This document shows, piece after piece, positions 1 to 64,000 of a stretch of DNA of 64,000 nt. Numbering within the stretch: the first letter of the stretch is position 1; the number at the start of each line of letters is the position of its first letter. The DNA is taken from assembly GCA_003599505.1 (NCBI GenBank), contig QZKO01000053.1:3378-67377 (forward strand), written 5' to 3'. Below the pieces are notes generated by a model. That model worked only from the letters and a program-made list of their open reading frames with translations, searched no databases and was not told where the DNA came from. The translations under genes were made by a program, and so were the position numbers. The stretch comes from Nitrospiraceae bacterium. Lineage in GTDB: Bacteria > Nitrospirota > Thermodesulfovibrionia > UBA6902.

Positions 1-477
1 TACCCTGAAAAGATTTTGAAAGAAAAAACGGTCCCGGTAAAGAATATTGACGGCGGTCTCCAGAAACTCATTGACGACATGATTGATACCATGTATGATT
101 CACTTGGAGTGGGGCTTGCCGCCAACCAGGTAGGCGTCTCAAAGCAGCTTGCTGTAATCGATGTCAGCGTGAGGGATGAAAAGAGCCCTCTGATTGTACT
201 TGTAAACCCCGAAATAGTGTATTCCGAGGGGGAGGTTGAAGCAGAGGAGGGCTGTCTCAGCATACCTGATTATACGACGGTTTTAAAAAGGGCGGTGAAG
301 GTTTGCGTGAAAGGTCTTGACAGGGAGGGCAAGCCGGTAGAAATAGAGGCTGAAGGATTTCTGGCCAGGGCGCTTCAGCATGAAATAGACCATCTAAACG
401 GCATCCTGTTTGTCGACAGGATGGGACGGATTAAAAGGGAATTCTTCAAAAAGCGCTACGCAAGGGAAAAGGCCTGA
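1..477 (+). CDS. def: Peptide deformylase, 5'-truncated at the window edge
   Basis: Motifs GVGLAANQVG, EGCLSIPD and HEIDHLNG. The reading frame is open back to position 1. Confidence 0.9.
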   Translation, partial: YPEKILKEKTVPVKNIDGGLQKLIDDMIDTMYDSLGVGLAANQVGVSKQLAVIDVSVRDEKSPLIVLVNPEIVYSEGEVEAEEGCLSIPDYTTVLKRAVKVCVKGLDREGKPVEIEAEGFLARALQHEIDHLNGILFVDRMGRIKREFFKKRYAREKA

Positions 478-481
478 GGGG

Positions 482-1411
482 ATGAATATTGTTTTTTTCG
501 GCACGCCGGAGTTTGCCGTACCTCCCCTTGGAACACTCCTGAATTCGGAACATAAGGTCCTTGCCGTCATTACCCAGCCTGACAGGCCGGGCGGGCGGGG
601 AAGGCATGTTTCCGCCTGCCCGGTGAAAGTTGAAGCGGGAAAGGCCGGGTTGAAAATATTCCAGCCGCTGAAAGTCAGGGACGCGGGCTTCATTGCTGAA
701 TTGAAGAGAATAGCTCCCGACGCGATTGTTGTCGCGGCATACGGGCAGATTTTACCTTCCGCCATAATCCGTCTGCCGGAGTTAGGATGCATCAACATTC
801 ACGCCTCTTTGCTTCCGAAATACCGTGGCGCCGCCCCGATCAATTGGGCGATAATAAATGGAGAAAAAAAGACGGGTATTACCACAATGCTCATGGATGA
901 AGGGATGGATACCGGGGCTGTTCTGCTTCAGGAGGAAACGGAAATAGCCCCGGACGATACTGCCGGAGCGCTCTCTCACAGGCTCTCGGAAACCGGCGCT
1001 TCCCTGTTAATCAGAACATTAGAGGGGATTGAAAACGGTTCTGTCAGACCGGTCCCGCAATCAGACGGGGCGACCTATGCGCCGCTTCTGAAAAAAACCG
1101 ACGGGTTTATCCAATGGGGTAAATCCGCCTCCGACGTAAGCAATCTTATAAGGGGCATGAATCCCTGGCCCGGCGCTTATGGTTTTCTTGAAGGTGAAAG
1201 GGTTAACATCCTGAAAGCAGAGCCGGTTGAAGGTAATGGTGAACCGGGTATAATATACAGGGTATCAAAGGAGGAGCTTGCTGCCGGTACCGGGAAGGGT
1301 TTGCTCTCCGTCCTCGAAATCCAGCCGGCAGGGAAGCCGGTCATGACAATCAGGGCCTTTTTACAGGGTAGAAGGATAAAAGAGGGGATGAGGTTTATAA
1401 CTGATGTTTAA
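482..1411 (+). CDS. fmt: Methionyl-tRNA formyltransferase
   Basis: N-terminus MNIVFFGTPEFAVPPL with a formyltransferase fold. The ATG at 482 is in frame with the longer track ORF, and the gene sits in the def-fmt order. Confidence 0.9.
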   Translation: MNIVFFGTPEFAVPPLGTLLNSEHKVLAVITQPDRPGGRGRHVSACPVKVEAGKAGLKIFQPLKVRDAGFIAELKRIAPDAIVVAAYGQILPSAIIRLPELGCINIHASLLPKYRGAAPINWAIINGEKKTGITTMLMDEGMDTGAVLLQEETEIAPDDTAGALSHRLSETGASLLIRTLEGIENGSVRPVPQSDGATYAPLLKKTDGFIQWGKSASDVSNLIRGMNPWPGAYGFLEGERVNILKAEPVEGNGEPGIIYRVSKEELAAGTGKGLLSVLEIQPAGKPVMTIRAFLQGRRIKEGMRFITDV

Positions 1412-1961
1412 AAAATTTTTAAAACTATTATTATTTGTAGCGGTCTTTGCCGCAATCGGGGCCGGCGGGGCGTATCTGTTTTTTGGAAAGACTGATTCCC
1501 TAAAAACAGGCAAGGCGCCTTCTCCTGCGGAAAAGAGGATTACAGAAGAGGAGGAACACTCCCTCTTTCCGATGCCTTCTTTTGAAGACCAGCTTCTAAA
1601 TGAGGCCAAGCTGACACTGGAAAATCTTGATATAAAATTGGGGAAGGTCACATGGGTGCACTCCGATTCCGTTGATAAAGGTAAGGTTATCGCCCAGAGA
1701 CCATTGCCGGGGAGCATCAGGGGGAAGGAGGTAAATTTTCTTGTCAGTCTCGGCCCGTACGATGTTATTTACAGATGTCCGTCTTTTATTAACATGAAGA
1801 TAGAGGATGCCCGCATCTTGTCGGAAAATCTGGGAATAAAACTGGTTGAACAGAATGAAGGGACAAAGGTGGCGTCCCAGACACCGGAAGAAGGGACTAT
1901 TATAAGAAAAGGCGATTCTGTCGAGGTCACGCTCGGCAGCGGCAGGTGGATGTGGTTTTAA
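1404..1961 (+). CDS. Membrane-anchored PASTA-domain protein
   Basis: N-terminal TM helix followed by PASTA-like repeats (KVIAQRPLPGS...VNFLVSLGP). It overlaps the fmt stop by 8 nt. Confidence 0.5.
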   Translation: MFKKFLKLLLFVAVFAAIGAGGAYLFFGKTDSLKTGKAPSPAEKRITEEEEHSLFPMPSFEDQLLNEAKLTLENLDIKLGKVTWVHSDSVDKGKVIAQRPLPGSIRGKEVNFLVSLGPYDVIYRCPSFINMKIEDARILSENLGIKLVEQNEGTKVASQTPEEGTIIRKGDSVEVTLGSGRWMWF

Positions 1962-1995
1962 GCTGATAGCTCAGAGCTATCAGCTAATAGCTGAT
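1961..1995. repeat. 35-bp heptanucleotide array AGCTGAT AGCTCAG AGCTATC AGCTAAT AGCTGAT
   Basis: Five tandem 7-mers with an AGCT core read directly in the gap between the PASTA gene stop and the rpe RBS. The first four units also form a perfect palindrome. Confidence 0.8.
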
Positions 1996-2010
1996 AAGGG
2001 AGGAATACTT

Positions 2011-2664
2011 ATGATTAAGATAGCTCCGTCCATTCTATCGGCGGACTTTTCGAGACTCGGGGAAGAAATAAGGGCTGCTGAAAAGGCAGGCGCCGATCTG
2101 ATCCATGTTGACGTGATGGATGGACATTTTGTTCCCAATATAACCATCGGTCCGCTTGTTGTGAAAGCTGTAAAGAAGGTTGCGTCTATTCCGCTCGATG
2201 TGCATCTCATGATTGAAGACCCCGATAAATATATAAAGGATTTTGCCGAGAGCGGCGCTGATATCATTACAGTTCATTCTGAGGCATGTGTGCATCTGCA
2301 CCGGAGCATTCAGAACATAAAAGAATGCGGTGTTAAGGCGGCGGTTTCGATTAACCCGGCCACGCCCTTGCAGGATATTGAATTCATTCTTCCGTATGTC
2401 GATATGGCGCTCTTAATGACTGTGAATCCCGGGTTCGGCGGGCAGAAGTTTATTCCCGAGGTGCTCCCGAAGATTAAACAGCTTAAGGCTATGATCGAGG
2501 CCAACAGGTACAAGGTCGAGATAGAGGTTGACGGTGGGGTGACCCTTGATAATGTGGTGGAAATTCAAAAGTCCGGCGCGGATATTGTAGTCATGGGAAA
2601 CGCGTTTTATAACTCAGAGGATTATGCCGCGACGGTCAGGACTGTCAGGGAAAAATGCCGGTAG
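2011..2664 (+). CDS. rpe: Ribulose-phosphate 3-epimerase
   Basis: MIKIAPSILSADF...HVDVMDGHFVPN with the RPE signature. The RBS AGGGAGG lies upstream. Confidence 0.9.
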   Translation: MIKIAPSILSADFSRLGEEIRAAEKAGADLIHVDVMDGHFVPNITIGPLVVKAVKKVASIPLDVHLMIEDPDKYIKDFAESGADIITVHSEACVHLHRSIQNIKECGVKAAVSINPATPLQDIEFILPYVDMALLMTVNPGFGGQKFIPEVLPKIKQLKAMIEANRYKVEIEVDGGVTLDNVVEIQKSGADIVVMGNAFYNSEDYAATVRTVREKCR

Positions 2665-2670
2665 AGGTTA

Positions 2671-3099
2671 TCACCTGAAATCCGGGAAGTCGCTGCGCAG
2701 ATACCACCTTTTTGCTTCTTTGCTGTATTCCCATAACTGGGCGTCGGTGAGAGTTTTTTCTATCATATAGCCGGGGTCGTAGTACCTGATCTCCACCTTC
2801 TGCTCCGCCTTCAAATCGTTTTTCGAGATCTTGAGGCTGAGCACTTCATAAGATGTGACTTTCACGGAGCTGAATTTTTCATAGTTGCGGGACTGGTTGT
2901 CAAAGTCACGAATAAACCCTTTTATCCCTTCATACTGTCCCCATCGGACGGCCAACTCATAGCTGCGCAATGAGGCTTCAAGGGAATCCATCTGCTCCTG
3001 GGCGATAAAGGTCGCGCACCCCCCGATAAAAAATACCAGGCAGGACAGGATGAATATGATCATCCGGGCGTTGATTGGCCGGTACGAATGAAATGTCAT
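2671..3099 (-). CDS. Hypothetical lipoprotein
   Basis: Signal peptide plus lipobox (FFIGGCAT). No recognisable domain. Confidence 0.4.
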   Translation of the reverse strand: MTFHSYRPINARMIIFILSCLVFFIGGCATFIAQEQMDSLEASLRSYELAVRWGQYEGIKGFIRDFDNQSRNYEKFSSVKVTSYEVLSLKISKNDLKAEQKVEIRYYDPGYMIEKTLTDAQLWEYSKEAKRWYLRSDFPDFR

Positions 3100-3459
3100 T
3101 GTGACCCCTGCTGAAATCCCTTTTTCTCTGTAATAGGCTGATGTTTATCATAAGGCAGCGGGCTTTTATTTTCAAGCTCGCGCACAGAATCAACGGGACC
3201 ACTTGACTCAAGGGTCATATTTTGTGTAGTTTTAAAATATGAGGTTCCTCCTTTTCCTGACGGCTTGAAAAGGGGAGGCAGTTAGCCGCGGATTTTCACA
3301 GATAGGCACGGATTTTTTTAATAAAACAGGCATTACGTTCTGTTCCATCAGCGCTTATCCGTGTTTATCTGTGGCCAAAAGTTTTTTGTAGAAATATCCG
3401 AGTAAAATGAATGCACTTATGCCGGAAGAAGGTTTTAAGGTTTAATAGAACAGGAAGAT

Positions 3460-6400
3460 ATGGAAGGACTGCTGTTTTCCGGTGAAAAAATGAAATCGAT
3501 ATTCCTGTCATCAAAAGACAGGGCGCTGATATATATAAGACGCGTGGGCATTATTCTGTCATGCCTGCTGCTGATCACATCTCTGCTTGCCGTCATCGCG
3601 CTGTATGAAATGCAGACTTCCTGGTTTCAGGCCCATTATCTCAGCCGTGTGGCAAAAAAGCTGAATTTCCGGATGGGACCGGGCGCGAGTCCTTCCATTT
3701 ATTTCCCCACGTCAGGACCTTACGATGAACGGCTGGGGTATGTCTCATTGCCGGCTTTTACAGACAGGCTTGCAGGGAAAGGGTTTATGATTGAATCACA
3801 GGCATGTTTTTCTCCGCGTCTTCTTGAAATTACAAAGCAGGGCTTCAATCCCACATACCGTGAAAAGACCAGCGCGGGGCTGCGGATACTGGACCGTGAC
3901 GGCCAGGAGATTTTCGCTTCATTTTATCCGGAACGTATCTACAGGGATTTTGAGGCGATACCCGGGGTCATTGTAAAGAGTCTTCTTTTTATCGAAAACA
4001 AGGAGCTCTTGAATCCCGGGCATCCATATCTTAACCCGGCCGTAGAATGGGACCGTCTGGCCCTGGCGGTCATTCTTAAAGGGCAGCATCTGATCGACAG
4101 GGACGAGAATGTCCCGGGTGGAAGCACGCTGGCGACCCAGATGGAAAAATACCTGCATTCTTCAGGCGGGGTGACCGCATCCGCGCATGAGAAATTCCTT
4201 CAGATGCTTTCCGCCTCCCTGAGAAGCTATTTGAGCGGAGCGGAGACCATGAACGACAGACGCCGTATCGTGCTGGACTATATCAACTCCATCCCCCTTG
4301 GCGCAGTGCCCGGCTACGGCCAGGTCCACGGCATCGGAGACGGTCTGTACGCGTGGTACGGGGCGGATTTTGATTCTGTAAATAATTGCCTTTCCGGAGG
4401 AGGACCCGGTGAAGGCTGCCCGGATATTGAAACGTGGGGTAAAACATACAGGCAGGCGCTGAGCCTGTTTCTTGCTCAACGGCGGCCCTCGTTCTATCTG
4501 ATCGAAAACAGGGACGCGCTTGAAACAAAGACCGCCCTCTATATCCGGCTGCTTGCTGAAAACGGCGTTATCACTCCCCGCCAGAAAGAAGCAGCGTTAA
4601 AAGCGGACCTGGACATGCGGACCAATATGCCTGCAAAACGGAAGGTTTCTTTTGTAGAAAGGAAAGCCGCAAACGCCATACGGCCCCGTCTTCTTTCGCT
4701 TATGGAAGTCCCGACGCTCTACGAGCTTGATCTCCTGGACCTTACTGTAAGAAGCACGATTGACAGGCTGACACAGGAGGAAGTGACAGCGGCCTTGCGG
4801 CAATTACAGGACCCCTCTTTTGCTGAAGCAGCCGGGCTGATGGGGCCGCGCCTTCTGGATAAGGGTGATCCGTCAAAGGTCGTGTACAGTTTTACACTGT
4901 ATGAAAGCACGCCGGACGCTAATCTTCTAAGGGTGCAGACCGACAACTTCGACCAGCCTTTGAATATCAACGAAGGCGTAAAGCTTGAACTCGGCTCTTC
5001 AGCCAAGCTTCGCACCCTTGTTGCATATCTTGAAATAATAGCCGCCCTGCATACCCGGTATTCAGCCTCTTCCCCTGAGCAGCCCGGCGCGGCGCCGGTC
5101 GCAAAATCCGACCGGCTGAGCGCGTGGGCGGCGGATTATCTTTTGAAAGCCCCGGATAAGAGCCTGAAGGCCATGCTTGAAGCCGCTATGGAGCGGCATT
5201 ATTCGGCAAGCCCGGCCGAGCGGTTTTTTACAGGCGGAGGAGAACATACTTTTTCCAATTTTGATGACAAATATGACCACAGGGTCATTTCCGTGCGGGA
5301 AGCGATCCATAACTCCGTCAATCTGGTCTTTATCCGGATGATGAGGGACATAGTCAATTATTACACGTATCAGCGGCCCGGGATATCAGGGATATTGAGC
5401 GACATCAACGACCCAAGGAGGAAGGACTACCTGGAACGTTTTGCAGACCGGGAGGGAAGGATATTTCTCACCAGGTTCTATAATAAATATAAGGGCAGAG
5501 GTTTCGAGGAAGCGCTTGAAATTCTCCTGCATAACGTTGCCCACATCCCTTCGCGCTTCGCCGTAATTTTCCGCTCGGTAAAACCTGAGGCCGGAGTGGA
5601 AGAGTTTTCCTCCTTCATGAGGTCGCGTTTTCCGGATTCGGCATTTACGGACAATTCCCTCCGGAGACTTTATGACAATTATTCTCAGGAGGCTTATCCG
5701 CTTGTTGACAGGGGATATATAGCGCGGGTCCATCCGCTTGAGCTCTGGGCCGTCGCATATATGCGCGCCAGTCCCGGAGCGGACCTCGGTGAGACAATCA
5801 GTGCCAGTTTCGATAAGCGCCTTGAGGTTTACACGTGGCTTTTCAAGACGCACCGCAAGAATACCCAGGATATCAGGATCCGCACACTTCTGGAAGTTGA
5901 AGCGTTTTCAGAAATCCACCGCGCCTGGCAGCGGCTTGGGTATCCTTTTAGCTCCCTGGTCCCTTCTTACGCTACCGCGATCGGCAGCTCTGCTGACCGG
6001 CCCGCGGCCCTGTCCGAGCTTGCGGGGATAATACTTAACGGCGGCGTGAGGAAGCCGAACATGCGCATAGAAAGACTTCATTTTGCGAATGATACCCCAT
6101 ATGAGACTGTTTTTAAGCCGGCCGCTGAAAAAGGGGAGCAGGTGATGCTTCCCGAAGTGGCGTCCGCGGCAAAGGACGCCCTGGCCGGTGTCGTGGAAAA
6201 GGGCACTGCGAAGCGTATCAGCGGGGCTTTCCTGAGAGCAGACGGCTCTCAGGTAATTGTGGGCGGGAAGACAGGCACAGGCGATAACCGTCGTGAAATT
6301 TACGGGCAGGGGGGGCGTCTGATAAGCTCCGAGGCCATAAACCGGACCGCGGTCTTTGTCTTTTTTATCGGCGACAGATTCTTCGGCACAATAACCGCTT

Positions 6401-6630
6401 ACGCGGCGGGCCGGGCAGCCGATGATTATGAATTCACGAGCATGCTGCCGGTCCAGGTATTGAAAGGCCTGGCTCCCAGGCTTATGCCTTTGATTGAATC
6501 TGATTATGAGGATACAGGAGAATCTACAGAACAGCCAAAAGACGGTCAAGGAAATCAAGGTATCTCTGGGGCGGGTTTAAGACCATCACCCCGATTCCAT
6601 GGGAATAATCACGAATATTTCCCGTCCTGA
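3460..6630 (+). CDS. Large divergent class-A PBP-like protein (GT51 transglycosylase-like, C-terminal KTG motif), 1056 aa
   Basis: N-terminal TM helix. GT51-like motifs GGSTLATQ and RRRIVLDYINSIPLG...YG, plus a C-terminal GGKTGTGDN. The RBS AGGAAG lies upstream. Confidence 0.45.
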   Translation: MEGLLFSGEKMKSIFLSSKDRALIYIRRVGIILSCLLLITSLLAVIALYEMQTSWFQAHYLSRVAKKLNFRMGPGASPSIYFPTSGPYDERLGYVSLPAFTDRLAGKGFMIESQACFSPRLLEITKQGFNPTYREKTSAGLRILDRDGQEIFASFYPERIYRDFEAIPGVIVKSLLFIENKELLNPGHPYLNPAVEWDRLALAVILKGQHLIDRDENVPGGSTLATQMEKYLHSSGGVTASAHEKFLQMLSASLRSYLSGAETMNDRRRIVLDYINSIPLGAVPGYGQVHGIGDGLYAWYGADFDSVNNCLSGGGPGEGCPDIETWGKTYRQALSLFLAQRRPSFYLIENRDALETKTALYIRLLAENGVITPRQKEAALKADLDMRTNMPAKRKVSFVERKAANAIRPRLLSLMEVPTLYELDLLDLTVRSTIDRLTQEEVTAALRQLQDPSFAEAAGLMGPRLLDKGDPSKVVYSFTLYESTPDANLLRVQTDNFDQPLNINEGVKLELGSSAKLRTLVAYLEIIAALHTRYSASSPEQPGAAPVAKSDRLSAWAADYLLKAPDKSLKAMLEAAMERHYSASPAERFFTGGGEHTFSNFDDKYDHRVISVREAIHNSVNLVFIRMMRDIVNYYTYQRPGISGILSDINDPRRKDYLERFADREGRIFLTRFYNKYKGRGFEEALEILLHNVAHIPSRFAVIFRSVKPEAGVEEFSSFMRSRFPDSAFTDNSLRRLYDNYSQEAYPLVDRGYIARVHPLELWAVAYMRASPGADLGETISASFDKRLEVYTWLFKTHRKNTQDIRIRTLLEVEAFSEIHRAWQRLGYPFSSLVPSYATAIGSSADRPAALSELAGIILNGGVRKPNMRIERLHFANDTPYETVFKPAAEKGEQVMLPEVASAAKDALAGVVEKGTAKRISGAFLRADGSQVIVGGKTGTGDNRREIYGQGGRLISSEAINRTAVFVFFIGDRFFGTITAYAAGRAADDYEFTSMLPVQVLKGLAPRLMPLIESDYEDTGESTEQPKDGQGNQGISGAGLRPSPRFHGNNHEYFPS

Positions 6631-6844
6631 CAAGCCTGCCTGAAACCTGTATTCTTTCATTGTCCAGAGGGATAATTACTTCTACTGCAGAGTCTCCGGG
6701 AGACGTCATTCTGTCAGTCCTGATTAGCATGCCCGTTTCTGAAATATTTACCAGAGTCCCCATATAGACGTTATTATTGCTGCGCAGTGTTACTTTAATC
6801 ATAACGGGGATTCTGTAAAAGGCCCTTGTTCCCATCTTGGCCAC
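6524..6844 (-). CDS. PilZ-domain protein
   Basis: Motifs RAFYRIPV...NISETGMLI (RxxxR, D/NxSxxG). Confidence 0.6.
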   Translation of the reverse strand: MAKMGTRAFYRIPVMIKVTLRSNNNVYMGTLVNISETGMLIRTDRMTSPGDSAVEVIIPLDNERIQVSGRLVRTGNIRDYSHGIGVMVLNPPQRYLDFLDRLLAVL

Positions 6845-7011
6845 CTGCTGTTTTCAAAGTTATATTTTCTAAATATCACTTCATGTCAAGGATGTCAACA
6901 GGGGGCAAAAAAAATAAAGAACAGTTATCATGAAAATAAAGGTTTGAAGGAATTCAACCGATACAGTATCATAAGATTGATATTGATTGTGAGTTAAAGG
7001 AGACGGATAAA

Positions 7012-7434
7012 ATGGTTGCCAGACTGCTGATAACGGTTTCTTTATTTTTACTTCCGCTTCTGACCGGCGGATGTTCTTTGCATCATCAAAGTCCAAAAGG
7101 GGACCAAACAGCAAAAATAGTGAGCGTGACAAAAAACGATATTGCGCTCAAGCCCGCCGGCTCTTATGAAGAATGTGTGGCCCTGAAAAGGGGACAGGTG
7201 ATTGTTTATAAGTTCAACTCTACCAACCCTGTGGATTTTAACATCCATTATCATCTGGAAGACGCGGTTAAATATCCGGTCATGGAAAGTGAAATCACCG
7301 AATACGACGGGACCTTCAATCCCGAGAAAGACCGTATTAATCTGGATAATGAGGAGTACTTCTGCCTGATGTGGGAGAACCAGGATTTCAGGCAGTTGAA
7401 ACTTTCTTATGAATGCATGGTAAAGGAAAAGTAG
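7012..7434 (+). CDS. Hypothetical lipoprotein
   Basis: Signal peptide with lipobox LLTGGCSL. Confidence 0.4.
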   Translation: MVARLLITVSLFLLPLLTGGCSLHHQSPKGDQTAKIVSVTKNDIALKPAGSYEECVALKRGQVIVYKFNSTNPVDFNIHYHLEDAVKYPVMESEITEYDGTFNPEKDRINLDNEEYFCLMWENQDFRQLKLSYECMVKEK

Positions 7435-7452
7435 TATTTAATGCTGAGAGCT

Positions 7453-8079
7453 TTACGATAACCTTTTCATCTTCGGCAGAAACCTTCCTGTCTTTGAATA
7501 ATATTCCCTGTATTCAGCCCCGTGAACGTTTATGAGATATGCTTCTTCGTCGGAGGCTTTTATCAAAACAGAGATAAAATGGACCAGCAGGAGCAGGAGG
7601 GAAAACAGCGTGGGAAGCAGCGCCGCGGTACCGGCGAGGATTATCATCTGAAACAGGTAGATCGGATGCCTTACATAACGGTAAGGCCCCTGCCGCACCA
7701 TAACGGTTTTTTCTTTTATGTCAATTCCGATCCTCCATGAATTACCGAGGGCGTGGTAACACCACAGGGTGCCTGCATACCCGGATAATATCAGAAGAAT
7801 GCCTGAAGGTATTCCGTACCGGTGAAGCGTTTCGTTAATGAAAGATAACAGTATTATTTCCGGGAATCTTTGAACAAGGAAAGGCTGCCCGGCCCACCCG
7901 GAGATTATGATAAGCCAGCTTGCCCATAGCAGTTTTTCTCTGAATGTTTTAGGCCTGAGGTTGGGAGATTTCCCTGTCCGCTTGCGTACGCGGTACGCGT
8001 TTATTAAAACGCCGCTCCAGTAAATAACCGCTGTAAGGAAGACAACTGTTTCTCTTAACGCCGGCCGGTCTCCCGTCAT
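7453..8079 (-). CDS. Isoprenylcysteine carboxyl / phospholipid methyltransferase-family membrane protein
   Basis: Multi-TM protein carrying the GPYRYVRHPIY signature of the ICMT/PEMT family. Confidence 0.6.
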   Translation of the reverse strand: MTGDRPALRETVVFLTAVIYWSGVLINAYRVRKRTGKSPNLRPKTFREKLLWASWLIIISGWAGQPFLVQRFPEIILLSFINETLHRYGIPSGILLILSGYAGTLWCYHALGNSWRIGIDIKEKTVMVRQGPYRYVRHPIYLFQMIILAGTAALLPTLFSLLLLLVHFISVLIKASDEEAYLINVHGAEYREYYSKTGRFLPKMKRLS

Positions 8080-9176
8080 GGTCCCGGGTTTCTCTTTGCG
8101 CGTATAAGGTTCTGCAATTCAAGCACCCAGTGTTTTTTTATGCTGTGCCAGACGTCAGCCGCCCAGAGGATGTTCATGCTTGAGGACTTGAATTCAACAG
8201 TAAGCCGGGGCTCTTCAGACGGGGTGTAACTGTTTATCCAGTCCCTCGTCTCCCGGCTCCTGGCAAGGTGTCTTGTAAGGGGGACAAATATATGGCTGTA
8301 AGCCGCGGGGAGTTTTACCGACCGGATTGCCGCGGCACCGTCCGGTTCGAATTTATTCAGGGGACCGAAACCGAGGAGATCTCCGCCGAAGACATCAAGT
8401 CCCATATAAAAGCCGGTAAATTCAACCACGGAATCAGGTATGCTTCTGAGTTTGTTCATCATCACCCACTGGTTTGGGAGAAATCGTGAAATGCCGCCCG
8501 CTCCCACGACAGTAGCGTATGATATCTTCATCCCTACCACGGGCTGCTGCCTTCCGGTAAGGGGGTCGGTTATGGAAAACCTGTTTTCCTCTTTTCCCTC
8601 CAGGGGATTCCAGACCGGCAGTTCTTTTTCAAAACGGCCCGCAAGCTTATGAAGCACTTTTACCGTCTGTATTCCGCCCTGGCTGTGCCCCACAATTATG
8701 GGCCTCAACCCCTCCTTCTCGTAATACCATGCGAGCATGCCCGCAAGTTTACCGCTGTTTTCATAACAACTGTATGAATAAGAGCCGTCAGCCGGGTTGC
8801 GTATTTTATCTTCCGGATAACCCATAAGGATGAGGAATTTCGAGAAGGATTCCATTAAAAGAAAGACAGGGTATATCCCCCCGTGTATGTTCATGATCCT
8901 GGGCGCGGGGGTCCGGAATAAGACCTCGTTTATGTCTTTACCGCTGACTGATACGGGGTCAAGCGCCAGTATTTTTTCTTCGAGGTCGGCCGGCAGGTTT
9001 ATACTGCGTAGTACAGTACCCTTTTCAAGAGGTATCTCATAGGTCGGCAACCGGTAAGCGTATTCATGCGTGACGCAGCCGCCGGCAAAGACGGTAAAGA
9101 TTACAAGATATAGCAGAACTGAAAGTTTTTTCCCCATTTTATCGCAATAATATGTTAAAAGCGGTCCGAGCGCCAT
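8076..9176 (-). CDS. Alpha/beta-hydrolase (lipase/esterase-like) with signal peptide
   Basis: GHSQGG nucleophile-elbow motif and an N-terminal hydrophobic segment. Confidence 0.5.
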   Translation of the reverse strand: MALGPLLTYYCDKMGKKLSVLLYLVIFTVFAGGCVTHEYAYRLPTYEIPLEKGTVLRSINLPADLEEKILALDPVSVSGKDINEVLFRTPAPRIMNIHGGIYPVFLLMESFSKFLILMGYPEDKIRNPADGSYSYSCYENSGKLAGMLAWYYEKEGLRPIIVGHSQGGIQTVKVLHKLAGRFEKELPVWNPLEGKEENRFSITDPLTGRQQPVVGMKISYATVVGAGGISRFLPNQWVMMNKLRSIPDSVVEFTGFYMGLDVFGGDLLGFGPLNKFEPDGAAAIRSVKLPAAYSHIFVPLTRHLARSRETRDWINSYTPSEEPRLTVEFKSSSMNILWAADVWHSIKKHWVLELQNLIRAKRNPGP

Positions 9177-9182
9177 CCTTGC

Positions 9183-10469
9183 TTAATGTGTTATCTCTGA
9201 TAAACATTTTGAAAAATCTGAAAGGATTTTTTCAACGTCCGCTTCAGAAAATACCGTGTGTCTGTAACTTGCGCCTATAGTTATCATGTCGTTCACTGTG
9301 GTAAATGAGAAGACAAGCGGCGTTGCCTGCCCGGTGGATACGGCCCGTAAATAGAATCCGGGGACTTCCCCTCCGGATGAGGGCCATACTGTATTCAGGT
9401 TTACGTTGGTTATCCCGCCCCAGACAGGATTGTACTTCGAGTAAAAGATTTTTTTCCGGTTTCTGAAAAGGCCGCGTGCAAGGATGAGCGCCCCCCGCAT
9501 CTCGAAGATCGTTCTCAGAAAGAGTTTATATTTTTTTGTTTTCATCGTCTGGAGGCGCACGTCTCTTGCCAGTTGTCTGAGCTCGATGCCTTCAGACACG
9601 GAATGCGTTACATTAAAATAACTCAGGAAAAGACCGAATACGCCGGCATCTACTGATAAATCCTTTCTGACGTTAATGATTGACGCAAGCGAAATGTGCT
9701 TCCGCCTCGCCGCCCGCAGACGTTCTGAAGCCAGGGGGGCCACTGATTTCAGAAGGATTGCAAGGAAAAGGTCATTGACTGTCAACTCCCATTCTTTTGC
9801 GGCGCGAATGATCGAATGATACTGTGAAGGCTGTATAGAGAAACAGGAAAACCCGATACCTGTGTCATTATGGTCCCGGTATACGGGCCTGAAAGATTTT
9901 CTCATGTGCGATACATGCTCAGGGAAGGTTAACAGCCATCCGGCAAGATACTTCAAATTAAAAGGCATCATGTTGCCGTATGCCTTCGGATAAAGAATAA
10001 ATAACGGAGATGTTTCCGGCATTTTCCCTTCAGCATAAAAAGATACGAGGTTTTTAATAAGTGGGATGATCGAATCGGCGCCTGCAATAAGGTGAAAATA
10101 AACAAGGCCGAGATAGAAACCGCTCTCTTTCGGTATGGCAAAGAACCTGAAGGGCGTTATCCCGCCTGTTGTCGCAAAAGACAGGTTCAGGTGTTTCCGG
10201 ATTTCCCGGCTGAGGGCGGAAGACGGCTCGTTGCTCTTTACAACGGTTATTTCAACGTCCGAACGGCCGCCTTTGTATTCATAGAGTTTTCTACTCCGGT
10301 CAATCACAAGGTTTACAAGGCCGAGCTTTTCCAGGAGGCGGTCTATAACATTTTTTAATTGCGCAACTCTCAGGGGCCCTTTCATTTCAACAACATGGAC
10401 GGCATTATAAGGGTGTATTTCATTCCACAGCAATACGGTCCTCTGAAAGATATTTAATTTCACTTGCAT
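9183..10469 (-). CDS. Condensation-domain-like acyltransferase (WS/DGAT- or PapA5-like), divergent
   Basis: FHLIAGADS resembles the HHxxxDG motif. It lies in the same frame as the downstream lipase gene but is separated from it by TAA. Confidence 0.3.
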   Translation of the reverse strand: MQVKLNIFQRTVLLWNEIHPYNAVHVVEMKGPLRVAQLKNVIDRLLEKLGLVNLVIDRSRKLYEYKGGRSDVEITVVKSNEPSSALSREIRKHLNLSFATTGGITPFRFFAIPKESGFYLGLVYFHLIAGADSIIPLIKNLVSFYAEGKMPETSPLFILYPKAYGNMMPFNLKYLAGWLLTFPEHVSHMRKSFRPVYRDHNDTGIGFSCFSIQPSQYHSIIRAAKEWELTVNDLFLAILLKSVAPLASERLRAARRKHISLASIINVRKDLSVDAGVFGLFLSYFNVTHSVSEGIELRQLARDVRLQTMKTKKYKLFLRTIFEMRGALILARGLFRNRKKIFYSKYNPVWGGITNVNLNTVWPSSGGEVPGFYLRAVSTGQATPLVFSFTTVNDMITIGASYRHTVFSEADVEKILSDFSKCLSEITH

Positions 10470-10524
10470 GTTAATTCGTATTTAATAATTCTTTAAATTC
10501 TACCATGAGAAGAATAAAATTGGT

Positions 10525-10555
10525 TTGACTGTAATTTCAGATGAAATGATATAAT
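10525..10555 (+). promoter_or_regulatory. Candidate sigma70 promoter (TTGACT ... TATAAT)
   Basis: TTGACT at 10525-10530 and GATATAAT about 17-19 nt downstream, roughly 70 nt before the CDS at 10623. Confidence 0.35.
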
Positions 10556-10622
10556 TGTGGTAAGATAAGGCGAAAGCGATGACTGTTATTTCTTCGAGAT
10601 TGTGTAAACGTCATTTAATGTA

Positions 10623-11984
10623 TTGAATATCGTTATGAAGAGCATGGAATATATATATAACCGGGTTGAAGGCAAAAAAACCGACTACCTTGATTACAAT
10701 TTCACCCAGACCGAAAACAGCGCCTTCAAGAGTTTTTTCGATCTTGCCCAGGAGCTTGACAATATCGAGGATTTTTATAATCTCTGTGTCGCTATCCCGA
10801 AGAGTTTCTTTGACGTGGAGGCGCGCCTTTATATAGTTGAGCCCAAACTGAATGCCCTGATGCTTGTCGCGAAGACTGAAAACGGCGGGCTTGCGCTGCA
10901 TACGCCTCCTCCGGAGGACGTAAGACCAGGCGATCAGCCGTATTATACATCGAGGAACAGCCTCATCTTAACTATAAGGGGGAAAGAGCCCCTGATAGAC
11001 CAGCTCCCTTTCGAAATCCAGGATGATGTGCTGGGACTGCTGGAAATATATTCAGTTATGACCATTGACAAGCACCGGGAGATGTTTTTTCAGAAATACG
11101 CCAACCGCATCGGGTTCAATATCCACAACAGGTTTCTCGTTGAGAAAAATATCGAGCATCTGAGATTTATCCGCTCCCTTGTGGCTGATATCGAACACAA
11201 TATCATTGTCCCAAACATGGTATACAAGCTGTTTCTGAGGGGACTTAAGAGAAAGATCATAAAGAATATCGAGATGGAAAAAGTCTTTGCCGAGAAATCT
11301 TCCGCCGGTCAGTGTGATGAAGATTGCATGAAAAATTTTTTAAAGGAAATAAGCGATGTAAACCAGGGGTTGACCTCGGAGCTTGAGAATATTGAGAAAC
11401 ATTACAGGAACATGAGTCTGTTTATTGAGACCCTGTTCCGGAAGAGCCATTTTGACCAGGGCCGCCTGACGCCCCGCACCAAGCCCTGCGATATGCTTAA
11501 AGACGTTGTTCAGCCTCAGCTTGAGCGGTATGTCGAGCAGTTCAGGAAAATGGGTATAACAGTGAACGACCGCCTGAGCGGCATCCCCGAGGCCGAGATT
11601 ATAACTGTCGTTGACGTCGGTCTGATAGCCCAGGTGTACGCCAACCTGTTTTCCAATGCCGTGAAATACACCCAGGCTGTCACGACAGATTCAGGTGAGA
11701 CGGTAAAATACATAACTTACGGGCATCAGGTTATAAGGGACTATTTCGGCGCCGGAAAGGACGGAATCAAATATAATGTCTTCAGCACCGGGCCGCATAT
11801 CCCGCCGGAAGATCGTGAAAAATTATTTGACGAAGGTTACCGCGGGAGTAATATTTCAAGCCAGCCCGGGACCGGACACGGCCTTTCGTTCATCAAGAAC
11901 GCCGTCGAGATACACGGCGGGGTGGTCGGGTATGAGTCTACCCAGTACGGGAACAATTTTTATTTTATCCTCCCCATGTCCTGA
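10623..11984 (+). CDS. Histidine-kinase-like ATPase (HATPase_c) protein
   Basis: C-terminal N-box ANLFSNAVKYT and G-box GTGHGLSFIKNAVEIHGG. No canonical H-box was recognised. Confidence 0.5.
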   Translation: MNIVMKSMEYIYNRVEGKKTDYLDYNFTQTENSAFKSFFDLAQELDNIEDFYNLCVAIPKSFFDVEARLYIVEPKLNALMLVAKTENGGLALHTPPPEDVRPGDQPYYTSRNSLILTIRGKEPLIDQLPFEIQDDVLGLLEIYSVMTIDKHREMFFQKYANRIGFNIHNRFLVEKNIEHLRFIRSLVADIEHNIIVPNMVYKLFLRGLKRKIIKNIEMEKVFAEKSSAGQCDEDCMKNFLKEISDVNQGLTSELENIEKHYRNMSLFIETLFRKSHFDQGRLTPRTKPCDMLKDVVQPQLERYVEQFRKMGITVNDRLSGIPEAEIITVVDVGLIAQVYANLFSNAVKYTQAVTTDSGETVKYITYGHQVIRDYFGAGKDGIKYNVFSTGPHIPPEDREKLFDEGYRGSNISSQPGTGHGLSFIKNAVEIHGGVVGYESTQYGNNFYFILPMS

Positions 11985-12045
11985 TGGTCCCGCCTGCCTG
12001 TTTTTTTTTCTTGACTAATTGGGATGTTTTCAGTATCTTTGAGCT

Positions 12046-12372
12046 GTGACAGCGAACGAGAAAAGGAAGGCCGTCAGGGTCGCCAGGCGGCTGGAAGTCA
12101 AATTTAACGCTGCTGCGGAGAATACAGCCATAACAAGCGACCTGTCGGAGAACGGCATGTTCATCGCTACCTGCAGGGGAATAGAGCCGGGCAGCACTAT
12201 AGACATAAAGATGAACCTCCCGAGTTCAGAGGCCCTCTTTATAACGGGTACGGTCGTCAGAAACATAAAAACTGTTTCCGGGCCTGACGCCTCAAAACAA
12301 AAGGGGATGGGAGTTGAGCTCATAACGCCGCCGCCGGACTATATCGATTATATCCATTCCCTCCTTGAGTAA
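12046..12372 (+). CDS. PilZ-domain protein
   Basis: RKAVRVARRLEV...SDLSENGMFIAT. Confidence 0.55.
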   Translation: MTANEKRKAVRVARRLEVKFNAAAENTAITSDLSENGMFIATCRGIEPGSTIDIKMNLPSSEALFITGTVVRNIKTVSGPDASKQKGMGVELITPPPDYIDYIHSLLE

Positions 12373-12469
12373 CTGACAGTCATCTGTTATCAGCAAAGTT
12401 GCAAAGGGTTGTATTGAATCCGTCAGGTATTCTATAATTACAGTCGCTGTATAATTGATAGTAAGTTAT

Positions 12470-12554
12470 GCCGAAGTGGTGGAACTGGTAGACACGCACG
12501 TTTGAGGGGCGTGTGGAGCAATCCATGCGGGTTCGAGTCCCGCCTTCGGCACCA
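12470..12554 (+). tRNA. tRNA-Leu (anticodon GAG), type II with long variable arm
   Basis: Hand-folded. Acceptor GCCGAAG/CTTCGGC, D-stem GTG/CAC, anticodon stem CACGT/GCGTG with loop TTGAGGG, T-arm GCGGG-TTCGAGT-CCCGC and an encoded CCA. An upstream TATAAT is present. Confidence 0.85.
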
Positions 12555-12562
12555 TATCTGCC

Positions 12563-13057
12563 ATGCCGATTTACGAATTTTATTGCGGTAAATGCAACAC
12601 TGTTTATAACTTCTTTTCCAGAACGGTAAATACGGAAAAGGTCCCTGACTGCCCCCGGTGTAAAGGTATCAAATTGACCCGCAGGATGTCCCTCTTTGCT
12701 TCCGTGTCCGGGAAAAAAGAAAGCGGTGAAGCGGATGCCGCGATGCCGGGCTTCGATGAAGCGAAAATGGGAAAGGCCATGGCCATGCTTGAAAAGGAAG
12801 CAGGCGGGATTAATCAGGAGGACCCGCGTCAGGCAGCAGCGCTGATGAGGAAGCTTTCGGATGCGACGGGTATCTCAATGGGCTCCGGGATGGAAGAGGC
12901 CCTCCGCCGCCTCGAAAGGGGAGAAGACCCTGAAAAGATCGAGGCGGAGATGGGCGATCTGATCGAGGGGGAGGAGCCGTTCGCTCTTGAAGACAAAGGG
13001 AAGAAGGGCGTCAGTAGGCAAAAGGCCAAAGTGGATGAGAAGCTTTATGAGCTGTAA
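12563..13057 (+). CDS. FmdB-family zinc-ribbon protein
   Basis: [15 protein letters not shown]...CPRCKG with CxxC...CxxC, followed by an acidic C-terminal tail. Confidence 0.7.
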
Positions 13058-13124
13058 AAGAACGAGGGGCAATAGGCGATGGGTAATAGGCTATGGGAAA
13101 AGATTTATTCTTATCGCCTATAAT

Positions 13125-13856
13125 CTAAAATCCGCGCTGTCTGGTTATCTCATGGCAGAAAATGGCGGCTGCCATGGCGACATTCAGTGACAATTGCGCG
13201 CCTTTCATGGGGAGCGTGACTTTCAGGTCGAGATGCTTTTGAATGCCGTGGCGGACCCCTTTCCCCTCTGAACCAAGGATGAGACAGAGCGGAAAAGGGA
13301 GTGACACCCTGTTTATATCCTCTCCTCCCTCTACAACCGTGCCGACGGCCCAGTACCCCGCTTCTTTGGCCTTTAACAGGGCCTGTGAAAGGTTTGTCAC
13401 CATAGAGACCGGGACATAATTCTCGCCCCCTGACGCGACGTGGATTACCGTTTCATTTACTTCGCATGACCCGTGTTCCGGTATTACTACCGCGAAACCT
13501 CCCAGGCACGCGGCTGTTCTCATGATGGAGCCCAGGTTATGGGGGTCATTCAGGCTGTCGAGAAAAATAAAAACCGGACGCTCCTTTTCAGGGAGGCGCA
13601 GTAGTTTTTCGAAAGGGGTGTAAATGTATTTATCAATTTCAGCAACAATGCCCTGCAGACGGTCGGCGGGTTTGATTCTCAGAAGTCCTTTCTCATCTGT
13701 GCGGCTGACCTGGATGCTTGCGGCGCTGATGGCCTTTTCAATCTCAGGGTCTTTAAAATTGTCCTGTAGAAATATCCTTCTTATACTCGGGGAATCAGCG
13801 TTCAGCCGCTCCATTACAGAATTTTTGCCGTAAAGATACATCCTGTTTTTGGCCAA
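13125..13856 (-). CDS. rlmB: 23S rRNA (guanosine-2'-O)-methyltransferase RlmB (SpoU/TrmH family)
   Basis: N-terminal YGKNSVMERL and a SpoU methylase fold. Confidence 0.75.
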   Translation of the reverse strand: MAKNRMYLYGKNSVMERLNADSPSIRRIFLQDNFKDPEIEKAISAASIQVSRTDEKGLLRIKPADRLQGIVAEIDKYIYTPFEKLLRLPEKERPVFIFLDSLNDPHNLGSIMRTAACLGGFAVVIPEHGSCEVNETVIHVASGGENYVPVSMVTNLSQALLKAKEAGYWAVGTVVEGGEDINRVSLPFPLCLILGSEGKGVRHGIQKHLDLKVTLPMKGAQLSLNVAMAAAIFCHEITRQRGF

Positions 13857-13882
13857 TTATGCCTCCGGTATTGCAACTGGGT

Positions 13883-14509
13883 TCACCATGAATTTTCAAA
13901 AGGCAATTGTATATCGATCACTTTTCTGAAACTCTTCCTGTGGATTAAACAGGGGCCGTATTTATTAATACACTCCATATGTTCTTTTGTGGAATATCCT
14001 TTATGGTCCCTGAAATTATAAACAGGATATTCTTCATGATAGTCATGCATGATGTCGTCCCGCACGACCTTCGCAATGATTGACGCCGCGGCTATGGAGG
14101 CGCTGACGGATTCGCCTTTAATCATTGACTGCTGACTGATGGGGACGTCTTCAAGCCTGACGGCGTCTATCAGGAGAATATGCGGTTTTATCAGCAAATC
14201 TTCGACGGCCTTTTTCATGGCGAGTTTTGTTGATTCAAGTATATTGATTTTGTCGATTACATCAGGCCCGACTATTCCTACGCCAATGGATACGGCACTG
14301 CCGGCTATCTTCCAGAAAAGCGCTTTCCTCACGCGTTCGTCCGGTATTTTTTTCGAGTCCCTGAGTTTGTCTATAACGACCCCGGCAGGAAGTATCACGG
14401 CAGACGCAACCACAGGTCCTGCCAGAGGACCTCTGCCTGCTTCATCTATTCCGGCGACGATCGGGTATTTCCTGCGGATTTCTTCGTCGTATTTGAAGAT
14501 GGAAGGCAA
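13883..14509 (-). CDS. rnhB: Ribonuclease HII
   Basis: GIDEAGRGPLAGPVVASAV motif. Confidence 0.9.
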   Translation of the reverse strand: MPSIFKYDEEIRRKYPIVAGIDEAGRGPLAGPVVASAVILPAGVVIDKLRDSKKIPDERVRKALFWKIAGSAVSIGVGIVGPDVIDKINILESTKLAMKKAVEDLLIKPHILLIDAVRLEDVPISQQSMIKGESVSASIAAASIIAKVVRDDIMHDYHEEYPVYNFRDHKGYSTKEHMECINKYGPCLIHRKSFRKVIDIQLPFENSW

Positions 14510-14521
14510 ATTTTCTATCTC

Positions 14522-14884
14522 TTACTGCTGCTGTGGCTGGCTGAAAGCCTTGTCCTTGACCTTTGTAGCGGCTTTGCCCTTCTTTCCCCTGAGGTAGTAC
14601 AGTTTGGCCCTTCTTACGCGTCCCTGTTTGACGACTTTAATATCTTCGATCAAAGGGGAGTGGAGCGGGAAAATCTTTTCAACTCCGATACCGTAGGAAA
14701 TCTTCCTTACCATGAAAGTCTCACGGGTCCCGGTCCCTTTCCTGCCGATGACGACTCCGGTGAATGTCTGGATCCTTTCCTTCTCTCCTTCTCTTATCTT
14801 CATGTTTACACTGACAGTGTCTCCTACCCTGAAATCAGGAATATCTTTTTTGTACCCCTCTTCAACTACTCTTACTGCGTTCAT
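14522..14884 (-). CDS. rplS: 50S ribosomal protein L19
   Basis: RVGDTVSV...IQTFTGVVI. Confidence 0.9.
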
Positions 14885-15615
14885 ACCTGTTCCTCCTCTA
14901 TTTCTTTAAGTATTTTTTTGTCCATATCTGTCAAGTGGACCTTATCTATAAGGTCCGGTCTCACCTTCACCGTTTTTCTCAGGGCCTCTTTTCTCCGCCA
15001 GAGCATTATCTCCCTGTGGTTGCCGGAGACAAGGACTTCCGGCACCTTCATCCCCCTGAACTCCCTCGGCCTTGTATAATGCGGGTAATCCAGCAATCCC
15101 CACGAAAACGATTCGTCCTCCGCGGACTTCTCATCGCCGAGAGCGCCGGGGACCAGCCTTGTTACCGCGTCAATGATGACAAGCGCCGCGAGTTCTCCTC
15201 CGGTTATTACATAATCTCCGATAGATACTTCTTCATCCACAAGGGTCCTTACCCGTTCATCAATTCCCTCATAGCGTCCGCAGATAAATACAAAGCGCTG
15301 CTTTTCCCGGGAATAATCCTCAGCAGTCCTCTGGGTAAAAGTCTTTCCCTGAGGACTTAAAAGGACCACTTTTCTCGGCGCTCCGTCTTCTTTCAGAAAA
15401 TCAAGCGCCCGGAAAACCGGTTCGGGTTTAAACACCATGCCCGCCCCCCCTCCGTAGGGGCTGTCATCGACTGTCCTGTGCGGGCCTGATGCAAAGTCTC
15501 TTATATTATAAAGGCTTACTTCAAGCAGTTTTTTGTCGCGCGCCCTCTTAAGAATGCTTTCGTTCAGACAGGCCGTCAGTATATCAGGGAAAAGCGTCAG
15601 TACGTCGCATTTCAT
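14881..15615 (-). CDS. trmD: tRNA (guanine37-N1)-methyltransferase
   Basis: [12 protein letters not shown] with a TrmD fold. Confidence 0.9.
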
Positions 15616-15647
15616 TCAGAAAATTATAAGCCTTCGAGATGCTTAGG

Positions 15648-15884
15648 TTATATGCCTGAGATTTTCAAAAGTTTCTTCACAACGGACGTCGGCTGCGCTC
15701 CATGACCAAGCCAGTACCGGGCCCTTTCAGGATTTATCTTGACCTCAGAAGGGGTTTTCATAGGGTCGTAAGTCCCTATTATTTCCAGGAACGGCCCGTC
15801 TCTTCTGACCCTTGATTCAGCAACGATAACCCTGTAAAAGGGCTTCTTTTTTGCTCCTTTTCTTGTCAATCTTATCTTTACCAA
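15648..15884 (-). CDS. rpsP: 30S ribosomal protein S16
   Basis: [21 protein letters not shown]. Confidence 0.9.
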
Positions 15885-15972
15885 ATTAACTCCTCCATAT
15901 AAAAATCAAATAATTTTACTGATAAAGGATACAAAATTCGGGACATAAAATACAAGGCTCGGCAGGTTATAC

Positions 15973-17289
15973 TCAAAATTTGAACTGGGGCATCCTGAAT
16001 TTTCCGCTCTTAACCCTCTTCAGCATCTTTTTCATTTCCATATGCTGCTTCATCAGCCTGTTTACGTCGGCAACGCTGGTCCCGCTGCCGTCTGCAACCC
16101 TTTTTTTACGGCTGCCGTTCAGGATGACAGAATTCTTTCTTTCAGGCATTGTCATTGAATTGATGATCGCCTCTATCCTGGCAAACGCCCTGTCGTCGAT
16201 ATTTATCCCTTTTATCTGCTTGCCGAGCCCCGGGATCATGCCGAGGATGTTTTCAAGGGGACCCATCTTCTTGATCTGTTTAATCTGGTTTTTAAGGTCT
16301 TCAAAGGTAAAGCTGTCTTTTCTGAGTTTCTCTTCCAGTTTAAGCGCTTCTTCCATATCGACAGCTTCCTGCGCCTTTTCAACAAGAGTTACCACATCTC
16401 CCATTCCCAGGATCCTTGAAGCCATTCTCTCTGGATGGAACGGTTCAAGAAAGTCGATCTTTTCGCCTACGCCGATTAATTTAACAGGTTTCCCGGTTAC
16501 AGAAGAAATAGACAGCGCGGCCCCGCCGCGCGCGTCCCCATCCATTTTTGTAAGGATGACCCCATCGATGTCAAGTCTGTCATTAAAAGATTTTGCGATA
16601 TTTACGGCATCCTGTCCGGTCATGGCGTCGGCAACCAGGAGGATTTCTTTCGGCTTCGCTGTTTTTTTCAGCTCCTCAAGCTCCTCCATTAACTGTTCAT
16701 CCATATGGAGTCTGCCGGCGGTGTCAAGTATTACAACATCTCTGCCTTCCCTGTTTGCCTTCTGGAGCGCTTCCGGGAAAATCCTCACCGGGTCGTCGCC
16801 CGGTCCTGTTGCGTAAACAGGCACGTCAATCTGCGCGCCAAGTGATTTTAACTGGTCGATTGCAGCCGGTCTTCCTGTATCCAGGGCCACAAGCATGGGT
16901 CTTCTTCCGTCTTTTTTAAAATTGTTTGCCAGTTTTGCGGAAGTTGTTGTTTTGCCGGAGCCGTGAAGACCCACAAGCATAAGGATAGTAGGGGGGTTCG
17001 GGGCGAGGTTGATCTTGCGGAGTCCGTCGCCCATGAGGGCGCAAAGCTCATCATGGACAATCTTTACGACCTGCTGCCCCGGGGTAATACTTTCAATCAC
17101 TTCCTTGCCGACAGCCCGCTGCTTTACCTTTTCAGTAAAGTCTTTCACTACCTTGAAGTTGACGTCAGCCTCAAGGAGCGCCATCCTGATTTCCTTCATG
17201 GCCGCGGCAACGTCTTCTTCCCTCAACAGGCCACGGCCCTTCAGTTTCTTGAATATGCCTTCTAATTTTTCTGATAATGCATCGAACAC
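15973..17289 (-). CDS. ffh: Signal recognition particle protein Ffh
   Basis: N-terminal MFDALSEKL, a GTPase domain and an M-domain. Confidence 0.9.
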   Translation of the reverse strand: MFDALSEKLEGIFKKLKGRGLLREEDVAAAMKEIRMALLEADVNFKVVKDFTEKVKQRAVGKEVIESITPGQQVVKIVHDELCALMGDGLRKINLAPNPPTILMLVGLHGSGKTTTSAKLANNFKKDGRRPMLVALDTGRPAAIDQLKSLGAQIDVPVYATGPGDDPVRIFPEALQKANREGRDVVILDTAGRLHMDEQLMEELEELKKTAKPKEILLVADAMTGQDAVNIAKSFNDRLDIDGVILTKMDGDARGGAALSISSVTGKPVKLIGVGEKIDFLEPFHPERMASRILGMGDVVTLVEKAQEAVDMEEALKLEEKLRKDSFTFEDLKNQIKQIKKMGPLENILGMIPGLGKQIKGINIDDRAFARIEAIINSMTMPERKNSVILNGSRKKRVADGSGTSVADVNRLMKQHMEMKKMLKRVKSGKFRMPQFKF

Positions 17290-17313
17290 TTGAACCCTCG
17301 GCCCCTTGAACCC
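17289..17313. repeat. Two copies of CTTGAACCC (reverse complement GGGTTCAAG) in the ffh-trxB gap
   Basis: Direct reading. The same motif recurs at 31561-31590. Confidence 0.6.
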
Positions 17314-17316
17314 TTC

Positions 17317-18237
17317 TTAAAAATTTTCCTCTATATACTTCACCGCGGACATGGCGGCGGTGGCGCCTTCTCCAACGGCAGTAGTTATCTGCTTTAACGG
17401 CTTACTCCTCACGTCGCCGGCAGCGAATATGCCGGGTGCGGAAGTCGACATATTTTCATCAGTAGTGATGTAATTGTCCCCGTTTATGTCAACCAGTCCT
17501 TTAAGGAATTCGGTATTCGGATTGTAGCCGATATAAATAAAAATACCATGTACATCAATTACCGACTTTTCCCCTGTTTTGATATTGCTGATATGCAGGG
17601 CGCTGACTCCATCGTCGCCGGCAATTTTTTCCACGACCGAATCCCATATGAATTTTATTCTGGGATTTGAAAAAGCCCTCTCCTGGAGTATTTTTTCAGA
17701 CCTGAGTTTATCTCTCCTGTGAATAACGTAAACGATTTCGGCGAATTTGGTCAGGAATATCGCTTCCTGAACAGCGGAATCACCTCCGCCGACAACGGCA
17801 ATTTTCCTGCCTCTGTAAAAAGCCCCGTCACAGGTGGCGCAATATGAAACACCCTTTCCCCTGAACTTGTCTTCGCCTTCTATTTTCAGCAGTCGTGGAT
17901 GAGCTCCGGTGGTGAGTATGATGCTTTTAGCCTCATAACGCGTTCCGTCATCGAGGGTTATGTTTTTAATCTTCCCGTTAAGGGATATGTCGACGACAGC
18001 GCCCTGGATTATTTCAAGCCCGAACTTTACCGCCTGGGCTTCCATCTTCCGGGCCAGCTCGGCGCCCTGGACCCCCTCTTCAAACCCCGGATAATTCTCC
18101 ACCCATTCGGTGGTTGTAACCAGTCCGCCCGGCAGACCTTTTTCAATAAGCAGGCTTTTGAGCCGGGCCCTTGACGCGTAAAGCCCTGCTGTAAGACCTG
18201 CCGGGCCTCCTCCGATAATTACAACGTCGTAATTCAT
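17317..18237 (-). CDS. trxB: Thioredoxin-disulfide reductase
   Basis: GGGPAGLTA FAD-binding motif and CATCDG redox motif. Confidence 0.9.
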   Translation of the reverse strand: MNYDVVIIGGGPAGLTAGLYASRARLKSLLIEKGLPGGLVTTTEWVENYPGFEEGVQGAELARKMEAQAVKFGLEIIQGAVVDISLNGKIKNITLDDGTRYEAKSIILTTGAHPRLLKIEGEDKFRGKGVSYCATCDGAFYRGRKIAVVGGGDSAVQEAIFLTKFAEIVYVIHRRDKLRSEKILQERAFSNPRIKFIWDSVVEKIAGDDGVSALHISNIKTGEKSVIDVHGIFIYIGYNPNTEFLKGLVDINGDNYITTDENMSTSAPGIFAAGDVRSKPLKQITTAVGEGATAAMSAVKYIEENF

Positions 18238-18240
18238 TGA

Positions 18241-18564
18241 TTACATCAGGGATTCTATCTTTGATTTAAGCTGTGCCTTCGGCACGGCGCCGACGACCTG
18301 GTCCAGTATTTTACCGTCTTTAAAAAATATAAGGGTGGGGATGCCTCTGATATTGTGGCGGCTGGCAATATCCGGGTTTTCATCCGTGTTTACTTTCGCG
18401 AAAGTGACCTTGCCGGCATACTCTTTCGCAAGCTCTTCTATAACTGGAGCAACTATTTTGCAGGGGCCGCACCATGTGGCCCAGAAATCTACCATGACAA
18501 GGCCGGTTGATTTTACTGTCTGGTCAAAAGATTCAGCCGTAAGATTTTTCACCGCATCCGACAT
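18241..18564 (-). CDS. trxA: Thioredoxin
   Basis: WATWCGPCK active site. Confidence 0.9.
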   Translation of the reverse strand: MSDAVKNLTAESFDQTVKSTGLVMVDFWATWCGPCKIVAPVIEELAKEYAGKVTFAKVNTDENPDIASRHNIRGIPTLIFFKDGKILDQVVGAVPKAQLKSKIESLM

Positions 18565-18686
18565 GAATGTATCCTCCTCAAAGAGTTATTTACAAGTAAT
18601 AATTATATTCCCCCTGAAACTTCTTTGTCAATTTTTTGCAAAAATGACGCCTTATCGTGATATTATTTTATTTGAAAGGGGTTAAA

Positions 18687-19133
18687 ATGCAAAAAATCTT
18701 TACATTGGGGACGGATTTGCGTACTCCGGAAGATTTCATCGAAATAATCAATTCATACAATATAGAGGTTGTCGTGGACGTGAGAAGTTACCCGGTAAGT
18801 AAATTAGACCACTTCAGGAGAACTAACCTTGAGCTTCTGTTAAAGAAAGAGATGCTTGAATACCATTATTCAGGCAACGAGCTGGGGGGGTTCAGAAAAA
18901 GCGGTTATGAAAATTATACCCATACGCCTGAATTTGAAAACGGCATAACCATGCTTGAAAGAATCGCGTCGGCAAAGATATCGGTCATCATATGCGCTGA
19001 GCGGTTCCCCTGGAAGTGTCACAGAAGATTCATTGCGCGCGCGCTGCAGGGCAGGGGGTGGGTTGTCGAACATATTATTGATAAAGGGAAGGTTTGGGCG
19101 CCGAAGCAGTTGAGGGGCGCCGTCAGTGAGTAA
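18687..19133 (+). CDS. DUF488-family protein
   Basis: IFTLGTDLRTPEDFIEII...VVDVRSYP pattern. Start placed at MQKIF, which has an RBS. Confidence 0.5.
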   Translation: MQKIFTLGTDLRTPEDFIEIINSYNIEVVVDVRSYPVSKLDHFRRTNLELLLKKEMLEYHYSGNELGGFRKSGYENYTHTPEFENGITMLERIASAKISVIICAERFPWKCHRRFIARALQGRGWVVEHIIDKGKVWAPKQLRGAVSE

Positions 19134-19192
19134 AAAAAGACCGGGTATGTTAAAATCCGGTTCATTTTTTTAAAAGTTTAAGGGAGGATCGA

Positions 19193-19573
19193 ATGGCAGA
19201 AATAAAAAACCGCGAAGAAAGACCGTTGCCGGGGATAGAATATTCAGAAATTTTCATACCTGATGAAAACGATATCGGCACAGGGACTTTTACGACAGTC
19301 CTTGAGCAAAAGGCGTTGGCAAAGATCAACCCGATAATGAGCTCGATTATAAACGCGCCCGAATTTCAGTTGATCGTAAATATTAATTCCGCGGAGGAAG
19401 AAACAACGGTCCTCCTCGGCAAAGCCGACAACACGCCTGCGGTCTCGCGCAAGGTGTTCACCATACCGGAGGACACCAAAATACATGAACCGCATAACTT
19501 CAAAGTGTTTTTCAGCGGCTGGAACATCACGGCGCTGGAGCTGGACGGGAATGCGTTGGAGGCAGCGGGATAA
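19193..19573 (+). CDS. Hypothetical protein
   Basis: Has a GGAGG RBS. No recognisable domain. Confidence 0.35.
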   Translation: MAEIKNREERPLPGIEYSEIFIPDENDIGTGTFTTVLEQKALAKINPIMSSIINAPEFQLIVNINSAEEETTVLLGKADNTPAVSRKVFTIPEDTKIHEPHNFKVFFSGWNITALELDGNALEAAG

Positions 19574-20044
19574 AGCTGTCCCTTCTTTGTCCCCGATAAA
19601 CATATCTTTCCTGTCCACTTTTTTACCTTTGCCGGACAAATAACGATTTTTCTTGACAGCCCACATATCGGTTGTGGTATAAAATCGCATCACGTCTTAA
19701 GATCAGTTTTTCGGGAATTACAGTTTTCTGTGAGAGGGAGAAGACTGTATGGGGACTGAAGAATCCGGGCATCAATCCTTTTGAATCTTGAATTTCAAAT
19801 TTTCAATTTTTAAATTCCGGTTGGGCCGGGCAGGAGGGGAAGATGAAGAAGGGGCTATCGCTTTTAATAATTGTTTTGTCAGCCGTATTGCTGCTTTGTG
19901 GCAAGACCGGCAAGACCGGTGTCAGGTCTTTGATTTTAGAATTTTAATATAAGGCCTTACCAAACAAGACCAGAAAATTTTGAAATAAACGGCTCAAGCG
20001 TATAGAATATTACATCTTTCAATTTCAAAGGGGGATATGGAAAG

Positions 20045-20908
20045 ATGGCAAGACCGTTGCGTATTGAATACGAGGGAGCGGTGTATCATGTGACGGCAAG
20101 AGGTAATGAGCGTAAGGCGATTTTCAAAGAAGACCCGGATCGCAGTCTGTTTCTGGACATTCTGTATAAGGCAAACAAGAGATATAACATTCTGTGTCAT
20201 GCCTATTGTTTGATGGATAATCACTACCATCTGATTATGGAAACGCCTGAAGGGAACCTGTCAAAAGGGATGAGGCAGCTAAATGGCGTGTACACTCTGA
20301 TGTTCAATAAAGAGCACAGGCGGGTGGGGCATATTTTTCAGGGCAGATATAAAGCGATATTAATTCAGAAGGAGAGCCATTTGCTTGAAGTATGCAGATA
20401 TGTTGTATTAAACCCGGTAAGGGCACGGGCGGTAGAAAAGCCTGAGGAATGGAAGTGGAGCAGTTATCAGGCAACATCCGGGAAAAGCAAGCCGCATGAG
20501 TGTCTGAGTAGGGACTGGATACTCGGGCAATTTGCAGAGAGCAGGATGGCGGCGCAGAAGAGATATGAAGACTTTGTGATGGCAGGCATAGGAGAAAATG
20601 GAATCTGGAAAAAGGTCAAGGGCCAGAGTCTTTTGGGAGATGATGATTTTGTCGATACTTTGATCACGTATGTAAAAGGATATGAAGAAATGGTGGAAAT
20701 TCCTAAAGTCCAAAGATATATGAGCAGGCCGGAGATGAGGGAATTATTTAAAGAGACTGTTTTTAATAACAGGCAATCCAGAAATAAAAAGATTTTGGAA
20801 GCCGTATACAAATATGGTTATACACAGAAGGAAGTCGCTGACTATCTGGGGAAGCATTATACTACGATAAGCGGGATAATCGGCAAAATTCTAAAATCAA
20901 AGACCTGA
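20045..20908 (+). mobile_element. IS200-like Y1 (HUH) transposase, COG1943/RayT-like, with C-terminal DnaA-C-like HTH
   Basis: YHVTARGNERKAIF...YCLMDNHYHLIMET (HUH) ...GHIFQGRYKA, with a C-terminal KKILEAVYKYGYTQKEVADYLG HTH. Confidence 0.7.
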
Positions 20909-20987
20909 CACCGATTCCCGTGACGGAGTTGTTGGAGGCGCAGCGGGCGGAGCGGGCGGAGCGGGGGCAGGTGGTGTTACCGGCGGA

Positions 20988-21545
20988 TTGATTTCTCTCG
21001 GTGTTCCTAATGCTATTGCCGCAGCAGGTGGCGGTTATGCTTCTGGTTATGCTCAGTGCGGCGGCAGATGTGCTGGTGAGGGTGCACTATATTCATTCGG
21101 TGGAGCAGTTCTGCATAATGCGTTGACGATTGCTGGTGTTGGGGCTGATGGTACGGTGCCGGTGGATGAAATGTATAAACCGGATAGATTGACGTTTATG
21201 CAGTCCCAGAATAACACCTATTTAACAACCCATAGTTTCCATGGTGTTGATGACATCTTGTGGAACTTTATCGCCTTAATTGGAAATGGTTCTTCCCACA
21301 CCTGGCATACTCAAGACTCTCAATATGTACCAGAAGGGAGTTACTATAGACATGTTCAAAGTAATGTTCCTTATCCTGCCGGTGCAGAAGCCTACAATCA
21401 TAAAGTCGGGAATATTTTTACAAGCAGAACGGGATTTAATCTTTTCAATAACAATTGCACGACGAGATTTGGATATATGCATCCAGCGTCATATTATTCC
21501 AATTATAATTATCCTGGGCAGGGAGCTTATTGGTGGGGGTGGTAA
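20988..21545 (+). CDS. Glycine/alanine-rich secreted protein, bacteriocin- or toxin-like (TTG start; frame open upstream to about 20895)
   Basis: GVPNAIAAAGGGYASGYAQCGGRCAG..., C-terminal YWWGW, and a GCGGGCGGA x3 tandem upstream. Confidence 0.35.
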   Translation: MISLGVPNAIAAAGGGYASGYAQCGGRCAGEGALYSFGGAVLHNALTIAGVGADGTVPVDEMYKPDRLTFMQSQNNTYLTTHSFHGVDDILWNFIALIGNGSSHTWHTQDSQYVPEGSYYRHVQSNVPYPAGAEAYNHKVGNIFTSRTGFNLFNNNCTTRFGYMHPASYYSNYNYPGQGAYWWGW

Positions 21546-22022
21546 ATGCAGGGAAAACATTTACTACAGTATATAATAACGATATACCTAAGTTTACTAT
21601 TTCTTTTGAATGGCTGTGCGATGGCAAGTAAACTGTATCCTCTTCCTGAAACTGGCGTGAAAGTAATAGGAGACAAGATTTATCACAATGATAAACCTTT
21701 TGCAGAACTTCGTTATTACTTCAGTGCTGAATTATCCAAAAACTCAGGGGAAGCCTATTTATTTCGTTCACATATTCAACACCGAGGATTTGCTATGTAT
21801 TACTTTAGCGAAAATAAGCTTGTTTGGATATTTCCAGAAAGAGGACTTGAGGCCGATATCGAAAAAGGACATTATTCTGCACGCGGTCAGAGCGATGGCT
21901 ATTTTGGTTGGGTATTTGATATTAAAATTTCCGAAGACGGAAAATACGTTTATTACAAAACATCGGGAATGTTTTTTGATTCATCGCATAAATACTTAGT
22001 TGAATATGGCGTGTCGAAATAA
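21546..22022 (+). CDS. Lipoprotein, candidate immunity/partner protein
   Basis: Signal peptide plus lipobox LLNGCAMA. Starts 1 nt after the previous stop. Confidence 0.35.
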   Translation: MQGKHLLQYIITIYLSLLFLLNGCAMASKLYPLPETGVKVIGDKIYHNDKPFAELRYYFSAELSKNSGEAYLFRSHIQHRGFAMYYFSENKLVWIFPERGLEADIEKGHYSARGQSDGYFGWVFDIKISEDGKYVYYKTSGMFFDSSHKYLVEYGVSK

Positions 22023-22039
22023 TCGGTTTTCCCTGATCA

Positions 22040-22153
22040 GCCGAAGAAGCGTTCATAATCGTCATGGCTGCCGATCCAGAACCAGGTCACGGTGTCATTG
22101 TCCATGATGCCAATGGCCCTGTAGCCAACAACAACCGTTCCGGTGTCAAAGCT
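22040..22153 (-). pseudogene. C-terminal remnant of a HigB-like (RelE/ParE superfamily) toxin
   Basis: Minus-strand translation ...VVVGYRAIGIMDNDTVTWFWIGSHDDYERFFG*. It has no start codon and is bounded upstream by TGA. Confidence 0.45.
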
Positions 22154-22250
22154 TCAATATACATTAAAAAGCAAAGCTCATAAAGAACTTTTAAGAAAAT
22201 AAGGCTTAAATGGGACATGGGCTAAATGTATAATGAAGCTTTGACACCGA
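22141..22250. repeat. Perfect 15-bp inverted repeat CGGTGTCAAAGCTTC / GAAGCTTTGACACCG flanking an 80-bp AT-rich spacer
   Basis: Direct reading. The left arm overlaps the start of the HigB remnant. Confidence 0.7.
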
Positions 22251-22312
22251 TTTTTGCGACTTTTCAAAATCTTTTAGATTCCTGTGAAGGATGGAGACGA
22301 CAATTACAGAGT

Positions 22313-22729
22313 CTATCTAATTTTATATCTCCTCTTGAGGATATCCCGTTCTTTTACTGCAAAATCAAAATATTTTCTCAGAGTAATGGATTCATACCTG
22401 TGTCTTACAAAAGGTTTTTTATCAATCAGGATTTTTCTGTTTTGCAGAACCCTTCCGGTAAGGCTGATTGGTGAAGTGTTGAGAATTACAAGGTCGACTT
22501 CTTCAGTGCCGAGAAAAGCCGTTAATTTGGCGAACAAGGCGAGATAGTCCGGACTTTTAAAATCCTTTACGTAAACAGCAATGTCGATATCACTAAGCGG
22601 ACTTGTTCGTTCCTTTAGAATGCCTCCGAAAAGATAAGCAAAGACGATGTCAGGCTCATTTTTGAAAAAATCAGATAGAGAGCTGATCTTTTAATGGATA
22701 TTTTCCGGGAGCTTCTTAAACCGTATCAT
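22313..22729 (-). pseudogene. MNT-type nucleotidyltransferase (HEPN/MNT antitoxin-like) with in-frame TAA at codon 13
   Basis: Minus strand reads MIRFKKLPENIH*KISSLSDFFKNEPDIVFAYLFGGILKERTSPLSDIDIAVYV... (GSxxxxxxSDxD motif). The TAA is at 22691-22693. Confidence 0.55.
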
Positions 22730-22812
22730 GCTCTAAAAACAGCATAAAGACGGGTGTTTTGCAAAAAAGATTTATTTTGTCTTTATAATCTGCTATTCAA
22801 AAAAACTCGGCC

Positions 22813-24114
22813 CTATCTCTTCCTCAACGCCTCTTCAACCGTCTTGATCGCGCAGAACTCTCCGCACATGCTGCAAACGTGTGATTCAGTCGGGGGGACT
22901 TCCGCGCGCCACTGTCTGACCTTATCGGGATTAAGGCTCAATGCTATTTGACCATTCCAGTCAAGGGCCTTTCTCCTTTTCGCCATTTCGATGTCGATGT
23001 CGATCGCGCCCTTGACGCCCTTCGCGATATCAGCGGCGTGGGCCGCTATTTTTGACGCGATGACCCCTTCTTTTACGTCTTCGATATTCGGAAGTCTGAT
23101 GTGTTCCGACGGAGTCACGTAACAGAGAAAATCAGCGCCTGCCGCCCCCGCAATTGCTCCACCAATGGCTGCGGCGATGTGGTCATACCCCATCGCTATG
23201 TCCGTCACGAGCGGTCCGAGAACATAGAACGGCGCGCCTTTGCAAATCTCCTTCTGTAATTTGATATTGAGCTCAACCTGGTTCAGGGGCACATGACCGG
23301 GGCCTTCGATTATAACCTGCACCCCTGCCTCTACTGCTTTGTCTCTCAGTTCCCCAAGCGTTAAAAGCTCATCAAGCTGAGTTCTGTCCGTGGCATCCGC
23401 GAGACACCCGGGACGGGCGCCGTCGCCGAGACTCAATGTGAGGTCATATTTTCTCGCAAGCTCAAGGAGCCTGTCATACTGTTCATACAGGGGGTTTTCC
23501 CTGTCATTGTAAATCATCCACTCGACAAGGAACGCTCCGCCCCTGCTTACAATATCAAGTATCCTTCCTTCCTCCCGGAGCGTCTGTATGGTCTTTCTGG
23601 TAAGCCCGCAGTGGACGGTCACAAAATCAACACCCTGCTCCGCGTGTTCTTCAATGATTGTAAAGAGATCGTCAGAGCTCATCCTGGAGATTGAGCCTCT
23701 CTCTCCGGCAGCCTTTGCAACCGCTTCATAGATTGGAACGGTCCCAACCGCGACAGGCGATTTTCTGAGGAGAAGTTTTCTGATGTCCTTTATCGGACCG
23801 CCTGTTGAAAGGTCCATCACCGCGTCAGCCCCGTATTTCACCAGAACATCGAGCTTCTCCATCTCATCGTCAAGAGAAATTTTGTCCCTTGACGTCCCGA
23901 TATTCGCGTTTATCTTCGTCTTCAACCCTCTGCCTATGCCGAGAGGTTTTATGTCATGAAATGCGTTCCTCGATATGACACTGACGCCGGATGCAATGTC
24001 CTGAGAAAGCTGCTCAGGTCCAATGCCCTCATCGAGAGCCACCTGCTTCACTTCATCGGTAATTATGCCTTTCCGAGCAAGGTCGATTCGCGTATGCTGC
24101 AAAGATTTGTTCAT
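22813..24114 (-). CDS. thiC: Phosphomethylpyrimidine synthase
   Basis: ThiC fold with C-terminal CSMCGEFCA. Confidence 0.9.
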   Translation of the reverse strand: MNKSLQHTRIDLARKGIITDEVKQVALDEGIGPEQLSQDIASGVSVISRNAFHDIKPLGIGRGLKTKINANIGTSRDKISLDDEMEKLDVLVKYGADAVMDLSTGGPIKDIRKLLLRKSPVAVGTVPIYEAVAKAAGERGSISRMSSDDLFTIIEEHAEQGVDFVTVHCGLTRKTIQTLREEGRILDIVSRGGAFLVEWMIYNDRENPLYEQYDRLLELARKYDLTLSLGDGARPGCLADATDRTQLDELLTLGELRDKAVEAGVQVIIEGPGHVPLNQVELNIKLQKEICKGAPFYVLGPLVTDIAMGYDHIAAAIGGAIAGAAGADFLCYVTPSEHIRLPNIEDVKEGVIASKIAAHAADIAKGVKGAIDIDIEMAKRRKALDWNGQIALSLNPDKVRQWRAEVPPTESHVCSMCGEFCAIKTVEEALRKR

Positions 24115-24129
24115 TGGTAATCTCCTGTT

Positions 24130-24759
24130 TTATCTTTTTAAAAATTCCCCTTTTACTGTTTCTCTCGCTTTCTCCCTTATATCCTCCGCTCCGAATATCT
24201 CCGATATCATCGCAATGCCGTAAGCTCCTGCTTCCTTCGCTTCCTTAATTTTATTGTTTTTTATCCCGCCGATTGCGAAGACCGGGATATTTACTTTGCC
24301 GCAAACAGTTTTCAAAATATCTATCCCTACGGGCTTGCCGTATTTCAACTTTGACGGGGTCCTGTAAACCGGACCGAGGGTTATAAAATCCGCTCTTGCC
24401 TTCTCCGCTTCTTTTGCCTCTTTCAATGAATGCGTCGAAACGCCGATCATCAGCTTATCTTTCACAACCCTCCTCACCGCGTCCGCGGGGATGCTGTTTT
24501 GTGTCAATTGAACTCCGTCCGCGCCGGCAGCAAGAGCGATATCAAACCGGTCGTTGATAAACAGTCTCGCGTTGTATTTTTCAGTAAGTTTTCTCATCTT
24601 ATGTGCCAGTGTTAACAGCTCGCGGGTCCCCAGGTCTTTTTCTCTTAGTTGAATTGCCCTTACACCGCCTTTCAGCGCCTTTTCAACAGAAGCGGTCAGC
24701 GAATAGCGGTCAGCGGTCAGCTTTCTGTCGGTGATGAGATATAGTCTAAAATCAATCAT
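24130..24759 (-). CDS. thiE: Thiamine-phosphate synthase
   Basis: MIDFRLYLITDR with a TMP-TENI fold. Confidence 0.85.
   Translation of the reverse strand: MIDFRLYLITDRKLTADRYSLTASVEKALKGGVRAIQLREKDLGTRELLTLAHKMRKLTEKYNARLFINDRFDIALAAGADGVQLTQNSIPADAVRRVVKDKLMIGVSTHSLKEAKEAEKARADFITLGPVYRTPSKLKYGKPVGIDILKTVCGKVNIPVFAIGGIKNNKIKEAKEAGAYGIAMISEIFGAEDIREKARETVKGEFLKR
24691..24725. repeat. 35-bp heptad array AGCGGTC AGCGAAT AGCGGTC AGCGGTC AGCTTTC inside thiE
   Basis: Direct reading. It encodes residues KLTADRYSLTA near the ThiE N-terminus. Confidence 0.7.
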
Positions 24760-24797
24760 TGATAATGTTTCAAATCCTTATGCCCTACACCCTGTCT

Positions 24798-25574
24798 TTA
24801 AAGCATTCCCTCAATCGGGCTGCTTGCCGTAGCGTAAAGTTTTCTTGGAATTCTTCCCGCCTTATACGCGAGGCGGCCGGCGATGACGGCGTGCTTCATG
24901 GCCTCAGCCATTGCAACCGGCTCCTTCGCCCCTGCAATCGCCGTATTCAGTAATACCGCGTCACATCCCAGCTCCATGGCAACTGCAACATCCGAAGCGG
25001 TCCCCACGCCGGCGTCGACGACAATAGGGACTTTTGCCTGCTCAAGTATTATTTTCAGGTTATAGGGGTTTCGTATTCCAAGCCCTGAACCAATCGGCGC
25101 GGCAAGAGGCATCACAGCGGATGCGCCGGCGTCCACAAGTCTCAATGCCATGACAGGATCATCGTTTATGTATGGAAGCACAATAAAGCCTTCTTTCGCC
25201 AGTATCTCCGTTGCCTTAAGAGTCGCGCAGGTATCAGGGAACAGGGTTTTTTCGTCCCCGATGACCTCCAGTTTGATGAGGTCGGAGATGCCGGTTTCCC
25301 TCGCGAGCCTTGCGTATCTCAACGCGTCCTCCATGGTATAACAGCCTGCTGTATTCGGCAGTATTTTGTATCTTTTCGGATCAATGTAATCCAGGAGGTT
25401 TTCAGATCTTTTGTCAAATATGTTTGTTCTTCTGACCGCGACTGTAACAACATCGGCCCCTGACGCCTCGATTGCCTTCGCTGTTTCTTCGAAATCTTTA
25501 TACTTTCCAGTCCCGACCCAGAGACGGGATTTGAATTCAATGCCTCTGATTATTAATTTGTCGTTTGCCAACAT
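24798..25574 (-). CDS. thiG: Thiazole synthase
   Basis: [19 protein letters not shown]. Confidence 0.9.
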
Positions 25575-25775
25575 TTATCCTCCTCCCACAAAATTCACGA
25601 TTTCAACAGAATCACCGTCCTGCAGGACATGATTGGAGAAATTGCACTTCTTGATAATATTCAGATTAATTTCAACTGCAACACGCGCTGGTTCAATCTG
25701 CAATGTTTTCAGTAAATCGGCAACCGTGCTGCCGTCCTTAATTTCCGAATCTGTTCCGTTTAATTTCAGTTTCAT
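25575..25775 (-). CDS. thiS: Sulfur-carrier protein ThiS
   Basis: 66 aa ending in GG. Confidence 0.8.
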   Translation of the reverse strand: MKLKLNGTDSEIKDGSTVADLLKTLQIEPARVAVEINLNIIKKCNFSNHVLQDGDSVEIVNFVGGG

Positions 25776-25780
25776 AATTT

Positions 25781-25815
25781 AGCTATAAGCTGATAGCTGT
25801 AAGCTGTCAGCTAAA
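25781..25815. repeat. 35-bp heptad array AGCTATA AGCTGAT AGCTGTA AGCTGTC AGCTAAA
   Basis: It fills the thiH-thiS gap exactly, with the same AGCT core and 5x7 architecture as the array at 1961. Confidence 0.8.
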
Positions 25816-27115
25816 TATGCACGTCCCTTTTCCCTTCCTCAATCAACTTAAATTTCTCTGCAAGACCGTTGCTGCTTCTTTTTATTTCACGGCCCAGCAT
25901 CTGCTTCAATTGCTCCTTTACCTCCCCTGAAGCGGAATCCTCGGCATACTCCTTCAGAGACAGGAGTGCGTTTTCCCGACAAAAGTTTTTCATGGTTTCT
26001 TTTTCCGCGAGAAGTCTGAAACTCTCTCCGCTTCTGCCTTCCCGGTAACACGCGGTGCATAGACTCGGCACAAGACCGAGGCTGATTATCTTCCCGATAA
26101 CTTCTTCGAGACTCCTCCTGTCTCCTACTTCAAACTGTTCAGTGTCTCCGTTCCCGATGTATCCCCAGGGGCTCGTCTTTGAGCCTGCGGATATCTGGGA
26201 CGCGCCCGTCTGTATCAACTCGTCTCTGAGTCCTGACGGCTCCCTCGTTGAAATGACTACGCCGACATAGGGCAGGGCAAGTCTGTAAATTGCGACGATC
26301 TTCCTGAAATCTTCATCAGAAACTTTAAAGCGTGAATTATGCGCTGCCGAACCCTGCGCAGGCTGAAGCCGGGGGACCGAAAGTGTGTGAGGCCCGAATC
26401 CATACTTGTTTATCAACCGCCTGCTGTGCGCGATCAGGGCCCCGACTTCCCACCGCCAGTCATAAAGACCGAGGAGCACGCCCATGCCGACGTCCTTAAA
26501 ACCTGCCTCAATCGCCCTGTCCATAACATTGAGCCGCCACGCATAGTCTGCCTTTGCTCCTTTCCGGTGCATATGCCGGTAGGTCGGGATGTGATAGGTT
26601 TCCTGAAAACACTGGTAGACTCCTATGCCGCATTCTTTTAATCTCCTGAAATCCTCCACGCTCATGGGAGCCGTATTGGCGTGAAGGATGCGGATGTCGG
26701 TATTTTTATAGACCGCGTTCACAGACTGCTCGATATAATCGATTCCGGCGAGTTTCGGGTGTTCGCTTGCCACAAGGAGCAGTCTTTTATAACCTCTGCC
26801 GGACAAGAGCTTCGCCTCTTCCACCGTTTCATTTATGCTAAGGGTCTTTCTCCTCGCGTCTCTGTTGCCTGTCCTGAAACCGCAGTAAAGGCAGTCGTTA
26901 ACGCATTCATTGGAAAGATAAAGCGGCGCAAAGAGCACAATCCTTTTCCCGTAAACCTTTTCTTTCACGATGCGGGCCGCGTTAAAGACCTCACCCCAGA
27001 GATCCTTATCTTCCAGCTCAAGGAGCGCCGACACCTCGGCAAGATTTAAAACTTGCAGGTCCAGTGACCTGGCGAGGATATCGCGGATGCGTGACGCGTA
27101 GGTCCTGCAAGTCAT
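25811..27115 (-). CDS. thiH: Radical-SAM 2-iminoacetate synthase ThiH-like (HydG-like is the alternative)
   Basis: CVNDCLYCGF radical-SAM cluster motif. It is the first gene of the thi operon, directly behind the TPP riboswitch. Confidence 0.65.
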   Translation of the reverse strand: MTCRTYASRIRDILARSLDLQVLNLAEVSALLELEDKDLWGEVFNAARIVKEKVYGKRIVLFAPLYLSNECVNDCLYCGFRTGNRDARRKTLSINETVEEAKLLSGRGYKRLLLVASEHPKLAGIDYIEQSVNAVYKNTDIRILHANTAPMSVEDFRRLKECGIGVYQCFQETYHIPTYRHMHRKGAKADYAWRLNVMDRAIEAGFKDVGMGVLLGLYDWRWEVGALIAHSRRLINKYGFGPHTLSVPRLQPAQGSAAHNSRFKVSDEDFRKIVAIYRLALPYVGVVISTREPSGLRDELIQTGASQISAGSKTSPWGYIGNGDTEQFEVGDRRSLEEVIGKIISLGLVPSLCTACYREGRSGESFRLLAEKETMKNFCRENALLSLKEYAEDSASGEVKEQLKQMLGREIKRSSNGLAEKFKLIEEGKRDVHI

Positions 27116-27153
27116 TTCTTCTTCCGCCTCTGTGGTTTATTATTCTTCATAAA

Positions 27154-27300
27154 CAAAAAAACCGCATCCCCGTAAACATCTTCCCGGGAATGCGGTCAAC
27201 GCTCTGCTTTTCCCTTTCCTTCGCCGGTATTATCCGGTTCAGGTTCAGAGGGTCATCCCGATACTCCGGGAACTCTCAGGCTCTGATGCCTCCCCTAGGG
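27154..27300 (-). promoter_or_regulatory. TPP (THI-box) riboswitch with terminator hairpin
   Basis: The minus strand reads GGGGAGGC..GCCUGAGA..GAUGACCC..GAACCUGAACCGGAUAAUACCGGCGAAGGAA, followed by a hairpin CCGCAUUCCCG/CGGGGAUGCGG and a U7 tract. Confidence 0.85.
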
Positions 27301-27439
27301 TAAGTTAAGTATACTTCCGTAAACAAAGACGTGTCAAGCAGCCCTCCTGAAGTGCTTAACTTATAAAGATAAAAATCCGAAAACAATATTCAGCAGGGCT
27401 TTGATTAAAATGGAAACATAAAATAGCGGGGAGGGTCCA

Positions 27440-27826
27440 ATGAAAAGGCATAGCATTGTCGCGAGATTCAAGAACGGTTCGGTGGCAAAAGGGACAACCT
27501 TCGACTTTTCGCCGTTTAAGACTTTCTTTAACGTGGAAACGGAAAGCGGCGAAGATGTGGAAGTCGAGATAGAGAAGCTGAAGGCGCTGTTTTTTGTTAA
27601 ACATAGCAGTGACGGAAGAAATAAGAGGCCCGGTTATAAAAATATGAGAGACCTGGGCGGCAAGAAAATTAAGGTCCACTTCCTCGACGGCGAAACAGTA
27701 ATGGGATATTCCATGGAATACTGTCCTGATTTTCAGGGCCTTTTTGTTACCCCAGTGGACCCGGATGGGAACAATGAACGTATCTTTGTCACAACTTCGG
27801 CAATAGACAAAATAACATTCCTCTGA
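27440..27826 (+). CDS. Hypothetical protein
   Basis: ORF with a GGAGGG RBS. No recognisable domain. Confidence 0.35.
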   Translation: MKRHSIVARFKNGSVAKGTTFDFSPFKTFFNVETESGEDVEVEIEKLKALFFVKHSSDGRNKRPGYKNMRDLGGKKIKVHFLDGETVMGYSMEYCPDFQGLFVTPVDPDGNNERIFVTTSAIDKITFL

Positions 27827-27870
27827 GCAAACGCGGACGGACCGTCTGAATGACGGCACTGTACCGGTGA

Positions 27871-29790
27871 CTACTTGCGCTTCACTAAATTAAGCAGCCC
27901 GCCGGCAAGGATAATCTGTCTCTGTCTTTCAGACAGGCCGTGTTCAGCCTTATAGGTCACACCTGTGTTCACATCCCTGAACATGACCCCGGGAGATTCC
28001 CTTACGTCTTTCGCGAGAGAAGGGAATTCCATTTCAGCGTCCTGCTGCAGTGCGTCATAAACATCCGCGGGGACTGTAAGGGGAAGGATACCGAAGTTTA
28101 TCAGGTTGTCCCTGTGGATACGGGCGAATGATTTTGCCAGGACAATCTTGATACCAAGATACATCGGCGCAATCGCGGCATGCTCCCTGCTTGAGCCCTG
28201 CCCGTAATTGTTCCCTCCCACAACTACACCGCCGCCTGCGCTCTTCGCCCTTGACGGAAATGAAGGATCAAGCTTTGAAAACACATACTCCGATATGGCG
28301 GGGATGTTCGATCTCAGGGGAAGAATCTTTGCGCCCGCGGGCATGATGTCGTCGGTGGTGACATTGTCTCCTACTTTCAGAATTATCTTTGCCGTCAGTG
28401 ATTCCTCAAGCGCGCCCCTGACCGGCAGGGGTTTGATATTGGGTCCTCTCTCAACAACCACCTTATCGGATTTCTTTAAAGGCGGGACAATCATTGAGTC
28501 ATCAACTGTGAATTTTTCAGGCAGCGCGACCCTTGCCCCCTGACCCTTGACCCAGTTTTTGGGGTCCGTTATCTTGCCTGTAATAGCGGAAACCGCCGCT
28601 GTTAAAGGACTGCACAGGTAAACTTTGTCATTTGCCGTGCCGCTTCTTCCGGGGAAGTTCCTGTTGAACGTCCTGAGTGAAACAGCTCCCGTGGGCGGGG
28701 CCTGTCCCATGCCGATGCAGGGGCCGCAGGCCGGTTCAAGCACCCTTGCGCCGGCGGAGATAATGTCTGCCAGCGCGCTGTCCTTTGTAATCATATGCAG
28801 CGCCTGCCGTGAACCGGGGCTTATCGTGAGGCTGACATCAGGGTGGACTTTGTGTTTTTTAAGTATCTTTGCCGCAAGTATCAGGTCCGCGTACGATGAA
28901 TTGACGCAGCTCCCGATGCACACCTGTTTTACCGGCATACCTTCAACTTCTTTCACCCTCTTTACGTTATCAGGGCTTGAAGGGGCCGCAATCAGCGGTT
29001 CAAGTTTATCAAGTTCAATAATAACCTCTTCGTCATATCCTGCATCAGCATCTGCTTTGAGCTCTGTCCAGTCCGCCAGGCGCTTCTGCGCTTTCAGGAA
29101 AGCCCTGGTCTGTTCATCCGAGGGGAATACCGATGACGTCGCGCCGAGCTCGGCCCCCATATTGGTTATCGTCGCCCTTTCAGGCACTGTGAGGTTTTTT
29201 AATCCGTTGCCGCCGTACTCCATGATTTTCCCGACCCCGCCCTTTACAGTCAGGCGTCTGAGGACTTCAAGGATGATATCTTTCGCGGTAACGCCGTTTC
29301 TGAGCTTGCCGGTCAGTTTCACATGGACGACCTTCGGCATGACAAGATAAAACGGCTCTCCAGCCATAGCGAGCGCAACGTTCAAGCCTCCCGCGCCGAT
29401 GGCCAGCATGCCGGCAGCGCCCGCGTTCGGCGTATGGCTGTCCGAACCGAGCAGGGTCTGCCCCGGTTTCGCGAACCGTTCAAGGTGCACCTGATGGCAG
29501 ATACCGTTGCCGGGTCTTGAAAAATAAATACCGTATTTGGCTGCTATGGTCTGGAGGAACCTGTGGTCATCTGCGTTCTCAAAACCGGTCTGAAGAGTAT
29601 TGTGGTCAATATAACTGACAGACAACTTTGTCCTGACTTCCGGTATCCCCATAGCTTCAAATTCAAGATAAGCCATCGTGCCGGTTGCGTCCTGCGTCAA
29701 AGTCTGGTCAATGGATATGGCTATCTCCTCACCGGGTCTCAGGTTTCCCGATACAAGATGTGTTGAAATCAGCTTCTGCGCAACGTTCAT
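27871..29790 (-). CDS. Aconitase-family hydratase (639 aa)
   Basis: Aconitase-family sequence throughout, including SDSHTPN..GxGG-like segments. Confidence 0.65.
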   Translation of the reverse strand: MNVAQKLISTHLVSGNLRPGEEIAISIDQTLTQDATGTMAYLEFEAMGIPEVRTKLSVSYIDHNTLQTGFENADDHRFLQTIAAKYGIYFSRPGNGICHQVHLERFAKPGQTLLGSDSHTPNAGAAGMLAIGAGGLNVALAMAGEPFYLVMPKVVHVKLTGKLRNGVTAKDIILEVLRRLTVKGGVGKIMEYGGNGLKNLTVPERATITNMGAELGATSSVFPSDEQTRAFLKAQKRLADWTELKADADAGYDEEVIIELDKLEPLIAAPSSPDNVKRVKEVEGMPVKQVCIGSCVNSSYADLILAAKILKKHKVHPDVSLTISPGSRQALHMITKDSALADIISAGARVLEPACGPCIGMGQAPPTGAVSLRTFNRNFPGRSGTANDKVYLCSPLTAAVSAITGKITDPKNWVKGQGARVALPEKFTVDDSMIVPPLKKSDKVVVERGPNIKPLPVRGALEESLTAKIILKVGDNVTTDDIMPAGAKILPLRSNIPAISEYVFSKLDPSFPSRAKSAGGGVVVGGNNYGQGSSREHAAIAPMYLGIKIVLAKSFARIHRDNLINFGILPLTVPADVYDALQQDAEMEFPSLAKDVRESPGVMFRDVNTGVTYKAEHGLSERQRQIILAGGLLNLVKRK

Positions 29791-29821
29791 TTGCTCAGCT
29801 CCTTTGGGGTTTTCGTTGTTT

Positions 29822-30433
29822 CTATTTCTCCAGGACCTTCACCTTCATCTCGATCCTTTCATTCGGGTTGTCCCGCGCGTCTCTCGGCTGACTGACTATT
29901 TTGTCCGCGGCATCCATCCCGGAAACTACTTCACCGAATACCGTGTATTGTTTATCCAGGAACGGCGCGTCTGCCACGCAAATAAAGAACTGTGAGCCGG
30001 CGCTGTCGGGATGCCCCGACCGCGCCATCGAGAGCGTTCCCCTTTTGTGAGGTTTATTATTAAACTCCGCTTTCAGTGAATGCCCGGGCCCGCCCATGCC
30101 GTGTTTTGACCTGTCGGGGTCTTTTGAATTGGGGTCCCCCCCCTGTATCATGAAGCCCGGGATCACCCTGTGGAAGGTGGTCCCGTCGTAGAACCCTTTT
30201 TTAGCAAGATCAATAAAGTTATTTACGTGATTAGCCGCGACCTCGGGAAAGAACTTCAACTCGATATTCCCGAACTTTGTTTCGATTACCGCTTTTGTTT
30301 CAGCCATTTTCTTTATCTCCTCTTTTGAATAAATTTTGTTTTTCGGTCCTTCCGGATACGCGTAAACGGCAAAGTATAACACGATAACGGACATAATGCA
30401 GATTCTGAAAAATCTCATGCCGGCCTCCTTCAA
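29822..30433 (-). CDS. ppi: Cyclophilin-type peptidyl-prolyl isomerase, secreted
   Basis: FHRVIPGFMIQGGDP, plus a signal peptide. Confidence 0.85.
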   Translation of the reverse strand: MKEAGMRFFRICIMSVIVLYFAVYAYPEGPKNKIYSKEEIKKMAETKAVIETKFGNIELKFFPEVAANHVNNFIDLAKKGFYDGTTFHRVIPGFMIQGGDPNSKDPDRSKHGMGGPGHSLKAEFNNKPHKRGTLSMARSGHPDSAGSQFFICVADAPFLDKQYTVFGEVVSGMDAADKIVSQPRDARDNPNERIEMKVKVLEK

Positions 30434-30597
30434 ATAAATTTCATAATTGCCTGGTAGGCTTAATTATAACAAACAGCCTGAAAGGATTAAACAGGGTAAT
30501 AGAGATTGGATACTATGTTGACATTCTCTGCCGCCATATTATTTAATATACCCCACATCTCTCTCGTTAAAAAACAATCAAAAAAGGAGGACACAAA

Positions 30598-31551
30598 ATG
30601 TTTCACAATTTGGAGAGGAACAAAACGGTCGGCAGAAAAATTTTAACAACTTTATTCGCCTTATTATTATTCAGCCTGTTATTGGGCAGTCAAACGGTTT
30701 TTGCAGGCGCCCAGGCGGTTGTTGAAACCTCGTGGCTGGCGGAGAATTTAAAAAAACCCGGCATAAAAATAGTATATGTTGCAACAACAAACCAGAACGA
30801 TAAAGCGGCCTTTGACGGCAAACACATCCCCGGTTCCGTATATCTTGATATACCTTCGTTAATGGGAGTTGTCGGGAGCGGCAATCCCCCTGATAAGGCA
30901 GGCTTCGAGGCGCTTATGGGCAAGCTCGGGGTCAGCAATAGTAATCATGTGATAATTTATACCGGATTCGGGGGGCATTCTTTCGGGGCCCCCTTTGCTG
31001 CCGGCACCTTCTGGCTGATGGATTATTTCGGCCATAACAACGTAAGTATCCTCAACGGCGGGATGAAAAAATGGGCTGATGAGAAACGTGAGACTACCTC
31101 CGATCCCGCAAAGATAACCCCGACTGCCTATAAGGCGGCGGCCCCGGACGCATCCATCTTCGCTGACGCTGATTATGTATTGAAGAATATCAAGAACCCC
31201 AAAGTAGCGCTGCTTGACACCCGGGCACATGATGAATACACCGGGGCCAATCCGCTGGGGAATAAGAGGGCCGGGCACATACCGGGCTCGGTAAACGTTG
31301 ATTATTATATAACCAATCTCAACCCGAATGAGACCTTTAAATCGGTCGGCGACCTTAAGGCCGCCTATGAATCAAAGGGTGTTACAAAGGACAAAGAAAT
31401 TATTTCATATTGCCAGGGAGGGATACGCGCCGCTCATTCCTACGTAGTGCTTAAATACCTGCTTGGTTATCCTAAAGTCAGGAACTATGTAGGCTCGATA
31501 GGCGAGTGGGCGAATAAACTCGATCCGGCAAAATACCCGCTGGAGAAGTAA
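30598..31551 (+). CDS. Two-domain rhodanese sulfurtransferase (TST/MST-like) with signal peptide
   Basis: Active-site loop CQGGIRAAHS. Confidence 0.75.
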   Translation: MFHNLERNKTVGRKILTTLFALLLFSLLLGSQTVFAGAQAVVETSWLAENLKKPGIKIVYVATTNQNDKAAFDGKHIPGSVYLDIPSLMGVVGSGNPPDKAGFEALMGKLGVSNSNHVIIYTGFGGHSFGAPFAAGTFWLMDYFGHNNVSILNGGMKKWADEKRETTSDPAKITPTAYKAAAPDASIFADADYVLKNIKNPKVALLDTRAHDEYTGANPLGNKRAGHIPGSVNVDYYITNLNPNETFKSVGDLKAAYESKGVTKDKEIISYCQGGIRAAHSYVVLKYLLGYPKVRNYVGSIGEWANKLDPAKYPLEK

Positions 31552-31560
31552 TAAGACAAA

Positions 31561-31590
31561 GGTTTCAAGGGTTCAGGGGTTCAAGGGGAA
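31561..31590. repeat. GGTTTCAAG GGTTCAGG GGTTCAAGG tandem repeat
   Basis: Direct reading. Same motif as at 17289. Confidence 0.6.
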
Positions 31591-31683
31591 AGCGGTTTCG
31601 CCGATCCATGAACCCCGAATCTTTCAGTTGATAGTTTATAACGCTTCATAAATTTGATGTTATTTACAAAGGGAGGTGAATAT

Positions 31684-31956
31684 ATGCAGAAAAAAATTGC
31701 AATTCTGGTCAGGGACAGGCAAGCTGAAGCCCTCAGGATGGGAGTAGGCGCGATGCTCGCGGACGATCTCATTACTGTTTTTGTGATGGACGGGAAAGTA
31801 GAGGAATCCGAAAACAACATGATGAACCTTGAGACGATGAACGATATGGACATCAAGACTTACACGAACTGCAAGGAGAACTCGAACATCGAGTATCTCT
31901 CTACGGAAGAGATAGCGCAAAAGCTCCTTGAATTCGATAACATATTGCCCTATTAG
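31684..31956 (+). CDS. Small DsrE/DsrF-like family protein
   Basis: MQKKIAILVRDRQ...VFVMDGKV resembles the TusC/DsrF N-terminus. Start placed at the Met that follows the RBS. Confidence 0.3.
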   Translation: MQKKIAILVRDRQAEALRMGVGAMLADDLITVFVMDGKVEESENNMMNLETMNDMDIKTYTNCKENSNIEYLSTEEIAQKLLEFDNILPY

Positions 31957-31983
31957 GATAATAAATCAAAGGAGGCGAAGGGA

Positions 31984-32154
31984 ATGAATATCCTGTATAT
32001 ATTAAGACAGAAGAATCCCGACGACACTGTCAAAAAAATTATTGAAGTGCATAAAAAAACAAATAAGGTGACGATCGTAAATATCAATGAAAATAAAAAC
32101 TACGGCGAGATTGTGGATCTGATAGCTTCAAACGACAGGGTTATATCCTGGTAG
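31984..32154 (+). CDS. Small DsrH/TusB-like protein (56 aa)
   Basis: KVTIVNINENKNYGEIVDLIASNDRVISW resembles the TusB C-terminal half. It falls below the ORF-track length cutoff. Confidence 0.3.
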   Translation: MNILYILRQKNPDDTVKKIIEVHKKTNKVTIVNINENKNYGEIVDLIASNDRVISW

Positions 32155-32197
32155 ATGGACAATCCGTATCCTCAAACCTGAAAGGAGATTATCAATA

Positions 32198-32500
32198 ATG
32201 AAACTGGGCATTCTTGTTAATACAGATAAACACCCCGATGATGTCATCGGGATTACCAAAGCCGCTTTGTCAAAAGGGCATACTGTCACTCTCTTCCATA
32301 TGGATAACGGCACAAAACTTCTGGGCCAACCCGCTTTTGCCGCGCTGTGTTCAACTGAAGGCGTAGCAATGAGTTTCTGCGACCACAGCGCGAAAGGGCT
32401 TAATGTCGCCACTGAAGGTCTCCCGGCCGATATTGTATGCGGGAGCCAGTTCGACAACGCCAACATGAACCATGACTGCGATAAAGTAATTGTGCTTTAA
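32198..32500 (+). CDS. DsrE/TusD-like protein
   Basis: MKLGILVNTDKHPDD...GHTVTLFHMDNG...SFCDHSAKG. Confidence 0.45.
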   Translation: MKLGILVNTDKHPDDVIGITKAALSKGHTVTLFHMDNGTKLLGQPAFAALCSTEGVAMSFCDHSAKGLNVATEGLPADIVCGSQFDNANMNHDCDKVIVL

Positions 32501-32825
32501 TTTTTGGGGGGTCAGGTTTAAAACCTGACCCTGCCGGTTCTCCCCCACCCTCTTGTAAAAAATCAACATCGTGTGCATAATAATATTTGTTGTTACCCTC
32601 TGATTCAAAATAACGCGCTTTGATCTCAATGCACAGAACCGGGGAACCTCTGATAAAGAGACATAATCGATTGATTAATTTTTTTTATTGGACTATCAGT
32701 CGGGCATATAGTAATATTTCAAATCTGAATTTTCTGTTAACAAAGAAACATTCATTAACACAATTAACACGACAAGCAACCTTTCCCAACCGAAATTATT
32801 ATAAATAAAAGGAGGTCCCTACACT

Positions 32826-34253
32826 GTGGAAGAAAACGGAACAAAAAACAAAATGTGGGCTTTGCTCATCACAGGCGCTTTGATACTCATCAGTTTTATG
32901 TATTATAAGACGAATGTCTTTTATATGTATCTGATTGCGTACATCTGGTTCGGATTCGCATACGGGATGATGCTGCAATACGGAAGATTCTGCTTTGCCT
33001 CTGCATCGAGAGACCTTTTTGCCGCGGGCGTTCCGAGAATGGCAGTGGGCATCCTTGTAGCCCTTATGTTCTTCAGCCTTATCCAGGCGACTCTTGCTTC
33101 AACCAATATGAGCACATTCCATCCCGCTCCTTTCGGGATTCACACCCTGATAGCAGGCATGATCTTCGGTGTAGGCATGGTCCTTTCAGGAGGCTGCGCG
33201 TCGGGTTCGCTTTATAAGATCGGCGAGGGGAACATGACGTCTTTCCTGGCCGCATTCTTCGGACTCTGCATCGGTCAGGCTGTATTCGTGGACGTAAAGT
33301 GGTTCGATTTTCTGATGCCCCAGAAGTGGGTGGCTGCCGCAGCCGCAAAAGGACTTCCCGCGGATAAAATGACCTCTTCTTTTGATACATACCTTGCAGG
33401 GTACGTCTGGGACCAGCCGACGGTCCGGATGTCAGACCTGCCGGCGATCAAGGAGGCCCTGCCCGGCGCATCCAAATATTTCATTGGCGACGCGCTTCTG
33501 ACAGCCCTTATCCCGGCGGTAATACTTCTTATCGTAATCTATGCCTTTTATATAAGAAAAGGTTTTCTTAAGAAACGCGCAAAGCAAAAAGGCGGCGCAG
33601 CCACCGGCTTTGGCGATGATGTCGCAGGCATCTGGAATATGGTAACCGCTTCCCAGAGAACAACGATTATGGGTGTTTTAATCGGTATCGTTGCAGGACT
33701 CCATATATTTGTTATGAAAGGAATGCAGAACAGGTTTGCCGTTGACAATTTCGGAAGGCTTCTCACAAGAATGGGGTTTACGGGAGATGTTTCAACAAGT
33801 GGAAAAGTTTTTGACCCGGGATACTGGTATATCACAAGCCAGGAAGGTCAGTTCGGGGCATGGATCCTGGAAAAATTCGGCTGGAATATGCATGACAACA
33901 TATTTTTTGGCGTCAATAACGGTCTGCCGGAACCATGGCGCAATCCGGCGCTCTGGATGTCCTTCGGTATTATCTTTGGAGCAATGGTAATGGCACGGCT
34001 AAGCAATGAATATAAATTTAAAATGCCCAAGGGCGAGCTTATCGTATGGGGACTTATGGGTGGGTTGCTGATGGGTTTTGGTTCAAGGCCCGCCCTTGGC
34101 TGCAACATCGGAGCTTTCTTTATAAGAGTTGCGGGCGGCGACCCGAGCGGCTGGTTATATGGCGTCGGCATGGTCGGCGGCGCTTTCATCGGCGTAAAAT
34201 TCTTCAACTGGTGGTCTGAGAGGAAAATGGCAAAGGAAATGGAAGCTTTCTAA
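32826..34253 (+). CDS. YeeE/YedE-family thiosulfate/sulfur transporter (GTG start)
   Basis: Two repeat halves carrying GMVLSGGCASGSLYK and ALGCNIGAFF. Confidence 0.75.
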   Translation: MEENGTKNKMWALLITGALILISFMYYKTNVFYMYLIAYIWFGFAYGMMLQYGRFCFASASRDLFAAGVPRMAVGILVALMFFSLIQATLASTNMSTFHPAPFGIHTLIAGMIFGVGMVLSGGCASGSLYKIGEGNMTSFLAAFFGLCIGQAVFVDVKWFDFLMPQKWVAAAAAKGLPADKMTSSFDTYLAGYVWDQPTVRMSDLPAIKEALPGASKYFIGDALLTALIPAVILLIVIYAFYIRKGFLKKRAKQKGGAATGFGDDVAGIWNMVTASQRTTIMGVLIGIVAGLHIFVMKGMQNRFAVDNFGRLLTRMGFTGDVSTSGKVFDPGYWYITSQEGQFGAWILEKFGWNMHDNIFFGVNNGLPEPWRNPALWMSFGIIFGAMVMARLSNEYKFKMPKGELIVWGLMGGLLMGFGSRPALGCNIGAFFIRVAGGDPSGWLYGVGMVGGAFIGVKFFNWWSERKMAKEMEAF

Positions 34254-34305
34254 AACAGAGAGCCATATGATAATCAATTTAAGTTAAAAAGGAGGAAGTA
34301 AAGTC

Positions 34306-34557
34306 ATGGCAATGAAATTTGAAAAAACAGGAGAAGGTACTTATATGCTCGATGTTTGTGGATACGTTTGTCCGCATCCGCAGATATATTGCAAGAAGTC
34401 ACTTGAAAAAATGAGTGAAGGAGATGTTGTCGAGGTAATACTCGATAACCCGTCATCCGTTGAAACGATAATACAGATGTGCGATCAGGTCGGACATGAT
34501 GTTACGGACAGGAAAACAGAGGGCGGCAAAATCCACATGAAGATTAAAAAGGGATAG
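34306..34557 (+). CDS. tusA: TusA-family sulfurtransferase
   Basis: CGYVCPHP (CPxP) motif. Confidence 0.85.
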   Translation: MAMKFEKTGEGTYMLDVCGYVCPHPQIYCKKSLEKMSEGDVVEVILDNPSSVETIIQMCDQVGHDVTDRKTEGGKIHMKIKKG

Positions 34558-34590
34558 GTTCAATCTGAAAGATTAGGAGGCTACTTAATT

Positions 34591-34875
34591 ATGAAAATAG
34601 TAATTATTGTAATTGTTGTGGCTATTCTGGGTTTACTCCTGGTTTACAGCCAACAGCATGATATGCCTGCGCAGACAGTCGGTCATCCTGCGGCAGGCGG
34701 CTACGGCGCTGCTCCTGCGGCAGGCGGCTATGGTTCCGCCCCGTCAGGTGGTTATGGGCACGCGCCCGCGGGCGGTTATGGAGCGCCCGCTGTCGGCGGA
34801 TACGGCGCGCCTTCAGGCGGGTATGGAGCGCCTTCAGGCGGGTATGGAGCGCCGTCAGGCGGTTACGGACATTAA
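34591..34875 (+). CDS. Small TM-anchored Gly/Tyr-rich repeat protein (GGYGAPS x8)
   Basis: N-terminal TM helix followed by 21-bp tandem DNA repeats. Confidence 0.45.
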   Translation: MKIVIIVIVVAILGLLLVYSQQHDMPAQTVGHPAAGGYGAAPAAGGYGSAPSGGYGHAPAGGYGAPAVGGYGAPSGGYGAPSGGYGAPSGGYGH

Positions 34876-34910
34876 ATTAAGTCATCTGTTAACCTTAAAA
34901 ACAGACAGGT

Positions 34911-35381
34911 GTGAAAATGAAAAAAATACTTATTGCAGTAGATGACACAAAAGGCAGTAAAACGGCATTTGAAGCTGCATGCAATATGGTTTCCTGTATG
35001 CGTCCCGAGGCGACGATTTTGTGCTATGTGGAAAAACTCGAAGGCAGGTCTTTGATGGATGATACCCTTATGAGTGTTTCCGAGATGTCTACCTTGAAAA
35101 AAGCGCTTGAGGGAACGGAATATCAGGAGGCGCTGGATAAAAAGGCGCAGGCAATTACGGGCTATTACAAAAAGACACTGGAGGACAAGGGTATAACCGG
35201 TGTAAAAACCGTAATAAGAAAAGGTCATCCTGCCGAGGAGATCCTCGAATCCGCCAAAGAAGAAGGCGCGGAGATGATCGTGATAGGTTCAAGAGGCAAA
35301 AGGGTATCCCATTTATTCATGGGAAGCGTCAGCAGGGAAGTTGCGAACAGCGCTACTGTCCCTGTCTTGCTTGTTAAATAA
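34911..35381 (+). CDS. Universal stress protein
   Basis: ILIAVDDT...IVIGSRGK...VPVLLVK. Confidence 0.8.
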   Translation: MKMKKILIAVDDTKGSKTAFEAACNMVSCMRPEATILCYVEKLEGRSLMDDTLMSVSEMSTLKKALEGTEYQEALDKKAQAITGYYKKTLEDKGITGVKTVIRKGHPAEEILESAKEEGAEMIVIGSRGKRVSHLFMGSVSREVANSATVPVLLVK

Positions 35382-35455
35382 ACCGATTTCTTTCTGAAGC
35401 CCTGAGTTTTGACTGGAAAAAGAATGCCCTGCGGCCCTGCCGGAGGGTTTCTTTT

Positions 35456-36874
35456 TTGCCGCGTGAACGGTATAAAGTGAAAAATTTAAATGACAAAGGG
35501 ATTGTGGTGTTAGGCGGCGGACTCGCGGGTCTTTCTTCCGCCTTTACCCTGGCAAAAGCGGGACAGCCCGTCAAGGTTTTTGAAAGTGATTCCGGAGTAG
35601 GCGGGCTTTCAAAAACAATGCATTACGGCGACTTCAGATTTGACCTCGGCGGGCACAGGTTTCTCACAAGCAATGAACAAACCGAAAATTTTGTAAGGGA
35701 CCTGCTTGACGGTGAATACCTGACCGTGCCCCGCAAGAGCAAGATATTCATGAACAACAGGTTCTTCGACTATCCCCTCAAGCCCGCGAACGCCCTTCTG
35801 GGGCTCGGCATGCGCACAACGTTCAGGGCCCTTGCCGATTACGGCAGGGAAAAAATAAAAAATTCTTTCAGGCGGCCGGCGCATGTTTCCCTTGAGGACT
35901 GGGTGGTGGCCCATTTCGGCAGGACCATGTTCAACATTTACTTCAGGGAATACAGCGAGAAGGTTTGGGGGCTGGAATGCAAAAGCATCAGCGAAGAGTG
36001 GGTGTCAAAAAGGATAGAAGGGCTCTCCCTCGGAGTGGCGATAAAGAACGCGCTGTTTAAATTCAACGGTAAAAAGGTCCCCACGCTGATTGATAAATTC
36101 ATTTACCCCGCGCTGGGGATCGGGCGGATATCCGACAGACTGAAAGAAGAAATAGAAAAGGGCAACAGCGTGTCGACCAGCACGAGGGTAACGCGCATTG
36201 ATCATAAGGGCCCTTTCATCACAGGCATAGCGGCAAAAAATTGTGAAAGGGCTTACGACGTCAAAGGCCGCGAATTTATCTCCAGCATTCCTCTGACAAA
36301 CCTTGTAAAAATGCTCAGCCCCGCTCCACCCGGCGAAATTATCGAAGCCGCGTCAAGGCTGAGATACCGGGACCTTGTAATCGTTACGATACTGCTTGAT
36401 AAGGAAAGGGTGACGGACCTTACATGGCTCTATCTTCCGGAAAAAAATATGCCGCTGGGCAGGATCCATGAGCCGAAGAACTGGAGCCCGCGCATGGCGC
36501 CGGAGGGGAAGACCAGCGTTGTCGCCGAATACTTCTGTTTCAGGGAAGACCGCATATGGAATTCAACAGACGGAGAGCTCACGTCGATTACAGTAAGAGA
36601 GCTGGAGAAACTCGGTTTTATCAGGGAGAATGAAGTCCTTGACAGTTGCGTCGTCAGAGTGCCGAACGCGTATCCGGTATTTGAAGTCGGCTATAATGAG
36701 CATTATTCAGGGATTCTTAAATATCTTGAGAAATTCAAAAACCTCCACATAATCGGCAGAAGCGGCATGTTCAGATACTACAACATGGACCGCGCTATTG
36801 AGACCGGGATAGAAACGGCTGAAAATATAATTCAAAATTCAAAACTCAAAACTCAACGCCGGGATTCTTTATGA
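35456..36874 (+). CDS. FAD-dependent oxidoreductase (amine-oxidase / phytoene-desaturase-like)
   Basis: VVLGGGLAGLSSAF dinucleotide-binding motif. Confidence 0.6.
   Translation: MPRERYKVKNLNDKGIVVLGGGLAGLSSAFTLAKAGQPVKVFESDSGVGGLSKTMHYGDFRFDLGGHRFLTSNEQTENFVRDLLDGEYLTVPRKSKIFMNNRFFDYPLKPANALLGLGMRTTFRALADYGREKIKNSFRRPAHVSLEDWVVAHFGRTMFNIYFREYSEKVWGLECKSISEEWVSKRIEGLSLGVAIKNALFKFNGKKVPTLIDKFIYPALGIGRISDRLKEEIEKGNSVSTSTRVTRIDHKGPFITGIAAKNCERAYDVKGREFISSIPLTNLVKMLSPAPPGEIIEAASRLRYRDLVIVTILLDKERVTDLTWLYLPEKNMPLGRIHEPKNWSPRMAPEGKTSVVAEYFCFREDRIWNSTDGELTSITVRELEKLGFIRENEVLDSCVVRVPNAYPVFEVGYNEHYSGILKYLEKFKNLHIIGRSGMFRYYNMDRAIETGIETAENIIQNSKLKTQRRDSL
36830..36857. repeat. Heptad array ATTCAAA ATTCAAA ACTCAAA ACTCAAC
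   Basis: It encodes the C-terminal tail of the oxidoreductase, 14 nt before the next start codon. Confidence 0.65.
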
Positions 36875-38343
36875 AATGCGTCCTTATCATACCCGCGTGG
36901 GCCCCTGAAGATATATTTTCTTCCAAGACCGCGGGCTCGCAGATAAACTACTGGCAGCCGCTTGGCACCCTTTACGTCGCCTCCTCATTGATAAAAGCAG
37001 GGCACGAAGTGAAATTCCTTAACGGCGCTTTCATGAAGCATGACGAAATCATGAAAGCGGTTTCATGCTTCAGCCCTGAATTCGTCGGCATTTATTCCAC
37101 GACATTCGGATGGAAGAAGGCGATGTTTACGGCGTCGGAGATAAGAAAGTCAGAAGTCAGAAGTCAGAAGTCAGAAGTAAATGACTACACTTTCATCGCC
37201 GTCGGCGGACCATATCCGATTGCGATGCAGGAGAAATGCCTCGAAGATTCCCCGGATGTAGACGCGGTAATTACTGGAGAGGGAGAAATTACCGTTGTAG
37301 AAATGCTGGATAGATTGTCCCGGGGCAAAAGTTTTGAGGGTGTTGAAGGAGTTGTATTCAGAGAAAACGGGAAGATAACAAAAAACCCTCCGAGGCCTCT
37401 TGTCACCGATGTTGATTCCATCCCCTTTCCCGCGCGTGAGCTGCTGGGGGACGCGCGCAGGTACATCCCTCCTCCCGCGACTTACAGGCGAAAACCGGTA
37501 GCCGTCATCATGACCGCGCGCGGCTGCAACAGGAGGTGTCTCTTCTGTTTTCAGATCGATAAGGAAAGAAAACTCGGCATCCGCTATCGCAGCGTTGAAA
37601 ACGTCATGCAGGAGATAGAGCTCTGTTTAAACCAGGGATACCGGGAGATAAAGTTCATTGACGACACGTTCGCCGCGGACTATGACCGGGCCATAAAGAT
37701 AACGGAAGAGATAAAAAGGCGCAAGCTTGATTTCACGTGGTTTGCCTCAGCGTGTGTCAACCAGGTGGATAAACCCCTGCTTAAGGCTTTCAAAAACGCA
37801 GGATGCTGGGCCCTGCTCCTCGGCGCTGAAAGCGGTGTGCAGAGAAATCTGAATACAATCAGGAAAGGGATAACGCCGGAGCAGACCCGCAGGGCGGTAA
37901 AAGCGGCAAAAGAAGCCGGCATAACAGTCTATACCCCGTTCCTTTTCGGCATACCGGGGCAGACCTTTGAGGACGGACTGAAGACAATCGAATTTGCCTG
38001 TGAGATAAACCCCGACATAGCGAACTTCCACGCCCTTACGCCTTTTCCGGGCACAGAGCTTTATGACAATATCGAAAAATACGGAACAATGTCTGCCGAC
38101 CTGACGGATTTCACCTACCAGGGAGCCGCCTTTGTCCCTTACACAATGACAAGGGAAGAAATCGCGGAACTCAGGCAGCTCGCGTTCAAAAGGTTTTATT
38201 CGAGGCCGTGTTTTATTGTAAAACGGATACTCGGCCTCAGAAGCTTTCATGATCTTAAAGCTGCGGCTAAAGGATTCAGGAGCCTCTTCTGGTTGTGGCT
38301 TAATAATGATGTCTTCCGCCGAAGCGGAAATACCGCGTCCTGA
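36871..38343 (+). CDS. B12-binding radical-SAM protein
   Basis: CNRRCLFC (Cx3Cx2C) with an N-terminal B12-binding-like domain. Confidence 0.65.
   Translation: MKCVLIIPAWAPEDIFSSKTAGSQINYWQPLGTLYVASSLIKAGHEVKFLNGAFMKHDEIMKAVSCFSPEFVGIYSTTFGWKKAMFTASEIRKSEVRSQKSEVNDYTFIAVGGPYPIAMQEKCLEDSPDVDAVITGEGEITVVEMLDRLSRGKSFEGVEGVVFRENGKITKNPPRPLVTDVDSIPFPARELLGDARRYIPPPATYRRKPVAVIMTARGCNRRCLFCFQIDKERKLGIRYRSVENVMQEIELCLNQGYREIKFIDDTFAADYDRAIKITEEIKRRKLDFTWFASACVNQVDKPLLKAFKNAGCWALLLGAESGVQRNLNTIRKGITPEQTRRAVKAAKEAGITVYTPFLFGIPGQTFEDGLKTIEFACEINPDIANFHALTPFPGTELYDNIEKYGTMSADLTDFTYQGAAFVPYTMTREEIAELRQLAFKRFYSRPCFIVKRILGLRSFHDLKAAAKGFRSLFWLWLNNDVFRRSGNTAS
37149..37176. repeat. Heptad array AGTCAGA x4 inside the rSAM gene
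   Basis: Perfect 7-bp tandem. It encodes SEVRSQKSEV. Confidence 0.8.
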
Positions 38344-38363
38344 AAAAAACTGAAATATCGTCC

Positions 38364-39575
38364 ATGAAAACCCCTGAACTCCTCGCCCCCGCCGGCAACT
38401 TCGAAAAGTTGAAAACAGCTCTCCATTACGGAGCCGACGCGGTGTACATGGGGCTTTCCGGATTCAGCCTCAGGGCAAAGGCCGATAATTTCAGTGTCAG
38501 TGAACTGAAAGAAGCCGCGCATTTTGTTCGTTCACATAATAAAAAGTTCTACATCACCATAAATGTCTTTCCTCACAATAAAGACATTACTTCTATCAGT
38601 GAACATCTCCTGTGCCTCAAGGAAATCAGGCCTGACGCGCTCATCGTTTCCGATCCGGGCGTATTTGCCATGGCGTCGGAAACCGTCCCTGAAATCCCCA
38701 TCCATGTAAGCACGCAGGCGAACATTACGAATTACAGGGCGGCAAGGTTCTGGGAGAAGATGGGCGCTAAACGGCTTGTGCTTTCACGGGAGCTTATGAT
38801 TGAAGAGATCAAAGAGATTCGCGACCGCGTTTCTCTCGAACTGGAATGCTTTGTTCACGGCGCGATCTGCATATCTTATTCCGGAAGATGCTACATCAGC
38901 AGCTTTCTGGCCAACAGGTCCGGCAACAGGGGTGAGTGCACGAATTCATGCAGGTGGAATTATGCATTAATGGAGGAAACGCGGGAAGGACAGTATTTCC
39001 CCGTGTATGAAAATGACAGGGGCGCCTATGTCTTAAGCTCAAAAGACCTCTGCATGATTGAGCATCTCGATAAACTCGTGGACGCGGGAGTGGACAGCTT
39101 CAAGATCGAAGGCAGGATGAAAGGCATCAATTATTTGGCCGGCGTTGTCAAGACGTACAGGGAAGCAGTGGACAGCCTGAAGGGCAGCCCGTTCAGTGTG
39201 AAAGAGAGATGGCTGCATGAATTGTCAATGTTTTCCAGCAGGGGATATACCAGGGGGATGTTTTTCGGAAAGCAGTCAGACAGCGGGTACAATCATGACG
39301 ATGAAGAGATATATAGAATGAGTCATGATCTGGTCGGCGTTGTTCAATCCGTCAGAAACGGCAAGGCGGTCGTCGCATTGAGGAGCAGTTTGAAAACCGG
39401 CGACCACATAGAATTTCTTTCACCCGGACTGGAACATCAGGCCGTTGAAGTTTCAGAAATATTTGATATGGAAGAAGACCCCGTCGAGTCTGGAAGAAAT
39501 GATGAGTCCATATTGCTGCCTGTTCCATCAGGGGTCAGGGAAAATGATCTCGTTCGCCGGGTGCGACAGGTTTAA
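38364..39575 (+). CDS. Peptidase U32-family protein
   Basis: LLAPAGNFEKLKTALHYGADAVY. Confidence 0.75.
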   Translation: MKTPELLAPAGNFEKLKTALHYGADAVYMGLSGFSLRAKADNFSVSELKEAAHFVRSHNKKFYITINVFPHNKDITSISEHLLCLKEIRPDALIVSDPGVFAMASETVPEIPIHVSTQANITNYRAARFWEKMGAKRLVLSRELMIEEIKEIRDRVSLELECFVHGAICISYSGRCYISSFLANRSGNRGECTNSCRWNYALMEETREGQYFPVYENDRGAYVLSSKDLCMIEHLDKLVDAGVDSFKIEGRMKGINYLAGVVKTYREAVDSLKGSPFSVKERWLHELSMFSSRGYTRGMFFGKQSDSGYNHDDEEIYRMSHDLVGVVQSVRNGKAVVALRSSLKTGDHIEFLSPGLEHQAVEVSEIFDMEEDPVESGRNDESILLPVPSGVRENDLVRRVRQV

Positions 39576-39739
39576 AACTTAAACCTTTTAAAATTACCTC
39601 CCGGTCAACACCTGGTACCACATTCTGCAGCCTGTTATCGCGATTATCACCGCAATGGCAAGGCGCAGGTATTTTGTATTGACCTTTTTGCTTGCCTTTC
39701 CTCCAATTTGAGCGCCGGGTACTGTGCCGAATGGGCTTC

Positions 39740-40951
39740 TCAGGATTTTCCTTTAAGAATTCTGTTCCAGTAGAACCACGGCATCAGGTACCTTATCAAT
39801 AACCACATACTGTAGCGCTCCTTGGTCGGGTCCAGCGGGAAAGTAGGGAGAAATTTGTTGTCGTGGTCAAATTCTGCAAGTACAATTTTGCCGTATCCTG
39901 TAATGAGCGGGCAGGATGTATAGCCGTTATATTTGTCAGGCAGTTCAGTCAGAGACTTGCGTTCGATGGCAGCGAGAAGATTTTTCACGACAACCGGGGC
40001 CTGTTTATGTACGGCCGCTCCTGTCTTTGTATCACCTGCGTTTGAGACGTCCCCCAGGCTGAAAACATTCTTGTACCGGTTGTGCTGAAGGGTGTCTCTG
40101 TTTATGTCAACCCATCCGAACGGGTCATCTTTAACTGCGAGGGGACTGTTTTTGATAAAGTCAGGCGCCGAAGCCAGAGGGGAGACGTGAAGCATGTCGT
40201 ATTGAGCAGTGACCTGCTCTTTGCCGTCGCCTTTTATAACTTCAAACACCGCTTCTCTGGTTTTACTTCTGACCTCGATTAACGTGGCCTGATAGGTCAC
40301 TCTTATTCCATACCGCTTGACTACTTTCAGCAGGACCTCATTAATTTCCTTGACCCTGAGCAGCCCCGGTTTCCCTGTAAAAAAGGAGATATCGGATTTT
40401 TCCAATATGCCCCTTTTTCTGAAATTGTCCGCTGCAAGATACATTATTTTCTGAGGAGCTCCGCCGCATTTATTGAAACCGGCAGGCTGTGTGAATACCA
40501 CCTTGCCGCCTGTAAAATTCTTAATGCATTCATAAGTGTAGGGAGCAATATCAAAGCGATAGATCGAGCAGACCCCGTTTTTCCCCAATGCCTCGGATAA
40601 ACCTTTTACAGCGTTCCAGTTCAACTGCGCGCCGCAACAGACAATAAGAAAATTGTAAGTAATCTGTTCGCCTGATTTGGTTATGATCAGATTTTTTTCA
40701 GGCTCGAATTTGTCGGCGCCGTCTTTTATCCATTTGACTTGCGGAGGAATATAATCGGCCTCGTTACGCACTGTATCATTTATGTTGAAAACACCGCCGC
40801 CCACGAGCGTCCAGCCCGGCTGGTAGTAATGTTTGTCGGAAGGTTCTACTATAGCAATATCAAGTTTTGAATTGCGGCGCAGAAGCTGGGCAGCAACGGA
40901 AATACCGGCATTCCCCCCCCCGATGATAAGAATTTGATGATGTTCGTTCAT
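39740..40951 (-). CDS. sqr: Sulfide:quinone oxidoreductase / FCSD-like flavoprotein
   Basis: ILIIGGGNAG with a pyridine-nucleotide disulfide oxidoreductase fold. Confidence 0.6.
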   Translation of the reverse strand: MNEHHQILIIGGGNAGISVAAQLLRRNSKLDIAIVEPSDKHYYQPGWTLVGGGVFNINDTVRNEADYIPPQVKWIKDGADKFEPEKNLIITKSGEQITYNFLIVCCGAQLNWNAVKGLSEALGKNGVCSIYRFDIAPYTYECIKNFTGGKVVFTQPAGFNKCGGAPQKIMYLAADNFRKRGILEKSDISFFTGKPGLLRVKEINEVLLKVVKRYGIRVTYQATLIEVRSKTREAVFEVIKGDGKEQVTAQYDMLHVSPLASAPDFIKNSPLAVKDDPFGWVDINRDTLQHNRYKNVFSLGDVSNAGDTKTGAAVHKQAPVVVKNLLAAIERKSLTELPDKYNGYTSCPLITGYGKIVLAEFDHDNKFLPTFPLDPTKERYSMWLLIRYLMPWFYWNRILKGKS

Positions 40952-41178
40952 TTTACAAAATAATCAATGAGGCTTGCATGCCTTAATGCGGAAAGATGCT
41001 GTGAGACATTGGATTGACTGAGGTCGAGAAATTCTTGGCAACCCTTGCCGGATGCGCAATGTGTTTAAAGATTTCTGTTCTTGAACCCAAACTATCATTC
41101 ATATATGCGGATGTTAGCATATATATTGATAGATTAAGTGTCAAGATATATTTCTGGTTCTGTTATGTAACCCTTTAG

Positions 41179-42471
41179 TTAAAACTCGTACCTCATCTGG
41201 ATGTAGATATTATCATTCTTGTCCAATTGCCCGAACTGGTCCCATTCCTCTCCGCCGCCGAAAATATCGGCCCCGGCTGCCGCCCATATATTATCGGTAA
41301 AATTGTATTTAACCTCAGGGTTCAACATGTAGTCGCGAGCTGCCGGGCTGAAAAAGGAAAAGAACGAGAGCCTTAGGGTTTGATGGATCAGGAATTGAGT
41401 CAGCCTTACCGTGACAAGGTCATGTATCTTTTTTTCCAGCGGGAACCCTGACGGAAGATTTGCTTTATAAGCGGAGTAATCATGCATGTATTCGAGATAG
41501 TACTGAAGCCCCAGCGTAAAGTCTTCCCACAACTGTCTCTGATAACCCGTCAGGAACCTTGTTTGCGGATTCGGGGACATCGGGTCTGTTCCGTCCCTGT
41601 CTTCCCTCGAATCATAGTATCCCGCCTCAAGACTGAAAACACCCTCCAGGGCCCTTCCCTGAAGGCTTGCTCCGTAAACGGAAAGTTTGGGGAAAAACAG
41701 GTCAATCCGCGTTGGCGCGGTCAGGCTGTCAGGAAGCATGGAAGGCTGCCTGAAGAACCCGCGGTAAAAATAAAGCGACGCATCAAAACCCGCTACATCA
41801 CGATATAGCCTCAGGGCGACTTCGGTGTTATTAAAAGTGCTTGAAGGCTTTTTCTCTTCCCTGTCCGTGATCAGAGGCATCGGATCAAACAGGTGAAATC
41901 TGTCAGGATCAGGGAAATTGTTCTCTTCAAAGAATGGGATGATAATCAATTCAGCAGAGGCAAAAGACGGATACATGCCGAGCTTGATGCCGTCTATGCC
42001 TTTTTTAAGGTATTCCAAAGGCCTTCCTGAAAAGAACGCCTCGAAGTCCTTGGGGAAGACATCGTTTATGAAGATCAGATCTCCAAGCCCCCATGTAATT
42101 ATCTGTCTGCCGATCCTTACGTCATAGCTTGAAGATGTGAGGTCGGCGTATCCTTCCCTTAATTCCAGTTTGGATGCGTCGTCAATATGGTCATAAAAGA
42201 CATCGGTTTTCATGAAGAAGCGCAGTGGTTCTACGTCTGTTTCGATCTTTAACTGGGCCCTCTCCCCGGCCCATTTGAAGTCGCTGCCGTCGGGGTTTGA
42301 TGTATCGGTATTGACAGAGTAATTACCCTGAACAAAACCATGTAAAGAGACATCGGATGCAATGGCAGAAGACAGAAGACAAAGCACAGAACACAGAATA
42401 CAGACAACAGATAAAAAAGACTTGCTCTTGATTATTAATCGTTGATTGTTAGTTTTCAGCGTCTGCTTCAT
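41179..42471 (-). CDS. Outer-membrane beta-barrel protein (DUF1302-like)
   Basis: Signal peptide and a C-terminal aromatic Phe. Clustered with LolA-like and MMPL genes. Confidence 0.5.
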   Translation of the reverse strand: MKQTLKTNNQRLIIKSKSFLSVVCILCSVLCLLSSAIASDVSLHGFVQGNYSVNTDTSNPDGSDFKWAGERAQLKIETDVEPLRFFMKTDVFYDHIDDASKLELREGYADLTSSSYDVRIGRQIITWGLGDLIFINDVFPKDFEAFFSGRPLEYLKKGIDGIKLGMYPSFASAELIIIPFFEENNFPDPDRFHLFDPMPLITDREEKKPSSTFNNTEVALRLYRDVAGFDASLYFYRGFFRQPSMLPDSLTAPTRIDLFFPKLSVYGASLQGRALEGVFSLEAGYYDSREDRDGTDPMSPNPQTRFLTGYQRQLWEDFTLGLQYYLEYMHDYSAYKANLPSGFPLEKKIHDLVTVRLTQFLIHQTLRLSFFSFFSPAARDYMLNPEVKYNFTDNIWAAAGADIFGGGEEWDQFGQLDKNDNIYIQMRYEF

Positions 42472-42484
42472 AATCCAAACTCTT

Positions 42485-42511
42485 TAGGGGCGAGGCATTG
42501 CCTCGCCCCTA
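42485..42511. repeat. REP-like hairpin TAGGGGCGAGGCATTGCCTCGCCCCTA
   Basis: Perfect 11-bp stem. The same TAGGGGCG/CGCCCCTA ends recur at 63720 and 63911. Confidence 0.6.
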
Positions 42512-42540
42512 CAACTCATAACTCCTGACTCTTTTAACTC
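42511..42540. repeat. Heptad array ACAACTC ATAACTC CTGACTC ..AACTC
   Basis: AACTC-core 7-mers adjacent to the hairpin. Confidence 0.55.
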
Positions 42541-42545
42541 TTTTT

Positions 42546-43334
42546 TCATTCTATCCACTTCTTCGGCGGTTGTTTGAGAAAGCGTTCACTGAAGAGGCTG
42601 TCCTCTATACCGATGCTGTAATCCGCCTTTGTGTACGTGACCTCTGTCCTGTGACCGCTCAGGAGGTTTTTCATGGTCCTCTTTGTAATTGTGGGGAAAC
42701 CTTTTACGTCTTTTATTTCATCAGCGCTGAAGACCCTGTAGAGTTCGCCCTTTTTGTCATAGTACTCTTCTTTTAAAGGCAGAAAACTGCCTTTGTCAAT
42801 CCATGAAAGCTTGTAACTATAGTCAACATCCTGAGCTTTTGGAGCGCTTTTTATTACATAGCAGTCTTTTGCGTCAAGTTTTTCTTCCTTCGTAATAGTA
42901 TGGTTATCATCTTCTATGTCTCTTCCCGAAACATCTTCGTATGTAAAATCAGAGCCGACAAAGCTTGAGCTTTTGTCCTGCGCCGCGATCCTTCTCACCA
43001 TGTTGATTGCGGGAACAAAAAGCCATCTGTCGTCATCTTTCGCAGGGAATTTGTACACCATAAACGTCATGTCTTTCACGTCGGCAGGCTGATAGAAGTA
43101 CATGAAATACTTCTGAGCGCCGCCCGATTCACCGTAGTTCTTTCTAAGCATCGTCAGTTCTCTTATCCTCTCCTGTCCGCCTTTGCTTATCAGCTTCATC
43201 ATGACCCTTGCCTTAAAGTCTTTGCCCTGATAAAGAAACGCCTCTTGTGATTTCTTCATTACCTCTTCAGGGGCAAGCGCTGACGCGCCGGCAGGCAAAA
43301 GCATTATGAGTAATATAATCAAATATCGTTTCAT
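42546..43334 (-). CDS. LolA-like outer-membrane lipoprotein-sorting protein (DUF1329-like)
   Basis: Signal peptide. This family typically neighbours MMPL exporters. Confidence 0.5.
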   Translation of the reverse strand: MKRYLIILLIMLLPAGASALAPEEVMKKSQEAFLYQGKDFKARVMMKLISKGGQERIRELTMLRKNYGESGGAQKYFMYFYQPADVKDMTFMVYKFPAKDDDRWLFVPAINMVRRIAAQDKSSSFVGSDFTYEDVSGRDIEDDNHTITKEEKLDAKDCYVIKSAPKAQDVDYSYKLSWIDKGSFLPLKEEYYDKKGELYRVFSADEIKDVKGFPTITKRTMKNLLSGHRTEVTYTKADYSIGIEDSLFSERFLKQPPKKWIE

Positions 43335-43354
43335 TTCCGACCTCCTGTTAAAAT

Positions 43355-45733
43355 TTATTTTCGCCCCTCACACTTATCACAAAACAACCAACCCTGAAAT
43401 AACGTTATAAGCGCCGGGATATATATTATCGTCATGATTGCGCTTAACAGCATCATGCTGACGATGAAAGCTCCCACAGTGATATATGGTGTTAAGGGCG
43501 CGAACATCATCACGGAAAAAGATGCCGCAAACAGCACAGCGTTGCGCATTATTCCCTTGCCCGGTCTCGCGGCAGTCCATAATAAAGACTGAGTTATGAG
43601 TTCAGAGTTTGGAGTCTGGAGTTCTTTGTCTTCTGAACTCTTAACTCTTAACTCTAAACTCTCAACTATTTTTTGTCTGAACCTGCCTATAAAATGTATC
43701 GCAAAGTCCACTGCCATGCCGAGGCTGAGACATGAAAGGACGGATATCGGCATGTCAAAATCTTTCCCCATATATCCGACAACTCCGTAAATCAGCAGGA
43801 TAGTGAAAAGGAGAGGGGCATATCCGACAAGGGCCCATTTTATGGACCGGAAGTTGACTGCAAGGATGATAAACACAGTGATTAACGCAATGATAAATCC
43901 TCTCAGCATGTCATAAAGGACCTCATCATTCCACACAAGATTGAAATAGGCAATGCCTGCCGGTTTAAATTCCATCTCCATTTGCAGGGGCAATTCATGA
44001 ATTGCCCCTGCTTTATATTCCTCTACCGCCTTTATCACATCACGCATGGCCTGGGCGTCCCACGTTTTCAGTTGGACCCAGATATTCGCCTTTCTGAACG
44101 GATAGTCGACGACGTTGTCCAGGTCAGACGGTTTCGCGGACATACTGAACAAGAAGAGATACTGTCCTATTGTCTCTTTTGTTTCAGGGACCGTATCATA
44201 TTCCGGATCATCATCGTGAAGGACTTTGTTTATCCTCTTTACGTAATCCACAACCGAACTCGTTTTCCCGACGACTGAAAGCTTTTCAAGATGTCTTTGA
44301 AGTCCTTCAATATACCGCATAGCCTCAGGCGTCTTTATATAATCATCTTCTTTCGACTGCGCCACTATGTAGCCGAGCGATGTGCCGCCGAGGGCCTGAT
44401 TTATGACATTGTCGGCAATACGCACTTCACTGTCTTTCTTGAACCACTCCACCAGGTTGTTATTGACTACTATCTTTGTCAGTCCGAAGACTGCTATCGA
44501 AAAAAGCACAAGGCCGACAAAAACCGTGCTCTTTGGTTTATGCGCGCCGAAACCGGCCAGGCTTTTCAGGAATTGCGACGTCCTGCTGAATTCAATATCC
44601 TCACTCTTTGACGCCTTCTCAATATGTTCCTCTTTCACAAAAGTAAACATTGCGGGTATGAAACTGAAGCTTAAGACCCTCAACATCACAGTGCCGAAGG
44701 CCACGAGCCCGCCGAAAACCTTGACAGGAATGATATTCATAAACAGAAGCACGCCGAACCCCACTGCTGTCGCAAGAGCGGTATATCGCACGGGACGGCT
44801 CACAGCGTTCATCGTTTCAATTATTGCCGTTTTTTTATCCTTAGTCTCTCTATAGCGAAAGTAGAATTCATTGAAGATATGAATGCTGTCGGTCGCTATA
44901 GCCATCAAAAAGACCGGGGCCATGGAGCTCATAATGTGAACAGGGAATCCGAGCGCTATCAAAAGCCCCATGCTCCAGACGATGCTGACCATTGCGTCCA
45001 TCATGAGCGTGACAGAAAGGAAAAGGTCCCTGAACATGAGGTATCTGATAAGGAGCATCACCATTCCCGCTATCGGGGCAAAGACCGCCATGAGCTTAAA
45101 CATTTCAGCGCCGAAGGTATCTCTTGCAACAGGGTCTCCTGCTATATAATATTTTTCATCGCCTTTCTCTTTGCCGGCAATCTCTCTTATTTTGTCCGCT
45201 ACTTCTTTGCCGTTTGCGCCTTTTTCAAGAGGGACATAGATGGCGGTGTTTTTTCCGTCTTTTGAGATGATGCGATCAATAAAAAGCGGATTTTCAAAGA
45301 GCATCTTCCGGAGCTTCCGCATCTCCGCGTCATCTTCCGGAACTTCGGTCATAAGCGGCGCTACCTTTAAGGTCCCTGCCTCAGCCGATACATTGGTAAT
45401 GGTAGGAAAGCTGTTGACGTCCCTTGCGGCAACGCCCTTTATCTTCAGGATTTCATCGGTGATATGGATTATCTTTGAGAGTGTCCCTTTGTTGAGTATT
45501 CCCTTTTCGTTTACTATCCCGACTACTATCATGTCTTCATAGAGGCCGAATGTCTTTTCCACTTCATCATTCCATACCCTGACATCCGAAGTCTCCGGGA
45601 GCATGCTCTTCGGGTTTGTGTCAGTCCTGATCTTCGGGAACTGGGTCGCAAACGCAAGGGTAATGAGAATTGTTAAAAGCACCACTAATTTAGGGTGGTT
45701 TACAGAGAAATTGACAAGAAAAGACTTTTTCAT
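43355..45733 (-). CDS. RND-superfamily MMPL exporter (HpnN-like), 792 aa
   Basis: Twelve TM helices with two large periplasmic loops. Confidence 0.7.
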   Translation of the reverse strand: MKKSFLVNFSVNHPKLVVLLTILITLAFATQFPKIRTDTNPKSMLPETSDVRVWNDEVEKTFGLYEDMIVVGIVNEKGILNKGTLSKIIHITDEILKIKGVAARDVNSFPTITNVSAEAGTLKVAPLMTEVPEDDAEMRKLRKMLFENPLFIDRIISKDGKNTAIYVPLEKGANGKEVADKIREIAGKEKGDEKYYIAGDPVARDTFGAEMFKLMAVFAPIAGMVMLLIRYLMFRDLFLSVTLMMDAMVSIVWSMGLLIALGFPVHIMSSMAPVFLMAIATDSIHIFNEFYFRYRETKDKKTAIIETMNAVSRPVRYTALATAVGFGVLLFMNIIPVKVFGGLVAFGTVMLRVLSFSFIPAMFTFVKEEHIEKASKSEDIEFSRTSQFLKSLAGFGAHKPKSTVFVGLVLFSIAVFGLTKIVVNNNLVEWFKKDSEVRIADNVINQALGGTSLGYIVAQSKEDDYIKTPEAMRYIEGLQRHLEKLSVVGKTSSVVDYVKRINKVLHDDDPEYDTVPETKETIGQYLFLFSMSAKPSDLDNVVDYPFRKANIWVQLKTWDAQAMRDVIKAVEEYKAGAIHELPLQMEMEFKPAGIAYFNLVWNDEVLYDMLRGFIIALITVFIILAVNFRSIKWALVGYAPLLFTILLIYGVVGYMGKDFDMPISVLSCLSLGMAVDFAIHFIGRFRQKIVESLELRVKSSEDKELQTPNSELITQSLLWTAARPGKGIMRNAVLFAASFSVMMFAPLTPYITVGAFIVSMMLLSAIMTIIYIPALITLFQGWLFCDKCEGRK
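43591..43667. repeat. 77-bp heptad-built hairpin (GAGTTnn x5 / nnAACTC x5) inside the MMPL coding sequence
   Basis: The imperfect inverted arms encode LELRVKSSEDKELQTPNSELI in frame. Confidence 0.75.
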
Positions 45734-45777
45734 TTAATTTTCCTCCGAATAATGATAAAGAATGCCTTGCAAGGAGG

Positions 45778-45810
45778 TTGCAGTATTTTAGAATATTCTA
45801 ATATTTGCAA
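45778..45810. promoter_or_regulatory. Imperfect palindrome TTGCAGTATTTTAGAATATTCTAATATTTGCAA, candidate ArsR-type operator
   Basis: It lies between the arsR stop and the MMPL start, centred on TAGAATATTCTA. Confidence 0.4.
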
Positions 45811-45826
45811 TATCCACTTAAAAAAA

Positions 45827-46159
45827 TTACTTCATGGCAAATTTTCTCGCCATCTTCTGTCCTTCTTCAAGCCTTTCCAGCAGAACCTCTCTCATAAGGC
45901 TGCATGCCATGATGACCTTGGGGTTGGCGACTTTATAATAAACATTGTTACCTTCTCTTCTCGATGAAAGTATCCCCTTCTGTTTCATGACAGCAAGATG
46001 CTGGGAGACATTTGCAGGTGATATTCCCAGAATATTTACAAGCTCTCCAACAGCCAATTCCTTATCTCCAAGGGCATTCAGAATTTCTATTCTCTTGGCA
46101 TTACCAAGCGTCTTGCATATGTCGGCGTGGATTTCATGAATTTTCTTGCTCATTATCAT
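45827..46159 (-). CDS. ArsR/SmtB-family transcriptional regulator
   Basis: Winged HTH ELAVGELVNILGISPANVSQHLAVMKQKGIL. Confidence 0.8.
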   Translation of the reverse strand: MIMSKKIHEIHADICKTLGNAKRIEILNALGDKELAVGELVNILGISPANVSQHLAVMKQKGILSSRREGNNVYYKVANPKVIMACSLMREVLLERLEEGQKMARKFAMK

Positions 46160-46218
46160 GACATATCTTATTAAATTATCAATAAAACCTCAACTGATCT
46201 GCTCCTCATTTTACTTTT

Positions 46219-46641
46219 TCAAAATGTCAGGTTCATATCCGCCATTATAACAACCTCTTTGTAGTATGTGGCAGGGTTTGCAAGCTTAACCCCTTCAATA
46301 AAATTTGTCTCACTCATCCCAAACAGCGGGACATTCAATGGACAAGCTAAAAGTTTTGCTCCCTCCATGTGCAGCATAACGAACAGGTCTTCAACATTCG
46401 GCAGTTCCATTTCTTCCATTCTTCTCATTACAGCTTCGCCAAATTCTTTGGGCTGATCAGGCAGGCATTGAAGGGTCTTTACCTTCTCCTTGTGAAGTGC
46501 ATTCACGCCGCGTGAGCCAAAGAATATCGTGACCTTTGAACCCTCTCTTAAAAGGCTTAATGCAGTCATGAGGGCATTATAGACCTGACAAAGCTCATCA
46601 TGGAAACACATTATAGAGACATTCTTTACTATTTTTTCCAT
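46219..46641 (-). CDS. DsrE/DsrF-like family protein
   Basis: KVTIFFGSRGVNAL... (PF02635-like). Confidence 0.5.
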   Translation of the reverse strand: MEKIVKNVSIMCFHDELCQVYNALMTALSLLREGSKVTIFFGSRGVNALHKEKVKTLQCLPDQPKEFGEAVMRRMEEMELPNVEDLFVMLHMEGAKLLACPLNVPLFGMSETNFIEGVKLANPATYYKEVVIMADMNLTF

Positions 46642-46657
46642 CTTGCACCTCCTGATT

Positions 46658-47845
46658 TTAAGGAAGATTAGTCAGTCCTCTTTTAATCTTCCAGAGGTAA
46701 TATTTTTCGAAGGCCAGTTTCGCCCATTTATAACTGAGGCCTACTTTAAGCTCTGCTTCCCGCCGTGGTGGAAGAACAGGGTATGCCTTCATCAACGCCC
46801 CTTTATTCCCCATATCCATAATACAGAGGGCCCCGACAGGCTCGGTTTCGGGAGAAGGCTTTCCGAGTATTTCTGCCGCAATGCTCTTTGCCGCATCCTT
46901 TGCCATATGCTCAGTCATGAATCCTGTCTTTGGTACACCTGTAGGAACAGGCGTCTGTTCCGGCGGCGCTATTACTATTGCAACCCCTACAGAAAAGATA
47001 TTTTTATAGCTCTTGTGACGGTAATTGGCATCAACAGGAATAAAACCTTTGGGATTGCCGAGATGGAATACGGCCTTGACGCCTGCCATTGGAGGGGCAA
47101 ACATGGCGAGCCTGAAAGGCAGCTTTATTCCGTCTTTCAACCTGACTTCATCAGGAACGAACTCTTCCACTGTCTGGTTTGCGATGACTTTGATTTCCCT
47201 GTCTGCGAATTCATCTTCCATCATTCTTCTGGATGTTCTGAGCCCGCCGATTCCAAAATGACCGATATAGGGTTCGGAAGTAACAAAGGTCATGGGGACC
47301 TTGTGCCGTATGTTTCTTTTCCTTAATTCGGTGTCTACCTCAAACGCATATTCATAGGCCGGCCCGAAACAGCTTACTCCCTGCACGGCGCCGACAACGA
47401 CCGGGCCGGGGTTTTCAAGGAATCTGTCCCAGGCCTTCTTTGTTTTCACGGCCTGATCCAGTGTAAAAATACATTCCGTATGCCCGCCGTAAGGACCAAA
47501 TCCCGGAACTGATGAGAAGCCAAGGTCGGGCCCGGTAGCTATTACAAGATAATCGTATCGAAGCTCCTGTGTTGCAGTAACAACTTTTGCCGCGTCCGCG
47601 TCCACGCCGACCGCCGCTTCACATATAAATTTTATGCCTTTGCCGGTGAGCATATTTTCAAGTCCGATAGTTATTTCTTCGGGTCTTCTCCAGCCCATTG
47701 ATAACCAGGGAAGGGAAGGGACAAAGACAAATTTGTCCGTGTCGCAGACTAACGTTATCTCGGCCTTGCTGCCGAGCAGCCTTCTCAATTCAAAGGCGGA
47801 GGTCAGCCCCCCGAAAGAACCTCCAAGAATTACTATCTTTGCCAT
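46658..47845 (-). CDS. sqr: Sulfide:quinone oxidoreductase
   Basis: KIVILGGSFGGLTSA with an SQR-type flavoprotein fold. Confidence 0.7.
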   Translation of the reverse strand: MAKIVILGGSFGGLTSAFELRRLLGSKAEITLVCDTDKFVFVPSLPWLSMGWRRPEEITIGLENMLTGKGIKFICEAAVGVDADAAKVVTATQELRYDYLVIATGPDLGFSSVPGFGPYGGHTECIFTLDQAVKTKKAWDRFLENPGPVVVGAVQGVSCFGPAYEYAFEVDTELRKRNIRHKVPMTFVTSEPYIGHFGIGGLRTSRRMMEDEFADREIKVIANQTVEEFVPDEVRLKDGIKLPFRLAMFAPPMAGVKAVFHLGNPKGFIPVDANYRHKSYKNIFSVGVAIVIAPPEQTPVPTGVPKTGFMTEHMAKDAAKSIAAEILGKPSPETEPVGALCIMDMGNKGALMKAYPVLPPRREAELKVGLSYKWAKLAFEKYYLWKIKRGLTNLP

Positions 47846-47855
47846 GTTGCCTCCT

Positions 47856-48137
47856 TTAAAATATTCCCACTACCTTGTCTTCATCGGCCATTATTCCAAC
47901 CAGGCCGTCATAACTTAATTTTTTTATTCCCCCCTCCAGTTCCCCGTCTTTTAAACCCCTTAATCTCAGGTCATCTTCAAGGACGTATAAAATCCCGCAA
48001 AAACCTTCGAGCCTTTCCTTTTTAGCAAAATATACCGCATTCTGAACCAGGCAGATATCGGCAGACAGGTCCCTTGCAAGCTTGACCCCTCTTTTCCCAT
48101 CCTGTGTATCAGGCCCGCTTTTGACAATAACAAACAT
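47856..48137 (-). CDS. dsrH: DsrH/TusB-like protein
   Basis: Small protein at the third position of an E-F-H operon. Confidence 0.55.
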   Translation of the reverse strand: MFVIVKSGPDTQDGKRGVKLARDLSADICLVQNAVYFAKKERLEGFCGILYVLEDDLRLRGLKDGELEGGIKKLSYDGLVGIMADEDKVVGIF

Positions 48138-48147
48138 AATGACCTCC

Positions 48148-48501
48148 TTAATAAATCAATGTTGTCTTTGCATTTTTAACAAGCTCTGCTATCTCAGCGC
48201 CGGTTATTACCTTAATCCCTTCAGGGATATCCGCCGTATCCATGTCCTGTTCTCTGATTGAATGCTTATCCGCGTATACGTCAACCCCCATCTCCATACA
48301 GTCCGTCAGGGCCTCCCCCAGATTTGTAAAGCCTGTGTCCGTATCGTCCTGCCCCTGCTTTGCAAGCAAAACCCCGGCGTCAATCAGAATGAGGTCTACA
48401 CCTAATTCATCCGCAACGCCGCCCATGGCATGCCTTACAGCCTCTGCAGCATTAATATCACCATAAGGCGACCTTCTCAAAATAATCGCAATGTCTTTCA
48501 T
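48148..48501 (-). CDS. dsrF: DsrF/TusC-like protein
   Basis: MKDIAIILRRSPYG...LILIDAGV. Confidence 0.6.
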   Translation of the reverse strand: MKDIAIILRRSPYGDINAAEAVRHAMGGVADELGVDLILIDAGVLLAKQGQDDTDTGFTNLGEALTDCMEMGVDVYADKHSIREQDMDTADIPEGIKVITGAEIAELVKNAKTTLIY

Positions 48502-48510
48502 AATATCCTC

Positions 48511-48867
48511 CTATGCTCCCATATTCAGCCAGATATCGGTTTCACCCATTGTCTTAAAAAGACCCTTGAGTGTGCCGACTTCCGCGTTATCAAGATAATC
48601 ATTCTTCGCTGCACGGCGAAAGTTAAGACATCCGCCTCAGAGATATACCCTTAAACCTTTCTCGATAAGCTCTGTGAACTTCTCCTCAGCATTTGTTATA
48701 CCCTTTGCTTTCTGCCCTTTTAAAAAACAATACACCCCGTCACCTGACGCGATGACGTTGACCGTATGTCCTTTACTCAGGGCAGATTCCGCAATCTTTA
48801 CCGTGGTAAGGGTGTTCTCATAAGAATACGGCGATGTGCCTAACAACAGTGTAAAAGTCTTACTCAT
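48511..48867 (-). CDS. dsrE: DsrE/TusD-like protein with in-frame UGA (candidate selenocysteine) at 48637-48639
   Basis: The 76-aa track ORF stops at TGA and the frame continues GGCLNFRRAAKNDYL...WLNMGA* (TusD C-terminal half). The UGA falls at or near the conserved active-site Cys, giving a UxxC motif. A hairpin follows immediately downstream. Confidence 0.6.
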
Positions 48868-48902
48868 CTTATCCTCCTAAGTTTGGATTTTTTATCCTTC
48901 CC

Positions 48903-50090
48903 CTATTTCTTCTTTAATTCAATCCAGGTTACAAAAATGTAAAAAGCCAGAAGTATTGCCAGCACGCCAATTAAAGAACCTCCCCAGCCAAGCTTTTCAG
49001 GCAGGAATACCGTTTTTCCGTAGAGCCACCCCTTTCCCGCCTGTTCTCCATAAAGAGGCACCCATAATCCCGCAACGAGCATTGCCCCAAGCACAGCAAA
49101 CCAGTGTCTTATATATCCCTCGGCCGACCGCCAGAGCATGCCGGCTGCTCAACCTCCCGTCATGACCATTCCGAACCCGAAAAGCGCCCCGCCTATGATA
49201 CTGTGCATGCCTGCCGGAAGGATGAACATATCAGCAGGCCTGAAGCCGTTTGCTTTTATAATGGCAAACCCCACCGTCCCTATCATCAGGCTAAGCAGGA
49301 GATTCCGCATGGGCTCATTGTGCTTTGTTGTAAAGACTTCCCTGAACCCGGCGGATATACAGAAAGAGGACCTCTGGAATACTATCCCGAAGGCAGCGCC
49401 GAAGAGCAGTATGCCTCCCAGGACATATTTTCCTGTGACAAAATAAACTGAGGCTATGATAAACATTGTGATTGCAACAACAAGACCTATTAACGGATAA
49501 TTAACTACCCTTGTAATCTTTTTTTCAGGAACTGTTTTCAGATCAACGAGTTCTGTGAACTCCATTTTTTCCGCCTCTCTGAAGGCCTGCCATATCATGA
49601 ATTTTCCGCCGAAATAAGCGCCTGCGAGCAAACCTGTCATCATATATAATCCGCTCAGAGACAGGGACATGATTGATGAATAAAATCCTCCAAAGATGCA
49701 GGCGCCGACAAGGAAGCTGCCGAGACCCATCAGGGCCCCGCCGGCAAAACCCTGTATATAACCGGATGTTGAATCTTTTCTGAGTTTAAATTGTCGTGAA
49801 AGGAGGGCGGAGATAAGGGTGCCGAATATCAGTCCGAAATTCAGAATGCTGATAATACTCAGATGGGGCGGCGTTAAGGTCCCCCAGGGCGGCGTTATAT
49901 TCAAACCTGCCAGCCTGTACATCCATATGCCCCAATCAGCAATAGCCGGATAAATACCGCCCAGGGGCATCAGGAATAAAAACATTAATATATTCAGGAA
50001 CGCAACCAGAATGCCGCCAAGCCACAGCGGCCAGGTCTTCTCAAAGAGATTCTTATATAGTTTTCCATGAAAATATTCTGCGAGTGTCAT
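48903..50090 (-). CDS. YeeE/YedE-family transporter with in-frame UGA (candidate selenocysteine) at 49149-49151
   Basis: Track ORFs 49149..50090 and 48903..49139 are in the same frame, separated by TGA plus 3 codons. The junction GFGMVMTGG-U-AAGMLWR aligns with the GGCxSG motif of the paralogue at 32826. Confidence 0.6.
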
Positions 50091-50108
50091 GCATATCTCC
50101 TTCTTAAT

Positions 50109-50450
50109 CTATTTTTTTCTGTCCCCGTGATACTTGCCTTTTTTTGTAACGGGACAACATTCAGGTCCCGGCAGTTCGTCAGGGTAATCTTTTTTGAGTA
50201 TTTCGAGCAGATCAGGGATGAGCGGGTTTTTCAGAAAGTAACATCTGAGCCTTCCGTCTACAAAGTAATCAATGATGCCCGCATGCCTTAATGCGGAAAG
50301 ATGCTGGGAGACATTGGACTGGCTGAGGTCGAGAAATCCCTCGAGGTCGCTGACGCACTTTACGCCCTTTATCAGTTCTTCTAAAATTGCGATCCTTGCC
50401 GGATGCGCTACCAGTTTTATCAGATCTATTCGTGATGATAACTCATGCAT
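50109..50450 (-). CDS. ArsR-family regulator with Cys-rich C-terminus
   Basis: HTH SDLEGFLDLSQSNVSQHLSALRHAG. Confidence 0.75.
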   Translation of the reverse strand: MHELSSRIDLIKLVAHPARIAILEELIKGVKCVSDLEGFLDLSQSNVSQHLSALRHAGIIDYFVDGRLRCYFLKNPLIPDLLEILKKDYPDELPGPECCPVTKKGKYHGDRKK

Positions 50451-50476
50451 ATATTCAAATATTAGAATATATGCAT
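50445..50476. promoter_or_regulatory. Perfect 12-8-12 inverted repeat ATGCATATATTC-N8-GAATATATGCAT overlapping the arsR start codon
   Basis: Direct reading. Candidate autoregulatory operator. Confidence 0.55.
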
Positions 50477-50512
50477 ATATTTGTCAAGACCCTAACATTT
50501 GCAGAGTTTGCT

Positions 50513-52642
50513 TTATCCGACCCGGACTTTCCACGCCGTCACGTCTTTTTTGTCCTCAAGGATCACGCCTTTCTCCTCAAGCTCTTTCCTTATCGCGTCG
50601 GCCGCAGCCCATTCTTTCTTTTTCCTCGCGTCCTGCCGTTCCGAGATTTTCTGAAGGAGGGCCTCTTCGGAAAGCTCTATCTTTTTTACCTTCATCAACG
50701 AACGATACCATTCATCGGGGGTCTTGTTGAATATGTTCAGAACGCCGCCTATGTCGGCAAGCAGGTCGCTTGTCCTGACGACGAGCTCCTTTGCCTTCTG
50801 ACCGGAAGGCTTTGAATCGAGAAATCTGTTTACTTCCCTGATGAGCTCAAAGATAAATCCCAGCGCCGACGCCGTATTGAAGTCGTCGTTCATAGCGTGA
50901 TGAAATTTATCTTTAAAGGCCGAAAGCATTTTTTCGAGGTCGGCGGAGGTGCCGGGCTTTTCGGCGGTCCCTGCTGTTTCAAGAAAATCCTTGATCCTTG
51001 TGACCGTTGTGTAATATCTGTCTATGGAGAGCTCCGCCTCGGTCAACTGGGCGTCTGAAAATTCTATCGGGCTCCTGTAATGCGACGTGAGCAGGAAGTA
51101 GCGGACAACCTCCGGTTCGTATTTTTCCAGTATCTCCCTGATGGTGAAAAAATTGCCGAGGGATTTCGACATCTTCTCTTTGTCGACGGTAATAAACCCG
51201 TTGTGTATCCAGTATTTCACAAAGGGCTTTCCGGTAAGGGCTTCGCTCTGGGCGATCTCATTTTCATGATGAGGGAAAATAAGGTCGGCCCCGCCGCCGT
51301 GTATGTCGAAGCTCTCGCCGAGGTATTTTGACGACATCGCGGTGCACTCGATATGCCATCCGGGCCTGCCTTTCCCCCACGGGCTTTCCCACCACGGCTC
51401 GCCTTCTTTTGAAGATTTCCACAGGGCGAAATCAAGGGGGCTCCTCTTCCTTTCGTCGATATCGACCCTCGCGCCGGCGACAAGGTCGTCGGTGTTCTTT
51501 TTCGAGAGCCTGCCGTATGAATGGAATTTGCTCACTTCAAAATAGACGTCGCCGTTTATGCTGTACGCATAATCTTTGTCGACCAGTCCCCTGATCGTCT
51601 CTATCATCTCCTTTATATGGTCCGTCGCGTCAGGCTCGATGTCGGCCCTGCTTACGCCTAACATTTCCATGTCCCTGTAATATTCTTCCGTGTATTTTTT
51701 CGCGATCACATCATATGTAACGTTGTCCTTCGCGGCCCGCGCTATAATCTTGTCGTCGATATCGGTTATGTTCCTCACGTGGGTCACCTGAAAGCCTTTA
51801 TACCTCAAATATCTTTTGATAATGTCGAAGACGACCGCGCTCCGCGCGTGTCCGAGATGGCAGACGTCATAAGCCGTTATCCCGCATACATACATTTTCA
51901 CATGGCCCGGGACCAGGGGGACGAAATCCTCTTTTTTACCGCTCATCGTGTTGTAAACCTTTATAGTTTCACCTTTGCCTTCCAATGCGCCGATTCTCCT
52001 TTCAAGTTCTGAAATATGGTTCTTCATTTCTTCGAATTTTTCTTCGACAGGGTCGGGGATATGCACATGGTCCAGCATCTCCACGAGGCCTTCATTGAAG
52101 ATCTTGACGACTTTCTTTTTTATCACCCTGCCGGGGACCCCCACAACGATGGAATTGTCAGGCACGGAATGAAGCACCACGGAGTTGGCGCCTATCTTGA
52201 CATTGCTGCCGATGGTGATCGCCCCTAAAATCTTGGTCCCCGCGCCTACGACTACGTTATTGCCGAGGGTAGGGTGCCTTTTGCCCTTTTCCTTGCCGGT
52301 CCCCCCAAGGGTCACGCCCTGATAGAGGAGCACATTTTCCCCGATCTCCGCCGTCTCCCCGATAACAACCCCCATCCCGTGATCTATGAAAAACCCCTTT
52401 CCTATCTTCGCGGCAGGGTGTATTTCAATGCCAGTGAGAAATCTTGCCAGTTGAGACAAAAAACGCGGTAAAACGGGAAGATGCATTTTATACAGCAAAT
52501 GGTTGACCCTGTAAAAAATAATCGCGTGAAACCCGGCGTAAGAAAGAATGACTTCAAGTTTGCTCCTTGCTGCCGGGTCCATCCTGAAGACGGTCTGGAA
52601 ATCGTGCCTTATGTCATTTAATAAACCCATTATCCCATCCAA
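50513..52642 (-). CDS. cysE-cysS: Serine O-acetyltransferase (CysE) fused to cysteine--tRNA ligase (CysS) in one 709-aa ORF
   Basis: N-terminal hexapeptide-repeat CysE ([29 protein letters not shown]). C-terminal CysS with CHLGHAR (HIGH) and KMSKSLGN. No stop codon between them. Confidence 0.7.
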
Positions 52643-52885
52643 TCACTCAATTTTGTATCTCGTATAATATACAATTTAGCGTCCTTTCCTTCAACCAATT
52701 TCATGAAATGGATTATGGAGGGATATTCAAGACAGCTTACCAAGTCTCAATCCATGCCCATAAGGCAAGTTTGTTTTGAAATGGGAATATCAATTTTGGT
52801 ATCTGACGCCGTACCCATTCGCGAAGCCGACCTTGCAAGCGATAAGGAAAGAAAAGAACGGGAAAGACATTGGATATGGTGAATC

Positions 52886-53317
52886 TTAAGGCGTTAAGAT
52901 ATTAAGTCCTTCTTCGGCTGCTATTTTGCAAAGCCTGCGGTCTGAGGAAATAAAGGTAACATTGTCATGCTGTAAGCTAAGGGCTATAGCAAGCTGGATA
53001 CTGTCAACCGGCTTCATGTATCTTTTCAGGATAAGTTCCTCTGCCCTGATAATATCTTCGGCTGTTACATCGAGAATTGTAATGCCGAGCGTGCTGATAT
53101 CCTGATAGAAGAAAGAGTGCTGCATCAGGAATTGTTTTTCTGTCGTGATTCTATCAACCTCGAAAAGTCTTTTTAGGTTGGAGATGATTTCAATGATGGT
53201 TATCGAGGATATAAAGACAGGCTCTTTGGGTTCTTCAAGAATCCTGGAAATTACGCTGGATCCTTTCTCCGGCTGGTACCGCTTGAAAAGAGAGCTTGTG
53301 TCTATAAAAAAGGGCAT
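52886..53317 (-). CDS. vapC: PIN-domain toxin (VapC-like)
   Basis: MPFFIDTSSLFKRY with a PIN fold. Confidence 0.65.
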   Translation of the reverse strand: MPFFIDTSSLFKRYQPEKGSSVISRILEEPKEPVFISSITIIEIISNLKRLFEVDRITTEKQFLMQHSFFYQDISTLGITILDVTAEDIIRAEELILKRYMKPVDSIQLAIALSLQHDNVTFISSDRRLCKIAAEEGLNILTP

Positions 53318-53320
53318 GAG

Positions 53321-53494
53321 TTAGCGCTTTTCTCTTTCCTCTATAACCCTCTTGGAAAGGGACACGCCGATTCCTGATAAACTCCGTTGTATGTCCTTCA
53401 AGGTAGCATCTGTGCGGCTATGCTTTTTCAAGCGGCGGTGAAGCTTCGTGCTTACATGCGGCTGTCCCTCAGCTTTTGCAAGTGCTTTTGCCAT
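53321..53494 (-). CDS. vapB: Small antitoxin (VapB-like), 57 aa, hand-called
   Basis: The minus strand encodes MAKALAKAEGQPHVSTKLHRRLKKHSRTDATLKDIQRSLSGIGVSLSKRVIEEREKR. Its stop is 3 nt before the vapC start. Confidence 0.5.
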   Translation of the reverse strand: MAKALAKAEGQPHVSTKLHRRLKKHSRTDATLKDIQRSLSGIGVSLSKRVIEEREKR

Positions 53495-53754
53495 CGGTTT
53501 GCTGTCTCCTTTTTAACTCAGTTTATCAATAGGGCAAGATAAAGGTCAAGGCGGCGGATGCCTCTCGTGAAGAAGACCGAGGGAAATTATCCGGATGCGG
53601 TCATCGGGTTTTCGCTGGCAGATTTGAATGGGTTGGGGATAAGTGATTTTTTTATGATAGCAAATATGGGGAGTTCAAACCTGCATTGTACATTTTCTGT
53701 ATTTTGTTAAATATACTGAAGGGTTGATCCTACTTCTTCGTAATGTCAGGCAGC

Positions 53755-54726
53755 TTAATCCTCATATGGACCAAGGAACCGTTCGCCGTTGAAATGAATC
53801 AAGTGTGTTGGAGACTCCGCAATCCAGACCTCCGTCTCCCAGGAAATTTCGTTGAGATATTTTATCATGGTTTTTCTTTCAAGAAATGCTGTCACGTAGA
53901 CTATGCCGGCCTTTGATCCGGTAAACAGCTCCTTCAATTCCTGTCTGCGCTTTGGATTTACAGGGCCGTGGCTGGTTACCGCTTCGATTAGAACAAGCCA
54001 GTTCTTCTCAACGTGATGCACTACGACATCCGGCATCTTCCCGTGTTCTTCTATTTCTACACCTAATACCTCAAGGGCACCAGAATCGAGATATGCCCAT
54101 TTCGTTTCTGTATCGCCGACATAAACTACGCGCCCACCCGGGGTGAAAAGTGGACAGAAATCGTCAATAATCTTCTTTACCAATATATTGTGCCCGCCGG
54201 GCGAAAGGCTGATTTCTTTTCCGTCTGCAAGTCGTACCGGAATCCGACGCATGTCCCGTTCATGCTCATACAGCTTCTTTAAAGTTTCTACATTATGCAA
54301 GTACTCGCGCAGATGTTTTCTCCAGTTTCGCGTCTTAAATTCCCGGAGCAGTTTCAAGGCAGAAGGCCCAATCTGATAAACAGCCTTGGGGCTGTTTGTT
54401 GGCCTTGAAGATTTATCAGGATTAGGCACAATAAGCCCGGCCTGTATAAATTGATGGACTGTTTGACGGCGCACTGTCTCCCGCGTTTTTGGCGCGTACC
54501 GCTTACCATAGTGCATAGCGATGAAATCCATCATGGGCGTGATGCCCATCAAAGGGTCGCTTGCAGAAATCCATGCATCTTCAGGTTTGAGGTCCAGCAA
54601 CGAAAGCAGAGTCAATGCTGAACGATCATTTTGCTGCTGCCGAGGGAAACCAAGCGTGTCTAATATTTCAAGCGTCTCTTTAATCTTTTGATTGGCTTTC
54701 TTTGAGTTGACTTTTTTAGCCTTCAA
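53755..54726 (-). CDS. BsuBI/PstI-family type II restriction endonuclease
   Basis: 323 aa, matching the size and family of R.PstI. It overlaps the methyltransferase gene by 11 nt. Confidence 0.6.
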   Translation of the reverse strand: MKAKKVNSKKANQKIKETLEILDTLGFPRQQQNDRSALTLLSLLDLKPEDAWISASDPLMGITPMMDFIAMHYGKRYAPKTRETVRRQTVHQFIQAGLIVPNPDKSSRPTNSPKAVYQIGPSALKLLREFKTRNWRKHLREYLHNVETLKKLYEHERDMRRIPVRLADGKEISLSPGGHNILVKKIIDDFCPLFTPGGRVVYVGDTETKWAYLDSGALEVLGVEIEEHGKMPDVVVHHVEKNWLVLIEAVTSHGPVNPKRRQELKELFTGSKAGIVYVTAFLERKTMIKYLNEISWETEVWIAESPTHLIHFNGERFLGPYED

Positions 54727-56233
54727 TTACGGCTTCCTTCTCCAGAATCGTATCAACAGTTGCCTGGTCCGGCATTTGATGTTTCACGTGCGCGCCAAGT
54801 CTAAGTAATTGCTCGCGGGAAGGGTACCGCATTTTTCGAAGGTCTGTGGCATTGACTTGAGTATGTCCGCTGAAAAGCCGGAAGTGCTGGTCGAAGAGTG
54901 AAGAATTCAGATATAATGCCAAACCTCTTGCCATGCTGCCGGATAAGCCATTCCCTTTTGCATGAAAATAATTCAGATGGTTCTCAAACCCCAAAAATGG
55001 AGCTTTAATTTTCCTGGGATCATAGATAGCAGCCACGACGCGCCGTTTCTCTTCTTTTGCCGTAAAACGCTTGGTTACCACATAATATCCGCTCGGCAAT
55101 AATAAGTCTCTCGTATCCGGTGTGTCAACAATTGCATTCGGCTTCTTCCCCGATTCCGCCGGCCATTTAACAAAGCCGGACTCAAAATGGCAAGGATATA
55201 TAAGCGGTACAGCTCCATCTTCCGGCAGAGAGCGCAAGAATTCGTGAGCGCGAAAATCTACAACTCTTCCTGTAGAGACGTCCAGGCCGAGTTTGGCGAG
55301 TGAGCTTGAAAACACCTCAACCCTCTCCATTATGCTGTCGTCGGCATCATTTAAGGCAAGGTGAACGAAAGAGTCACGGTCACTTGGCGAAACTACAAGA
55401 GCGTATGGCACACGGCGGCTTCTCAATTTTTCAAAATCCACGCCGTCAGAAGATGAAAGAATTAATCGTTCCGGTTTTCGTCCACCTTTTATCATGTGAT
55501 AGATTATATTTTCCTGAAGCACATCATCATCACCGAACGCTTTTTTACGCGATTCAAACACATGAATCCTTTGAAGGCTCATCATATCTAACATCGCTAT
55601 TCTGAAACGACGAAAATATGGCCCGTTACAGAAACTCCTCGGCGTAATCGCCACCAATTCGCCGCCGGGTTCCAGTAAACGAGCGGCCAGCCAGACAAAC
55701 GCTGAGTAAAGATTTGATACTTCTATGCCCGTTTTGTCGAGTAAGCGACGTGTAGTTGATTGTCCATGGATTTTTTTGTAGGGAGGATTGAGGATTGCAT
55801 GAGTGAAACGTTCATGCTGGTCGTCAAATAAACGATTCTCCGACTGAACTGCAGCAGCAGCGATAAATTCTTCCTGGCGTATCTCTCCGTGAAAGGTGAT
55901 ACCGGCTTCCCTGCATCGCAACTCACAATGCTCCATCGTTTCTTTCAGAAATGGCAATATGCTTTGGTCATTTTCGTATGAAACTATGCTAATAGAGAGC
56001 GGTCGGCGCTTCCTTGCAATAAATGTCTCTACACACGCCGCAAACAACGAACCGGCTCCGGCTCCGGCATCCAACATACGCACATGTTTAATATCTTCAT
56101 GAAACAGCGACGCCATAAACCGCGCAATCTTTGCGGGCGTCAGAAACTGTCCAATTAGCGCACGATCATCCCGGCAACTGCTGCCATTAAAAGACTTTCG
56201 AACAATATCAAGAGGGGTTGTCAGGTCTATCAT
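54716..56233 (-). CDS. N6-adenine DNA methyltransferase (M.PstI/M.BsuBI-like)
   Basis: Motif I LDAGAGAGSLF and motif IV NPPY. At 505 aa it matches M.PstI in size. Confidence 0.7.
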   Translation of the reverse strand: MIDLTTPLDIVRKSFNGSSCRDDRALIGQFLTPAKIARFMASLFHEDIKHVRMLDAGAGAGSLFAACVETFIARKRRPLSISIVSYENDQSILPFLKETMEHCELRCREAGITFHGEIRQEEFIAAAAVQSENRLFDDQHERFTHAILNPPYKKIHGQSTTRRLLDKTGIEVSNLYSAFVWLAARLLEPGGELVAITPRSFCNGPYFRRFRIAMLDMMSLQRIHVFESRKKAFGDDDVLQENIIYHMIKGGRKPERLILSSSDGVDFEKLRSRRVPYALVVSPSDRDSFVHLALNDADDSIMERVEVFSSSLAKLGLDVSTGRVVDFRAHEFLRSLPEDGAVPLIYPCHFESGFVKWPAESGKKPNAIVDTPDTRDLLLPSGYYVVTKRFTAKEEKRRVVAAIYDPRKIKAPFLGFENHLNYFHAKGNGLSGSMARGLALYLNSSLFDQHFRLFSGHTQVNATDLRKMRYPSREQLLRLGAHVKHQMPDQATVDTILEKEAVIEG

Positions 56234-56786
56234 TGTATTGATTATAACTCAACAGAGCTTGCTTGCGTCTCGTTTTATTCGCGTCGTAAACTTCCCGAAC
56301 AACAGCCTTGTCAAGTCTCTGTATGGTGTCGTGATTATTTGTGGGATTAAACCTTGCTTCTTCCATTGTTCTCATTTTTAAAGAGCCCCTTTAATTCATG
56401 CAACTATCATAACCACGAACGGATTCTTTTTCAAGAAATATTTTATAAAATCAGAGGCATCCCGTATTTTCAGCCGGCTGAAATCAGCCGTCAGTCCGTA
56501 GACTGCATTTTAAGTTGTCCGATTTTTTCGGACAACTCATCATATCCCTCATCAGAGAGCTTTTTCCTTAAATCGTTCCGGTACTTTCGCTGCCGGTTAA
56601 CACTTCCACAACATCGACAATCGAAAACCACCATTCTCCACAGAGCAAGTGTCGTTGATCACGGCAATGAGAGTAAACTTCGTGAAGATGCCTGGACGCT
56701 TTCCCGGTTTATCGAGAAGCCCGTGTGGGACGCCATCTCATGAAACAAGAAGTGGAATGGCGAGCAAACCGTTTGCCCCTACGGTC

Positions 56787-57284
56787 CTATCGGTAATTCA
56801 CAAAATCAATATGGACCCCGAAGTCTTTTCCCTTCAGCAGTGTTATAACGGCCTGGAGGTCGTCTATTTTTTTTGCTTTTACCCTGACCTGGTCTTTCTG
56901 TATCTCGGCCTGGACCTTCAGCTTGGCGTCCTTTATTGTTTTCACAAGCTCTTTGGCTTTTTCAGTCGGGATACCCTGTTGGAGCGTCACAAGCTGTCTC
57001 ACTGTGTTCGACGCCGCGGGCTCAATCTTTCCGTAGCTCAACGCCTTCAGAGGCACCTGCCTTTTAATAAGCTTGCTTTGCAGGATATCTACGACGCTTT
57101 TTAATTTATATTCATCGTCGGACATGAGGAGGATTTCATTTTTTGTTTTATCGAGCTCGATGCCGCTCTTGCTTCCCCTGAAATCAAACCGCTGCCCCAA
57201 TTCCTTCAGCGCCTGCTGCACCGCGTTCGATACCTCCTGTAAATCCACCTTGCTTACGACATCGAATGAATGTTCATCCGCCAT
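56787..57284 (-). CDS. yajQ: YajQ-family nucleotide-binding protein (UPF0234)
   Basis: [16 protein letters not shown]...FDFRGSK. Confidence 0.8.
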
Positions 57285-57714
57285 TATCCGGCCTCCCTTG
57301 CTGTTTTATCATTTTACGGAGCTCGTAAACTTCCTGCCGCAGGTCAAACAGCTCTATGCATTGCCTGATTGTCGCTTTTACATCCGCAATGTCCCACGGC
57401 TTCGTCAGGTACCTGTCAATACCGCCTTTATTGACGATGTCCAGGATCAACCTGACGTCGGAATGACCTGAAAGAACGACTCTTATGACGCCGGGATATG
57501 ACTCCTTTATTCCGGCCAACAGCTCAAACCCGTCCATCCCGGGCATTTTCACGTCCGTGACAATAACCTTGCAGGGATTTTCAGACAATATTTTTAATGC
57601 CTCATTCCCGCCGCCGGCGCAGAGCACATTATAAGGCTCATCAGCGAGCTCTCTTTTCAGTGACGACAGGACACCGCGTTCATCATCCACGATCAATATA
57701 TTCGTTTGTTCCAT
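57274..57714 (-). CDS. Single-domain response regulator (CheY-like receiver)
   Basis: ILIVDDE...[11 protein letters not shown]. Confidence 0.85.
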
Positions 57715-57799
57715 CTTGTCCGTTCCCCCGGCGTATGCTTACATCGGGCTTGATTGATTTTTGCATTGCTTATTTTATAACTTTTAATAAATTCTTGTT

Positions 57800-59965
57800 T
57801 CAGATGACCGGGGCCCACTCCGGTGAGGACTTCTCTTCAGTCTGAAACGGTATATAAAGGCTGAAGGTGGTCCCCTTGCCGACGCTGCTTTTTACCCCTA
57901 TAAAACCACCGTGGTCTTCCACGATCTTTTTGCTTATGGCAAGGCCCAGTCCGGTGCCTTGTTCCAGTACCTTGGTGGTAAAGAACGGCTCAAAGACCAT
58001 TTTCAGCTTATCTTCCGGAATCCCCTCGCCGGTGTCGCTTATCTCAATATTCAGATACGGCGCTTCATTGCGGACCTCTTTTCTGACGGATACCGTCAGC
58101 GTCCCTCCCCCGGACATCGAATCCACGGCGTTGGATACAATGTTGTTTATCACTTCTCTTATCTGCTCCCTGTCCACCAGGATCTGCGGCAGGTCATCAG
58201 CAGGCATTTTTTTAATCCTGATCGACCGTTCCCTGCAGATAAGCTCAAAGGTCCTTAAAGACTCGTCGATTACTTCGACGATGTCGTGGGTTTTCAGGCT
58301 CAGACGGACACCCCTTGAAAAAGCGAGAACGCTCCTTAATATCTTTTCAAGTCTGTTTACCTCTGTAATTATTATTTCAGCGTATTCCCTTTCAGCGGCG
58401 CCCTCGGGGGCTTTCCTGCCCAGTCTCCTCGCGTACCCGCCTATGGACGTCAGGGGGTTCCGTATTTCGTGCGCGACGTTTGCCGTAAGCCTTCCAAGCG
58501 CCGAGAGCTTTTCCACCTGGACGAGCTGCTCCTGGAGCCTCTGTTTTTCATGTTCGGTCTGCCTTCTTTCGATGACCCCGGCCATTGTATCGGCTATGGA
58601 TGACATCAGGTCGTCATCATCTTTATTCCTTTTATACTCTTCTTTCATCAGGATGCTGATTACTCCGAGGACCTTCCCGCCGGAAATAACAGGGAGACAA
58701 TAGTTGCTGTGCGGCAACATCCCTTTGTATTTTATTTCGTGGCGGCTGTCGAGGTATTCACAGGATATGACCTCCTGAGTGGAGGCGGCCAGGCCGCAGA
58801 GGCATGTGCCGAAAGGGACTTTCGCGCAGGTCTTCTGCATCGTTTCGGTATAACCCCGCTGGACCTTCATCACCAGCATGTCCGGTTCATCCTCCACAAG
58901 ATATATGCAGCCCTTTGCCTGCATGGGGAGAAGGGGTATTGAGAGGACAATATCGAGTATGCGCCCCAACTGCTCTTCAAAAGGAACGGGCTGGAGGGAT
59001 ATCTGGAGAATAGAGCTTATCGTCCTCTGGAAATAATACCCTCTTTCAATCTTTTTTTCAGCGATCTTGCGCTCGGTGATGTCGCGGATATCGGCCAGAA
59101 CAAACAGGCCTTCTTCAGTCTCCACGGGGCTCAGGCCGATGTCCACAGGGAACTCCGTGCCGTCCTTCTTGAGACCGTAAAGGTCCAGTCCCGTGCCCAT
59201 GGGCCTGGACCTCGGTTTTGAATAATATTCTCTCCGCTCGTCCATATGGATGCCGCGGAAACGCTCCGGCATCAGGCTCTCTATCTCCTTACCCTGCAGC
59301 TCTTCGCGGGGGTAGCCGAACATCCTTTCCGCCTGTGCATTGACAAGGATGATCCTGCCGCCGGCGTCAACGTATATCATGGCGTCAGGCGCGGACTCCA
59401 TAAGGGTCCGGAACTTCTTTTCCGTCTCCCTGCGCAAGGCGATTTCTCTCTCCATCGGGACCAGGGCGAGTTTTCTCATGCTGTACCACAGGGTTATTCC
59501 CAGAAGGACCGTCAATATAACCGAGCCGGAAATCAGCCGCAGCATAAACCGGTTCAGGCTGTCTCTTATGTATGTAAAGTCCCGGACCATCTCCAGTGTG
59601 ACCAGATCGCGTCCGGCATACTGAATTGTCTTTTTAAACGGGTAGGCCTGTTTCGTTAACTCTCCGCTCCTGTACTGTGAGATTACAAAATTGTTCGGCG
59701 CAGTCGCTTTCAGCTCCAGTATCTCTTCGCGGTCTTCTCCCCAGTGAGTCAGAAACTGTTCGACCGAGGCATAATCATGCCTGAGTATCGCGTCCCGCAC
59801 AAAGGCCCCCATGAGCTCAAGCTCTTCCATGGAATCCCTGTGGGCCGCATTGAACATTTCACGCTCATGCGAGAGGATGACGGAAACGACGATGCCGAAA
59901 AATACCATCAGTATCGCGATAAAAGACAGGATTACGCGCCTGTATCCGAACACCCGGGCTGTCAT
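57800..59965 (-). CDS. Sensor histidine kinase with PAS and GAF domains
   Basis: H-box HEIRNPLTSI and HATPase_c boxes GTGLGLAIS. N-terminal TM helix. Confidence 0.8.
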   Translation of the reverse strand: MTARVFGYRRVILSFIAILMVFFGIVVSVILSHEREMFNAAHRDSMEELELMGAFVRDAILRHDYASVEQFLTHWGEDREEILELKATAPNNFVISQYRSGELTKQAYPFKKTIQYAGRDLVTLEMVRDFTYIRDSLNRFMLRLISGSVILTVLLGITLWYSMRKLALVPMEREIALRRETEKKFRTLMESAPDAMIYVDAGGRIILVNAQAERMFGYPREELQGKEIESLMPERFRGIHMDERREYYSKPRSRPMGTGLDLYGLKKDGTEFPVDIGLSPVETEEGLFVLADIRDITERKIAEKKIERGYYFQRTISSILQISLQPVPFEEQLGRILDIVLSIPLLPMQAKGCIYLVEDEPDMLVMKVQRGYTETMQKTCAKVPFGTCLCGLAASTQEVISCEYLDSRHEIKYKGMLPHSNYCLPVISGGKVLGVISILMKEEYKRNKDDDDLMSSIADTMAGVIERRQTEHEKQRLQEQLVQVEKLSALGRLTANVAHEIRNPLTSIGGYARRLGRKAPEGAAEREYAEIIITEVNRLEKILRSVLAFSRGVRLSLKTHDIVEVIDESLRTFELICRERSIRIKKMPADDLPQILVDREQIREVINNIVSNAVDSMSGGGTLTVSVRKEVRNEAPYLNIEISDTGEGIPEDKLKMVFEPFFTTKVLEQGTGLGLAISKKIVEDHGGFIGVKSSVGKGTTFSLYIPFQTEEKSSPEWAPVI

Positions 59966-60822
59966 GGACTGACTCCGCTCTTCTCCAGCGTCCTGATGAT
60001 GACGCGCAGGTTGTCATAATCACTGTCGGCGGCAGGCACAATACCCGTCAGGGTTTCCTGTATTTTAAGCATAATGGCCCTGCCTTCTTTATTGTCTTTA
60101 AGCCGCAGCAGGGCCTCTTTCAGTGCCCTGATTTTCTCTTTTGAAAGGAGGGGACTTGTAACAAAAACATGCTCCGATATGGAGGGCGTCCACGCGAGCG
60201 CCCTGAGCCCCCGTTTTTCGTATTCATAGAAGACATCCTCTTTTACCGCCCCGGCATCAAAGTCCCCGGCCAGCACGCCGAGCGCCACGTTGTGATGGTT
60301 GTACAGGAATTTATATCCGGACAAATCTTCAACGCCTACACCCGCCTTCAACATCATATACCTCGGCACGAGATGTCCCATCGTCGACTCAGGGTCCACA
60401 AAGGCAAAGCGCTTGCCTTTCAGGTCGGCAAGTGTCTTTATTCCGCTGTTTTTTGCCGTAATAATCGCGCCCATGAACGTAGGTTTCCCTGTTACCTCGA
60501 GACGGGCGAGAATGGGTTTCCTGCCGAACTTCTCCACAAGCTTTACATAGGAAACAGGGCCCATAAATGCTACATCGATCTTATTGTTTCCGATCTTGTC
60601 TATATGTTCTTTATAATCCCTTGCTATATCGATGACAATGGGTCTGCCTGCCGCCTTGCCAAGGTAATCCGAAAGGGGGGTGAACCGGTCTACCAGCTCG
60701 GTAGCGGGCAGATATGGATGTATTCCCAGCGTCAACGCGCTGCCGGCGTTAACCATACCCGCGCTGCAAAGCAGGGCTGAAAAAATCAATACGAAGAAAC
60801 AGCCGGTTAATCTCATATTCAT
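59962..60822 (-). CDS. PhnD/SsuA-like ABC-transporter substrate-binding protein
   Basis: Signal peptide with a phosphonate-binding-like fold. Confidence 0.55.
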   Translation of the reverse strand: MNMRLTGCFFVLIFSALLCSAGMVNAGSALTLGIHPYLPATELVDRFTPLSDYLGKAAGRPIVIDIARDYKEHIDKIGNNKIDVAFMGPVSYVKLVEKFGRKPILARLEVTGKPTFMGAIITAKNSGIKTLADLKGKRFAFVDPESTMGHLVPRYMMLKAGVGVEDLSGYKFLYNHHNVALGVLAGDFDAGAVKEDVFYEYEKRGLRALAWTPSISEHVFVTSPLLSKEKIRALKEALLRLKDNKEGRAIMLKIQETLTGIVPAADSDYDNLRVIIRTLEKSGVSP

Positions 60823-60940
60823 CCTTTCCTTCCCGCCGCCTCCGGATAGAATAATAATATCATGTTTCTCTTACGTTAACATCAGGCGGGTTTCCGGCCG
60901 GCGCTGTTCCGGATTTGCGGGGGCAGGTGGGAGGAGGAAT

Positions 60941-63283
60941 TCATATTTTCACGCCCTTAAGCAGCGCGGAGTTGCTGACAACCGAGAGCGAACTCAATGC
61001 CATTGCCGCCGAAGCCACAATTGGGTTCAGCAATCCGAATGCCGCGATGGGAATGCCGATGCTGTTGTAAATAAGCGCCCAGAAGAGATTCTGTTTAATC
61101 TTGCGCATGGTTGCCCTGCTCAGCTTTATGCCTTTAATAACATCCCTCAAATCGTCCCTTACGAGAATAATGCCGCCGGTCTCTTTTGCAACGTCAGAGC
61201 CGCTTCCGATGGCTATTCCGATGTCAGCCTGGGCAAGGGCCGGGGAATCGTTGATCCCGTCGCCTACCATCGCGACGACTTTGCCCTGAGACTGAAGTTC
61301 TTTGACCACTTTCGCCTTGTCCCCGGGAAGGACATTTGATATGATCCTGTCAATGCCGACCCTTGACCCGATGGCCTTTGCAGTGCGCTCATTGTCCCCG
61401 GTCAGCATCACAACTTCCACTCCTTCAGCCTTTAAGCCCTTAATCACTTCTTCCGCGTGTTCTTTAAGTGTATCGGCGACCGCGATGAATCCGGCGAGCT
61501 TTTTATCATGAGCGACGATCATTACTGTATTGCCCTTTTCTTCAAGTCCTGAGACGAGCTTCTCGTCGGCCTCAATTGAGACGCCGTTTTCTCTCATCAG
61601 TTTCCTGTTGCCGACAAGTATTTCCCGGCCCTGATATGAGACCCTTATCCCGTGCCCGGGTATCGCCTCGAATTTTTCAGCATCCGGGATGTCAAGTCCC
61701 TGCATCTTCGCCCTCTTTATTATCGCCTCGGCAAGCGGGTGCTCCGAACCCTTTTCAGCAATTGCAGCAAACTGTAATATTTCTTCACTCTTAACTTCTG
61801 CCCCTTGCCCCTCAATAATTTCCGTTACCTCCGGCTCTCCCTTTGTCAGGGTCCCTGTTTTGTCAAAGACTACCGCATTTAATTTCTCCGCCCTTTCAAG
61901 GTATTCGGCGCCCCTTATGAGTATCCCTAATTCCGCGCCCTTGCCTACGCCGACCATCAGCGCAGCAGGCGTTGCAATCCCGATGGCGCAGGGACAGGCG
62001 ATGATGAGGACTGCGACAAAGGACAAAAGGGCTGCCGTAGAATTCCCTGTTATTATCCATAACGCGGCCGATAGAAATGCAATACCGACAACTGCCGGAA
62101 CGAAATATGACGCAATCCTGTCAGCGAGCCTCTGGATTTGAGAGGATGACGTCTGGGCCTCTTCTACCATCTTTATTATCTGGCTCAGGGTTGTGTCCGC
62201 GCCGACCCTTGTCGACCTGAACTTGAAAGAACCTACCTTGTTTAGCGTCCCCCCTATGACTTCATCTCCTGCTTTTTTCTCCACCGGAACGCTCTCGCCG
62301 GTGATCATCTTCTCATCAATTGACGAATGTCCGTCAATAACGACGCCGTCAGTCGGTATCTTCTCGCCCGGCCTGACAACTACTATTTCATCCGCCATAA
62401 GCTGCTCTGCCTGGATTTCAATTTCTTCTTCCTTCCTTATCACCCTCGCCGTCTGCGGTTTTAAATCGAGCAGCTTGCGTATGGCGGCGGAGCTGCGCTT
62501 CTTGATTATCTCTTCCATATATTTGCCTAAAAGGACAAAGGCAATTATGATCGCTGAGACCTCAAAATAAACATTCTTTTCCTCAACAGGCAGCACGCCG
62601 GGGAAGAAGACCACGAACGCGCTGTAAATATACGCGGTCGATGTGCCGAGCGCTATGAGGAGGTCCATATTCGCCACGCGGTCTTTGATTGCGTGCCAGG
62701 CCCCGACAAAAAAACTTTTGCCGCCGAAGATCATGATCGGCGTCGTGATAATAAAAAGCCATACCCCCCATGTAAACCACGGAAGCCAGGGTACCGGCAC
62801 CCACGTGAGGACTGTCGCCCCTGCCGCAAGACCAAGGAACACCGCGGCCCTGAAGATCGCAAGGGCTACTACGCCTGTGAGGGCAATAGCTACCCGCCTC
62901 TTCATGTCCCTGAGCTCTTCCTCAGGCGCCTCAAAGGTCTTCACGCAGCTTTCAGCGCAAAAATAATACGTCCTGCCCCCGACCTCCCTTTTTATGGAAC
63001 GTTCTTTCGGGATGACCATCCCGCACACGGGGTCTTTCGCCATGCCTTCTTTCTTTTCTTCCTGCCCCTTGTCCCTTGCCTCTTGCCCCCTGCCTCCGAG
63101 GAAAGATTCAGGGTCTTTATCGAATTTCTCTTTGCAAACAGGCGCGCAGAAATAATAGACACTCCCTTTGTATTCCGAAGAACCGGCTGCGTCCTTTTTA
63201 TCTATTGTCATCTTGCAGACAGGATCGACGGCCTGTCCGGTTGTCACCTGCTTGCCGATGCCGAGCTTTATTGATTTCTGCAT
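60941..63283 (-). CDS. copA: Copper-translocating P1B-type ATPase with two N-terminal YHS/TRASH domains
   Basis: DPVCKM...YYFCAPVC and DPVCGM...YYFCAESC, then CPC, DKTGTLT and [10 protein letters not shown]. Confidence 0.85.
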
Positions 63284-63285
63284 TA

Positions 63286-63702
63286 TTATTTCTTTTCCAT
63301 ATCCTGCACCTTATTGTGCAGCTCATCCATTTTCTTATGCATTTGTTCCAGGTCGGCCTCTGACGCCGTTCCCTTTTCCATCATATTCGACATATCCATC
63401 ATATGCTTTGACATGTCTTTCATCATTCCTGACATCGCCTTCATCCTGTCGGCAGGCATATCCTCCATCATCCCGTGCATCCTTTCCATCATATCGGACA
63501 TTTCCTGCATCATGCCCATCATATCACCCGACATATGCTGCTCCATCATAGCTTTATGGTCCATCATTTGTTCCTTGTGCATTTCACCATGCTGGCCGCC
63601 CATCATTCCGCCGCCGTGACCGCCCATGCCTCCGCCCATCTGGGCAAAGCCGTACACGGCCACACCCAAAATCAGGACTGTTATCAAATAGATGCGTTTC
63701 AT
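63286..63702 (-). CDS. Met/His-rich periplasmic metal-binding protein
   Basis: Signal peptide followed by [21 protein letters not shown]. Start placed at MKRIYLI, which has an AGGAGG RBS. Confidence 0.6.
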
Positions 63703-63719
63703 ATCAAACCTCCTTTTTG

Positions 63720-63746
63720 CAGGGGCGTATTGCGATACGCCCCTAC
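63720..63746. repeat. REP-like hairpin CAGGGGCGTATTGCGATACGCCCCTA
   Basis: 10-bp stem with the same GGGGCG/CGCCCC ends as the hairpin at 42485. Confidence 0.55.
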
Positions 63747-63895
63747 TATTTAATGTATTTCTCAGGCTCTTTGTCAAATTTTTCTTTGCAGGCCTTTGCG
63801 CAGAAATAATAGGTTTTGCCTTTGTAATCGCTTTTCGCCGCGGCCTCCTTTTCTTTGACGTCCATCTTACAGACCGGGTCCCGCGCCATTTCCAT
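63746..63895 (-). CDS. Small YHS-domain protein (49 aa), hand-called
   Basis: MEMARDPVCKMDVKEKEAAAKSDYKGKTYYFCAKACKEKFDKEPEKYIK. Confidence 0.55.
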   Translation of the reverse strand: MEMARDPVCKMDVKEKEAAAKSDYKGKTYYFCAKACKEKFDKEPEKYIK

Positions 63896-63910
63896 CACCT
63901 CCCTTTTTTG

Positions 63911-63936
63911 TAGGGGCGACCCGCCGGGTCGCCCTA
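63911..63936. repeat. REP-like hairpin TAGGGGCGACCCGCCGGGTCGCCCTA
   Basis: Imperfect 11-bp stem with the same family ends. It overlaps the stop of the partial gene. Confidence 0.5.
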
Positions 63937-64000
63937 CAGATTCTTCCTCAGTTTAGGCACAAACATCGGCGTCTCTTCCATATAGCGTTTATAGTCATTT
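63924..64000 (-). CDS. 3' end of a gene entering from beyond the window (..NDYKRYMEETPMFVPKLRKNL*)
   Basis: The minus-strand frame is open from the window edge to TAG at 63924. Confidence 0.3.

Follow-up and report, generated by a model that had tools for sequence, protein, structure and literature searches.

Short heptanucleotide arrays at gene junctions and within reading frames of Thermodesulfovibrionia (Nitrospirota) probably form an STRR-like repeat class

Heptanucleotide repeats (STRR, TAACTGA, and GGGAATC) have been known since 1990. Mrazek and coworkers reportedly treated heptanucleotide LSSRs in 2007, and the idea of a polymerase register for such repeats is said to be found there as well; slippage in the polymerase register has been proposed for heptameric SSRs and LSSRs. 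The STRR are heptanucleotide sequences of heterocystous cyanobacteria (Mazel et al., 1990, cited in PMC4692102). As far as they are outlined in the citing source, they share with the arrays described here the head-to-tail arrangement of 7-nt units, the presence of several families per genome, and a mostly intergenic location. The host differs, a heterocystous cyanobacterium there and a member of the Nitrospirota here, and, measured against the same outline, our arrays are, unlike STRR, short (4–5 units), degenerate outside a 4–5-nt core, and translated in a sizeable fraction. Direct repeats of TAACTGA between genes are known from marine Beggiatoaceae, some cyanobacteria, and Bacteroidetes; they come in sets of 2–6 copies in operon spacers, in forward orientation shortly before start codons (MacGregor, 2015, PMC4679880). 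Set size and placement in operon spacers agree with the arrays described here. Further likenesses are that TAACTGA repeats often replace the Shine–Dalgarno sequence, that both may overlap the upstream stop codon, and that both show occasional in-frame copies in ORFs and indels in 7-nt steps, in TAACTGA between strains (PMC4679880). However, the TAACTGA type has one dominant unit, whereas our arrays have many units built of a core and a variable spacer, and these are anchored at the stop-codon side instead of at the start codon. Heptameric intergenic SSRs with the units GGGAATC in Xanthomonas and GGGGAYT in Nostoc (Rehm et al., 2015, PMC4692102) are comparable in being about 90% intergenic, between co-oriented genes and nearer to the end of the upstream ORF, and in a position that is conserved among relatives while length and sequence vary (PMC4692102). 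Those units are G-rich and form G-quadruplexes, whereas the units found here are diverse and not G4-prone, some form hairpins, and their copy number has a narrow peak.

The window, a 64-kb stretch of DNA, and its array-bearing relatives come from Thermodesulfovibrionia (Nitrospirota) MAGs. A scan for tandem 7-mers by period, which an initial annotation of three loci had proposed as a check, was run on the window and on relatives and revealed an excess at period 7. The window contains 12 such arrays (period 7, at least four copies, at least four invariant columns) versus 0.04 per shuffle in 50 dinucleotide shuffles, and periods 5, 6, and 8–12 gave counts of zero or near zero in the same scan. 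The pattern AGCTN3AGCTN3AGCT with at most one mismatch has six matches versus 0.05 expected, all of them in the arrays at 1961 and 25781. Because of these two excesses, a chance origin of the flagged arrays is excluded. The coordinates and units of the three five-heptad arrays (1961–1995, 24691–24725, and 25781–25815) were exact on sequence read-out, and TRF called period 7 at all three. Their order of units agrees beyond the shared core (54/90 matches vs. 39.2 ± 4.1; 36 of 20,000 permutations as high), a 35-nt higher-order pattern that bears out the common architecture first proposed for them. An AGC(T) core defines these three loci, but not the family: nine more heptad arrays with other cores, as well as two octamer arrays, are present in the window. 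The typical array is about 35 nt long, with a mode of 4–5 units in which a 4–5-nt core is invariant and 2–3 positions vary. Among 46 pooled arrays, copy numbers of four and five account for 20 and 23 arrays, followed by 1, 1, 0, and 1. As expected of LSSRs, the runs are longer than composition predicts (46 pooled and 12 window arrays vs. 0–0.2 in dinucleotide shuffles); at four or more copies, shuffles yield none. Most arrays have 4–5 of 7 invariant columns, and some are perfectly iterated, such as (AAGTCAG)x4.6 at 37147, (TTAGTTC)x5.5 in the relative L020, and a ninefold array in L011. An Rfam scan of the whole window at gathering thresholds retrieved only a TPP riboswitch and tRNA, and no RNA family on any array.

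Two of the flagged arrays have an AGCT core and are intergenic. The array at 1961..1995 (+; AGCTGAT AGCTCAG AGCTATC AGCTAAT AGCTGAT) spans the region from the stop codon of a PASTA gene to the Shine–Dalgarno sequence of rpe (2011–2664), and the last A of the TAA stop of the PASTA ORF (1404–1961) is its first A. Positions 1961–1985 form a perfect 11-bp stem, AGCTGATAGCT / AGCTATCAGCT, with the loop CAG; the predicted fold of the array has −19.1 kcal/mol (z −2.8 sense, −3.6 antisense). The hairpin lacks a U-tract, and no terminator-like or convincing promoter-like site overlapping 1961–1995 was found. At the equivalent place of the PASTA–rpe junction in L025, an array with a different unit is located; the relatives of the PASTA gene in the metagenome scan are all distant (43–60% amino acid identity). 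The other array, at 25781..25815 (−; forward-strand units AGCTATA AGCTGAT AGCTGTA AGCTGTC AGCTAAA), had been described as exactly filling the thiH–thiS gap. Between the thiH stop TAG (25811–25813, −) and the thiS start ATG (25775, −), the gap is indeed exactly 35 nt, with the array shifted by 5 nt and overlapping the thiH stop, which lies inside the first sense-strand unit. In sense orientation, the two arrays are identical at 29 of 35 positions (83%), and both form perfect 11-bp stem-loops. Compared with the orthologous 35-nt array in L005, the array at 25781 shows no change at the 20 core positions and six changes at the 15 positions of the variable triplets.

The third flagged array, 24691..24725 (−), is located within thiE (24130–24759, −). 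Its units on the forward strand are AGCGGTC AGCGAAT AGCGGTC AGCGGTC AGCTTTC, and the sense strand reads AGCTGAC CGCTGAC CGCTATT CGCTGAC CGCTTCT; the third unit is a variant, whereby an in-frame TGA is avoided. The array is unstructured (fold z about 0) and encodes KLTADRYSLTAS, in the loop following strand β1, with KLTADRYSLTA as residues 13–23. The initial annotation took this segment for an inserted element tolerated in frame. It is repeat-like and in frame, but an insertion was ruled out by the alignment, in which 20 ThiE orthologues of 68–80% identity have a near-identical segment of the same length, for example, KLIADRYSLTAA or KLTADRCSLTAA. Being 35 nt long, the array could in no case be a clean in-frame insertion. 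ThiE residues 6–188 match positions 1–180 of the Pfam TMP-TENI profile. Orthologues encoding the same residues without a repeat in the DNA, which would have spoken against a repeat element, did not appear: orthologue DNA stays periodic, and more distant orthologues have other heptad units or an additional 21 nt (three units) at this place. The gap upstream of thiE varies as well, with five units (ACGAATT) versus at least nine (ACGAATG) in the comparison of L009 and L011; in L011, a long perfect ACGAATG array of at least nine copies lies at the contig end. The ThiE and radical-SAM proteins of the window are each on record from one contig.

Two further coding arrays are, as judged from homologue alignments, true in-frame insertions. 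A perfect (AAGTCAG)x4.6 array at 37144..37182 (+) in a B12-binding radical-SAM gene encodes RKSEVRSQKSEVN and represents an additional seven amino acids compared with most orthologues. Two adjacent inverted arrays at 43588..43671 (−; sense GAGTTnn, then nnAACTC) encode amino acids 688–716 of an MMPL/HAE3 transporter, where they form an in-frame loop insertion of 12–18 amino acids; their RNA is predicted to fold into a long hairpin (−35.4 kcal/mol, z −6.7). A TCAAAAY array at 36826..36859 (+), where an amine-oxidase-like gene meets the radical-SAM gene, encodes the C-terminal tail NIIQNSKLKTQR of the former; L020 has a decayed copy and L023 none. Seven units of sense TCTTCTG-like sequence (42366..42416, −) encode the N-terminus FLSVVCILCSVLCLLSSA of a 430-aa protein without an assigned family, where they provide the hydrophobic core of a signal-peptide-like segment. 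The array at 63060..63097 (−; sense GGCARGR-like) encodes the linker joining two N-terminal metal-binding domains of a Cu P-type ATPase (CopA). A weak array of 3.7 units (28525..28555, −; sense AAGGGTC) covers amino acids 412–422 of aconitase at the start of the inter-domain linker; it was rejected as an insertion, since it adds merely one amino acid compared with relatives. Outside of genes, an array with a TTGAA/TTCAA core (19779..19818) is located in a divergent intergenic region, about 100 nt left of the left inverted repeat of a RAYT gene, and a period-7/14 array of CGATGGGCAATAGG x2.5 (13067..13100) lies between convergent gene ends.

The ingroup relatives contributed 58 arrays in 351 kb, a sample taken to a large part around two operons, so that its loci are not fully independent. 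No array was detected in 59 kb of outgroup DNA and 50 kb of E. coli DNA. The density is 0.643 arrays per kb in non-coding and 0.098 per kb in coding DNA (6.6 times), with genes of the relatives being crude ORF calls, by which some "coding" arrays are actually upstream of the true start. Gaps between co-directional genes hold 24 arrays. Spacer arrays start within 0–6 nt of the stop codon upstream, and 0–85 nt separate them from the following start codon. Stop codons in all three frames are present in 17 of 28 non-coding arrays versus one of 30 coding arrays, and the in-frame minority occupies loops, linkers, and tails of proteins and a signal peptide. This gene context supports the initial description of heptads located at gene junctions and readable in frame. 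A limited set of unit families (AGCTNNN, AAGTCAG, GAGTTNN, ACTCGTC, AATTACG, and AAATTTC) is used repeatedly, at loci that are unlinked and in different genomes; among independent loci, nine pairs share an identical unit versus 0.64 expected, and 35 pairs agree within one mismatch versus 12.3 ± 3.8. The AAGTCAG element occurs at three loci of one MAG, and the GAGTT and AAGTCAG families have a consistent sense-strand orientation.

Third-codon-position identity is 0.71 in the thiE array versus a mean of 0.46 elsewhere in the gene (none of 175 windows as high) and 1.00 versus 0.49 in the radical-SAM gene (none of 457 windows as high). At the level of the aligned sequences, coding arrays are thereby shown to be more conserved than the synonymous background, and arrays outlast near-saturation of synonymous sites while staying at the same junction or loop in relatives. 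The unit itself is exchanged. In thiE, GACC changed to GATx in three units of different codon phase; between L006 and L016, every unit reads TCAGAAG in the one and TCAGCAT in the other with conserved flanks; L037 has GCAGAAG x2, and the ACGAATT and ACGAATG arrays of five and at least nine units occupy the same gap. As far as these comparisons can be read, the joint switch of all copies in orthologous arrays indicates concerted evolution. The radical-SAM array is equally long in five genomes; copy number does not differ among four genomes and two independent samples, and the arrays of these samples, L020 and L021, are identical. Most arrays are unstructured (fold z ≥0), hairpins being found in the AGCT and AAATTT classes. 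In other cases, REP-like GC-rich palindromes stand in these gaps and loops instead.

The canonical units of the known systems do not occur in tandem. STRR1 (CCCCAGT), STRR2 (TTGGTCA), and STRR3 (CAACAGT) have no exact tandem dimer in the 351 kb, in which (TTCGTCA)n of L011, one mismatch from STRR2, is the sole near match. TAACTGA itself gave neither tandem dimers nor trimers with up to one mismatch per unit in our sequences; its one-mismatch (6/7) relatives are AGCTGAT/AACTGAT, TAACTCT, and, in L011, CAACTGA. The resemblance to repeats of the STRR and large-sulfur-bacteria type, already pointed out in the initial annotation, is supported in architecture. The arrays are an STRR/TAACTGA-like class with distinctive traits, and our literature search on heptamer repeats in Nitrospirae, Nitrospirota, Thermodesulfovibrio, and Magnetobacterium retrieved no report; that they serve as spacers or hairpins in RNA is what we infer.

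The flagged loci probably belong to a lineage-specific, STRR-like class of heptanucleotide arrays that pervades the genomes of this Thermodesulfovibrionia clade, is homogenized in place, and perhaps acts as RNA spacers. Local slippage or gene-conversion-type homogenization in a 7-nt register would create the arrays and keep them periodic, and selection would then sieve the sites. A unit with a stop triplet puts stops in all three frames and would confine its array to spacers, while stop-free units could be taken up into a reading frame, their length changing by 21 nt; the copies in thiE, the radical-SAM gene, and the MMPL gene would be domesticated by-products. The weakest step is the proposed action as spacer elements on polycistronic mRNA. 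Stem-loops of the self-complementary AGCT class (1961–1995 and 25781–25815) could determine how the transcript is processed or how stable it is, or could shield neighboring cistrons from each other, and the non-palindromic arrays, as structure-free tracts, could be ribosome standby sites or binding sites of OB-fold proteins (S1/Csp). It counts against this that the hairpin-forming arrays and the unstructured ones would have to play different roles. In the thiH–thiS hairpin, the antisense strand folds better in the window and the sense strand in L005, which weakens an RNA-specific reading. The peak at 4–5 copies and a copy number shared by four genomes and two samples are unlike simple slippage microsatellites. 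Moreover, purely local slippage does not account for identical units at unlinked loci, which hint at copying between loci or at a sequence-specific factor.

These features could be accommodated if elements of about 35 nt were inserted whole, as mobile or trans-mobilized REP/MITE-like units, possibly by an HUH tyrosine transposase such as the RAYT at 20045–20908, a bona fide member of its family (NCBIfam NF047646, 92.4 bits vs. a cutoff of 80). The fixed size and peaked copy number, the near-identical 35-mers at 1961 and 25781, the AAGTCAG element at three loci, and the insertions in the radical-SAM and MMPL genes would fit; like REP/REPIN, the arrays occupy operon spacers in dispersed family copies (two of the AGCT type within the 64 kb), the palindromic AGCT class is found at REP-type sites, and REP-like palindromes alternate with arrays in the same gaps and loops. 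However, REP/RAYT chemistry needs a hairpin, which among the REP-like traits is found in the AGCT class only, most arrays being non-palindromic, unstructured direct repeats. The 29-nt inverted repeat on either side of the RAYT gene is unique and bears no relation to heptad arrays; its arms were found solely at these flanks in the window, and a direct RAYT–heptad connection was therefore dropped. Neither target-site duplications nor a guide tetranucleotide were seen, the first units grade into the flanks as for growth in situ (AGAAAGT-CAGAAGT; GACAGTC-AGAAGTC), and orthologous arrays swap their unit in place between conserved flanks. The separate GC-rich palindromes (GTAGGGGC...GCCCCTAC) fit the REP definition better and are more obvious RAYT substrates. 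We consider insertion of whole elements unlikely. Rather less probable still is that the arrays are maintained by selection instead of mutation bias, as binding sites for a trans-acting protein that reads single strands in a 7-nt register (S1, cold-shock/CSD, or another OB-fold protein). An invariant core with a free spacer, a design also seen in repeat arrays that bind proteins, would agree with it, and so would the number of about five units, a conservation that exceeds the synonymous rate, the recurrence of few unit families, and the sense-strand consistency of GAGTT and AAGTCAG; the same was proposed for TAACTGA repeats, and CspB binds heptamers with one protein per unit (PMC4679880). Yet so many cores would call for as many specificities or for one that is very loose, arrays within enzyme genes have no obvious regulatory logic, AGCT hairpins would occlude single-strand binding, and no candidate protein was found in this analysis.

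Phase variation, in which slippage switches expression or frame of adjacent or host genes, is known from the heptanucleotide SSRs of Haemophilus hmw promoters, and the long ACGAATG array of L011 could be of this kind. The units are mostly imperfect, however, four genomes and two independent samples agree in copy number, the host genes are housekeeping genes (thiE, rpe, aconitase, and ffh), and a change by one unit within thiE or the radical-SAM gene would shift the frame with lethal effect; this explanation is already disfavoured and very improbable. Hardly credible is a selected 7-residue peptide repeat or chance as the source of periodicity in the coding copies, with no element at the DNA level. 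ThiE does contain a 7-aa echo (LTADRYS / LTASVEK), but a 7-aa repeat needs a period of 21 nt, not 7, and this possibility is likewise disfavoured by shuffles that give about zero arrays, by third-codon positions that are the most conserved of the gene, and by the same units in non-coding spacers. A bolder reading is that the arrays are both product and target of a dedicated trans-acting system, for example a protein reading single-stranded nucleic acid in a 7-nt register, or a templated-synthesis or gene-conversion enzyme writing blocks of about five units. We regard this as decidedly improbable. If true, it would explain the fixed length near 35 nt, cores that do not vary, the reuse of units at unlinked loci, the conservation above the synonymous level, and the patchy spread across filamentous cyanobacteria, Beggiatoaceae, some Bacteroidetes, and Thermodesulfovibrionia, and essential enzymes would routinely gain new peptide segments from the arrays.

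The Thermodesulfovibrionia arrays are unusually informative, being short, of near-fixed length, and designed as core plus spacer, and the orthologous operon junctions that carry them can be compared across many MAGs. In-frame arrays in ThiE, the B12 radical-SAM protein, the RND transporter, CopA, and aconitase allow codon-position statistics to separate constraint at the DNA/RNA level from constraint at the protein level. Frozen third positions, concerted units, and reuse at unlinked loci make active homogenization or a trans-factor directly testable, as is the proposal that such repeats steadily generate protein loop and linker sequence; Thermodesulfovibrio has cultured members, with which experiments are feasible. 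In practical terms, the arrays can mislead gene callers with respect to starts, stops, and C-terminal extensions and can break short-read assemblies.

The two octamer arrays of the window have a heptad-like architecture and are identical in unit and sense orientation. One, with four copies of the sense unit AAGGGTTC (17284..17315, −), fills the 27-nt spacer from a thioredoxin-reductase-like gene to ffh, and the other, with 3.6 copies (31559..31587, +), begins 7 nt past the stop codon of a rhodanese gene.

The unit sequences given in the initial annotation for three arrays of five tandem heptads (7-nt units) were exact, and TRF assigned a period of 7 to each. The array at 1961–1995 lies, as described there, between the PASTA gene (ORF end at 1961) and rpe (start at 2011), with the Shine–Dalgarno sequence AAGGGAGG directly 3′ of it. 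The second array (24691–24725) is part of thiE (24130–24759, minus strand), and its translation KLTADRYSLTA occupies residues 13–23, in agreement with the earlier placement. The thiH–thiS spacer of 35 nt is indeed occupied by the third array (25781–25815), which is displaced by 5 nt over the thiH stop codon (TAG, 25811–25813, minus strand); thiS (66 aa) starts at 25775 on the same strand. A TPP riboswitch (Rfam RF00059, 70.2 bits; 27199–27306, minus strand) heads the thiH-thiS-thiG-thiE-thiC operon. The pattern AGCTN3AGCTN3AGCT was matched six times, only at 1961–1995 and 25781–25815 (0.05 expected), which excludes a chance origin of the AGCT arrays at these two loci. Both arrays, read in sense, are identical at 29 of 35 positions. 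The unit order GAY, xAS, ATY, xAY is common to the two intergenic arrays, the thiE array, and the orthologous thiH–thiS array of a relative (L005); agreement beyond the core amounted to 54 of 90 matches versus 39.2 ± 4.1, a value reached in 36 of 20,000 permutations.

The arrays fall into two structural classes. Self-complementary cores (AGCT, AAATTT) form strong hairpins, whereas non-palindromic arrays, that of thiE among them, lack structure (fold z ≥0). Positions 1961–1985 form a perfect 11-bp stem (−19.1 kcal/mol; z −2.8 in sense and −3.6 in antisense orientation), and 25781–25815 folds likewise (z −2.0 and −3.6). In these hairpin copies, the shared unit order is the same thing as the complementarity of the stem, in which GAT pairs with ATC. 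For the thiE array, keeping TGA and TAG stops out of the reading frame requires the changes observed, namely an ATT variant unit and A-to-C substitutions in the core. The adjacent inverted arrays at 43588–43671 (minus strand) reach −35.4 kcal/mol (z −6.7).

The scan for further arrays suggested in the initial annotation yielded many more, both in the window and in relatives. A column-based detector (at least four copies and at least four invariant columns) found 12 period-7 arrays in the window versus 0.04 in 50 dinucleotide shuffles, and 0–1 arrays for each of the periods 5, 6, and 8–12; a column-agnostic lag-7 detector found nine versus none. The observation is real and statistically overwhelming. 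The cores in the window are diverse (AGCT, CGCT, AAGTCAG, GAGTT/AACTC, TCAAAAY, CAGAANA, TTGCC, TTGAA). Altogether, 58 arrays were detected in 351 kb covering the thiE neighborhoods of 16 relatives and four radical-SAM and nine PASTA–rpe neighborhoods. No array was present in the three loci scanned as outgroups (Thermodesulfobacteriota, Latescibacteria), in one distant locus, or in 50 kb of E. coli K-12. All close homologues of ThiE and of the B12-binding radical-SAM protein belong to the Nitrospirota/Thermodesulfovibrionia. Two octamer arrays (sense AAGGGTTC, about four copies; 17284–17315 and 31559–31587) share the heptad architecture, lying in operon spacers just past a stop codon. A weak heptad, AAGGGTC, in the aconitase gene (28525–28555) looks related to this octamer.

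In a 263-kb subset, the copy number was peaked rather than geometric: the excess over shuffles was about 13 arrays at three copies, 20 at four, and 23 at five, followed by 1, 1, 0, and 1 at six to nine copies. Strict criteria left this picture unchanged, and the single long perfect array, (ACGAATG) in at least nine copies, sits at a contig end. Variation within arrays is limited to two or three columns; between the window and L005, the thiH–thiS arrays differ at 6 of 15 spacer positions and at none of 20 core positions. Array density was 0.64 per kb in non-coding and 0.10 per kb in coding DNA. Co-directional gaps hold 24 arrays. Arrays start on the upstream stop codon or 0–6 nt past it; if a gap contains a second repeat element as well, the array is the one nearer to the stop codon. 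Stops in all three sense frames occur in 17 of 28 non-coding arrays versus 1 of 30 ORF-embedded arrays, a contrast to be expected with 7 and 3 being coprime.

The thiE array had been read as an insertion. This interpretation is incorrect in detail: the segment has the same length in 20 orthologues (68%–80% identity), and the Pfam alignment leaves no room for an insertion. The DNA periodicity is retained in the closest seven genomes, and more distant relatives carry other units at this site, namely TCACGCG (L006), GCAACTC (L008), GAAACTC-like (L009), and CCGCAGC (L015). In some orthologues the segment is 7 aa (21 nt) longer; others are devoid of an array. The perfect (AAGTCAG)4.6 array of the radical-SAM gene (37144–37182, plus strand), equal in length in five genomes, represents a 7-aa insertion into a loop of 5–7 aa in most of 119 orthologues, and the double array of the MMPL/HAE3 transporter (43588–43671) encodes a loop insertion of 12–18 aa. 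Further coding arrays are located in the aconitase inter-domain linker, a CopA linker joining metal-binding domains, the core of a signal peptide, and a C-terminal tail. The arrays within coding sequences give the impression of by-products that were tolerated or domesticated. At the thiG–thiE junction of L008 (3353–3393) and L015, the start codon of thiE seems to be part of a heptad unit, ATGAGTT (MSSELIDF...), so that the array would supply it together with the first ThiE residues. Two ThiE orthologues (P0017, P0080) carry an 8-aa insertion, ASLIMRHA or ASCITHHA, in a second ThiE loop (alignment columns 132–139); its resemblance to translated ACTCRTC heptads suggests another array-derived insertion.

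Third-codon-position identity, compared with all other same-size windows of the same gene, was 0.71 in the thiE array (mean 0.46; 0 of 175 windows as high) and 1.00 in the radical-SAM array (0.49; 0 of 457). Changes are concerted: three thiE units share a C-to-T change at one unit position in different codon phases, GCAGAAG occurs in two neighboring units of L037, and at the thiG–thiE junction TCAGAAG in L006 is replaced by TCAGCAT in every unit of L016 between conserved flanks. In nearly all arrays of this junction, AG is kept in one register beside the conserved TAAAGACAG flank. Units are also reused among independent loci, with nine identical pairs versus 0.64 expected and 35 pairs with at most one mismatch versus 12.3 ± 3.8. 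AAGTCAG recurs in the radical-SAM gene, purL, and the thiG–thiE gap, and ACTCGTC is shared by thiE and two sites in purL of one MAG.

The findings are consistent with a class of short tandem heptanucleotide arrays that is specific to this lineage. The arrays would be long-lived, with a periodicity upheld by homogenization, and filtered by reading-frame constraints. For heptameric SSRs in general, a slippage mechanism with a 7-nt register has been put forward (Mrazek, 2007, as summarized in PMC4679880 and PMC4692102). Simple slippage leaves the peaked length, the invariant cores, and the reuse of units unexplained. For this reason, two rivals were retained: a REP/MITE-like mobility, which we regard as rather unlikely, and a binding protein with a 7-nt register, which seems quite improbable. 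The existence of a trans-acting heptad system is similarly improbable. Phase variation is unlikely since the units are imperfect, the copy number is invariant, and the host genes are housekeeping genes. As for function, the AGCT stem–loops in operon spacers could play a role in transcript processing, stability, or insulation; the unstructured arrays could serve as ribosome-standby sites or OB-fold binding tracts, in line with a proposal for TAACTGA repeats (PMC4679880).

The likeness to STRRs and to the heptamers of large sulfur bacteria drawn initially was apt. The closest systems are the cyanobacterial STRRs, the TAACTGA repeats of Beggiatoaceae, cyanobacteria, and Bacteroidetes (PMC4679880), and the GGGAATC/GGGGAYT heptamers of Xanthomonas and Nostoc (PMC4692102). 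Common features are the 7-nt unit, short copy sets, a location in co-directional spacers close to the upstream ORF, a conserved position with variable sequence, and occasional in-frame copies. By unit sequence, the arrays belong to none of the three, and the host phylum Nitrospirota is new compared with theirs. Distinctive traits are the division of the units into core and spacer, a copy number that peaks near five, the large number of unit families, the existence of a hairpin subclass, and a measurable nucleotide-level constraint within enzymes. Heptad repeats as such are a known kind of element; in the full texts searched, no report for Nitrospirota or Thermodesulfovibrio was found, and an earlier mention elsewhere may exist.

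Other repeats accompany the arrays. GC-rich REP-like palindromes, GTAGGGGC(N)GCCCCTAC, form a second dispersed family (43984–44011, 63719–63746, and 63910–63937 in the window; thi-operon gaps of L001, L002, L004, L006, L007, and L012). One copy lies in the MMPL ORF, and the radical-SAM loop GGFQTRPY/GRFKTCPY of many orthologues appears to be an in-frame translated copy (GGGTTTCAAACCCGCCCCTAC). A third recurrent palindrome, (GTCATTCCCGCGAAAGCGGGAATCC...)ATTCCGGACAAGCCGGAATGAC, was found in the same intercistronic gaps (L001, L002, L005, L009, L014, and L016); the thi-operon spacers serve as landing pads for repeats of several types. The window also encodes a RAYT (REP-associated tyrosine transposase; 20045–20908, plus strand; NCBIfam NF047646, 92.4 bits, cutoff 80; Pfam Y1_Tnp domain) with a weak, sigma70-region-4-like C-terminal HTH. 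A perfect inverted repeat of 29 nt (19917–19945 and 20885–20913) flanks it and has no further copy in the window. The 9-mer GGCAAGACC is tandemly repeated just left of the left inverted repeat (19900–19921) and recurs where the RAYT gene starts, at its start codon (20047–20059); a period-9 repeat, GGCGCAGCG in 3.8 copies, lies directly past the right one (20937–20970). Relatives of the PASTA protein (1404–1961; L024–L031) span about 234 aa over 185 query residues; either the window protein lacks about 49 aa or the relatives carry an insertion. A small ORF contains a period-21/42 tandem repeat (34762–34869; GCGCCCTCAGGCGGGTATGGA in five copies), which presumably encodes a Gly/Tyr-rich peptide repeat.

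Follow-up and report, generated by a model that had tools for sequence, protein, structure and literature searches.

The STRRs of cyanobacteria are reportedly heptanucleotide tandem repeats, and the SDRs of Nostoc, very small palindromic elements, are said to be nested in tandem heptamers, sometimes inside genes. In the summary provided in PMC4679880, heptanucleotide units are the commonest class of long SSRs in prokaryotes, with polymerase slippage being proposed to account for them (Mrazek 2007). Among particular units, TAACTGA repeats are known from Beggiatoaceae and cyanobacteria (PMC4679880) and GGGNATC repeats from Xanthomonas and Nostoc (PMC4692102), while the portion of the Geobacter metallireducens study on which we draw (PMC2700814) describes elements composed of heptanucleotide units in four or five tandem copies, both within and between genes. 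For small palindromic repeats of the GTAG-type REP class, RAYTs are the proposed mobilising agents (PMC3733652, PMC3116915).

The 64,000-nt stretch of Nitrospiraceae DNA analysed here (hereafter, the window) contains a combination of tandem heptads and a palindrome within a coding sequence. The host gene, at 43355..45733 on the minus strand, encodes a 792-aa MMPL/RND-family transporter, as recognised from its ORF and a Pfam MMPL match, and positions 43591-43667 within it form a 77-nt hairpin in which a 9-nt loop separates five GAGTYnn heptads from five nnAACTC heptads, its letters being exactly those given in the initial annotation. The arm at 43591..43625 (plus strand GAGTTAT, GAGTTCA, GAGTTTG, GAGTCTG, GAGTTCT) is the 3' arm in the minus-strand mRNA, where its units read nnAACTC and code for ...ELQTPNSELITQ; the loop at 43626..43634 (TTGTCTTCT on the plus strand, the gene being on the minus strand) codes for part of SEDKE; and the arm at 43635..43667 (plus strand GAACTCT, TAACTCT, TAACTCT, AAACTCT, CAACT) is the 5' arm in the mRNA, where it reads GTTGAGA, GTTTAGA, GTTAAGA, GTTAAGA, GTTCAGA and specifies the peptide VESLELRVKSS. 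An inverted-repeat search returned arms of 33 nt with 76% complementarity, and TRF assigned period 7 to both arms (5.1 copies at 89% in one and 2.7 copies in the other); the five units per arm compare with the at least three head-to-tail 7-nt units by which a heptanucleotide SSR or STRR is recognised. Folding of the RNA, which the initial annotation had proposed as a check, yielded a strong hairpin on the mRNA strand (the minus strand of the window) at -34.7 kcal/mol, against a shuffle mean of -15.5 (z = -7.2; 0/200 shuffles equal), and the DNA fold stands at -14.9 kcal/mol (z = -3.2). The region is translated in frame within the MMPL gene as ...VESLELRVKSSEDKELQTPNSELITQS..., and both the ORF translation and the orthologue alignment agree with its earlier description as a low-complexity peptide with conserved flanks on both sides. 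The hairpin is AT-rich and carries neither the GTAG nor the CGTC tag of REP/REPIN elements, and a terminator/promoter scan made no call at it.

Comparison with orthologues in 149 loci, with all the related sequences coming from metagenome assemblies, delimits a variable cassette of 81 nt (43586..43666, minus strand; codons V690-S716), only 1/6 of whose frames is stop-free. The anchor-to-anchor length is 105 nt in the window against 54-63 nt in empty-site orthologues, amounting to a net gain of 42-51 nt. The proposal of an insertion of about 25 residues is thus upheld as to a true DNA-level insert, and its size has to be revised to ~14-17 residues; at its outer ends, the heptads extend into sequence alignable to the native E-S...E-S-L-T-D codons. 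The cassette lies between the helix bearing the conserved MAVDFAIHF motif and the following helix, which begins LLWTAARPGKG. In an AlphaFold model of the 792-aa protein (mean pLDDT 62), a helix continues up to residue 697 and gives way to a coil at 698-709, with pLDDT below 50 at 697-706. By RND topology, the insert would occupy the cytoplasmic TM10-TM11 loop; this assignment relies on general RND topology and the AlphaFold secondary structure because matches to PDB entries and profiles were uninformative for the loop, with a PDB search using the single MMPL protein giving zero matches and a profile search against PDB giving weak RND and MmpL3 matches only, which do not usefully cover it. As in the RPE-like case, we thus have a palindromic repeat in frame at a structurally tolerant spot of a conserved gene, the tolerance being judged from the maintained frame, the many orthologues without an insert and the low-confidence interhelix coil of the model.

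Across the orthologues, this MMPL loop, which is modelled with low confidence and joins two predicted helices, is a hypervariable hotspot for indels, and every state seen at the site preserves the reading frame, with all insert lengths being multiples of 3. The number of units per arm spans 0 to 5: from empty sites (54-63 nt between anchors), through one left unit plus two right units (L023), a right arm only, i.e., a half hairpin (L024, L060), and 4+4 units (L010, L012), to the 5+5 units of identical length in the window, L003 and L006. Other orthologues display paired arrays that are non-complementary (L088, L004), a single array (L001, L002) or nested small palindromes (L037, L082). Specifically, in L082, CTGCCTACCGAGCAGGCAG is nested inside CTCGTCA heptads, and in L037/L097 a C/G-rich hairpin is flanked by heptad arms. 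GTAG-type REP-like palindromes are found at the site in L161, L162, L007, L014, L076 and L085, and C/G-rich hairpins ('PPLTKGG') occupy it in some others. The right-arm arrays often finish ..ATAACTGAT, within which the TAACTGA unit is found. A starting point in the form of a single-unit 'seed' at sites without an insert was considered, but such a seed was seen only as AAGTCAG in L065 and L073, hence not being general. Likewise, the idea was set aside that the heptads are the 7-bp target duplications of an element that inserted and excised repeatedly: such duplications would be indistinguishable from the arrays (L082), and no duplication flanks the nested element of L037. A scan of metagenomes for a near-identical strain found none, the best match being at 81%.

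Throughout their genomes, the Nitrospirota/Thermodesulfovibrionia MAGs have period-7 arrays in excess, with a wide variety of unit sequences and in both intergenic and intragenic positions. The window alone has 7 such arrays against 0.1 expected from dinucleotide shuffles, and in 1.99 Mb (the window plus related loci) period 7 accounts for 167 arrays, as against 61, 29, 25 and 5 for periods 5, 6, 8 and 9, respectively. Sorted by unit, 149 distinct heptad arrays make up 94 families, and in a set of 103 arrays 66 lie in long ORFs. An inverted partner array (at least 11/12 matches within 80 nt) accompanies 47 of the 167 period-7 arrays (28%), compared with 8 for reversed or complemented decoys, and hairpins with heptad arms of unrelated units were also found in both genic and intergenic positions. 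The density of heptad arrays elsewhere is about twice as high in the loci with an insert at the MMPL site than in those without (12.4 vs 7.0 per 100 kb; p = 0.016). An origin through a GAGTC-specific nickase or GANTC methylation was rejected, the units being too diverse (AGCTGAT, GGGCATA, AAGTAGT, CAGAACA and others).

Within the window, the GAGTTNNGAGTTNNGAGTT pattern (at most 3 mismatches) has 12 matches against 1.76 expected, and these include both places at which related heptads had previously been pointed out (42513-42531 and 36829-36854). The former belongs to an intergenic array of the same heptad type (42513..42545), reading GAGTTAA / AAGAGTC / AGGAGTT / ATGAGTT on the minus strand, which adjoins a GTAG-type REP-like palindrome, TAGGGGCGAGGCATTGCCTCGCCCCTA (42485..42511, unstranded), that fits the REP/REPIN definition of a G+C-rich 20-40-bp palindrome with an unpaired tag and has relatives at the MMPL hotspot in L161 and L162; further GTAG-type REP-like palindromes are present at 63720-63747 and 63911-63937. 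The latter is an ATTCAAA/ACTCAAA array (36827..36859, plus strand) at the 3' end of an amine-oxidase gene (35456-36874). In-frame arrays with other units are seen in an aconitase-family gene (27871-29790; GGGTCAA-type, 28528..28553, minus strand, encoding VKGQGARV), a P-type ATPase gene (60941-63283; GGGGCAA-type, 63061..63096, minus strand) and, near the N-terminus, a thiamine-phosphate synthase (ThiE) gene (24130-24759; AGCGGTC, 24691..24725, minus strand). The B12-binding radical SAM gene (36871-38343), with a perfect AAGTCAG x4.6 array in frame (RKSEVRSQKSEV; 37145..37181, plus strand), constitutes a second hotspot, where one loop holds the same three element classes in orthologues. Three species with genes of ~72% identity carry this array in identical form, and its copy number is equal in five species.

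With moderate confidence, we favour the view that the hairpin is a quasi-palindromic heptanucleotide SSR (STRR/LSSR-like) that grew in place and survives as an in-frame, stop-free insert in a tolerant loop. Under such a scenario, arrays would grow and shrink in 7-nt steps via slipped-strand mispairing, intrastrand fold-back or template-switch copying would create or keep the inverted partner, and purifying selection would retain only net multiples of 3 nt that code for a hydrophilic, stop-free linker where extra length is tolerated; the hairpin would owe its survival entirely to its open reading frame and its position in a permissive loop, and the encoded peptide would have no specific role. 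The hotspot would also collect GTAG-REP-like and C/G-rich 'PPLTKGG' palindromes, which would replace heptads or nest within them. Both what sets the 7-nt period and the fold-back copying are inferred, like the other steps of this scenario. The half-hairpin and one-unit states, the non-complementary arms and the 94 unit families make in-place growth and turnover of repeats likelier than insertion of a unit. Several observations, however, count against growth in place. The cassette is 93% identical in the window, L003 and L006, in host genes of 73-76% identity whose flanking third codon positions are ~45% identical, and this identity, together with the identical 5+5 length, argues against a freely slipping SSR, which is expected to vary in copy number. 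The perfect AAGTCAG array shared by ~72% identical radical SAM genes points the same way, and the recurrence of this unit in unrelated genes is not predicted by pure slippage from random seeds. Moreover, the closest relatives of the window in a rough NJ gene tree (L161, L162) have a quite different, REP-like insert, which indicates abrupt replacement rather than gradual change. In most other orthologues, the cassette is absent or different. Its sharing by divergent hosts, while closer relatives possess another insert, suggests either lateral exchange of short tracts or a nucleotide-level constraint.

These observations lend some appeal to a trans-mobilised miniature element (MITE/REPIN-like), moved as single-stranded hairpin DNA by an HUH/Y1 enzyme, e.g., a RAYT or IS200/IS605, though we regard it as unlikely; such an element would be able to land in frame in ORFs, with the heptads as part of the recognised ends or target. 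Inserts that are present, absent or replaced by others at a single codon-level position over the 149 loci would be natural for such an element, as would a high-identity tract shared with L003 and L006 that comprises the cassette plus at most ~30 nt. So would the occurrence of one unit in unrelated genes: AAGTCAG arrays lie in the radical SAM gene of the window and also in MMPL of L001, L088 and L120, and GGGTCAA arrays in the aconitase gene of the window and also in MMPL of L002. GTAG-type REP-like palindromes share the MMPL hotspot and adjoin heptads at 42485-42545, and the RPEs of Rickettsia offer a precedent for in-frame palindromic inserts (PMC10969869). Nevertheless, conserved termini are absent and so is a target-site duplication, which the initial annotation had suggested looking for: the flanks read ...ATAAAGACT / hairpin / ATTTTTTGT..., with no direct repeat besides the heptads. 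Further, blastn with the 81-nt cassette against the 1.99 Mb (64 kb of it from its own genome) recovered the whole cassette at the MMPL site in the window, L003 and L006 and nowhere else, and no transposase was seen among the part of the window ORFs that was scanned; the unit families are too many, and the half-hairpin, one-unit and non-complementary states too varied, to sit easily with a single element. A 54-aa doubled cassette peptide searched against other proteins had zero matches, and this search has no power as it missed the known MMPL carriers too. Of the earlier proposal of a mobile miniature element, some lateral movement fits the polymorphism and the cassette-sharing, but a discrete element, lacking a target-site duplication, conserved ends or a second site, does not. 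A bolder variant, which we offer as a speculation that is probably wrong, is that the heptad-arm hairpins of Thermodesulfovibrionia are small non-autonomous elements forming a class of their own that has yet to be described, which would home, along with the GTAG-REP-like and 'PPLTKGG' hairpins, to the same codon-level positions and undergo short-tract transfer between species; its basis is the 93% identical cassette in 73-76% identical genes together with the perfect AAGTCAG array in ~72% identical ones. Were it true, it would imply an unknown activity for site-directed insertion or copying that acts on hairpin DNA, or else a nucleotide-level function of the arrays.

Such a function is also the core of an alternative to which we assign a still lower probability, namely, that selection maintains a nucleic-acid element, either an mRNA hairpin slowing translation or stabilising the message between TM segments or a 7-nt-periodic protein-binding array. 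The fold is very stable (z = -7.2 to -8.3 across computations on the cassette), among 81-nt windows along the gene, that of the cassette is in the top 0-0.3% for conservation between the window, L003 and L006, the radical SAM array likewise ranks in the top 0.1-4%, and the three cassettes differ mostly in the loop and at the 'nn' positions, with the GAGTT/AACTC cores unchanged; regulatory roles have also been proposed for the Beggiatoaceae and Nostoc heptamers (PMC4679880; bioRxiv 10.1101/2022.06.06.494920). However, a covariation test gave no signal in support of the hairpin, with paired cells at 81.9% vs 81.8% in shuffles, 4 double-change pairs vs 4.5 expected and stem substitutions mostly disrupting pairs. 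Moreover, 17/52 distinct cassettes at the MMPL site fold no better than shuffles, many orthologues lack an insert altogether, in the close pairs L086/L087 and L083/L087 the cassette changes at least as quickly as the remainder of the gene, and an Rfam search of the cassette found no family, only sub-threshold chance hairpin matches. Finally, inverted repeats can mislead assemblers and all the compared sequences are metagenome assemblies, but a fold-back or chimeric join is highly implausible here: the same in-frame cassette recurs at the same position in L003 and L006, which were assembled independently, L010, L012 and L089 have related versions, and the reading frame and conserved flanking motifs are intact.

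If growth in place by repeat turnover is indeed the main process, then heptanucleotide-repeat biology would extend from cyanobacteria, Beggiatoaceae, Xanthomonas and Geobacter to subsurface Nitrospirota, with heptad arrays pairing into long hairpins that housekeeping genes tolerate in frame. It would also supply a source for low-complexity peptides such as SEVRSQK, GQGSRVK, ELRVKSS, TPNSELIT, PPLTKGG and GQPQGAAPT, which would inflate and diversify protein annotations in Nitrospirota MAGs. The MMPL and radical SAM loops, in turn, can serve as natural maps of permissive linker sites. The conservation of particular cassettes across divergent hosts may turn out to reflect lateral exchange of short tracts, or else some process by which 7-nt arrays are written or protected, and bears on a long-standing question, namely, what makes 7 nt the preferred period of long bacterial SSRs.

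Set against known systems, the nested palindromes of L082 and L037/L097 resemble the Nostoc SDRs as these are said to occur, while the window cassette differs in having no nested element. The GTAG-tagged REPs and REPINs (PMC3116915, PMC3733652) are similarly small hairpin repeats that are sometimes inverted doublets and sometimes intragenic; however, they are built on a single G+C-rich palindrome, in contrast to the AT-rich, untagged heptad hairpin with its tandem-repeat arms. With the Rickettsia RPEs and intragenic MITEs (PMC10969869), the present inserts share in-frame palindromic DNA in unrelated conserved genes, with the peptide at fold-compatible positions, but the RPEs are ~100-150 bp long, form defined families with many near-identical copies and lack tandem heptads, whereas the full cassette is found here at one location. 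The Geobacter metallireducens elements, as presented in the portion of PMC2700814 considered, comprise one or two families (GGACCGG, MTYCTGA) interpreted as regulatory sites, and neither a paired-array hairpin within an ORF nor hotspot behaviour figures in that portion. Searches of a paper library found no report of such heptad repeats in Nitrospirota. The bacterial heptanucleotide repeats in general (STRR, long SSR) also consist of tandem 7-nt units with few copies per array and many arrays per genome, favour period 7 over its neighbours and, while mostly intergenic, are sometimes found in ORFs near protein peripheries. In contrast to the one or few unit families per genome seen there, the repeats described here, in a Nitrospirota host, have 94 coexisting families, pair with an inverted array as a long hairpin in ~28% of the cases and lie in large part in frame in conserved housekeeping genes.

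At window positions 43591-43667, two inverted runs of five 7-nt units (heptads) lie within a minus-strand gene (43355..45733) encoding a 792-aa protein, assigned by its ORF and Pfam match to the MMPL/Patched/sterol-sensing class. As read on the plus strand, this 77-nt hairpin comprises a left arm (43591-43625; GAGTTAT GAGTTCA GAGTTTG GAGTCTG GAGTTCT), a 9-nt loop, TTGTCTTCT (43626-43634), and a right arm (43635-43667; GAACTCT TAACTCT TAACTCT AAACTCT CAACT). The sequence is as the initial annotation described it, viz., an imperfect inverted repeat of heptad tandems translated in frame: a repeat search pairs arms of 33 nt each with 76% complementarity, TRF recovers period 7 on both, and the in-frame peptide is VESLELRVKSSEDKELQTPNSELITQS, the frame in use being the only stop-free one of six in the cassette (the 81-nt variable segment 43586..43666, minus strand, delimited against orthologues). 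The heptad pattern has 12 matches in the window against 1.76 expected, among them the two further sites at which the same heptads had been reported. On the mRNA strand (window minus strand), RNA folding confirms a strong, single long imperfect hairpin of -34.7 kcal/mol (mean of dinucleotide shuffles -15.5, z = -7.2, equally good folds in 0 of 200); DNA parameters give -14.9 kcal/mol (z = -3.2). Directly after the hairpin on the plus strand, antisense to the gene, stands ATTTTTTG (43668-43676), and the two together resemble an intrinsic terminator that would serve antisense transcription; a scan called no terminator there, and this T-run is common to the window and L003, one of the related loci fetched for comparison (L-numbers), and absent from most other cassettes.

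The best 120 protein matches are all MMPL transporters from Nitrospirota/Thermodesulfovibrionia MAGs (76-92% identical, 765-799 aa), whose length differences cluster exactly at the hairpin position. We compared 80 loci from species-representative genomes, 80 from metagenomes and two from the closest proteins, metagenome assemblies throughout and some of them redundant samples of one population, and extracted the DNA between the anchors VDF[AS]IHF and LLWTAARPGKG from 149 of the fetched loci. Its length, a multiple of three in every case, is 54-63 nt in ‘empty’ orthologues (e.g., VSRLRQRMKETPGESLTDA), up to 144 nt in others and 105 nt in the window. The alignment thus upholds the proposed insertion and shrinks its size from roughly 25 aa to a net gain of 42-51 nt, or about 14-17 residues; the outer heptads overlap the stretch aligning with native E-S ... 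E-S-L-T-D codons. RND/MMPL proteins have a standard topology of 12 helices, by which the hairpin-encoded segment would be the cytoplasmic TM10-TM11 loop. AlphaFold, given an alignment of 23 sequences, predicts helix up to residue 697 and coil at 698-709 (mean pLDDT only 62, and below 50 for 697-706), and PDB sequence searches returned weak RND and MmpL3 matches only. The gene belongs to a conserved sulfur-handling neighbourhood (45827-50450, and the L161 gene table) with an ArsR-type regulator, DsrE/DsrF/DsrH-like proteins, a pyridine-nucleotide disulfide oxidoreductase, Sulf_transp and a rhodanese; a LolA-like lipoprotein-sorting protein is encoded downstream.

Many different states mark this MMPL site as a hotspot. 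Beyond the empty one, it holds a rudiment of one left and two right units (AGTTCGG...CCGAACTCCGAACTC, L023), the right arm alone (L060 and L024, the latter with TEQTPNSELITDS), 4+4 units around a shorter loop (L010, L012, L089) and 5+5 units (the window, L003, L006). Other heptad hairpins are built of AAGTCAG/CTTGACT (L044, L120), GAGTCAG/CGACTCT (L025) or further units (L084, L107, L105), and there are single unpartnered arrays (AAGTCAG in L001, GGGTCAA x4 in L002) and pairs of non-complementary arrays (L004; L088, where AAGTCAG x5 and CTCGTCA x4 fold at -6.3 kcal/mol). C/G-rich hairpins translated as PPLTKGG occur by themselves (L027, L034, L130, L136) or nested between heptad arms (L037, L097), and a 19-20-nt palindrome, CTGCCTACCGAGCAGGCAG, sits within CTCGTCA heptads with CTCGTCAC on each side (L082 2161-2270; also protein P0018). 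GTAG-type REP-like palindromes or doublets, read as CRGEPLCSP...GQPQG.AP or VGAYGYTP, are found in L014, L076, L085, L161, L162, L007 and L081; apart from L081, these loci are recorded as carrying, in frame, close relatives of the window's own REP-like motif. In the window, such palindromes (GTAGGGGCG...CGCCCCTAC) stand between genes, at 42485-42511, 63720-63747 and 63911-63937. Cassettes of 57 nt or longer come in 52 distinct forms, of which 20 fold at z <= -3 and 17 no better than shuffles, the window cassette (z = -8.3) being among the most perfect.

Heptad arrays are, moreover, a property of the lineage. With a caller set, arbitrarily, at three or more copies and at most 15% mismatch, the window has 7 period-7 arrays against 0.1 expected, and the 1.99 Mb of window plus loci, in which the window's own genome is represented by 64 kb, has 167, as against 61, 29, 25 and 5 for periods 5, 6, 8 and 9. 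The 149 distinct ones fall into 94 unit families. Two thirds of arrays are housed in long ORFs. In the window, in-frame arrays occur in genes for thiamine-phosphate synthase (24691-24725), an aconitase-family enzyme (GGGTCAA, 28528-28553), an amine oxidase at its C-terminus (36827-36859), a B12-binding radical SAM enzyme (a perfect AAGTCAG x4.6, 37145-37181) and a P-type ATPase (GGGGCAA, 63061-63096). A CAGAACA/TGTTCTG array (42366-42411) encodes, in frame, the hydrophobic core (..LCSVLCLL..) of an apparent signal peptide. Such arrays recur in related loci (L003 9122, L007 11488, L008 14051, L015 3211), like the window's own in the genes downstream of the MMPL gene, and their unit sequence appears matched to the local protein context. 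Intergenic AGCTnnn arrays (AGCTGAT, AGCTATC and others; 1961-1996, 25780-25813), a family also present in L024, L030, L034 and L037, self-pair because AGCT is palindromic. An inverted partner lies within 80 nt of 47 of the 167 arrays, compared with 8 for decoys, and elsewhere in related genomes both genes and spacers bear heptad-arm hairpins of quite different units; the architecture is therefore recurrent and not peculiar to the MMPL gene. Insert-bearing loci carry 12.4 arrays elsewhere per 100 kb, against 7.0 in those with no MMPL-site insert (p = 0.016). Period-8 arrays also exceed chance (3 vs 0 expected). Mutually reverse-complementary octamer tandems, AAGGGTTC/GAACCCTT, lie at 17284-17315 and 31559-31587; one immediately precedes the SRP54 (ffh) start, and the other follows closely on a rhodanese gene. 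A 21/42-nt tandem repeat of five copies, GCGCCCTCAGGCGGGTATGGA (34762-34869), encodes a glycine-rich repeat inside ORF 34613-34945.

One loop of the radical SAM gene (36871-38343; EIR...FI, in the B12-binding domain) varies likewise among its orthologues (P0121-P0240; loci L163-L166). It may hold nothing, RGGFETRP as a REP-like translation, PPLSPFVKGG or PTLKKGGAGGF from C/G-rich elements, or the heptad peptide RKSEVRSQKSEV from the AAGTCAG array. The states match those of the MMPL loop, so in each of two unrelated genes one permissive position hosts three small-repeat classes.

On balance, the most probable reading of the hairpin is a heptanucleotide repeat that is quasi-palindromic and belongs with STRRs and long SSRs. 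Arrays would lengthen in 7-nt steps by slippage, arms would become paired through fold-back or template-switch copying, and selection would filter for a net 3n length, an open frame, a hydrophilic peptide and a tolerant loop. This reading takes in the observed excesses of period 7 and of inverted partners, the graded site states, the kept frame, the cassette's lone stop-free frame and the further hotspot in the radical SAM gene. The initial annotation had instead proposed a mobile miniature element landing inside ORFs; such an element, mobilised in trans, is unlikely, as the flanks show no target duplication or conserved ends and the full cassette occurs, within 1.99 Mb, at the MMPL position only. 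The site also has half hairpins and rudiments, arms are put together in modular fashion, and the unit families are numerous; L024 resembles L012 without its left arm, which argues against gain or loss of the hairpin as one unit.

What speaks for mobility is the conservation of the cassette between divergent hosts: the window shares 75/81 positions (93%) with each of L003 and L006, whose genes are only 76% and 73% identical to its own, with 44-49% identity at third codon positions of the flanks. Only 0-8 of the gene's ~2,300 segments of 81 nt equal or exceed the cassette in identity among these three, and the high-identity tract stops within ~30 nt of it; the window's closest relatives in a quick NJ tree, L161 and L162 (76-81% identity at third positions), bear a REP-like insert instead. 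L037/L097 show the same pattern as the trio of the window, L003 and L006, and in the radical SAM gene three species with ~72% gene identity share an identical AAGTCAG x4.6 array. Close pairs of relatives (L086/L087 and L083/L087, with 89-90% gene identity) have cassettes that rank at or below the median segment, so the 93% sharing is not simply slow cassette evolution. The 93% sharing, the main puzzle of the dataset, may reflect short-tract lateral exchange or a lineage-specific nucleotide-level constraint. A functional RNA or DNA element is a little less probable than mobilisation; the strong fold speaks for it, whereas an Rfam search matched no family to the hairpin and base-pair covariation is absent (paired cells 81.9% vs 81.8% in shuffles). 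An assembly artefact, with the 5+5 form recurring in L003 and L006, is very improbable.

Small dispersed repeats (SDRs) reportedly nest in heptamers in Nostoc, an arrangement that the L082 palindrome inside CTCGTCA heptads resembles. Heptanucleotide units are the commonest long SSRs of prokaryotes, with polymerase slippage as the proposed source (Mrazek, 2007, via PMC4679880). In Beggiatoaceae and cyanobacteria, TAACTGA repeats lie for the most part between genes and now and then at the periphery of proteins (PMC4679880), Xanthomonas and Nostoc have GGGNATC repeats (PMC4692102), and Geobacter metallireducens has 49 elements of four heptads each, located both inside genes and between them (PMC2700814). 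Palindromic DNA inserted in frame is classically exemplified by the Rickettsia RPEs (PMC10969869); REPs carry a GTAG or CGTC tag and are in some cases intragenic (PMC3733652), and REPINs are REP doublets linked to RAYT transposases (PMC3116915). The present system differs from these in its host phylum, its many coexisting unit families, arrays that often pair up as long hairpins, in-frame residence in housekeeping genes, and codon-level hotspots common to three repeat classes.

Follow-up and report, generated by a model that had tools for sequence, protein, structure and literature searches.

Among the closest described counterparts of the genes analysed here are A. vinosum DsrEFH (2HY5) and E. 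coli TusBCD (2D1P), each encoded by three DsrE-fold genes in the order E-F-H, with the reactive residue in the E subunit only. In both DsrE and TusD, this residue is Cys78, which accepts the persulfide. The nearest relative of solved structure is E. coli YchN (1JX7), a protein of ~117 a.a. with a C-x-x-C-x-x-R-G motif at the same place, which forms homo-oligomers by itself, has no assigned function and is not known to have F or H partners. A related arrangement is the S. aureus cst operon, composed of CstR, TauE, CstA (containing a DsrE-like domain), CstB and SQR, in which a repressor controls an SQR and a DsrE-fold sulfurtransferase for sulfide and sulfane sulfur.

The role of Cys78 as the persulfide acceptor in A. 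vinosum DsrE is stated by Plum-Jensen et al. (ISME J, 2026). The same paper describes DsrEFH type II, a non-canonical form from Desulfobacterota and Nitrospirota that often lies beside yeeE/yedE and tusA; its active residue is Cys67, selenocysteine (Sec) is unmentioned, and the rare absence of the cysteine, in 0.7% of its sequences, is put down to sequencing errors. A YeeE-DsrEFH arrangement has been reported for Dissulfurispira. As for selenoproteins, the entry "DsrE-like protein, PF02635, UxxC" has stood on prokaryotic lists since the Sargasso Sea analysis, a DsrE-like selenoprotein was found in Desulfovibrio vulgaris, and a 2026 review of the prokaryotic selenoproteome lists both the DsrE-like UxxC protein and a YeeE/YedE selenoprotein (GUxSG). 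In the lists of Zhang and Gladyshev, the DsrE-like family is assigned by domain and motif, and its published members (reference WP_014524487.1) appear as bare list items, for which neither an operon context nor a function is given.

Here we describe a dsrE-like gene with an in-frame UGA in a 64,000-nucleotide stretch of Nitrospiraceae DNA (hereafter, the window; features in Table 1). A previous reading of this DNA, made from the sequence only, had proposed that the dsrE gene of a canonical dsrEFH operon carries a UGA at its active-site cysteine position. Our analysis indicates that UGA77 is most probably decoded as Sec, with a downstream hairpin serving as the Sec insertion element (SECIS), and that the Sec occupies the position of the sulfur-binding cysteine in a DsrE-fold sulfur carrier; we put the probability of this reading at roughly 0.88. 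Since both families are on the published lists, the dsrE-like gene and its neighbour yeeE are placed in published selenoprotein families, as the sequence-only reading had correctly suggested for DsrE-like proteins, and they represent neither a new recoding mechanism nor a new protein family. The window protein, DsrE(U), resembles the listed DsrE-like selenoproteins in its PF02635 domain, its UxxC motif, and its in-frame UGA with Cys homologues, but, unlike these entries, it is encoded as the E member of an E-F-H trio whose operon includes an SQR gene and is found in at least 80 Nitrospirota species. The E subunits of DsrEFH and TusBCD differ from the window protein, which has a predicted Sec in place of the Cys and an extra, putatively resolving Cys at +3; YchN, too, has Cys at the position of the predicted Sec. 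The cst operon differs in its repressor family and its persulfide dioxygenase; the place of the E-F-H trio is taken by the multidomain CstA, and the operon is not known to encode selenocysteine.

Table 1 Features of the window, and hairpin stems of distant Sec-type homologues
Feature	Position or locus	Strand	Description
dsrE-like gene (predicted selenoprotein)	48511..48867	-	118 codons including UGA77; terminal TAG 48511-48513
In-frame UGA (U77)	48637..48639	-	Opens the U-G-G-C motif; TGA in 81/81 orthologues; Cys in 113/121 distant homologues
Candidate bacterial SECIS hairpin	48604..48621	-	UUUCGC-CGUGCA-GCGAAG; RNAalifold consensus, synonymous collapse, compensatory changes
dsrF-like gene	48148..48501	-	117 aa; Pfam DsrE E=1.1e-12; best PDB match A. 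vinosum DsrF 2HY5_B, E=1.1e-5
dsrH-like gene	47856..48137	-	93 aa; Pfam DsrH E=3.5e-8; PDB matches TM0979 (1RHX) and DsrH (2HY5_C)
Type I sulfide:quinone reductase (SQR)	46658..47845	-	395 aa; A. aeolicus 3HYV E=6e-100; A. ferrooxidans SQR E=2e-95
DsrE2-like protein	46219..46641	-	140 aa; PF13686; frequent operon member (Pfam/NCBIfam and related loci)
ArsR/SmtB-family regulator, second copy	45827..46159	-	Pfam/NCBIfam and related loci
MMPL/RND-type membrane transporter	43355..45733	-	792 aa; end of the gene row; present in most loci that are long enough
ArsR/SmtB-family regulator, operon head	50109..50450	-	Weak similarity to BigR-type sensors
yeeE/yedE-like membrane protein gene	48903..50090	-	313 codons, UGA, 81 codons; Pfam PF04143 E=5.9e-43
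In-frame UGA in yeeE (U314)	49149..49151	-	GG-U-AAG; Cys91 position of S. thermophila YeeE/TsuA (6LEO)
Distant-homologue stem	L089		AGCCGC/GCGGCU
Distant-homologue stem	L090		CUUCCGU/ACGGGAG
Distant-homologue stem	L085		CUUCCGC/GCGGAAG, GGUCU loop
Distant-homologue stem	L084 and L088		GCGAUUC/GAAUCGC

The dsrE-like frame starts with an ATG at 48867 on the minus strand, with the ribosome-binding site AGGAGGATAAG just 5' of it. It runs for 76 codons to ...GLRVYL, reaches the TGA, and continues for 41 in-frame codons, GGCLNFRRAAKNDYLDNAEVGTLKGLFKTMGETDIWLNMGA, to the terminal TAG, confirming the frame structure described previously. These 41 codons had been held to encode the expected C-terminal half of the protein, which agrees with our profile comparison: the read-through product, with U replaced by C, matched the Pfam DsrE family (PF02635) with E=4.4e-17 over profile positions 2-111 of 116, nearly the whole profile. 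The U-G-G-C (UxxC) arrangement is also present as proposed, and its Cys80 is kept in 66/66 tabulated orthologues. In a single sequence, an open stretch of 41 codons after a stop is not rare, having a chance of ~(61/64)^41, or ~0.14.

Orthologues were gathered from 80 species-level Nitrospirota/Thermodesulfovibrionia genomes, with one genome per species and tblastn aligning across the stop; together with the window, the set comprised 81 sequences. Codon 77 was TGA in all 81 of them, and the terminal stop was TAG in 40, TGA in 25 and TAA in 16. The mean entropies at codon positions 1/2/3, calculated from the 66 orthologues aligning without length differences, were 0.39/0.27/1.41 upstream and 0.40/0.24/1.22 downstream of the TGA, and 1.78/1.77/1.89 past the terminal stop. 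The coding-type entropies downstream of the TGA indicate that the 41 codons are translated and under purifying selection, and this conservation, combined with the TGA in 81/81 orthologues, places the read-through frame far beyond chance. When a database was searched with the read-through product, 398 matches were obtained; among the 120 listed, 108 were exactly 76 residues long (78-100% identity), and the named 76-residue matches came from Nitrospirota/Thermodesulfovibrionales metagenome-assembled genomes. The same 76-residue cut was seen in additional clusters from another homologue search. In addition, six distant Sec-type homologues (37-49% identity) all had the TGA, followed by G-x-C (T-G-C in one). 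The TGA recurs in 80 genomes that were assembled independently in different studies, and also in ENA, JGI, NCBI and Logan assemblies. Taken together, the conserved TGA, the varied terminal stops and the downstream coding constraint rule out a sequencing error, as well as a recent nonsense mutation or a gene in decay, and thus contradict the alternative of a nonsense pseudogene or sequencing error that the sequence-only reading had kept in view. A genome-wide reassignment of UGA was also considered and was rejected, since TGA is used as an ordinary stop in the window, ending 13 of its 33 longest ORFs.

The position of the UGA was compared with cysteine-containing homologues. P0034, a full-length Cys homologue of 118 a.a. 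with 56% identity, reads ...KGLSVELCGTCLVFRG opposite ...KGLRVYL-U-GGCLNFRR of the window protein, its motif being KGLSVELCGTC. An exhaustive HMMER search with P0034 as the query yielded 238 relatives. In the 121 distant homologues of 100-150 residues, the column of U77 was Cys in 113 and the +3 column was Cys in 101. When 83 cleaned sequences were aligned (alignment A2), U77 was the sole invariant column, and G71, C80, R84 and G85 were conserved at >=90%, defining the motif C-x-x-C-x-x-x-R-G. A profile of this alignment, searched against all PDB sequences, matched E. coli YchN 1JX7 best (E=3.9e-28), followed by A. vinosum DsrE 2HY5_A (2.5e-20) and E. coli TusD 2D1P_A (1.6e-16). The invariant Cys lay opposite the cysteine in LDMVVC-VAAAQRRG of DsrE and in VALNIC-VAAALRRG of TusD, which is residue 78 in both by count. 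U77 is therefore aligned with Cys78 of 2HY5_A and 2D1P_A, an invariant rather than a non-conserved position, in agreement with the earlier proposal that the UGA sits at the sulfur-accepting cysteine.

We then considered the RNA downstream of the UGA, where a hairpin is conserved among the dsrE orthologues. It spans 15-34 nt after the UGA, and its apical loop starts 22 nt after the UGA (21 nt between) and contains a G. This layout fits the usual geometry of a bacterial SECIS. The RNAalifold consensus of the dsrE orthologues covers columns 18-37, with C-UUUCGC, the loop CGUGCR, and GCGAAR-G; the stem has 6 bp in the window and 7-8 bp in most orthologues, owing to an added C-G at 48622/48603. Pairing was found in 89.5% of cells across the orthologues, versus 47-58% when the 3' arm was slid. 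Three codons within the hairpin have almost lost their synonymous freedom: Arg84 is encoded by CGC in 66/66 sequences, Arg85 by CGT in 60/64 and Ala87 by GCG in 62/62, with synonymous entropies of 0, 0.39 and 0 bits, respectively, versus a mean of 1.74 bits and a minimum of 0.69 in the other 37 conserved four- or six-fold degenerate dsrE codons.

Within the 81 close orthologues, no compensatory changes were seen in the hairpin, and six distant Sec homologues (L084, L085 and L087-L090) were therefore brought in. All of them form a stable hairpin at the conserved position or a few nucleotides away, with differing stems (Table 1), whereas the Cys homologue has just a weak, unrelated fold at this site. 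After the addition of the two distant Sec sequences in the same register, on which the covariation signal depends, compensatory changes were present in 4/7 pairs, a level matched by 0/500 shuffles. Folded individually, the short window hairpin had an energy of -5.8 kcal/mol (z = -1.1 versus shuffles, not significant), and the 65 nt 3' of the UGA gave z = -0.47, also not significant; because neither value is significant, the folding energy was not counted as evidence for a SECIS. Rfam gave no SECIS-type match in the whole window at the gathering threshold or in 48300-49400 at a permissive E-value. Rfam's few SECIS models are not expected to cover the Nitrospirota lineage, and this null result is uninformative. 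A different hairpin, GGCGGA/UUCGCC, had been proposed immediately 3' of the UGA. This 6-bp helix exists in the window sequence and is mutually exclusive with the conserved hairpin, but it was rejected as a conserved element. Of its six pairs, two involve freely varying third positions of Gly codons and are therefore lost in 35% and 51% of the 81 orthologues, respectively; the conserved hairpin begins 15 nt downstream.

The dsrE-like gene is embedded in a recurrent gene row. In the 80 related loci, searched by tblastn, the row consists of arsR, dsrE(U), the dsrF-like gene, the dsrH-like gene and the SQR flavoprotein gene, often a second arsR plus the DsrE2-like gene, and then the MMPL gene; an arsR upstream of dsrE and an SQR after dsrH occur in most related loci. 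The dsrF-like gene is present in 79/80 loci, the exception being L046, whose contig ends ~90 nt past dsrE, and the dsrH-like gene is present in 76/80; most loci without F or H reach a contig end. The locus of the Cys homologue P0034 (L081) has the same arsR-E-F-H-flavoprotein order. In the DsrF-like protein of the window, the active-site position has no Cys (Asp in an alignment by eye). The window SQR has Cys opposite Cys at three places in its alignment, which we take to be the catalytic cysteines.

The description of this operon as canonical dsrEFH stands only in part. The E-F-H order, the folds and the reactive position were borne out, with the DsrF-like and then the DsrH-like gene following dsrE as stated. 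The curated models do not support the name: the DsrE-like protein matched no NCBIfam model at E<=0.001, the DsrF-like protein scored 32.3 bits with the TusC model (cut-off 94.15), and the DsrH-like protein scored 35.8 bits with the TusB model (cut-off 49.2). Furthermore, none of dsrAB, dsrC, tusA, tusE and mnmA was found among the window genes scanned, nor was a TusA-family gene among the operon genes scanned with Pfam/NCBIfam; the partners of the window trio are instead ArsR, SQR, the DsrE2-like protein and MMPL, in contrast to those of DsrEFH and TusBCD. In view of the unmet TusBCD/DsrEFH cut-offs, the ArsR, SQR and MMPL partners, and YchN as the nearest relative, "canonical dsrEFH" is too strong, and the trio is, by sequence comparison, DsrEFH-like, with an E subunit nearest to YchN.

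A second predicted Sec codon, overlooked previously, lies in the yeeE gene directly upstream. In S. thermophila YeeE (6LEO), the residue opposite the U of this gene is Cys91, within GMVLAGGC-ASG; 35 database clusters stop just before this column, which holds Cys in 52/52 full-length homologues. In motif and tblastn searches, yeeE lay in the arsR-dsrE interval in just 5/81 loci, the window and L001-L004, with the TGA each time. The occurrence of two adjacent recoded genes provides independent evidence of programmed UGA decoding in this organism. Like the published YeeE/YedE selenoproteins, the window protein has a PF04143 domain, and its predicted Sec stands in for a conserved cysteine of the transport pathway, the essential central Cys91 of S. 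thermophila YeeE; the published motif is GUxSG, whereas that of the window protein is GUAAG.

Regarding the decoding machinery, ARAGORN detected no tRNA-Sec in the 64 kb window or in 60 flanking loci, and Pfam/NCBIfam scans of ~45 window ORFs revealed no selA, selB or selD, nor were these genes found in the flanking loci. A groundwater Nitrospirae lineage has been reported to have selB and selC, and complete selABCD sets were reported in Thermodesulfovibrio genomes by Mukai et al. These are the same genomes that carry selC*, a tRNA-Sec-like tRNA(Cys) of anaerobes that acts as an opal suppressor. The authors report selC* genes from Thermodesulfovibrio as well as from contigs of probable Nitrospirae origin, and show that UGA is suppressed with Cys in E. 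coli.

These observations bear on other explanations of the in-frame UGA. By the selC* route, UGA77 would be recoded as Cys, or as Sec or Cys depending on the selenium supply. An inserted Cys would yield a functional protein, as judged from its prevalence at this column in the distant homologues, and an unusual gene fusing CysE to CysRS lies just upstream. However, the selABCD sets of the selC*-carrying genomes make Sec decoding available in the lineage, and TGT or TGC, which would be expected repeatedly across 81 species if Cys were inserted, was never seen. In addition, the CysE-CysS fusion is full length, not of the truncated cysS* type, and is not conserved beside the operon in any related locus, and the window contains no such tRNA; we regard this route as improbable. 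Even less probable is that the UGA is a true stop, leaving a 76-residue fragment and 41 codons that are untranslated, form a separate small gene or are decaying. Gene callers annotate the locus in this manner everywhere, and the lack of Sec machinery genes within the window would fit, but a split or decaying gene would not retain TGA in every orthologue while its terminal stops vary. Moreover, the variation dominated by third positions extends for exactly 41 codons, with conservation lost past the second stop; the codons after the UGA (GGC GGA TGT CTT AAC) offer, by eye, no in-frame start; and a 76-a.a. fragment would be missing one third of the DsrE fold together with the active-site motif. 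A sequencing or assembly error concealing a true TGT or TGC is conceivable a priori only, and is effectively refuted by the identical TGA in the 80 independently assembled genomes.

A further alternative accepts the Sec recoding and concerns the role of the module, which might handle selenium, through selenide or selenosulfide traffic or detoxification, with the permease as a selenium transporter. The best-scoring NCBIfam model for the YeeE protein is "selenium metabolism membrane protein YedE/FdhT", with which it is colinear (143.7 bits); its two halves align crosswise, and not in sequence, with those of the thiosulfate transporter TsuA, their order being that of YedE/FdhT. DsrE-like CGxC domains are also found in YedF, whose gene is linked to that of SelD in genomes. 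On the other hand, the YedE/FdhT score is far below the cut-off of 350 bits, the permease is confined to 5/81 loci whereas SQR is the conserved partner, and neither selD nor other selenium-metabolism genes are adjacent. Such a role is thus unlikely, and selenium trafficking is the weaker alternative to a role in sulfane-sulfur handling.

If UGA77 is indeed a Sec codon, the hairpin 15-34 nt past it would act as the SECIS and recruit SelB with Sec-tRNA(Sec), and the ribosome would decode UGA77 as Sec to produce the full DsrE-fold protein of 118 residues. The selenol at position 77 would then replace the persulfide-carrying Cys78 of DsrE/TusD, and Cys80 of the U-G-G-C motif could pair with Sec77 as a selenenylsulfide. 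DsrE(U) would presumably join the DsrF-like and DsrH-like subunits, which lack the cysteine, in a DsrEFH-type complex. Judging from the gene order and the chemistry of Cys78 in DsrE/TusD, this complex may accept or resolve sulfane sulfur from the co-transcribed SQR, and the operon may be controlled by a thiol- or persulfide-responsive repressor of the ArsR family. A YeeE-type permease, with a predicted Sec at the Cys91 position, would be an addition to the operon in the window and in the four relatives closest to it.

This proposal gives a place to a selenoprotein family that was listed but uncharacterised, as the predicted reactive residue of a DsrEFH-type carrier beside SQR, and it provides a testable hypothesis for the use of Sec, which may be a better nucleophile for sulfane sulfur. 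It also suggests that these Nitrospirota need selenium to handle sulfide. The locus shares with DsrEFH type II, compared by description, the Nitrospirota host, the yeeE neighbour (here in 5/81 loci) and the presence of Dissulfurispiraceae among the loci; the type II proteins of cable bacteria escaped annotation by sequence, whereas the window trio is recognised by Pfam. A database search with a Dissulfurispiraceae DsrE as the query returned metagenome-derived fragments only and no cultured organism. We tentatively raise the possibility that, in subsurface Thermodesulfovibrionia, the usual non-canonical DsrEFH relay, possibly type II, is a selenoenzyme wired to SQR and, in part of the lineages, also to a YeeE that contains Sec. 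If so, it may have been miscounted or misinterpreted in surveys of where DsrEFH occurs, its E subunit being cut at 76 residues, and sulfide oxidation or sulfane-sulfur handling would depend on the selenium supply. As currently recorded, dsrE(U) is a 76-residue fragment without the active site, both in 80 species-level genomes and in over 100 protein clusters, and its yeeE neighbour is a 313-residue fragment, so that both proteins are missed or misjudged when the sulfur metabolism of Nitrospirota from groundwater and the deep subsurface is reconstructed.

The in-frame TGA of the yeeE/yedE-like permease gene lies in a GG-U-AAG context and aligns with Cys91 of S. thermophila YeeE. Cysteine occupies this position in all of the full-length homologues (52/52), and 35 database clusters of yeeE/yedE-like homologues are truncated exactly at the TGA position. 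The permease aligns colinearly with NCBIfam's YedE/FdhT "selenium metabolism" model, and its halves match the structure of the thiosulfate transporter TsuA (6LEO) crosswise, residues 228-335 corresponding to chain residues 6-112 and residues 62-170 to chain residues 218-328. This crosswise match may reflect a circular permutation, or it may be an effect of the internal repeat in the permease family. Two different truncated (Sec-type) yeeE genes were found on a single 40-kb contig, QZJG01000024.1, in the genome of L004, one of the closest related loci.

In dsrE, the Leu codon immediately 5' of the UGA (codon 76, 48640-48642, minus strand) is CTC in 55 of 65 orthologues, and its synonymous entropy, 0.69, is the minimum outside the candidate SECIS hairpin. 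This bias may reflect an influence of codon context on how the UGA is decoded. In six loci from much more distant, partly high-GC lineages (L084, L085, L087-L090), DsrE genes of the Sec type, at 37-49% identity, carry this TGA too; the Sec form thus extends beyond Nitrospirota. Most of those loci with enough flanking DNA have arsR and/or dsrF-like plus dsrH-like genes nearby. In some of the related loci, arsR and dsrE are separated by about 2 kb of extra DNA; in one of these, L031, the 383-aa protein encoded by the insert bears five CxxCH haem-binding motifs.

Just upstream of the operon, a single ORF combines CysE, a serine O-acetyltransferase, at residues 11-177 with a cysteinyl-tRNA synthetase of full length at residues 227-705. 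This fusion was found beside the operon in none of the 80 related loci. Other sulfur-handling genes of the window (for a tandem-rhodanese sulfurtransferase, a second YeeE/YedE-family protein and a flavoprotein) and further features are listed in the table; the flavoprotein scored 209.6 bits against its top NCBIfam match, far below the 525-bit cut-off of that model.

Coordinates of the permease gene, neighbouring and other window features, and features of two related loci
Feature	Position	Strand	Remarks
yeeE/yedE-like gene	48903-50090	-	directly upstream of dsrE; in-frame TGA at 49149-49151
L004 truncated yeeE pair			proteins P0274 and P0281; locus tags C4560_04915 and C4560_04965
L031 arsR-dsrE insert	3979-5975	+	predicted 262-aa membrane protein and 383-aa protein
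CysE-cysteinyl-tRNA synthetase fusion ORF	50513-52642	-	709 aa
Tandem-rhodanese sulfurtransferase	30598-31551	+	sulfur handling
Second YeeE/YedE-family protein	32826-34253	+	475 aa; no in-frame TGA noticed
Flavoprotein	39740-40951	-	top NCBIfam match, type III SQR "selenoprotein subtype" model
TPP riboswitch	27199-27306	-	70 bits; upstream of ThiH/HydG-type radical SAM gene
ThiH/HydG-type radical SAM gene	25811-27115		downstream of TPP riboswitch
thiC	22813-24114		farther downstream of TPP riboswitch
BsuBI/PstI-type restriction endonuclease adjoining DNA methyltransferase	53755-56233	-	
REP-associated tyrosine transposase	20045-20908	+	elsewhere in window

Follow-up and report, generated by a model that had tools for sequence, protein, structure and literature searches.

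We describe a YeeE/YedE-family gene in a 64-kb stretch of Nitrospiraceae DNA (64,000 nucleotides, hereafter the window) in which a conserved cysteine codon is occupied by an in-frame UGA. We propose that it encodes one membrane channel with selenocysteine (Sec) at UGA-314, inserted by means of a GGUC-bearing hairpin, that would import sulfur and hand it over to a DsrE(Sec)FH-like partner, and we assign this reading as a whole a probability of roughly 0.85.

Background

Sec-containing YeeE/YedE proteins have been catalogued before, with five genes from five organisms in a supplementary table of Peng et al. (2016, ISME J) and with entries in two reviews of 2022 and 2026 (PMC9312934, PMC13188914) that give the motif GUxSG and the exemplar WP_012471001.1. 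The sequence-only reading of this DNA had suggested that no such protein was described, which these catalogues correct; the window gene is therefore a further member, and Sec in the family is not itself new. Zhang and Gladyshev (2008), cited by the 2026 review for the family, name YeeE/YedE neither in the main text nor in the supplements, and the catalogues neither place the Sec on a structure nor describe a SECIS or the surrounding operon. Like the catalogued proteins, the window protein belongs to PF04143 and has one candidate Sec in G-U-x-x-G, a motif that fits the GGCASG site around Cys91 of the solved YeeE. It differs from GUxSG, the motif being the only basis of comparison with the exemplar, in reading GGUAAG (G-U-x-A-G, Ala for Ser), and its relatives L073-L075 have exactly GG-U-[IV]-S-G.

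Gene layout and conservation of the in-frame UGA

Two open reading frames on the minus strand, 50090..49149 (313 aa) and 49139..48903 (78 aa), lie in one frame and are separated by TGA (49151..49149) and three sense codons, a layout pointed out previously and verified here by translation. Read through, they make a gene of 395 codons including UGA-314 (48903..50090, stop TAG at 48905..48903) with the junction peptide GFGMVMTGG-TGA-AAGMLWRSAEG. With Cys written for the UGA, the product matches Pfam PF04143 in two stretches at 148 bits (cut-off 27), and its alignment to NCBIfam model NF033796 runs through the UGA, with residues 83-391 placed on model positions 75-380 of 387; no subfamily-level NCBIfam model reaches its cut-off. 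By translation and profile matches, 50090..48903 is one gene, and its product is a predicted membrane channel of the YeeE/YedE family with about ten helices.

TGA-containing YeeE homologues were sought in related genomes and in metagenomes. A scan of genome contigs, with patterns biased towards Cys-type proteins, gave four UGA loci, and a metagenome scan, from which 80 of about 295 candidate loci were taken in, gave the remaining ones. TGA occupies the codon-314 column in at least 24 independent loci with 44-91% protein identity, among them four GTDB species of Thermodesulfovibrionia/Nitrospirota, and TGT or TGC occupies the same column in at least 112 homologous loci. Every full-length homologue (about 390-410 aa) has Cys in this column, in agreement with the earlier view that the UGA sits exactly at the conserved cysteine of the second repeat, and about 43 protein clusters (90% identity) terminate at ...GFGM[VT][IM][TA][GD]G. 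Two companion observations also held: the intact paralogue at 32826 has GMVLSGGCASGSLYK at the equivalent motif, and the Cys version, LVGACIFGG, occurs in the first half of the protein. We infer from this comparative evidence that the inserted residue is Sec, with UGA-314 most likely decoded by the bacterial Sec machinery.

Pore cysteines and relation to solved YeeE

In the alignment to YeeE of Spirochaeta thermophila (StYeeE), UGA-314 falls on Cys91, the centre of a line of three cysteines, and the other two pore positions are present as well. Cys131 (codon 49700..49698, minus strand), in LVGACIFGG, corresponds to the periplasmic entry cysteine Cys293 and is invariant in alignments A1 and A2; Cys244 (49359..49361, minus strand; QRSSFCISAGFRE) corresponds to Cys22 on the cytoplasmic side and is invariant in A1, with a change to Gly in one Sec-type subclade (P0030-37, P0041). 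StYeeE requires Cys91 and Cys293 for transport, and the E. coli protein cannot do without any of the three cysteines (PMC7449682).

A PDB sequence search (E < 0.1) returned YeeE/TsuA entries only, the match to 6LEO (E = 1.8e-18) spanning the UGA. The AlphaFold model of a Cys-containing orthologue with 64% identity (P0005; pLDDT 89.1, pTM 0.87) likewise matched YeeE/TsuA chains alone at probability 1.00, with TM-scores of 0.43-0.54. The window protein is thus homologous to the TsuA/YeeE proteins of S. thermophila and E. coli (6LEO, 6LEP, 8J4C, 8K1R) and keeps their three-cysteine line, but its halves are swapped, residues 228-335 corresponding to StYeeE 6-112 and residues 62-170 to 218-328. It is also about 60 residues longer than StYeeE, has a candidate Sec where TsuA/YeeE has Cys, falls far under the cut-offs of the TsuA models (NF041049, 75.5 vs 645; NF052577, 96.1 vs 400) and is accompanied by DsrEFH-like proteins instead of the TusA-like YeeD. 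Owing to the permutation, the Sec site falls in the C-terminal half of the window protein.

Operon context and proposed function

The gene lies in a minus-strand cluster whose members were assigned from profile matches and synteny. Directly upstream is an ArsR/SmtB-family regulator (50109..50450; syntenic in L001-L003 and L061), and 36 nt downstream begins a dsrE-like gene (48511..48867, PF02635) with its own in-frame UGA at codon 77 (48639..48637; RVYL-U-GGCLNF). This second UGA, also proposed from the sequence, is conserved in relatives (L001-L004 and L104/L105). There follow dsrF/tusC-like (48148..48501; syntenic in L001-L004) and dsrH/tusB-like (47856..48137) genes, an SQR-like FAD-dependent pyridine nucleotide-disulfide oxidoreductase (46658..47845), a DsrE2-like protein (46219..46641, PF13686) and a second ArsR/SmtB-family regulator at the cluster end (45827..46159). 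The order yedE(U)-dsrE(U)-dsrF-dsrH-SQR-like-dsrE2-like-RND is kept in four Thermodesulfovibrionia/Nitrospirota MAGs (L001-L004). In the SoxT system, too, the regulators (SoxR and sHdrR) are of the ArsR type, like those of the window cluster. The term 'ArsR' is absent from the text of PMC11582611.

The arrangement resembles the yeeE-tusA-dsrEFH type II cluster that is common in Nitrospirota (PMC13293266, a text with no occurrence of 'selenocysteine') in that a YeeE-family channel gene adjoins dsrE-, dsrF- and dsrH-like genes with SQR genes nearby. It departs from that cluster in that the central cysteine of the channel and the active-site cysteine of DsrE are UGA codons and that no tusA occurs in the window, where NCBIfam or Pfam searches of 39 ORFs and a motif scan found no CPxP-motif ORF and no TusA Pfam match among the ORFs tested.

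On homology and synteny, the protein would act as a channel with Sec314 as the central member of a pore line formed by Cys131, Sec314 and Cys244. It may import sulfur as sulfane sulfur, polysulfide or thiosulfate, in an operon that ArsR-type repressors would control. The sulfur would then pass, perhaps as a short-lived Se-S adduct at residue 314, to the DsrE(Sec)FH-like sulfurtransferase, a cytoplasmic partner whose genes follow directly after yedE; both the substrate and the covalent relay are inferred. A two-step selenium relay, in which sulfane sulfur would pass as Se-S adducts from the channel Sec to the DsrE Sec without TusA, is a tentative extension that we consider rather doubtful. If true, it would mean that YeeE-family proteins use covalent chalcogen chemistry in the pore, beyond guiding thiosulfate by hydrogen bonds, and it would make the yeeE-dsrEFH type II route, by which sulfate reducers have been proposed to oxidise or disproportionate sulfur, dependent on selenium.

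With the same recoding, the channel could instead carry selenium compounds, as proposed for the YedE/FdhT transporters, making the cluster one for selenium trafficking. NF033796 (YedE/FdhT) is the best NCBIfam match of the window protein, collinear with it end to end in the same permuted domain order and with about ten helices; YedE co-occurs with SelD (PMC5322559), and the window has two adjacent candidate Sec proteins. The NF033796 score (143.7) is nonetheless far under the cut-off of 350, that of the seleno_YedE model TIGR04112 is 33.6 against 200, and the neighbours are sulfur-relay genes, namely DsrEFH-like, SQR-like and DsrE2-like, not selD, yedF or Sec lyase. Relatives L066-L069, moreover, have a type III SQR gene immediately upstream. 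We consider selenium transport unlikely.

A SECIS-like hairpin downstream of the UGA

Hairpin positions are numbered from the U of the UGA as nt 1, and hairpin and codon counts refer to 23 distinct UGA sequences. All 23 contain a hairpin at nt 16-35, which in the window occupies 49117..49136 on the minus strand (CUCUGGC-GGUCG-GCCGAGGG, apical GGUC at 49129..49126) and which appears in the alignment as the conserved element CUC(U)GGC-GGUCN-GCCGAG(GG). GGUC is found at nt 23-26 in 22 of 23 UGA loci and in none of 101 Cys loci (Fisher p = 2e-23). At the Arg codon +7, xGG is used by 22/23 UGA loci and by 0/15 Cys loci encoding RSAEG (p = 1e-9); the Gly codon +11 is GGA in 22 of the 23 UGA sequences, and the third base of Ser +8, at loop position 27, is free to vary. 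The synonymous-site profile is constrained at the hairpin in UGA genes only, and these constraints are lost in a Cys-type clade (P0005-9 = L064/L065) nested within the Sec clade.

The stem register varies between subclades, and no register fits all sequences. Three registers were counted on the alignment, the helix proposed earlier and two versions of the hairpin at nt 16-35, and 87-88% of cells are paired in these two versions; an ungapped 7-bp register was seen in per-sequence folds only. A single pair (18-33, CG to UA, in four sequences) changes on both sides, and the covariation score of the hairpin was matched or beaten by 15 of 500 shuffles. Given this weak covariation and variable register, the support for the hairpin consists of sequence and synonymous-site conservation in a set whose members are related and do not count as independent samples. 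Folded alone, the 60 nt after the UGA of the window sequence are no more stable than shuffles (z = +0.38), and the single-sequence fold after the dsrE UGA is likewise uninformative against shuffles. An Rfam scan of 48300-50300 (E <= 10) gave spurious matches only and no SECIS family.

The sequence-only reading had placed the recoding signal in a different helix, GCCGGC (nt 7-12) paired with GUCGGC (nt 24-29) around an 11-nt loop. That helix exists, in the MFE fold of the first 48 nt, but as a SECIS it fails on conservation, with 77% of cells paired and pair 9-27 broken in 16 of the 23 sequences; it was rejected as the conserved element, and the nt 16-35 hairpin partly overlaps it.

By analogy with the minihelix that SelB binds in E. 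coli fdhF, the nt 16-35 hairpin would be the recoding signal. The fdhF SECIS is similarly a coding-sequence hairpin of 3 bp, a bulged U, 3 bp and GGUC, and its AGGUCU loop recurs in relatives L062, L079 and L091. Its GGUC, at nt 22-25 vs 23-26 in the window, lies one nt closer to the UGA, its stem sequences are different, and the lower-stem register varies among the yedE subclades.

No selA, selB or selD was found within the 64-kb window by the same ORF and motif searches as were used for tusA, and the only tRNA type in the window is tRNA-Leu, with no tRNA-Sec and no selC*. Genomes that bear selC*, including Thermodesulfovibrio, are reported to have selA, selB, selC and selD (PMC5389517).

These selC* genes also raise the prospect that the same hairpin recodes the UGA but that Cys is inserted, always or at low selenium, by a selC* tRNA-Cys(UCA). 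Genes for selC* tRNA-Cys are reported from Thermodesulfovibrio and Nitrospirae-like contigs, opal suppression with Cys has been demonstrated in E. coli (PMC5389517), and the non-UGA homologues all have Cys. Apart from the absence of selC* from the window, however, selC* with the UCA anticodon and dedicated selB*/cysS* was found in Deltaproteobacteria (PMC5389517). A TGY codon, which the nested Cys-type clade has, would be a simpler way to encode Cys constitutively, and the retention of UGA and SECIS among loci of 44-91% identity speaks for an advantage that Sec alone confers. Cys insertion is on balance improbable.

Translation past the UGA

In every locus with enough contig, 80-105 open codons follow the UGA, and the protein identity of this tail to the window copy is 50-96%. 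Synonymous codon differences from the window outnumber nonsynonymous ones in 6 of 10 comparisons, those with the six closest relatives (18:3, 20:8, 23:5 and 28:11 in four of them), and the four comparisons with more distant relatives give roughly as many of one class as of the other. This pattern argues that the segment downstream of the UGA is translated and under purifying selection.

An ATG three codons past the UGA in the window, together with the public record of the product as a 313-aa protein (P0001), might suggest that a 313-aa protein is functional by itself and that a 78-aa membrane peptide is started separately. Of the 23 UGA sequences, 11 have ATG at codon +4; the other 12 have ATA, ATC or ATT and therefore lack this start for a separate downstream gene. 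The three intervening codons are conserved in frame and fit the C-[AG]-x-G motif of Cys-type proteins. No full-length homologue ends at the UGA, and the 313-aa form would be without the position of the central cysteine and without the last helices, which align with solved YeeE. Two separate products are consequently very improbable. An error in sequencing or assembly, or a nonsense mutation of recent date, conceivable in that the window comes from a metagenome-assembled genome, is refuted by the comparative data, since the same TGA recurs in at least 24 independently assembled loci from various samples and species with purifying selection downstream, and since true decay looks different, the copy in L104/L105 having multiple frameshifts and stops.

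Implications for annotation and sulfur cycling

The clade is stored publicly as truncated proteins of 311-313 aa (the roughly 43 clusters at 90% identity), among them GenBank entries under the names 'hypothetical protein' or 'YeeE/YedE family protein', and these entries lack the last helices as well as the catalytic position equivalent to the cysteine. Any survey of yeeE-dsrEFH clusters based on called proteins will therefore score the channel wrongly, and the active site of DsrE too. Sec at the Cys91 position, with its higher nucleophilicity and lower pKa, would provide natural evidence that this residue performs chemistry on the substrate. Two consecutive candidate Sec proteins in one sulfur-relay operon suggest that selenium supply affects sulfur cycling in subsurface Thermodesulfovibrionia.

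TGA is the normal stop of 22 of the 63 window genes and of several yedE genes in the UGA set, so the code is not reassigned. Among all window genes scanned for TGA-joined frames, dsrE and yedE alone had a convincing continuation. A type III SQR gene (39740..40951) that ends in TGA was considered as a further Sec gene and rejected; its continuation is not conserved in L066-L068, and its TGA is thus an ordinary stop.

The in-frame UGA of yedE and the cysteine it replaces

The yedE frame runs on the minus strand from an ATG at 50090 to a TAG at 48905..48903 and comprises 313 sense codons, a TGA at codon 314 (49151..49149) and 81 further sense codons. The junction reads GFGMVMTGG-UGA-AAGMLWRSAEG, as the sequence-only reading had it, and translation likewise reproduces the cysteine-containing LVGACIFGG (Cys131) of the first half of the product; the paralogue at 32826 does have GMVLSGGCASGSLYK at the equivalent motif. 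Rendering the stop as Cys gives a 395-residue product that scores 148 bits with Pfam PF04143 (Sulf_transp) and is collinear across the UGA with NCBIfam NF033796 (YedE/FdhT), residues 83-391 corresponding to model positions 75-380 of 387. The observation of the in-frame UGA is confirmed by the same TGA in 24 loci, namely the window, L001-L004 (from four GTDB species of Thermodesulfovibrionia/Nitrospirota) and 19 metagenome contigs, with TGT or TGC at the position in another 112 homologous loci. Approximately 43 protein clusters (44-93% identity to the query) terminate, without exception, exactly at ...GFGM[VT][IM][TA][GD]G, and the presence of Cys in the next column of every full-length homologue, down to ~30% identity, bears out the proposal that the UGA replaces the conserved second-repeat Cys. 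This conserved column, a translated tail and a synonymous-site constraint specific to UGA genes make selenocysteine (Sec) at codon 314, now associated with a corrected SECIS element, very likely (probability roughly 85%).

Among solved structures, sequence matches with E < 0.1 came solely from Spirochaeta thermophila YeeE/TsuA (StYeeE; 6LEO, E = 1.8e-18). StYeeE 6-112 aligns with query residues 228-335 and StYeeE 218-328 with residues 62-170, so the halves of the yedE product are swapped in order with respect to TsuA. The alignment equates Cys244 with Cys22, codon 314 with the central Cys91 and Cys131 with Cys293. In the StYeeE crystal structure the three form a line, spaced ~7 Å apart, through the thinnest part of the hourglass; thiosulfate is contacted by Cys293 on the periplasmic side, a disulfide can form between Cys22 and Cys91, complementation is lost in C91A and C293A, and Ser cannot replace the E. 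coli equivalents (PMC7449682). The predicted model of P0005, a 64%-identical Cys orthologue, is of high confidence (pLDDT 89.1, pTM 0.87) and retrieves only YeeE/TsuA chains from the PDB at probability 1.00, with modest TM-scores (0.43-0.54) to which the swapped half order may contribute. One UGA-type subclade (proteins P0030-P0037 and P0041; loci L066-L070, L076 and L077) has Gly for the Cys22-equivalent (QRSGLGF) and DG-U in place of GG-U, keeping of the triad the Cys131-Sec314 pair alone.

The sequence-only reading implied that Sec-containing YeeE/YedE proteins were undescribed, which is incorrect: a supplementary table of Peng et al. 2016 lists five genes of the YeeE/YedE family from five organisms. 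The catalogued motif, GUxSG, fits the Cys91-type GGCASG site and is found exactly in relatives L073-L075. The window yedE is probably a mis-annotated addition, as a new member or a new clade, to this known rare selenoprotein family, the exemplar being compared by motif only. Full-text literature on YeeE with selenocysteine and on YedE with selenoprotein contained catalogue-type mentions only, and in the literature on Sec-YeeE/YedE we found no mapping of Sec to the pore triad, no SECIS description and no link to Sec-DsrE. The added interest lies in Sec at the central cysteine of a channel and in its pairing with Sec-DsrE.

Evolution

Neighbour joining on the region preceding the UGA places all UGA-type proteins in a single clade, which is sister to a Cys-type clade and has one Cys-type group (P0005-9) inside it. 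This topology points to a single acquisition of Sec, with Cys regained at least once. The metagenome-assembled genome SURF_45 encodes two UGA-type paralogues, P0004 and P0011 (sharing 84% and 66% identity with the window protein), on one 40-kb contig (QZJG01000024.1, that of L004) with approximately ten locus tags between them.

Operon context and inferred function

An ArsR-type regulator (family match) lies directly 5′ of yedE. On the 3′ side, a dsrE-like gene (48511..48867, minus strand) is followed in order by dsrF-like, dsrH-like, SQR-like flavoprotein, DsrE2-like and second ArsR genes, and this order is common to L001-L004. The in-frame UGA noted earlier in dsrE (48639..48637) is real; it occupies the active-site Cys position (RVYL-U-GGCLNF) and is kept, with a 41-codon tail, in L001-L004 and L104/L105. 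The RNA after it is unlike the yedE hairpin, and DsrE-like selenoproteins (UxxC) have been catalogued already. Distant UGA-type loci have a type III SQR directly 5′ (L066-L069) or, on the 3′ side, the RND transporter that also follows the cluster in L001-L004 (L070, L091). The orthologue of the former in the window (39740..40951, minus strand) has a weak match to NCBIfam NF049943, 'type III sulfide quinone reductase, selenoprotein subtype', at 209.6 bits where the cut-off is 525; its ORF is complete, the terminal TGA is an ordinary stop, and it was rejected as a further Sec gene.

The window system resembles the yeeE-tusA-dsrEFH type II cluster common in Nitrospirota, in which sulfane sulfur derived from polysulfide is proposed to enter through the YeeE-like protein and pass to a TusA-DsrEFH-DsrC relay (PMC13293266, which does not mention selenocysteine). 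It also resembles SoxT1A (PMC11582611); no tusA was found among the window ORFs tested. The yedE product would be a channel importing sulfur for DsrE(U)FH as acceptor, and Sec314 would act as its central, more nucleophilic relay residue; which substrate it carries, and whether a covalent Se-S intermediate forms, we can only infer. A genuine alternative is transport of selenium, as for YedE/FdhT, against which stand subfamily model scores well under their cut-offs and the lack of selD, yedF or a Sec lyase near yedE.

A SECIS-like hairpin with a constraint specific to UGA genes

The window contains a SECIS-like hairpin, CUCUGGC-GGUCG-GCCGAGGG (49136..49117, minus strand), at nt 16-35 counted from the U of the UGA, and it can form in all 23 distinct UGA sequences. 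GGUC occupies nt 23-26 in 22/23 UGA genes versus 0/101 distinct Cys-type genes (Fisher p = 2e-23). The Arg codon is xGG in 22/23 UGA genes, whereas the 15 Cys-type genes with the identical RSAEG peptide use CGC, CGT or CGA, never xGG (p = 1e-9). GGA encodes Gly +11 in 22/23 UGA sequences, and GCC encodes Ala +9 in 20 of the 22 having Ala there, while the remaining four-fold sites of the alignment use three or four codons each; Ser +8 is unconstrained at its third base, which is the fifth nucleotide of the loop. These preferences are gone in the Cys-type group nested in the Sec clade (L064/L065). The UGA sequences constitute one clade and are non-independent samples.

E. coli fdhF (NC_000913; UGA at codon 140) has the same arrangement of 3 bp, bulged U, 3 bp and GGUC, the latter at nt 22-25. 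Folding the window sequence alone was uninformative (z = +0.38), and Rfam gave no match for the yedE region after the UGA. Two-sided compensatory change is rare (one pair, in four sequences; 15/500 shuffles equal the observed score) and the lower-stem register varies between subclades, so the case for the hairpin rests on the synonymous-site constraint specific to UGA genes. The hairpin originally proposed (nt 7-12 with 24-29) is the minimum free energy fold of the window's first 48 nt, but not the conserved element: across relatives it is 77% paired, with one pair broken in 16/23 sequences, and its pairing of nt 24-29 conflicts with the conserved hairpin.

In L062, L079 and L091, Trp-Arg (UGG CGG) within nt 16-33 is replaced by Gly-Arg (GGC AGG). 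The hairpin thereby loses its bulge and gains a perfect stem of 6 bp (in L062, 5 bp) with the loop AGGUCU, identical to the apical loop of fdhF. Protein sequence here appears to be shaped by RNA structure.

Translation past the UGA

No Sec machinery genes or tRNA-Sec lie in the 64-kb window. Surveyed selC*-bearing genomes, including Thermodesulfovibrio, are reported to have the full selA, selB, selC and selD set and also a tRNA-Sec-like selC* tRNA-Cys (PMC5389517); insertion of Cys at the yedE UGA under some conditions therefore stays as a minor rival to Sec. Directly upstream of the ArsR-yedE operon, a 709-aa fusion (50513..52642, minus strand) joins an N-terminal hexapeptide-repeat serine-acetyltransferase-like domain to a cysteinyl-tRNA synthetase with DALR and anticodon-binding domains; the synthetase is complete and is not the truncated CysRS* known from work on selC*.

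The frame past the UGA is open for 80-105 codons in every locus of sufficient length. Protein identity across the tail is 50-96%, and codon differences between the window and its closest relatives are mainly synonymous (syn:nonsyn 18:3, 20:8, 23:5 and 28:11); the tail is translated. A separate downstream gene is untenable, since the window's ATG three codons past the UGA is ATA, ATC or ATT in 12/23 distinct relatives. TGA is the normal stop of 22/63 window genes and of several UGA-type yedE genes; codon 314 is recoded locally, and the genetic code itself is unaltered.

P0001, which matches the window protein at 100% identity, is publicly annotated as hypothetical and 313 aa long. In GenBank/RefSeq-style records P0001, P0004, P0011 and P0027 are 311-313 aa long, end at the UGA and are named 'hypothetical protein' or 'YeeE/YedE family protein', the C-terminal 81 residues being a separate call or no call.

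Quite unlike the UGA-type loci, L104 (2072-2900) and L105 (4001-4830) carry a decayed yedE remnant beside an intact dsrE(UGA). Its first ~30 codons are in frame, followed by frameshifts and many stops, and the tblastn match covers query residues 1-187, with 80% identity in the best segment; this lineage has lost the channel and retained Sec-DsrE.
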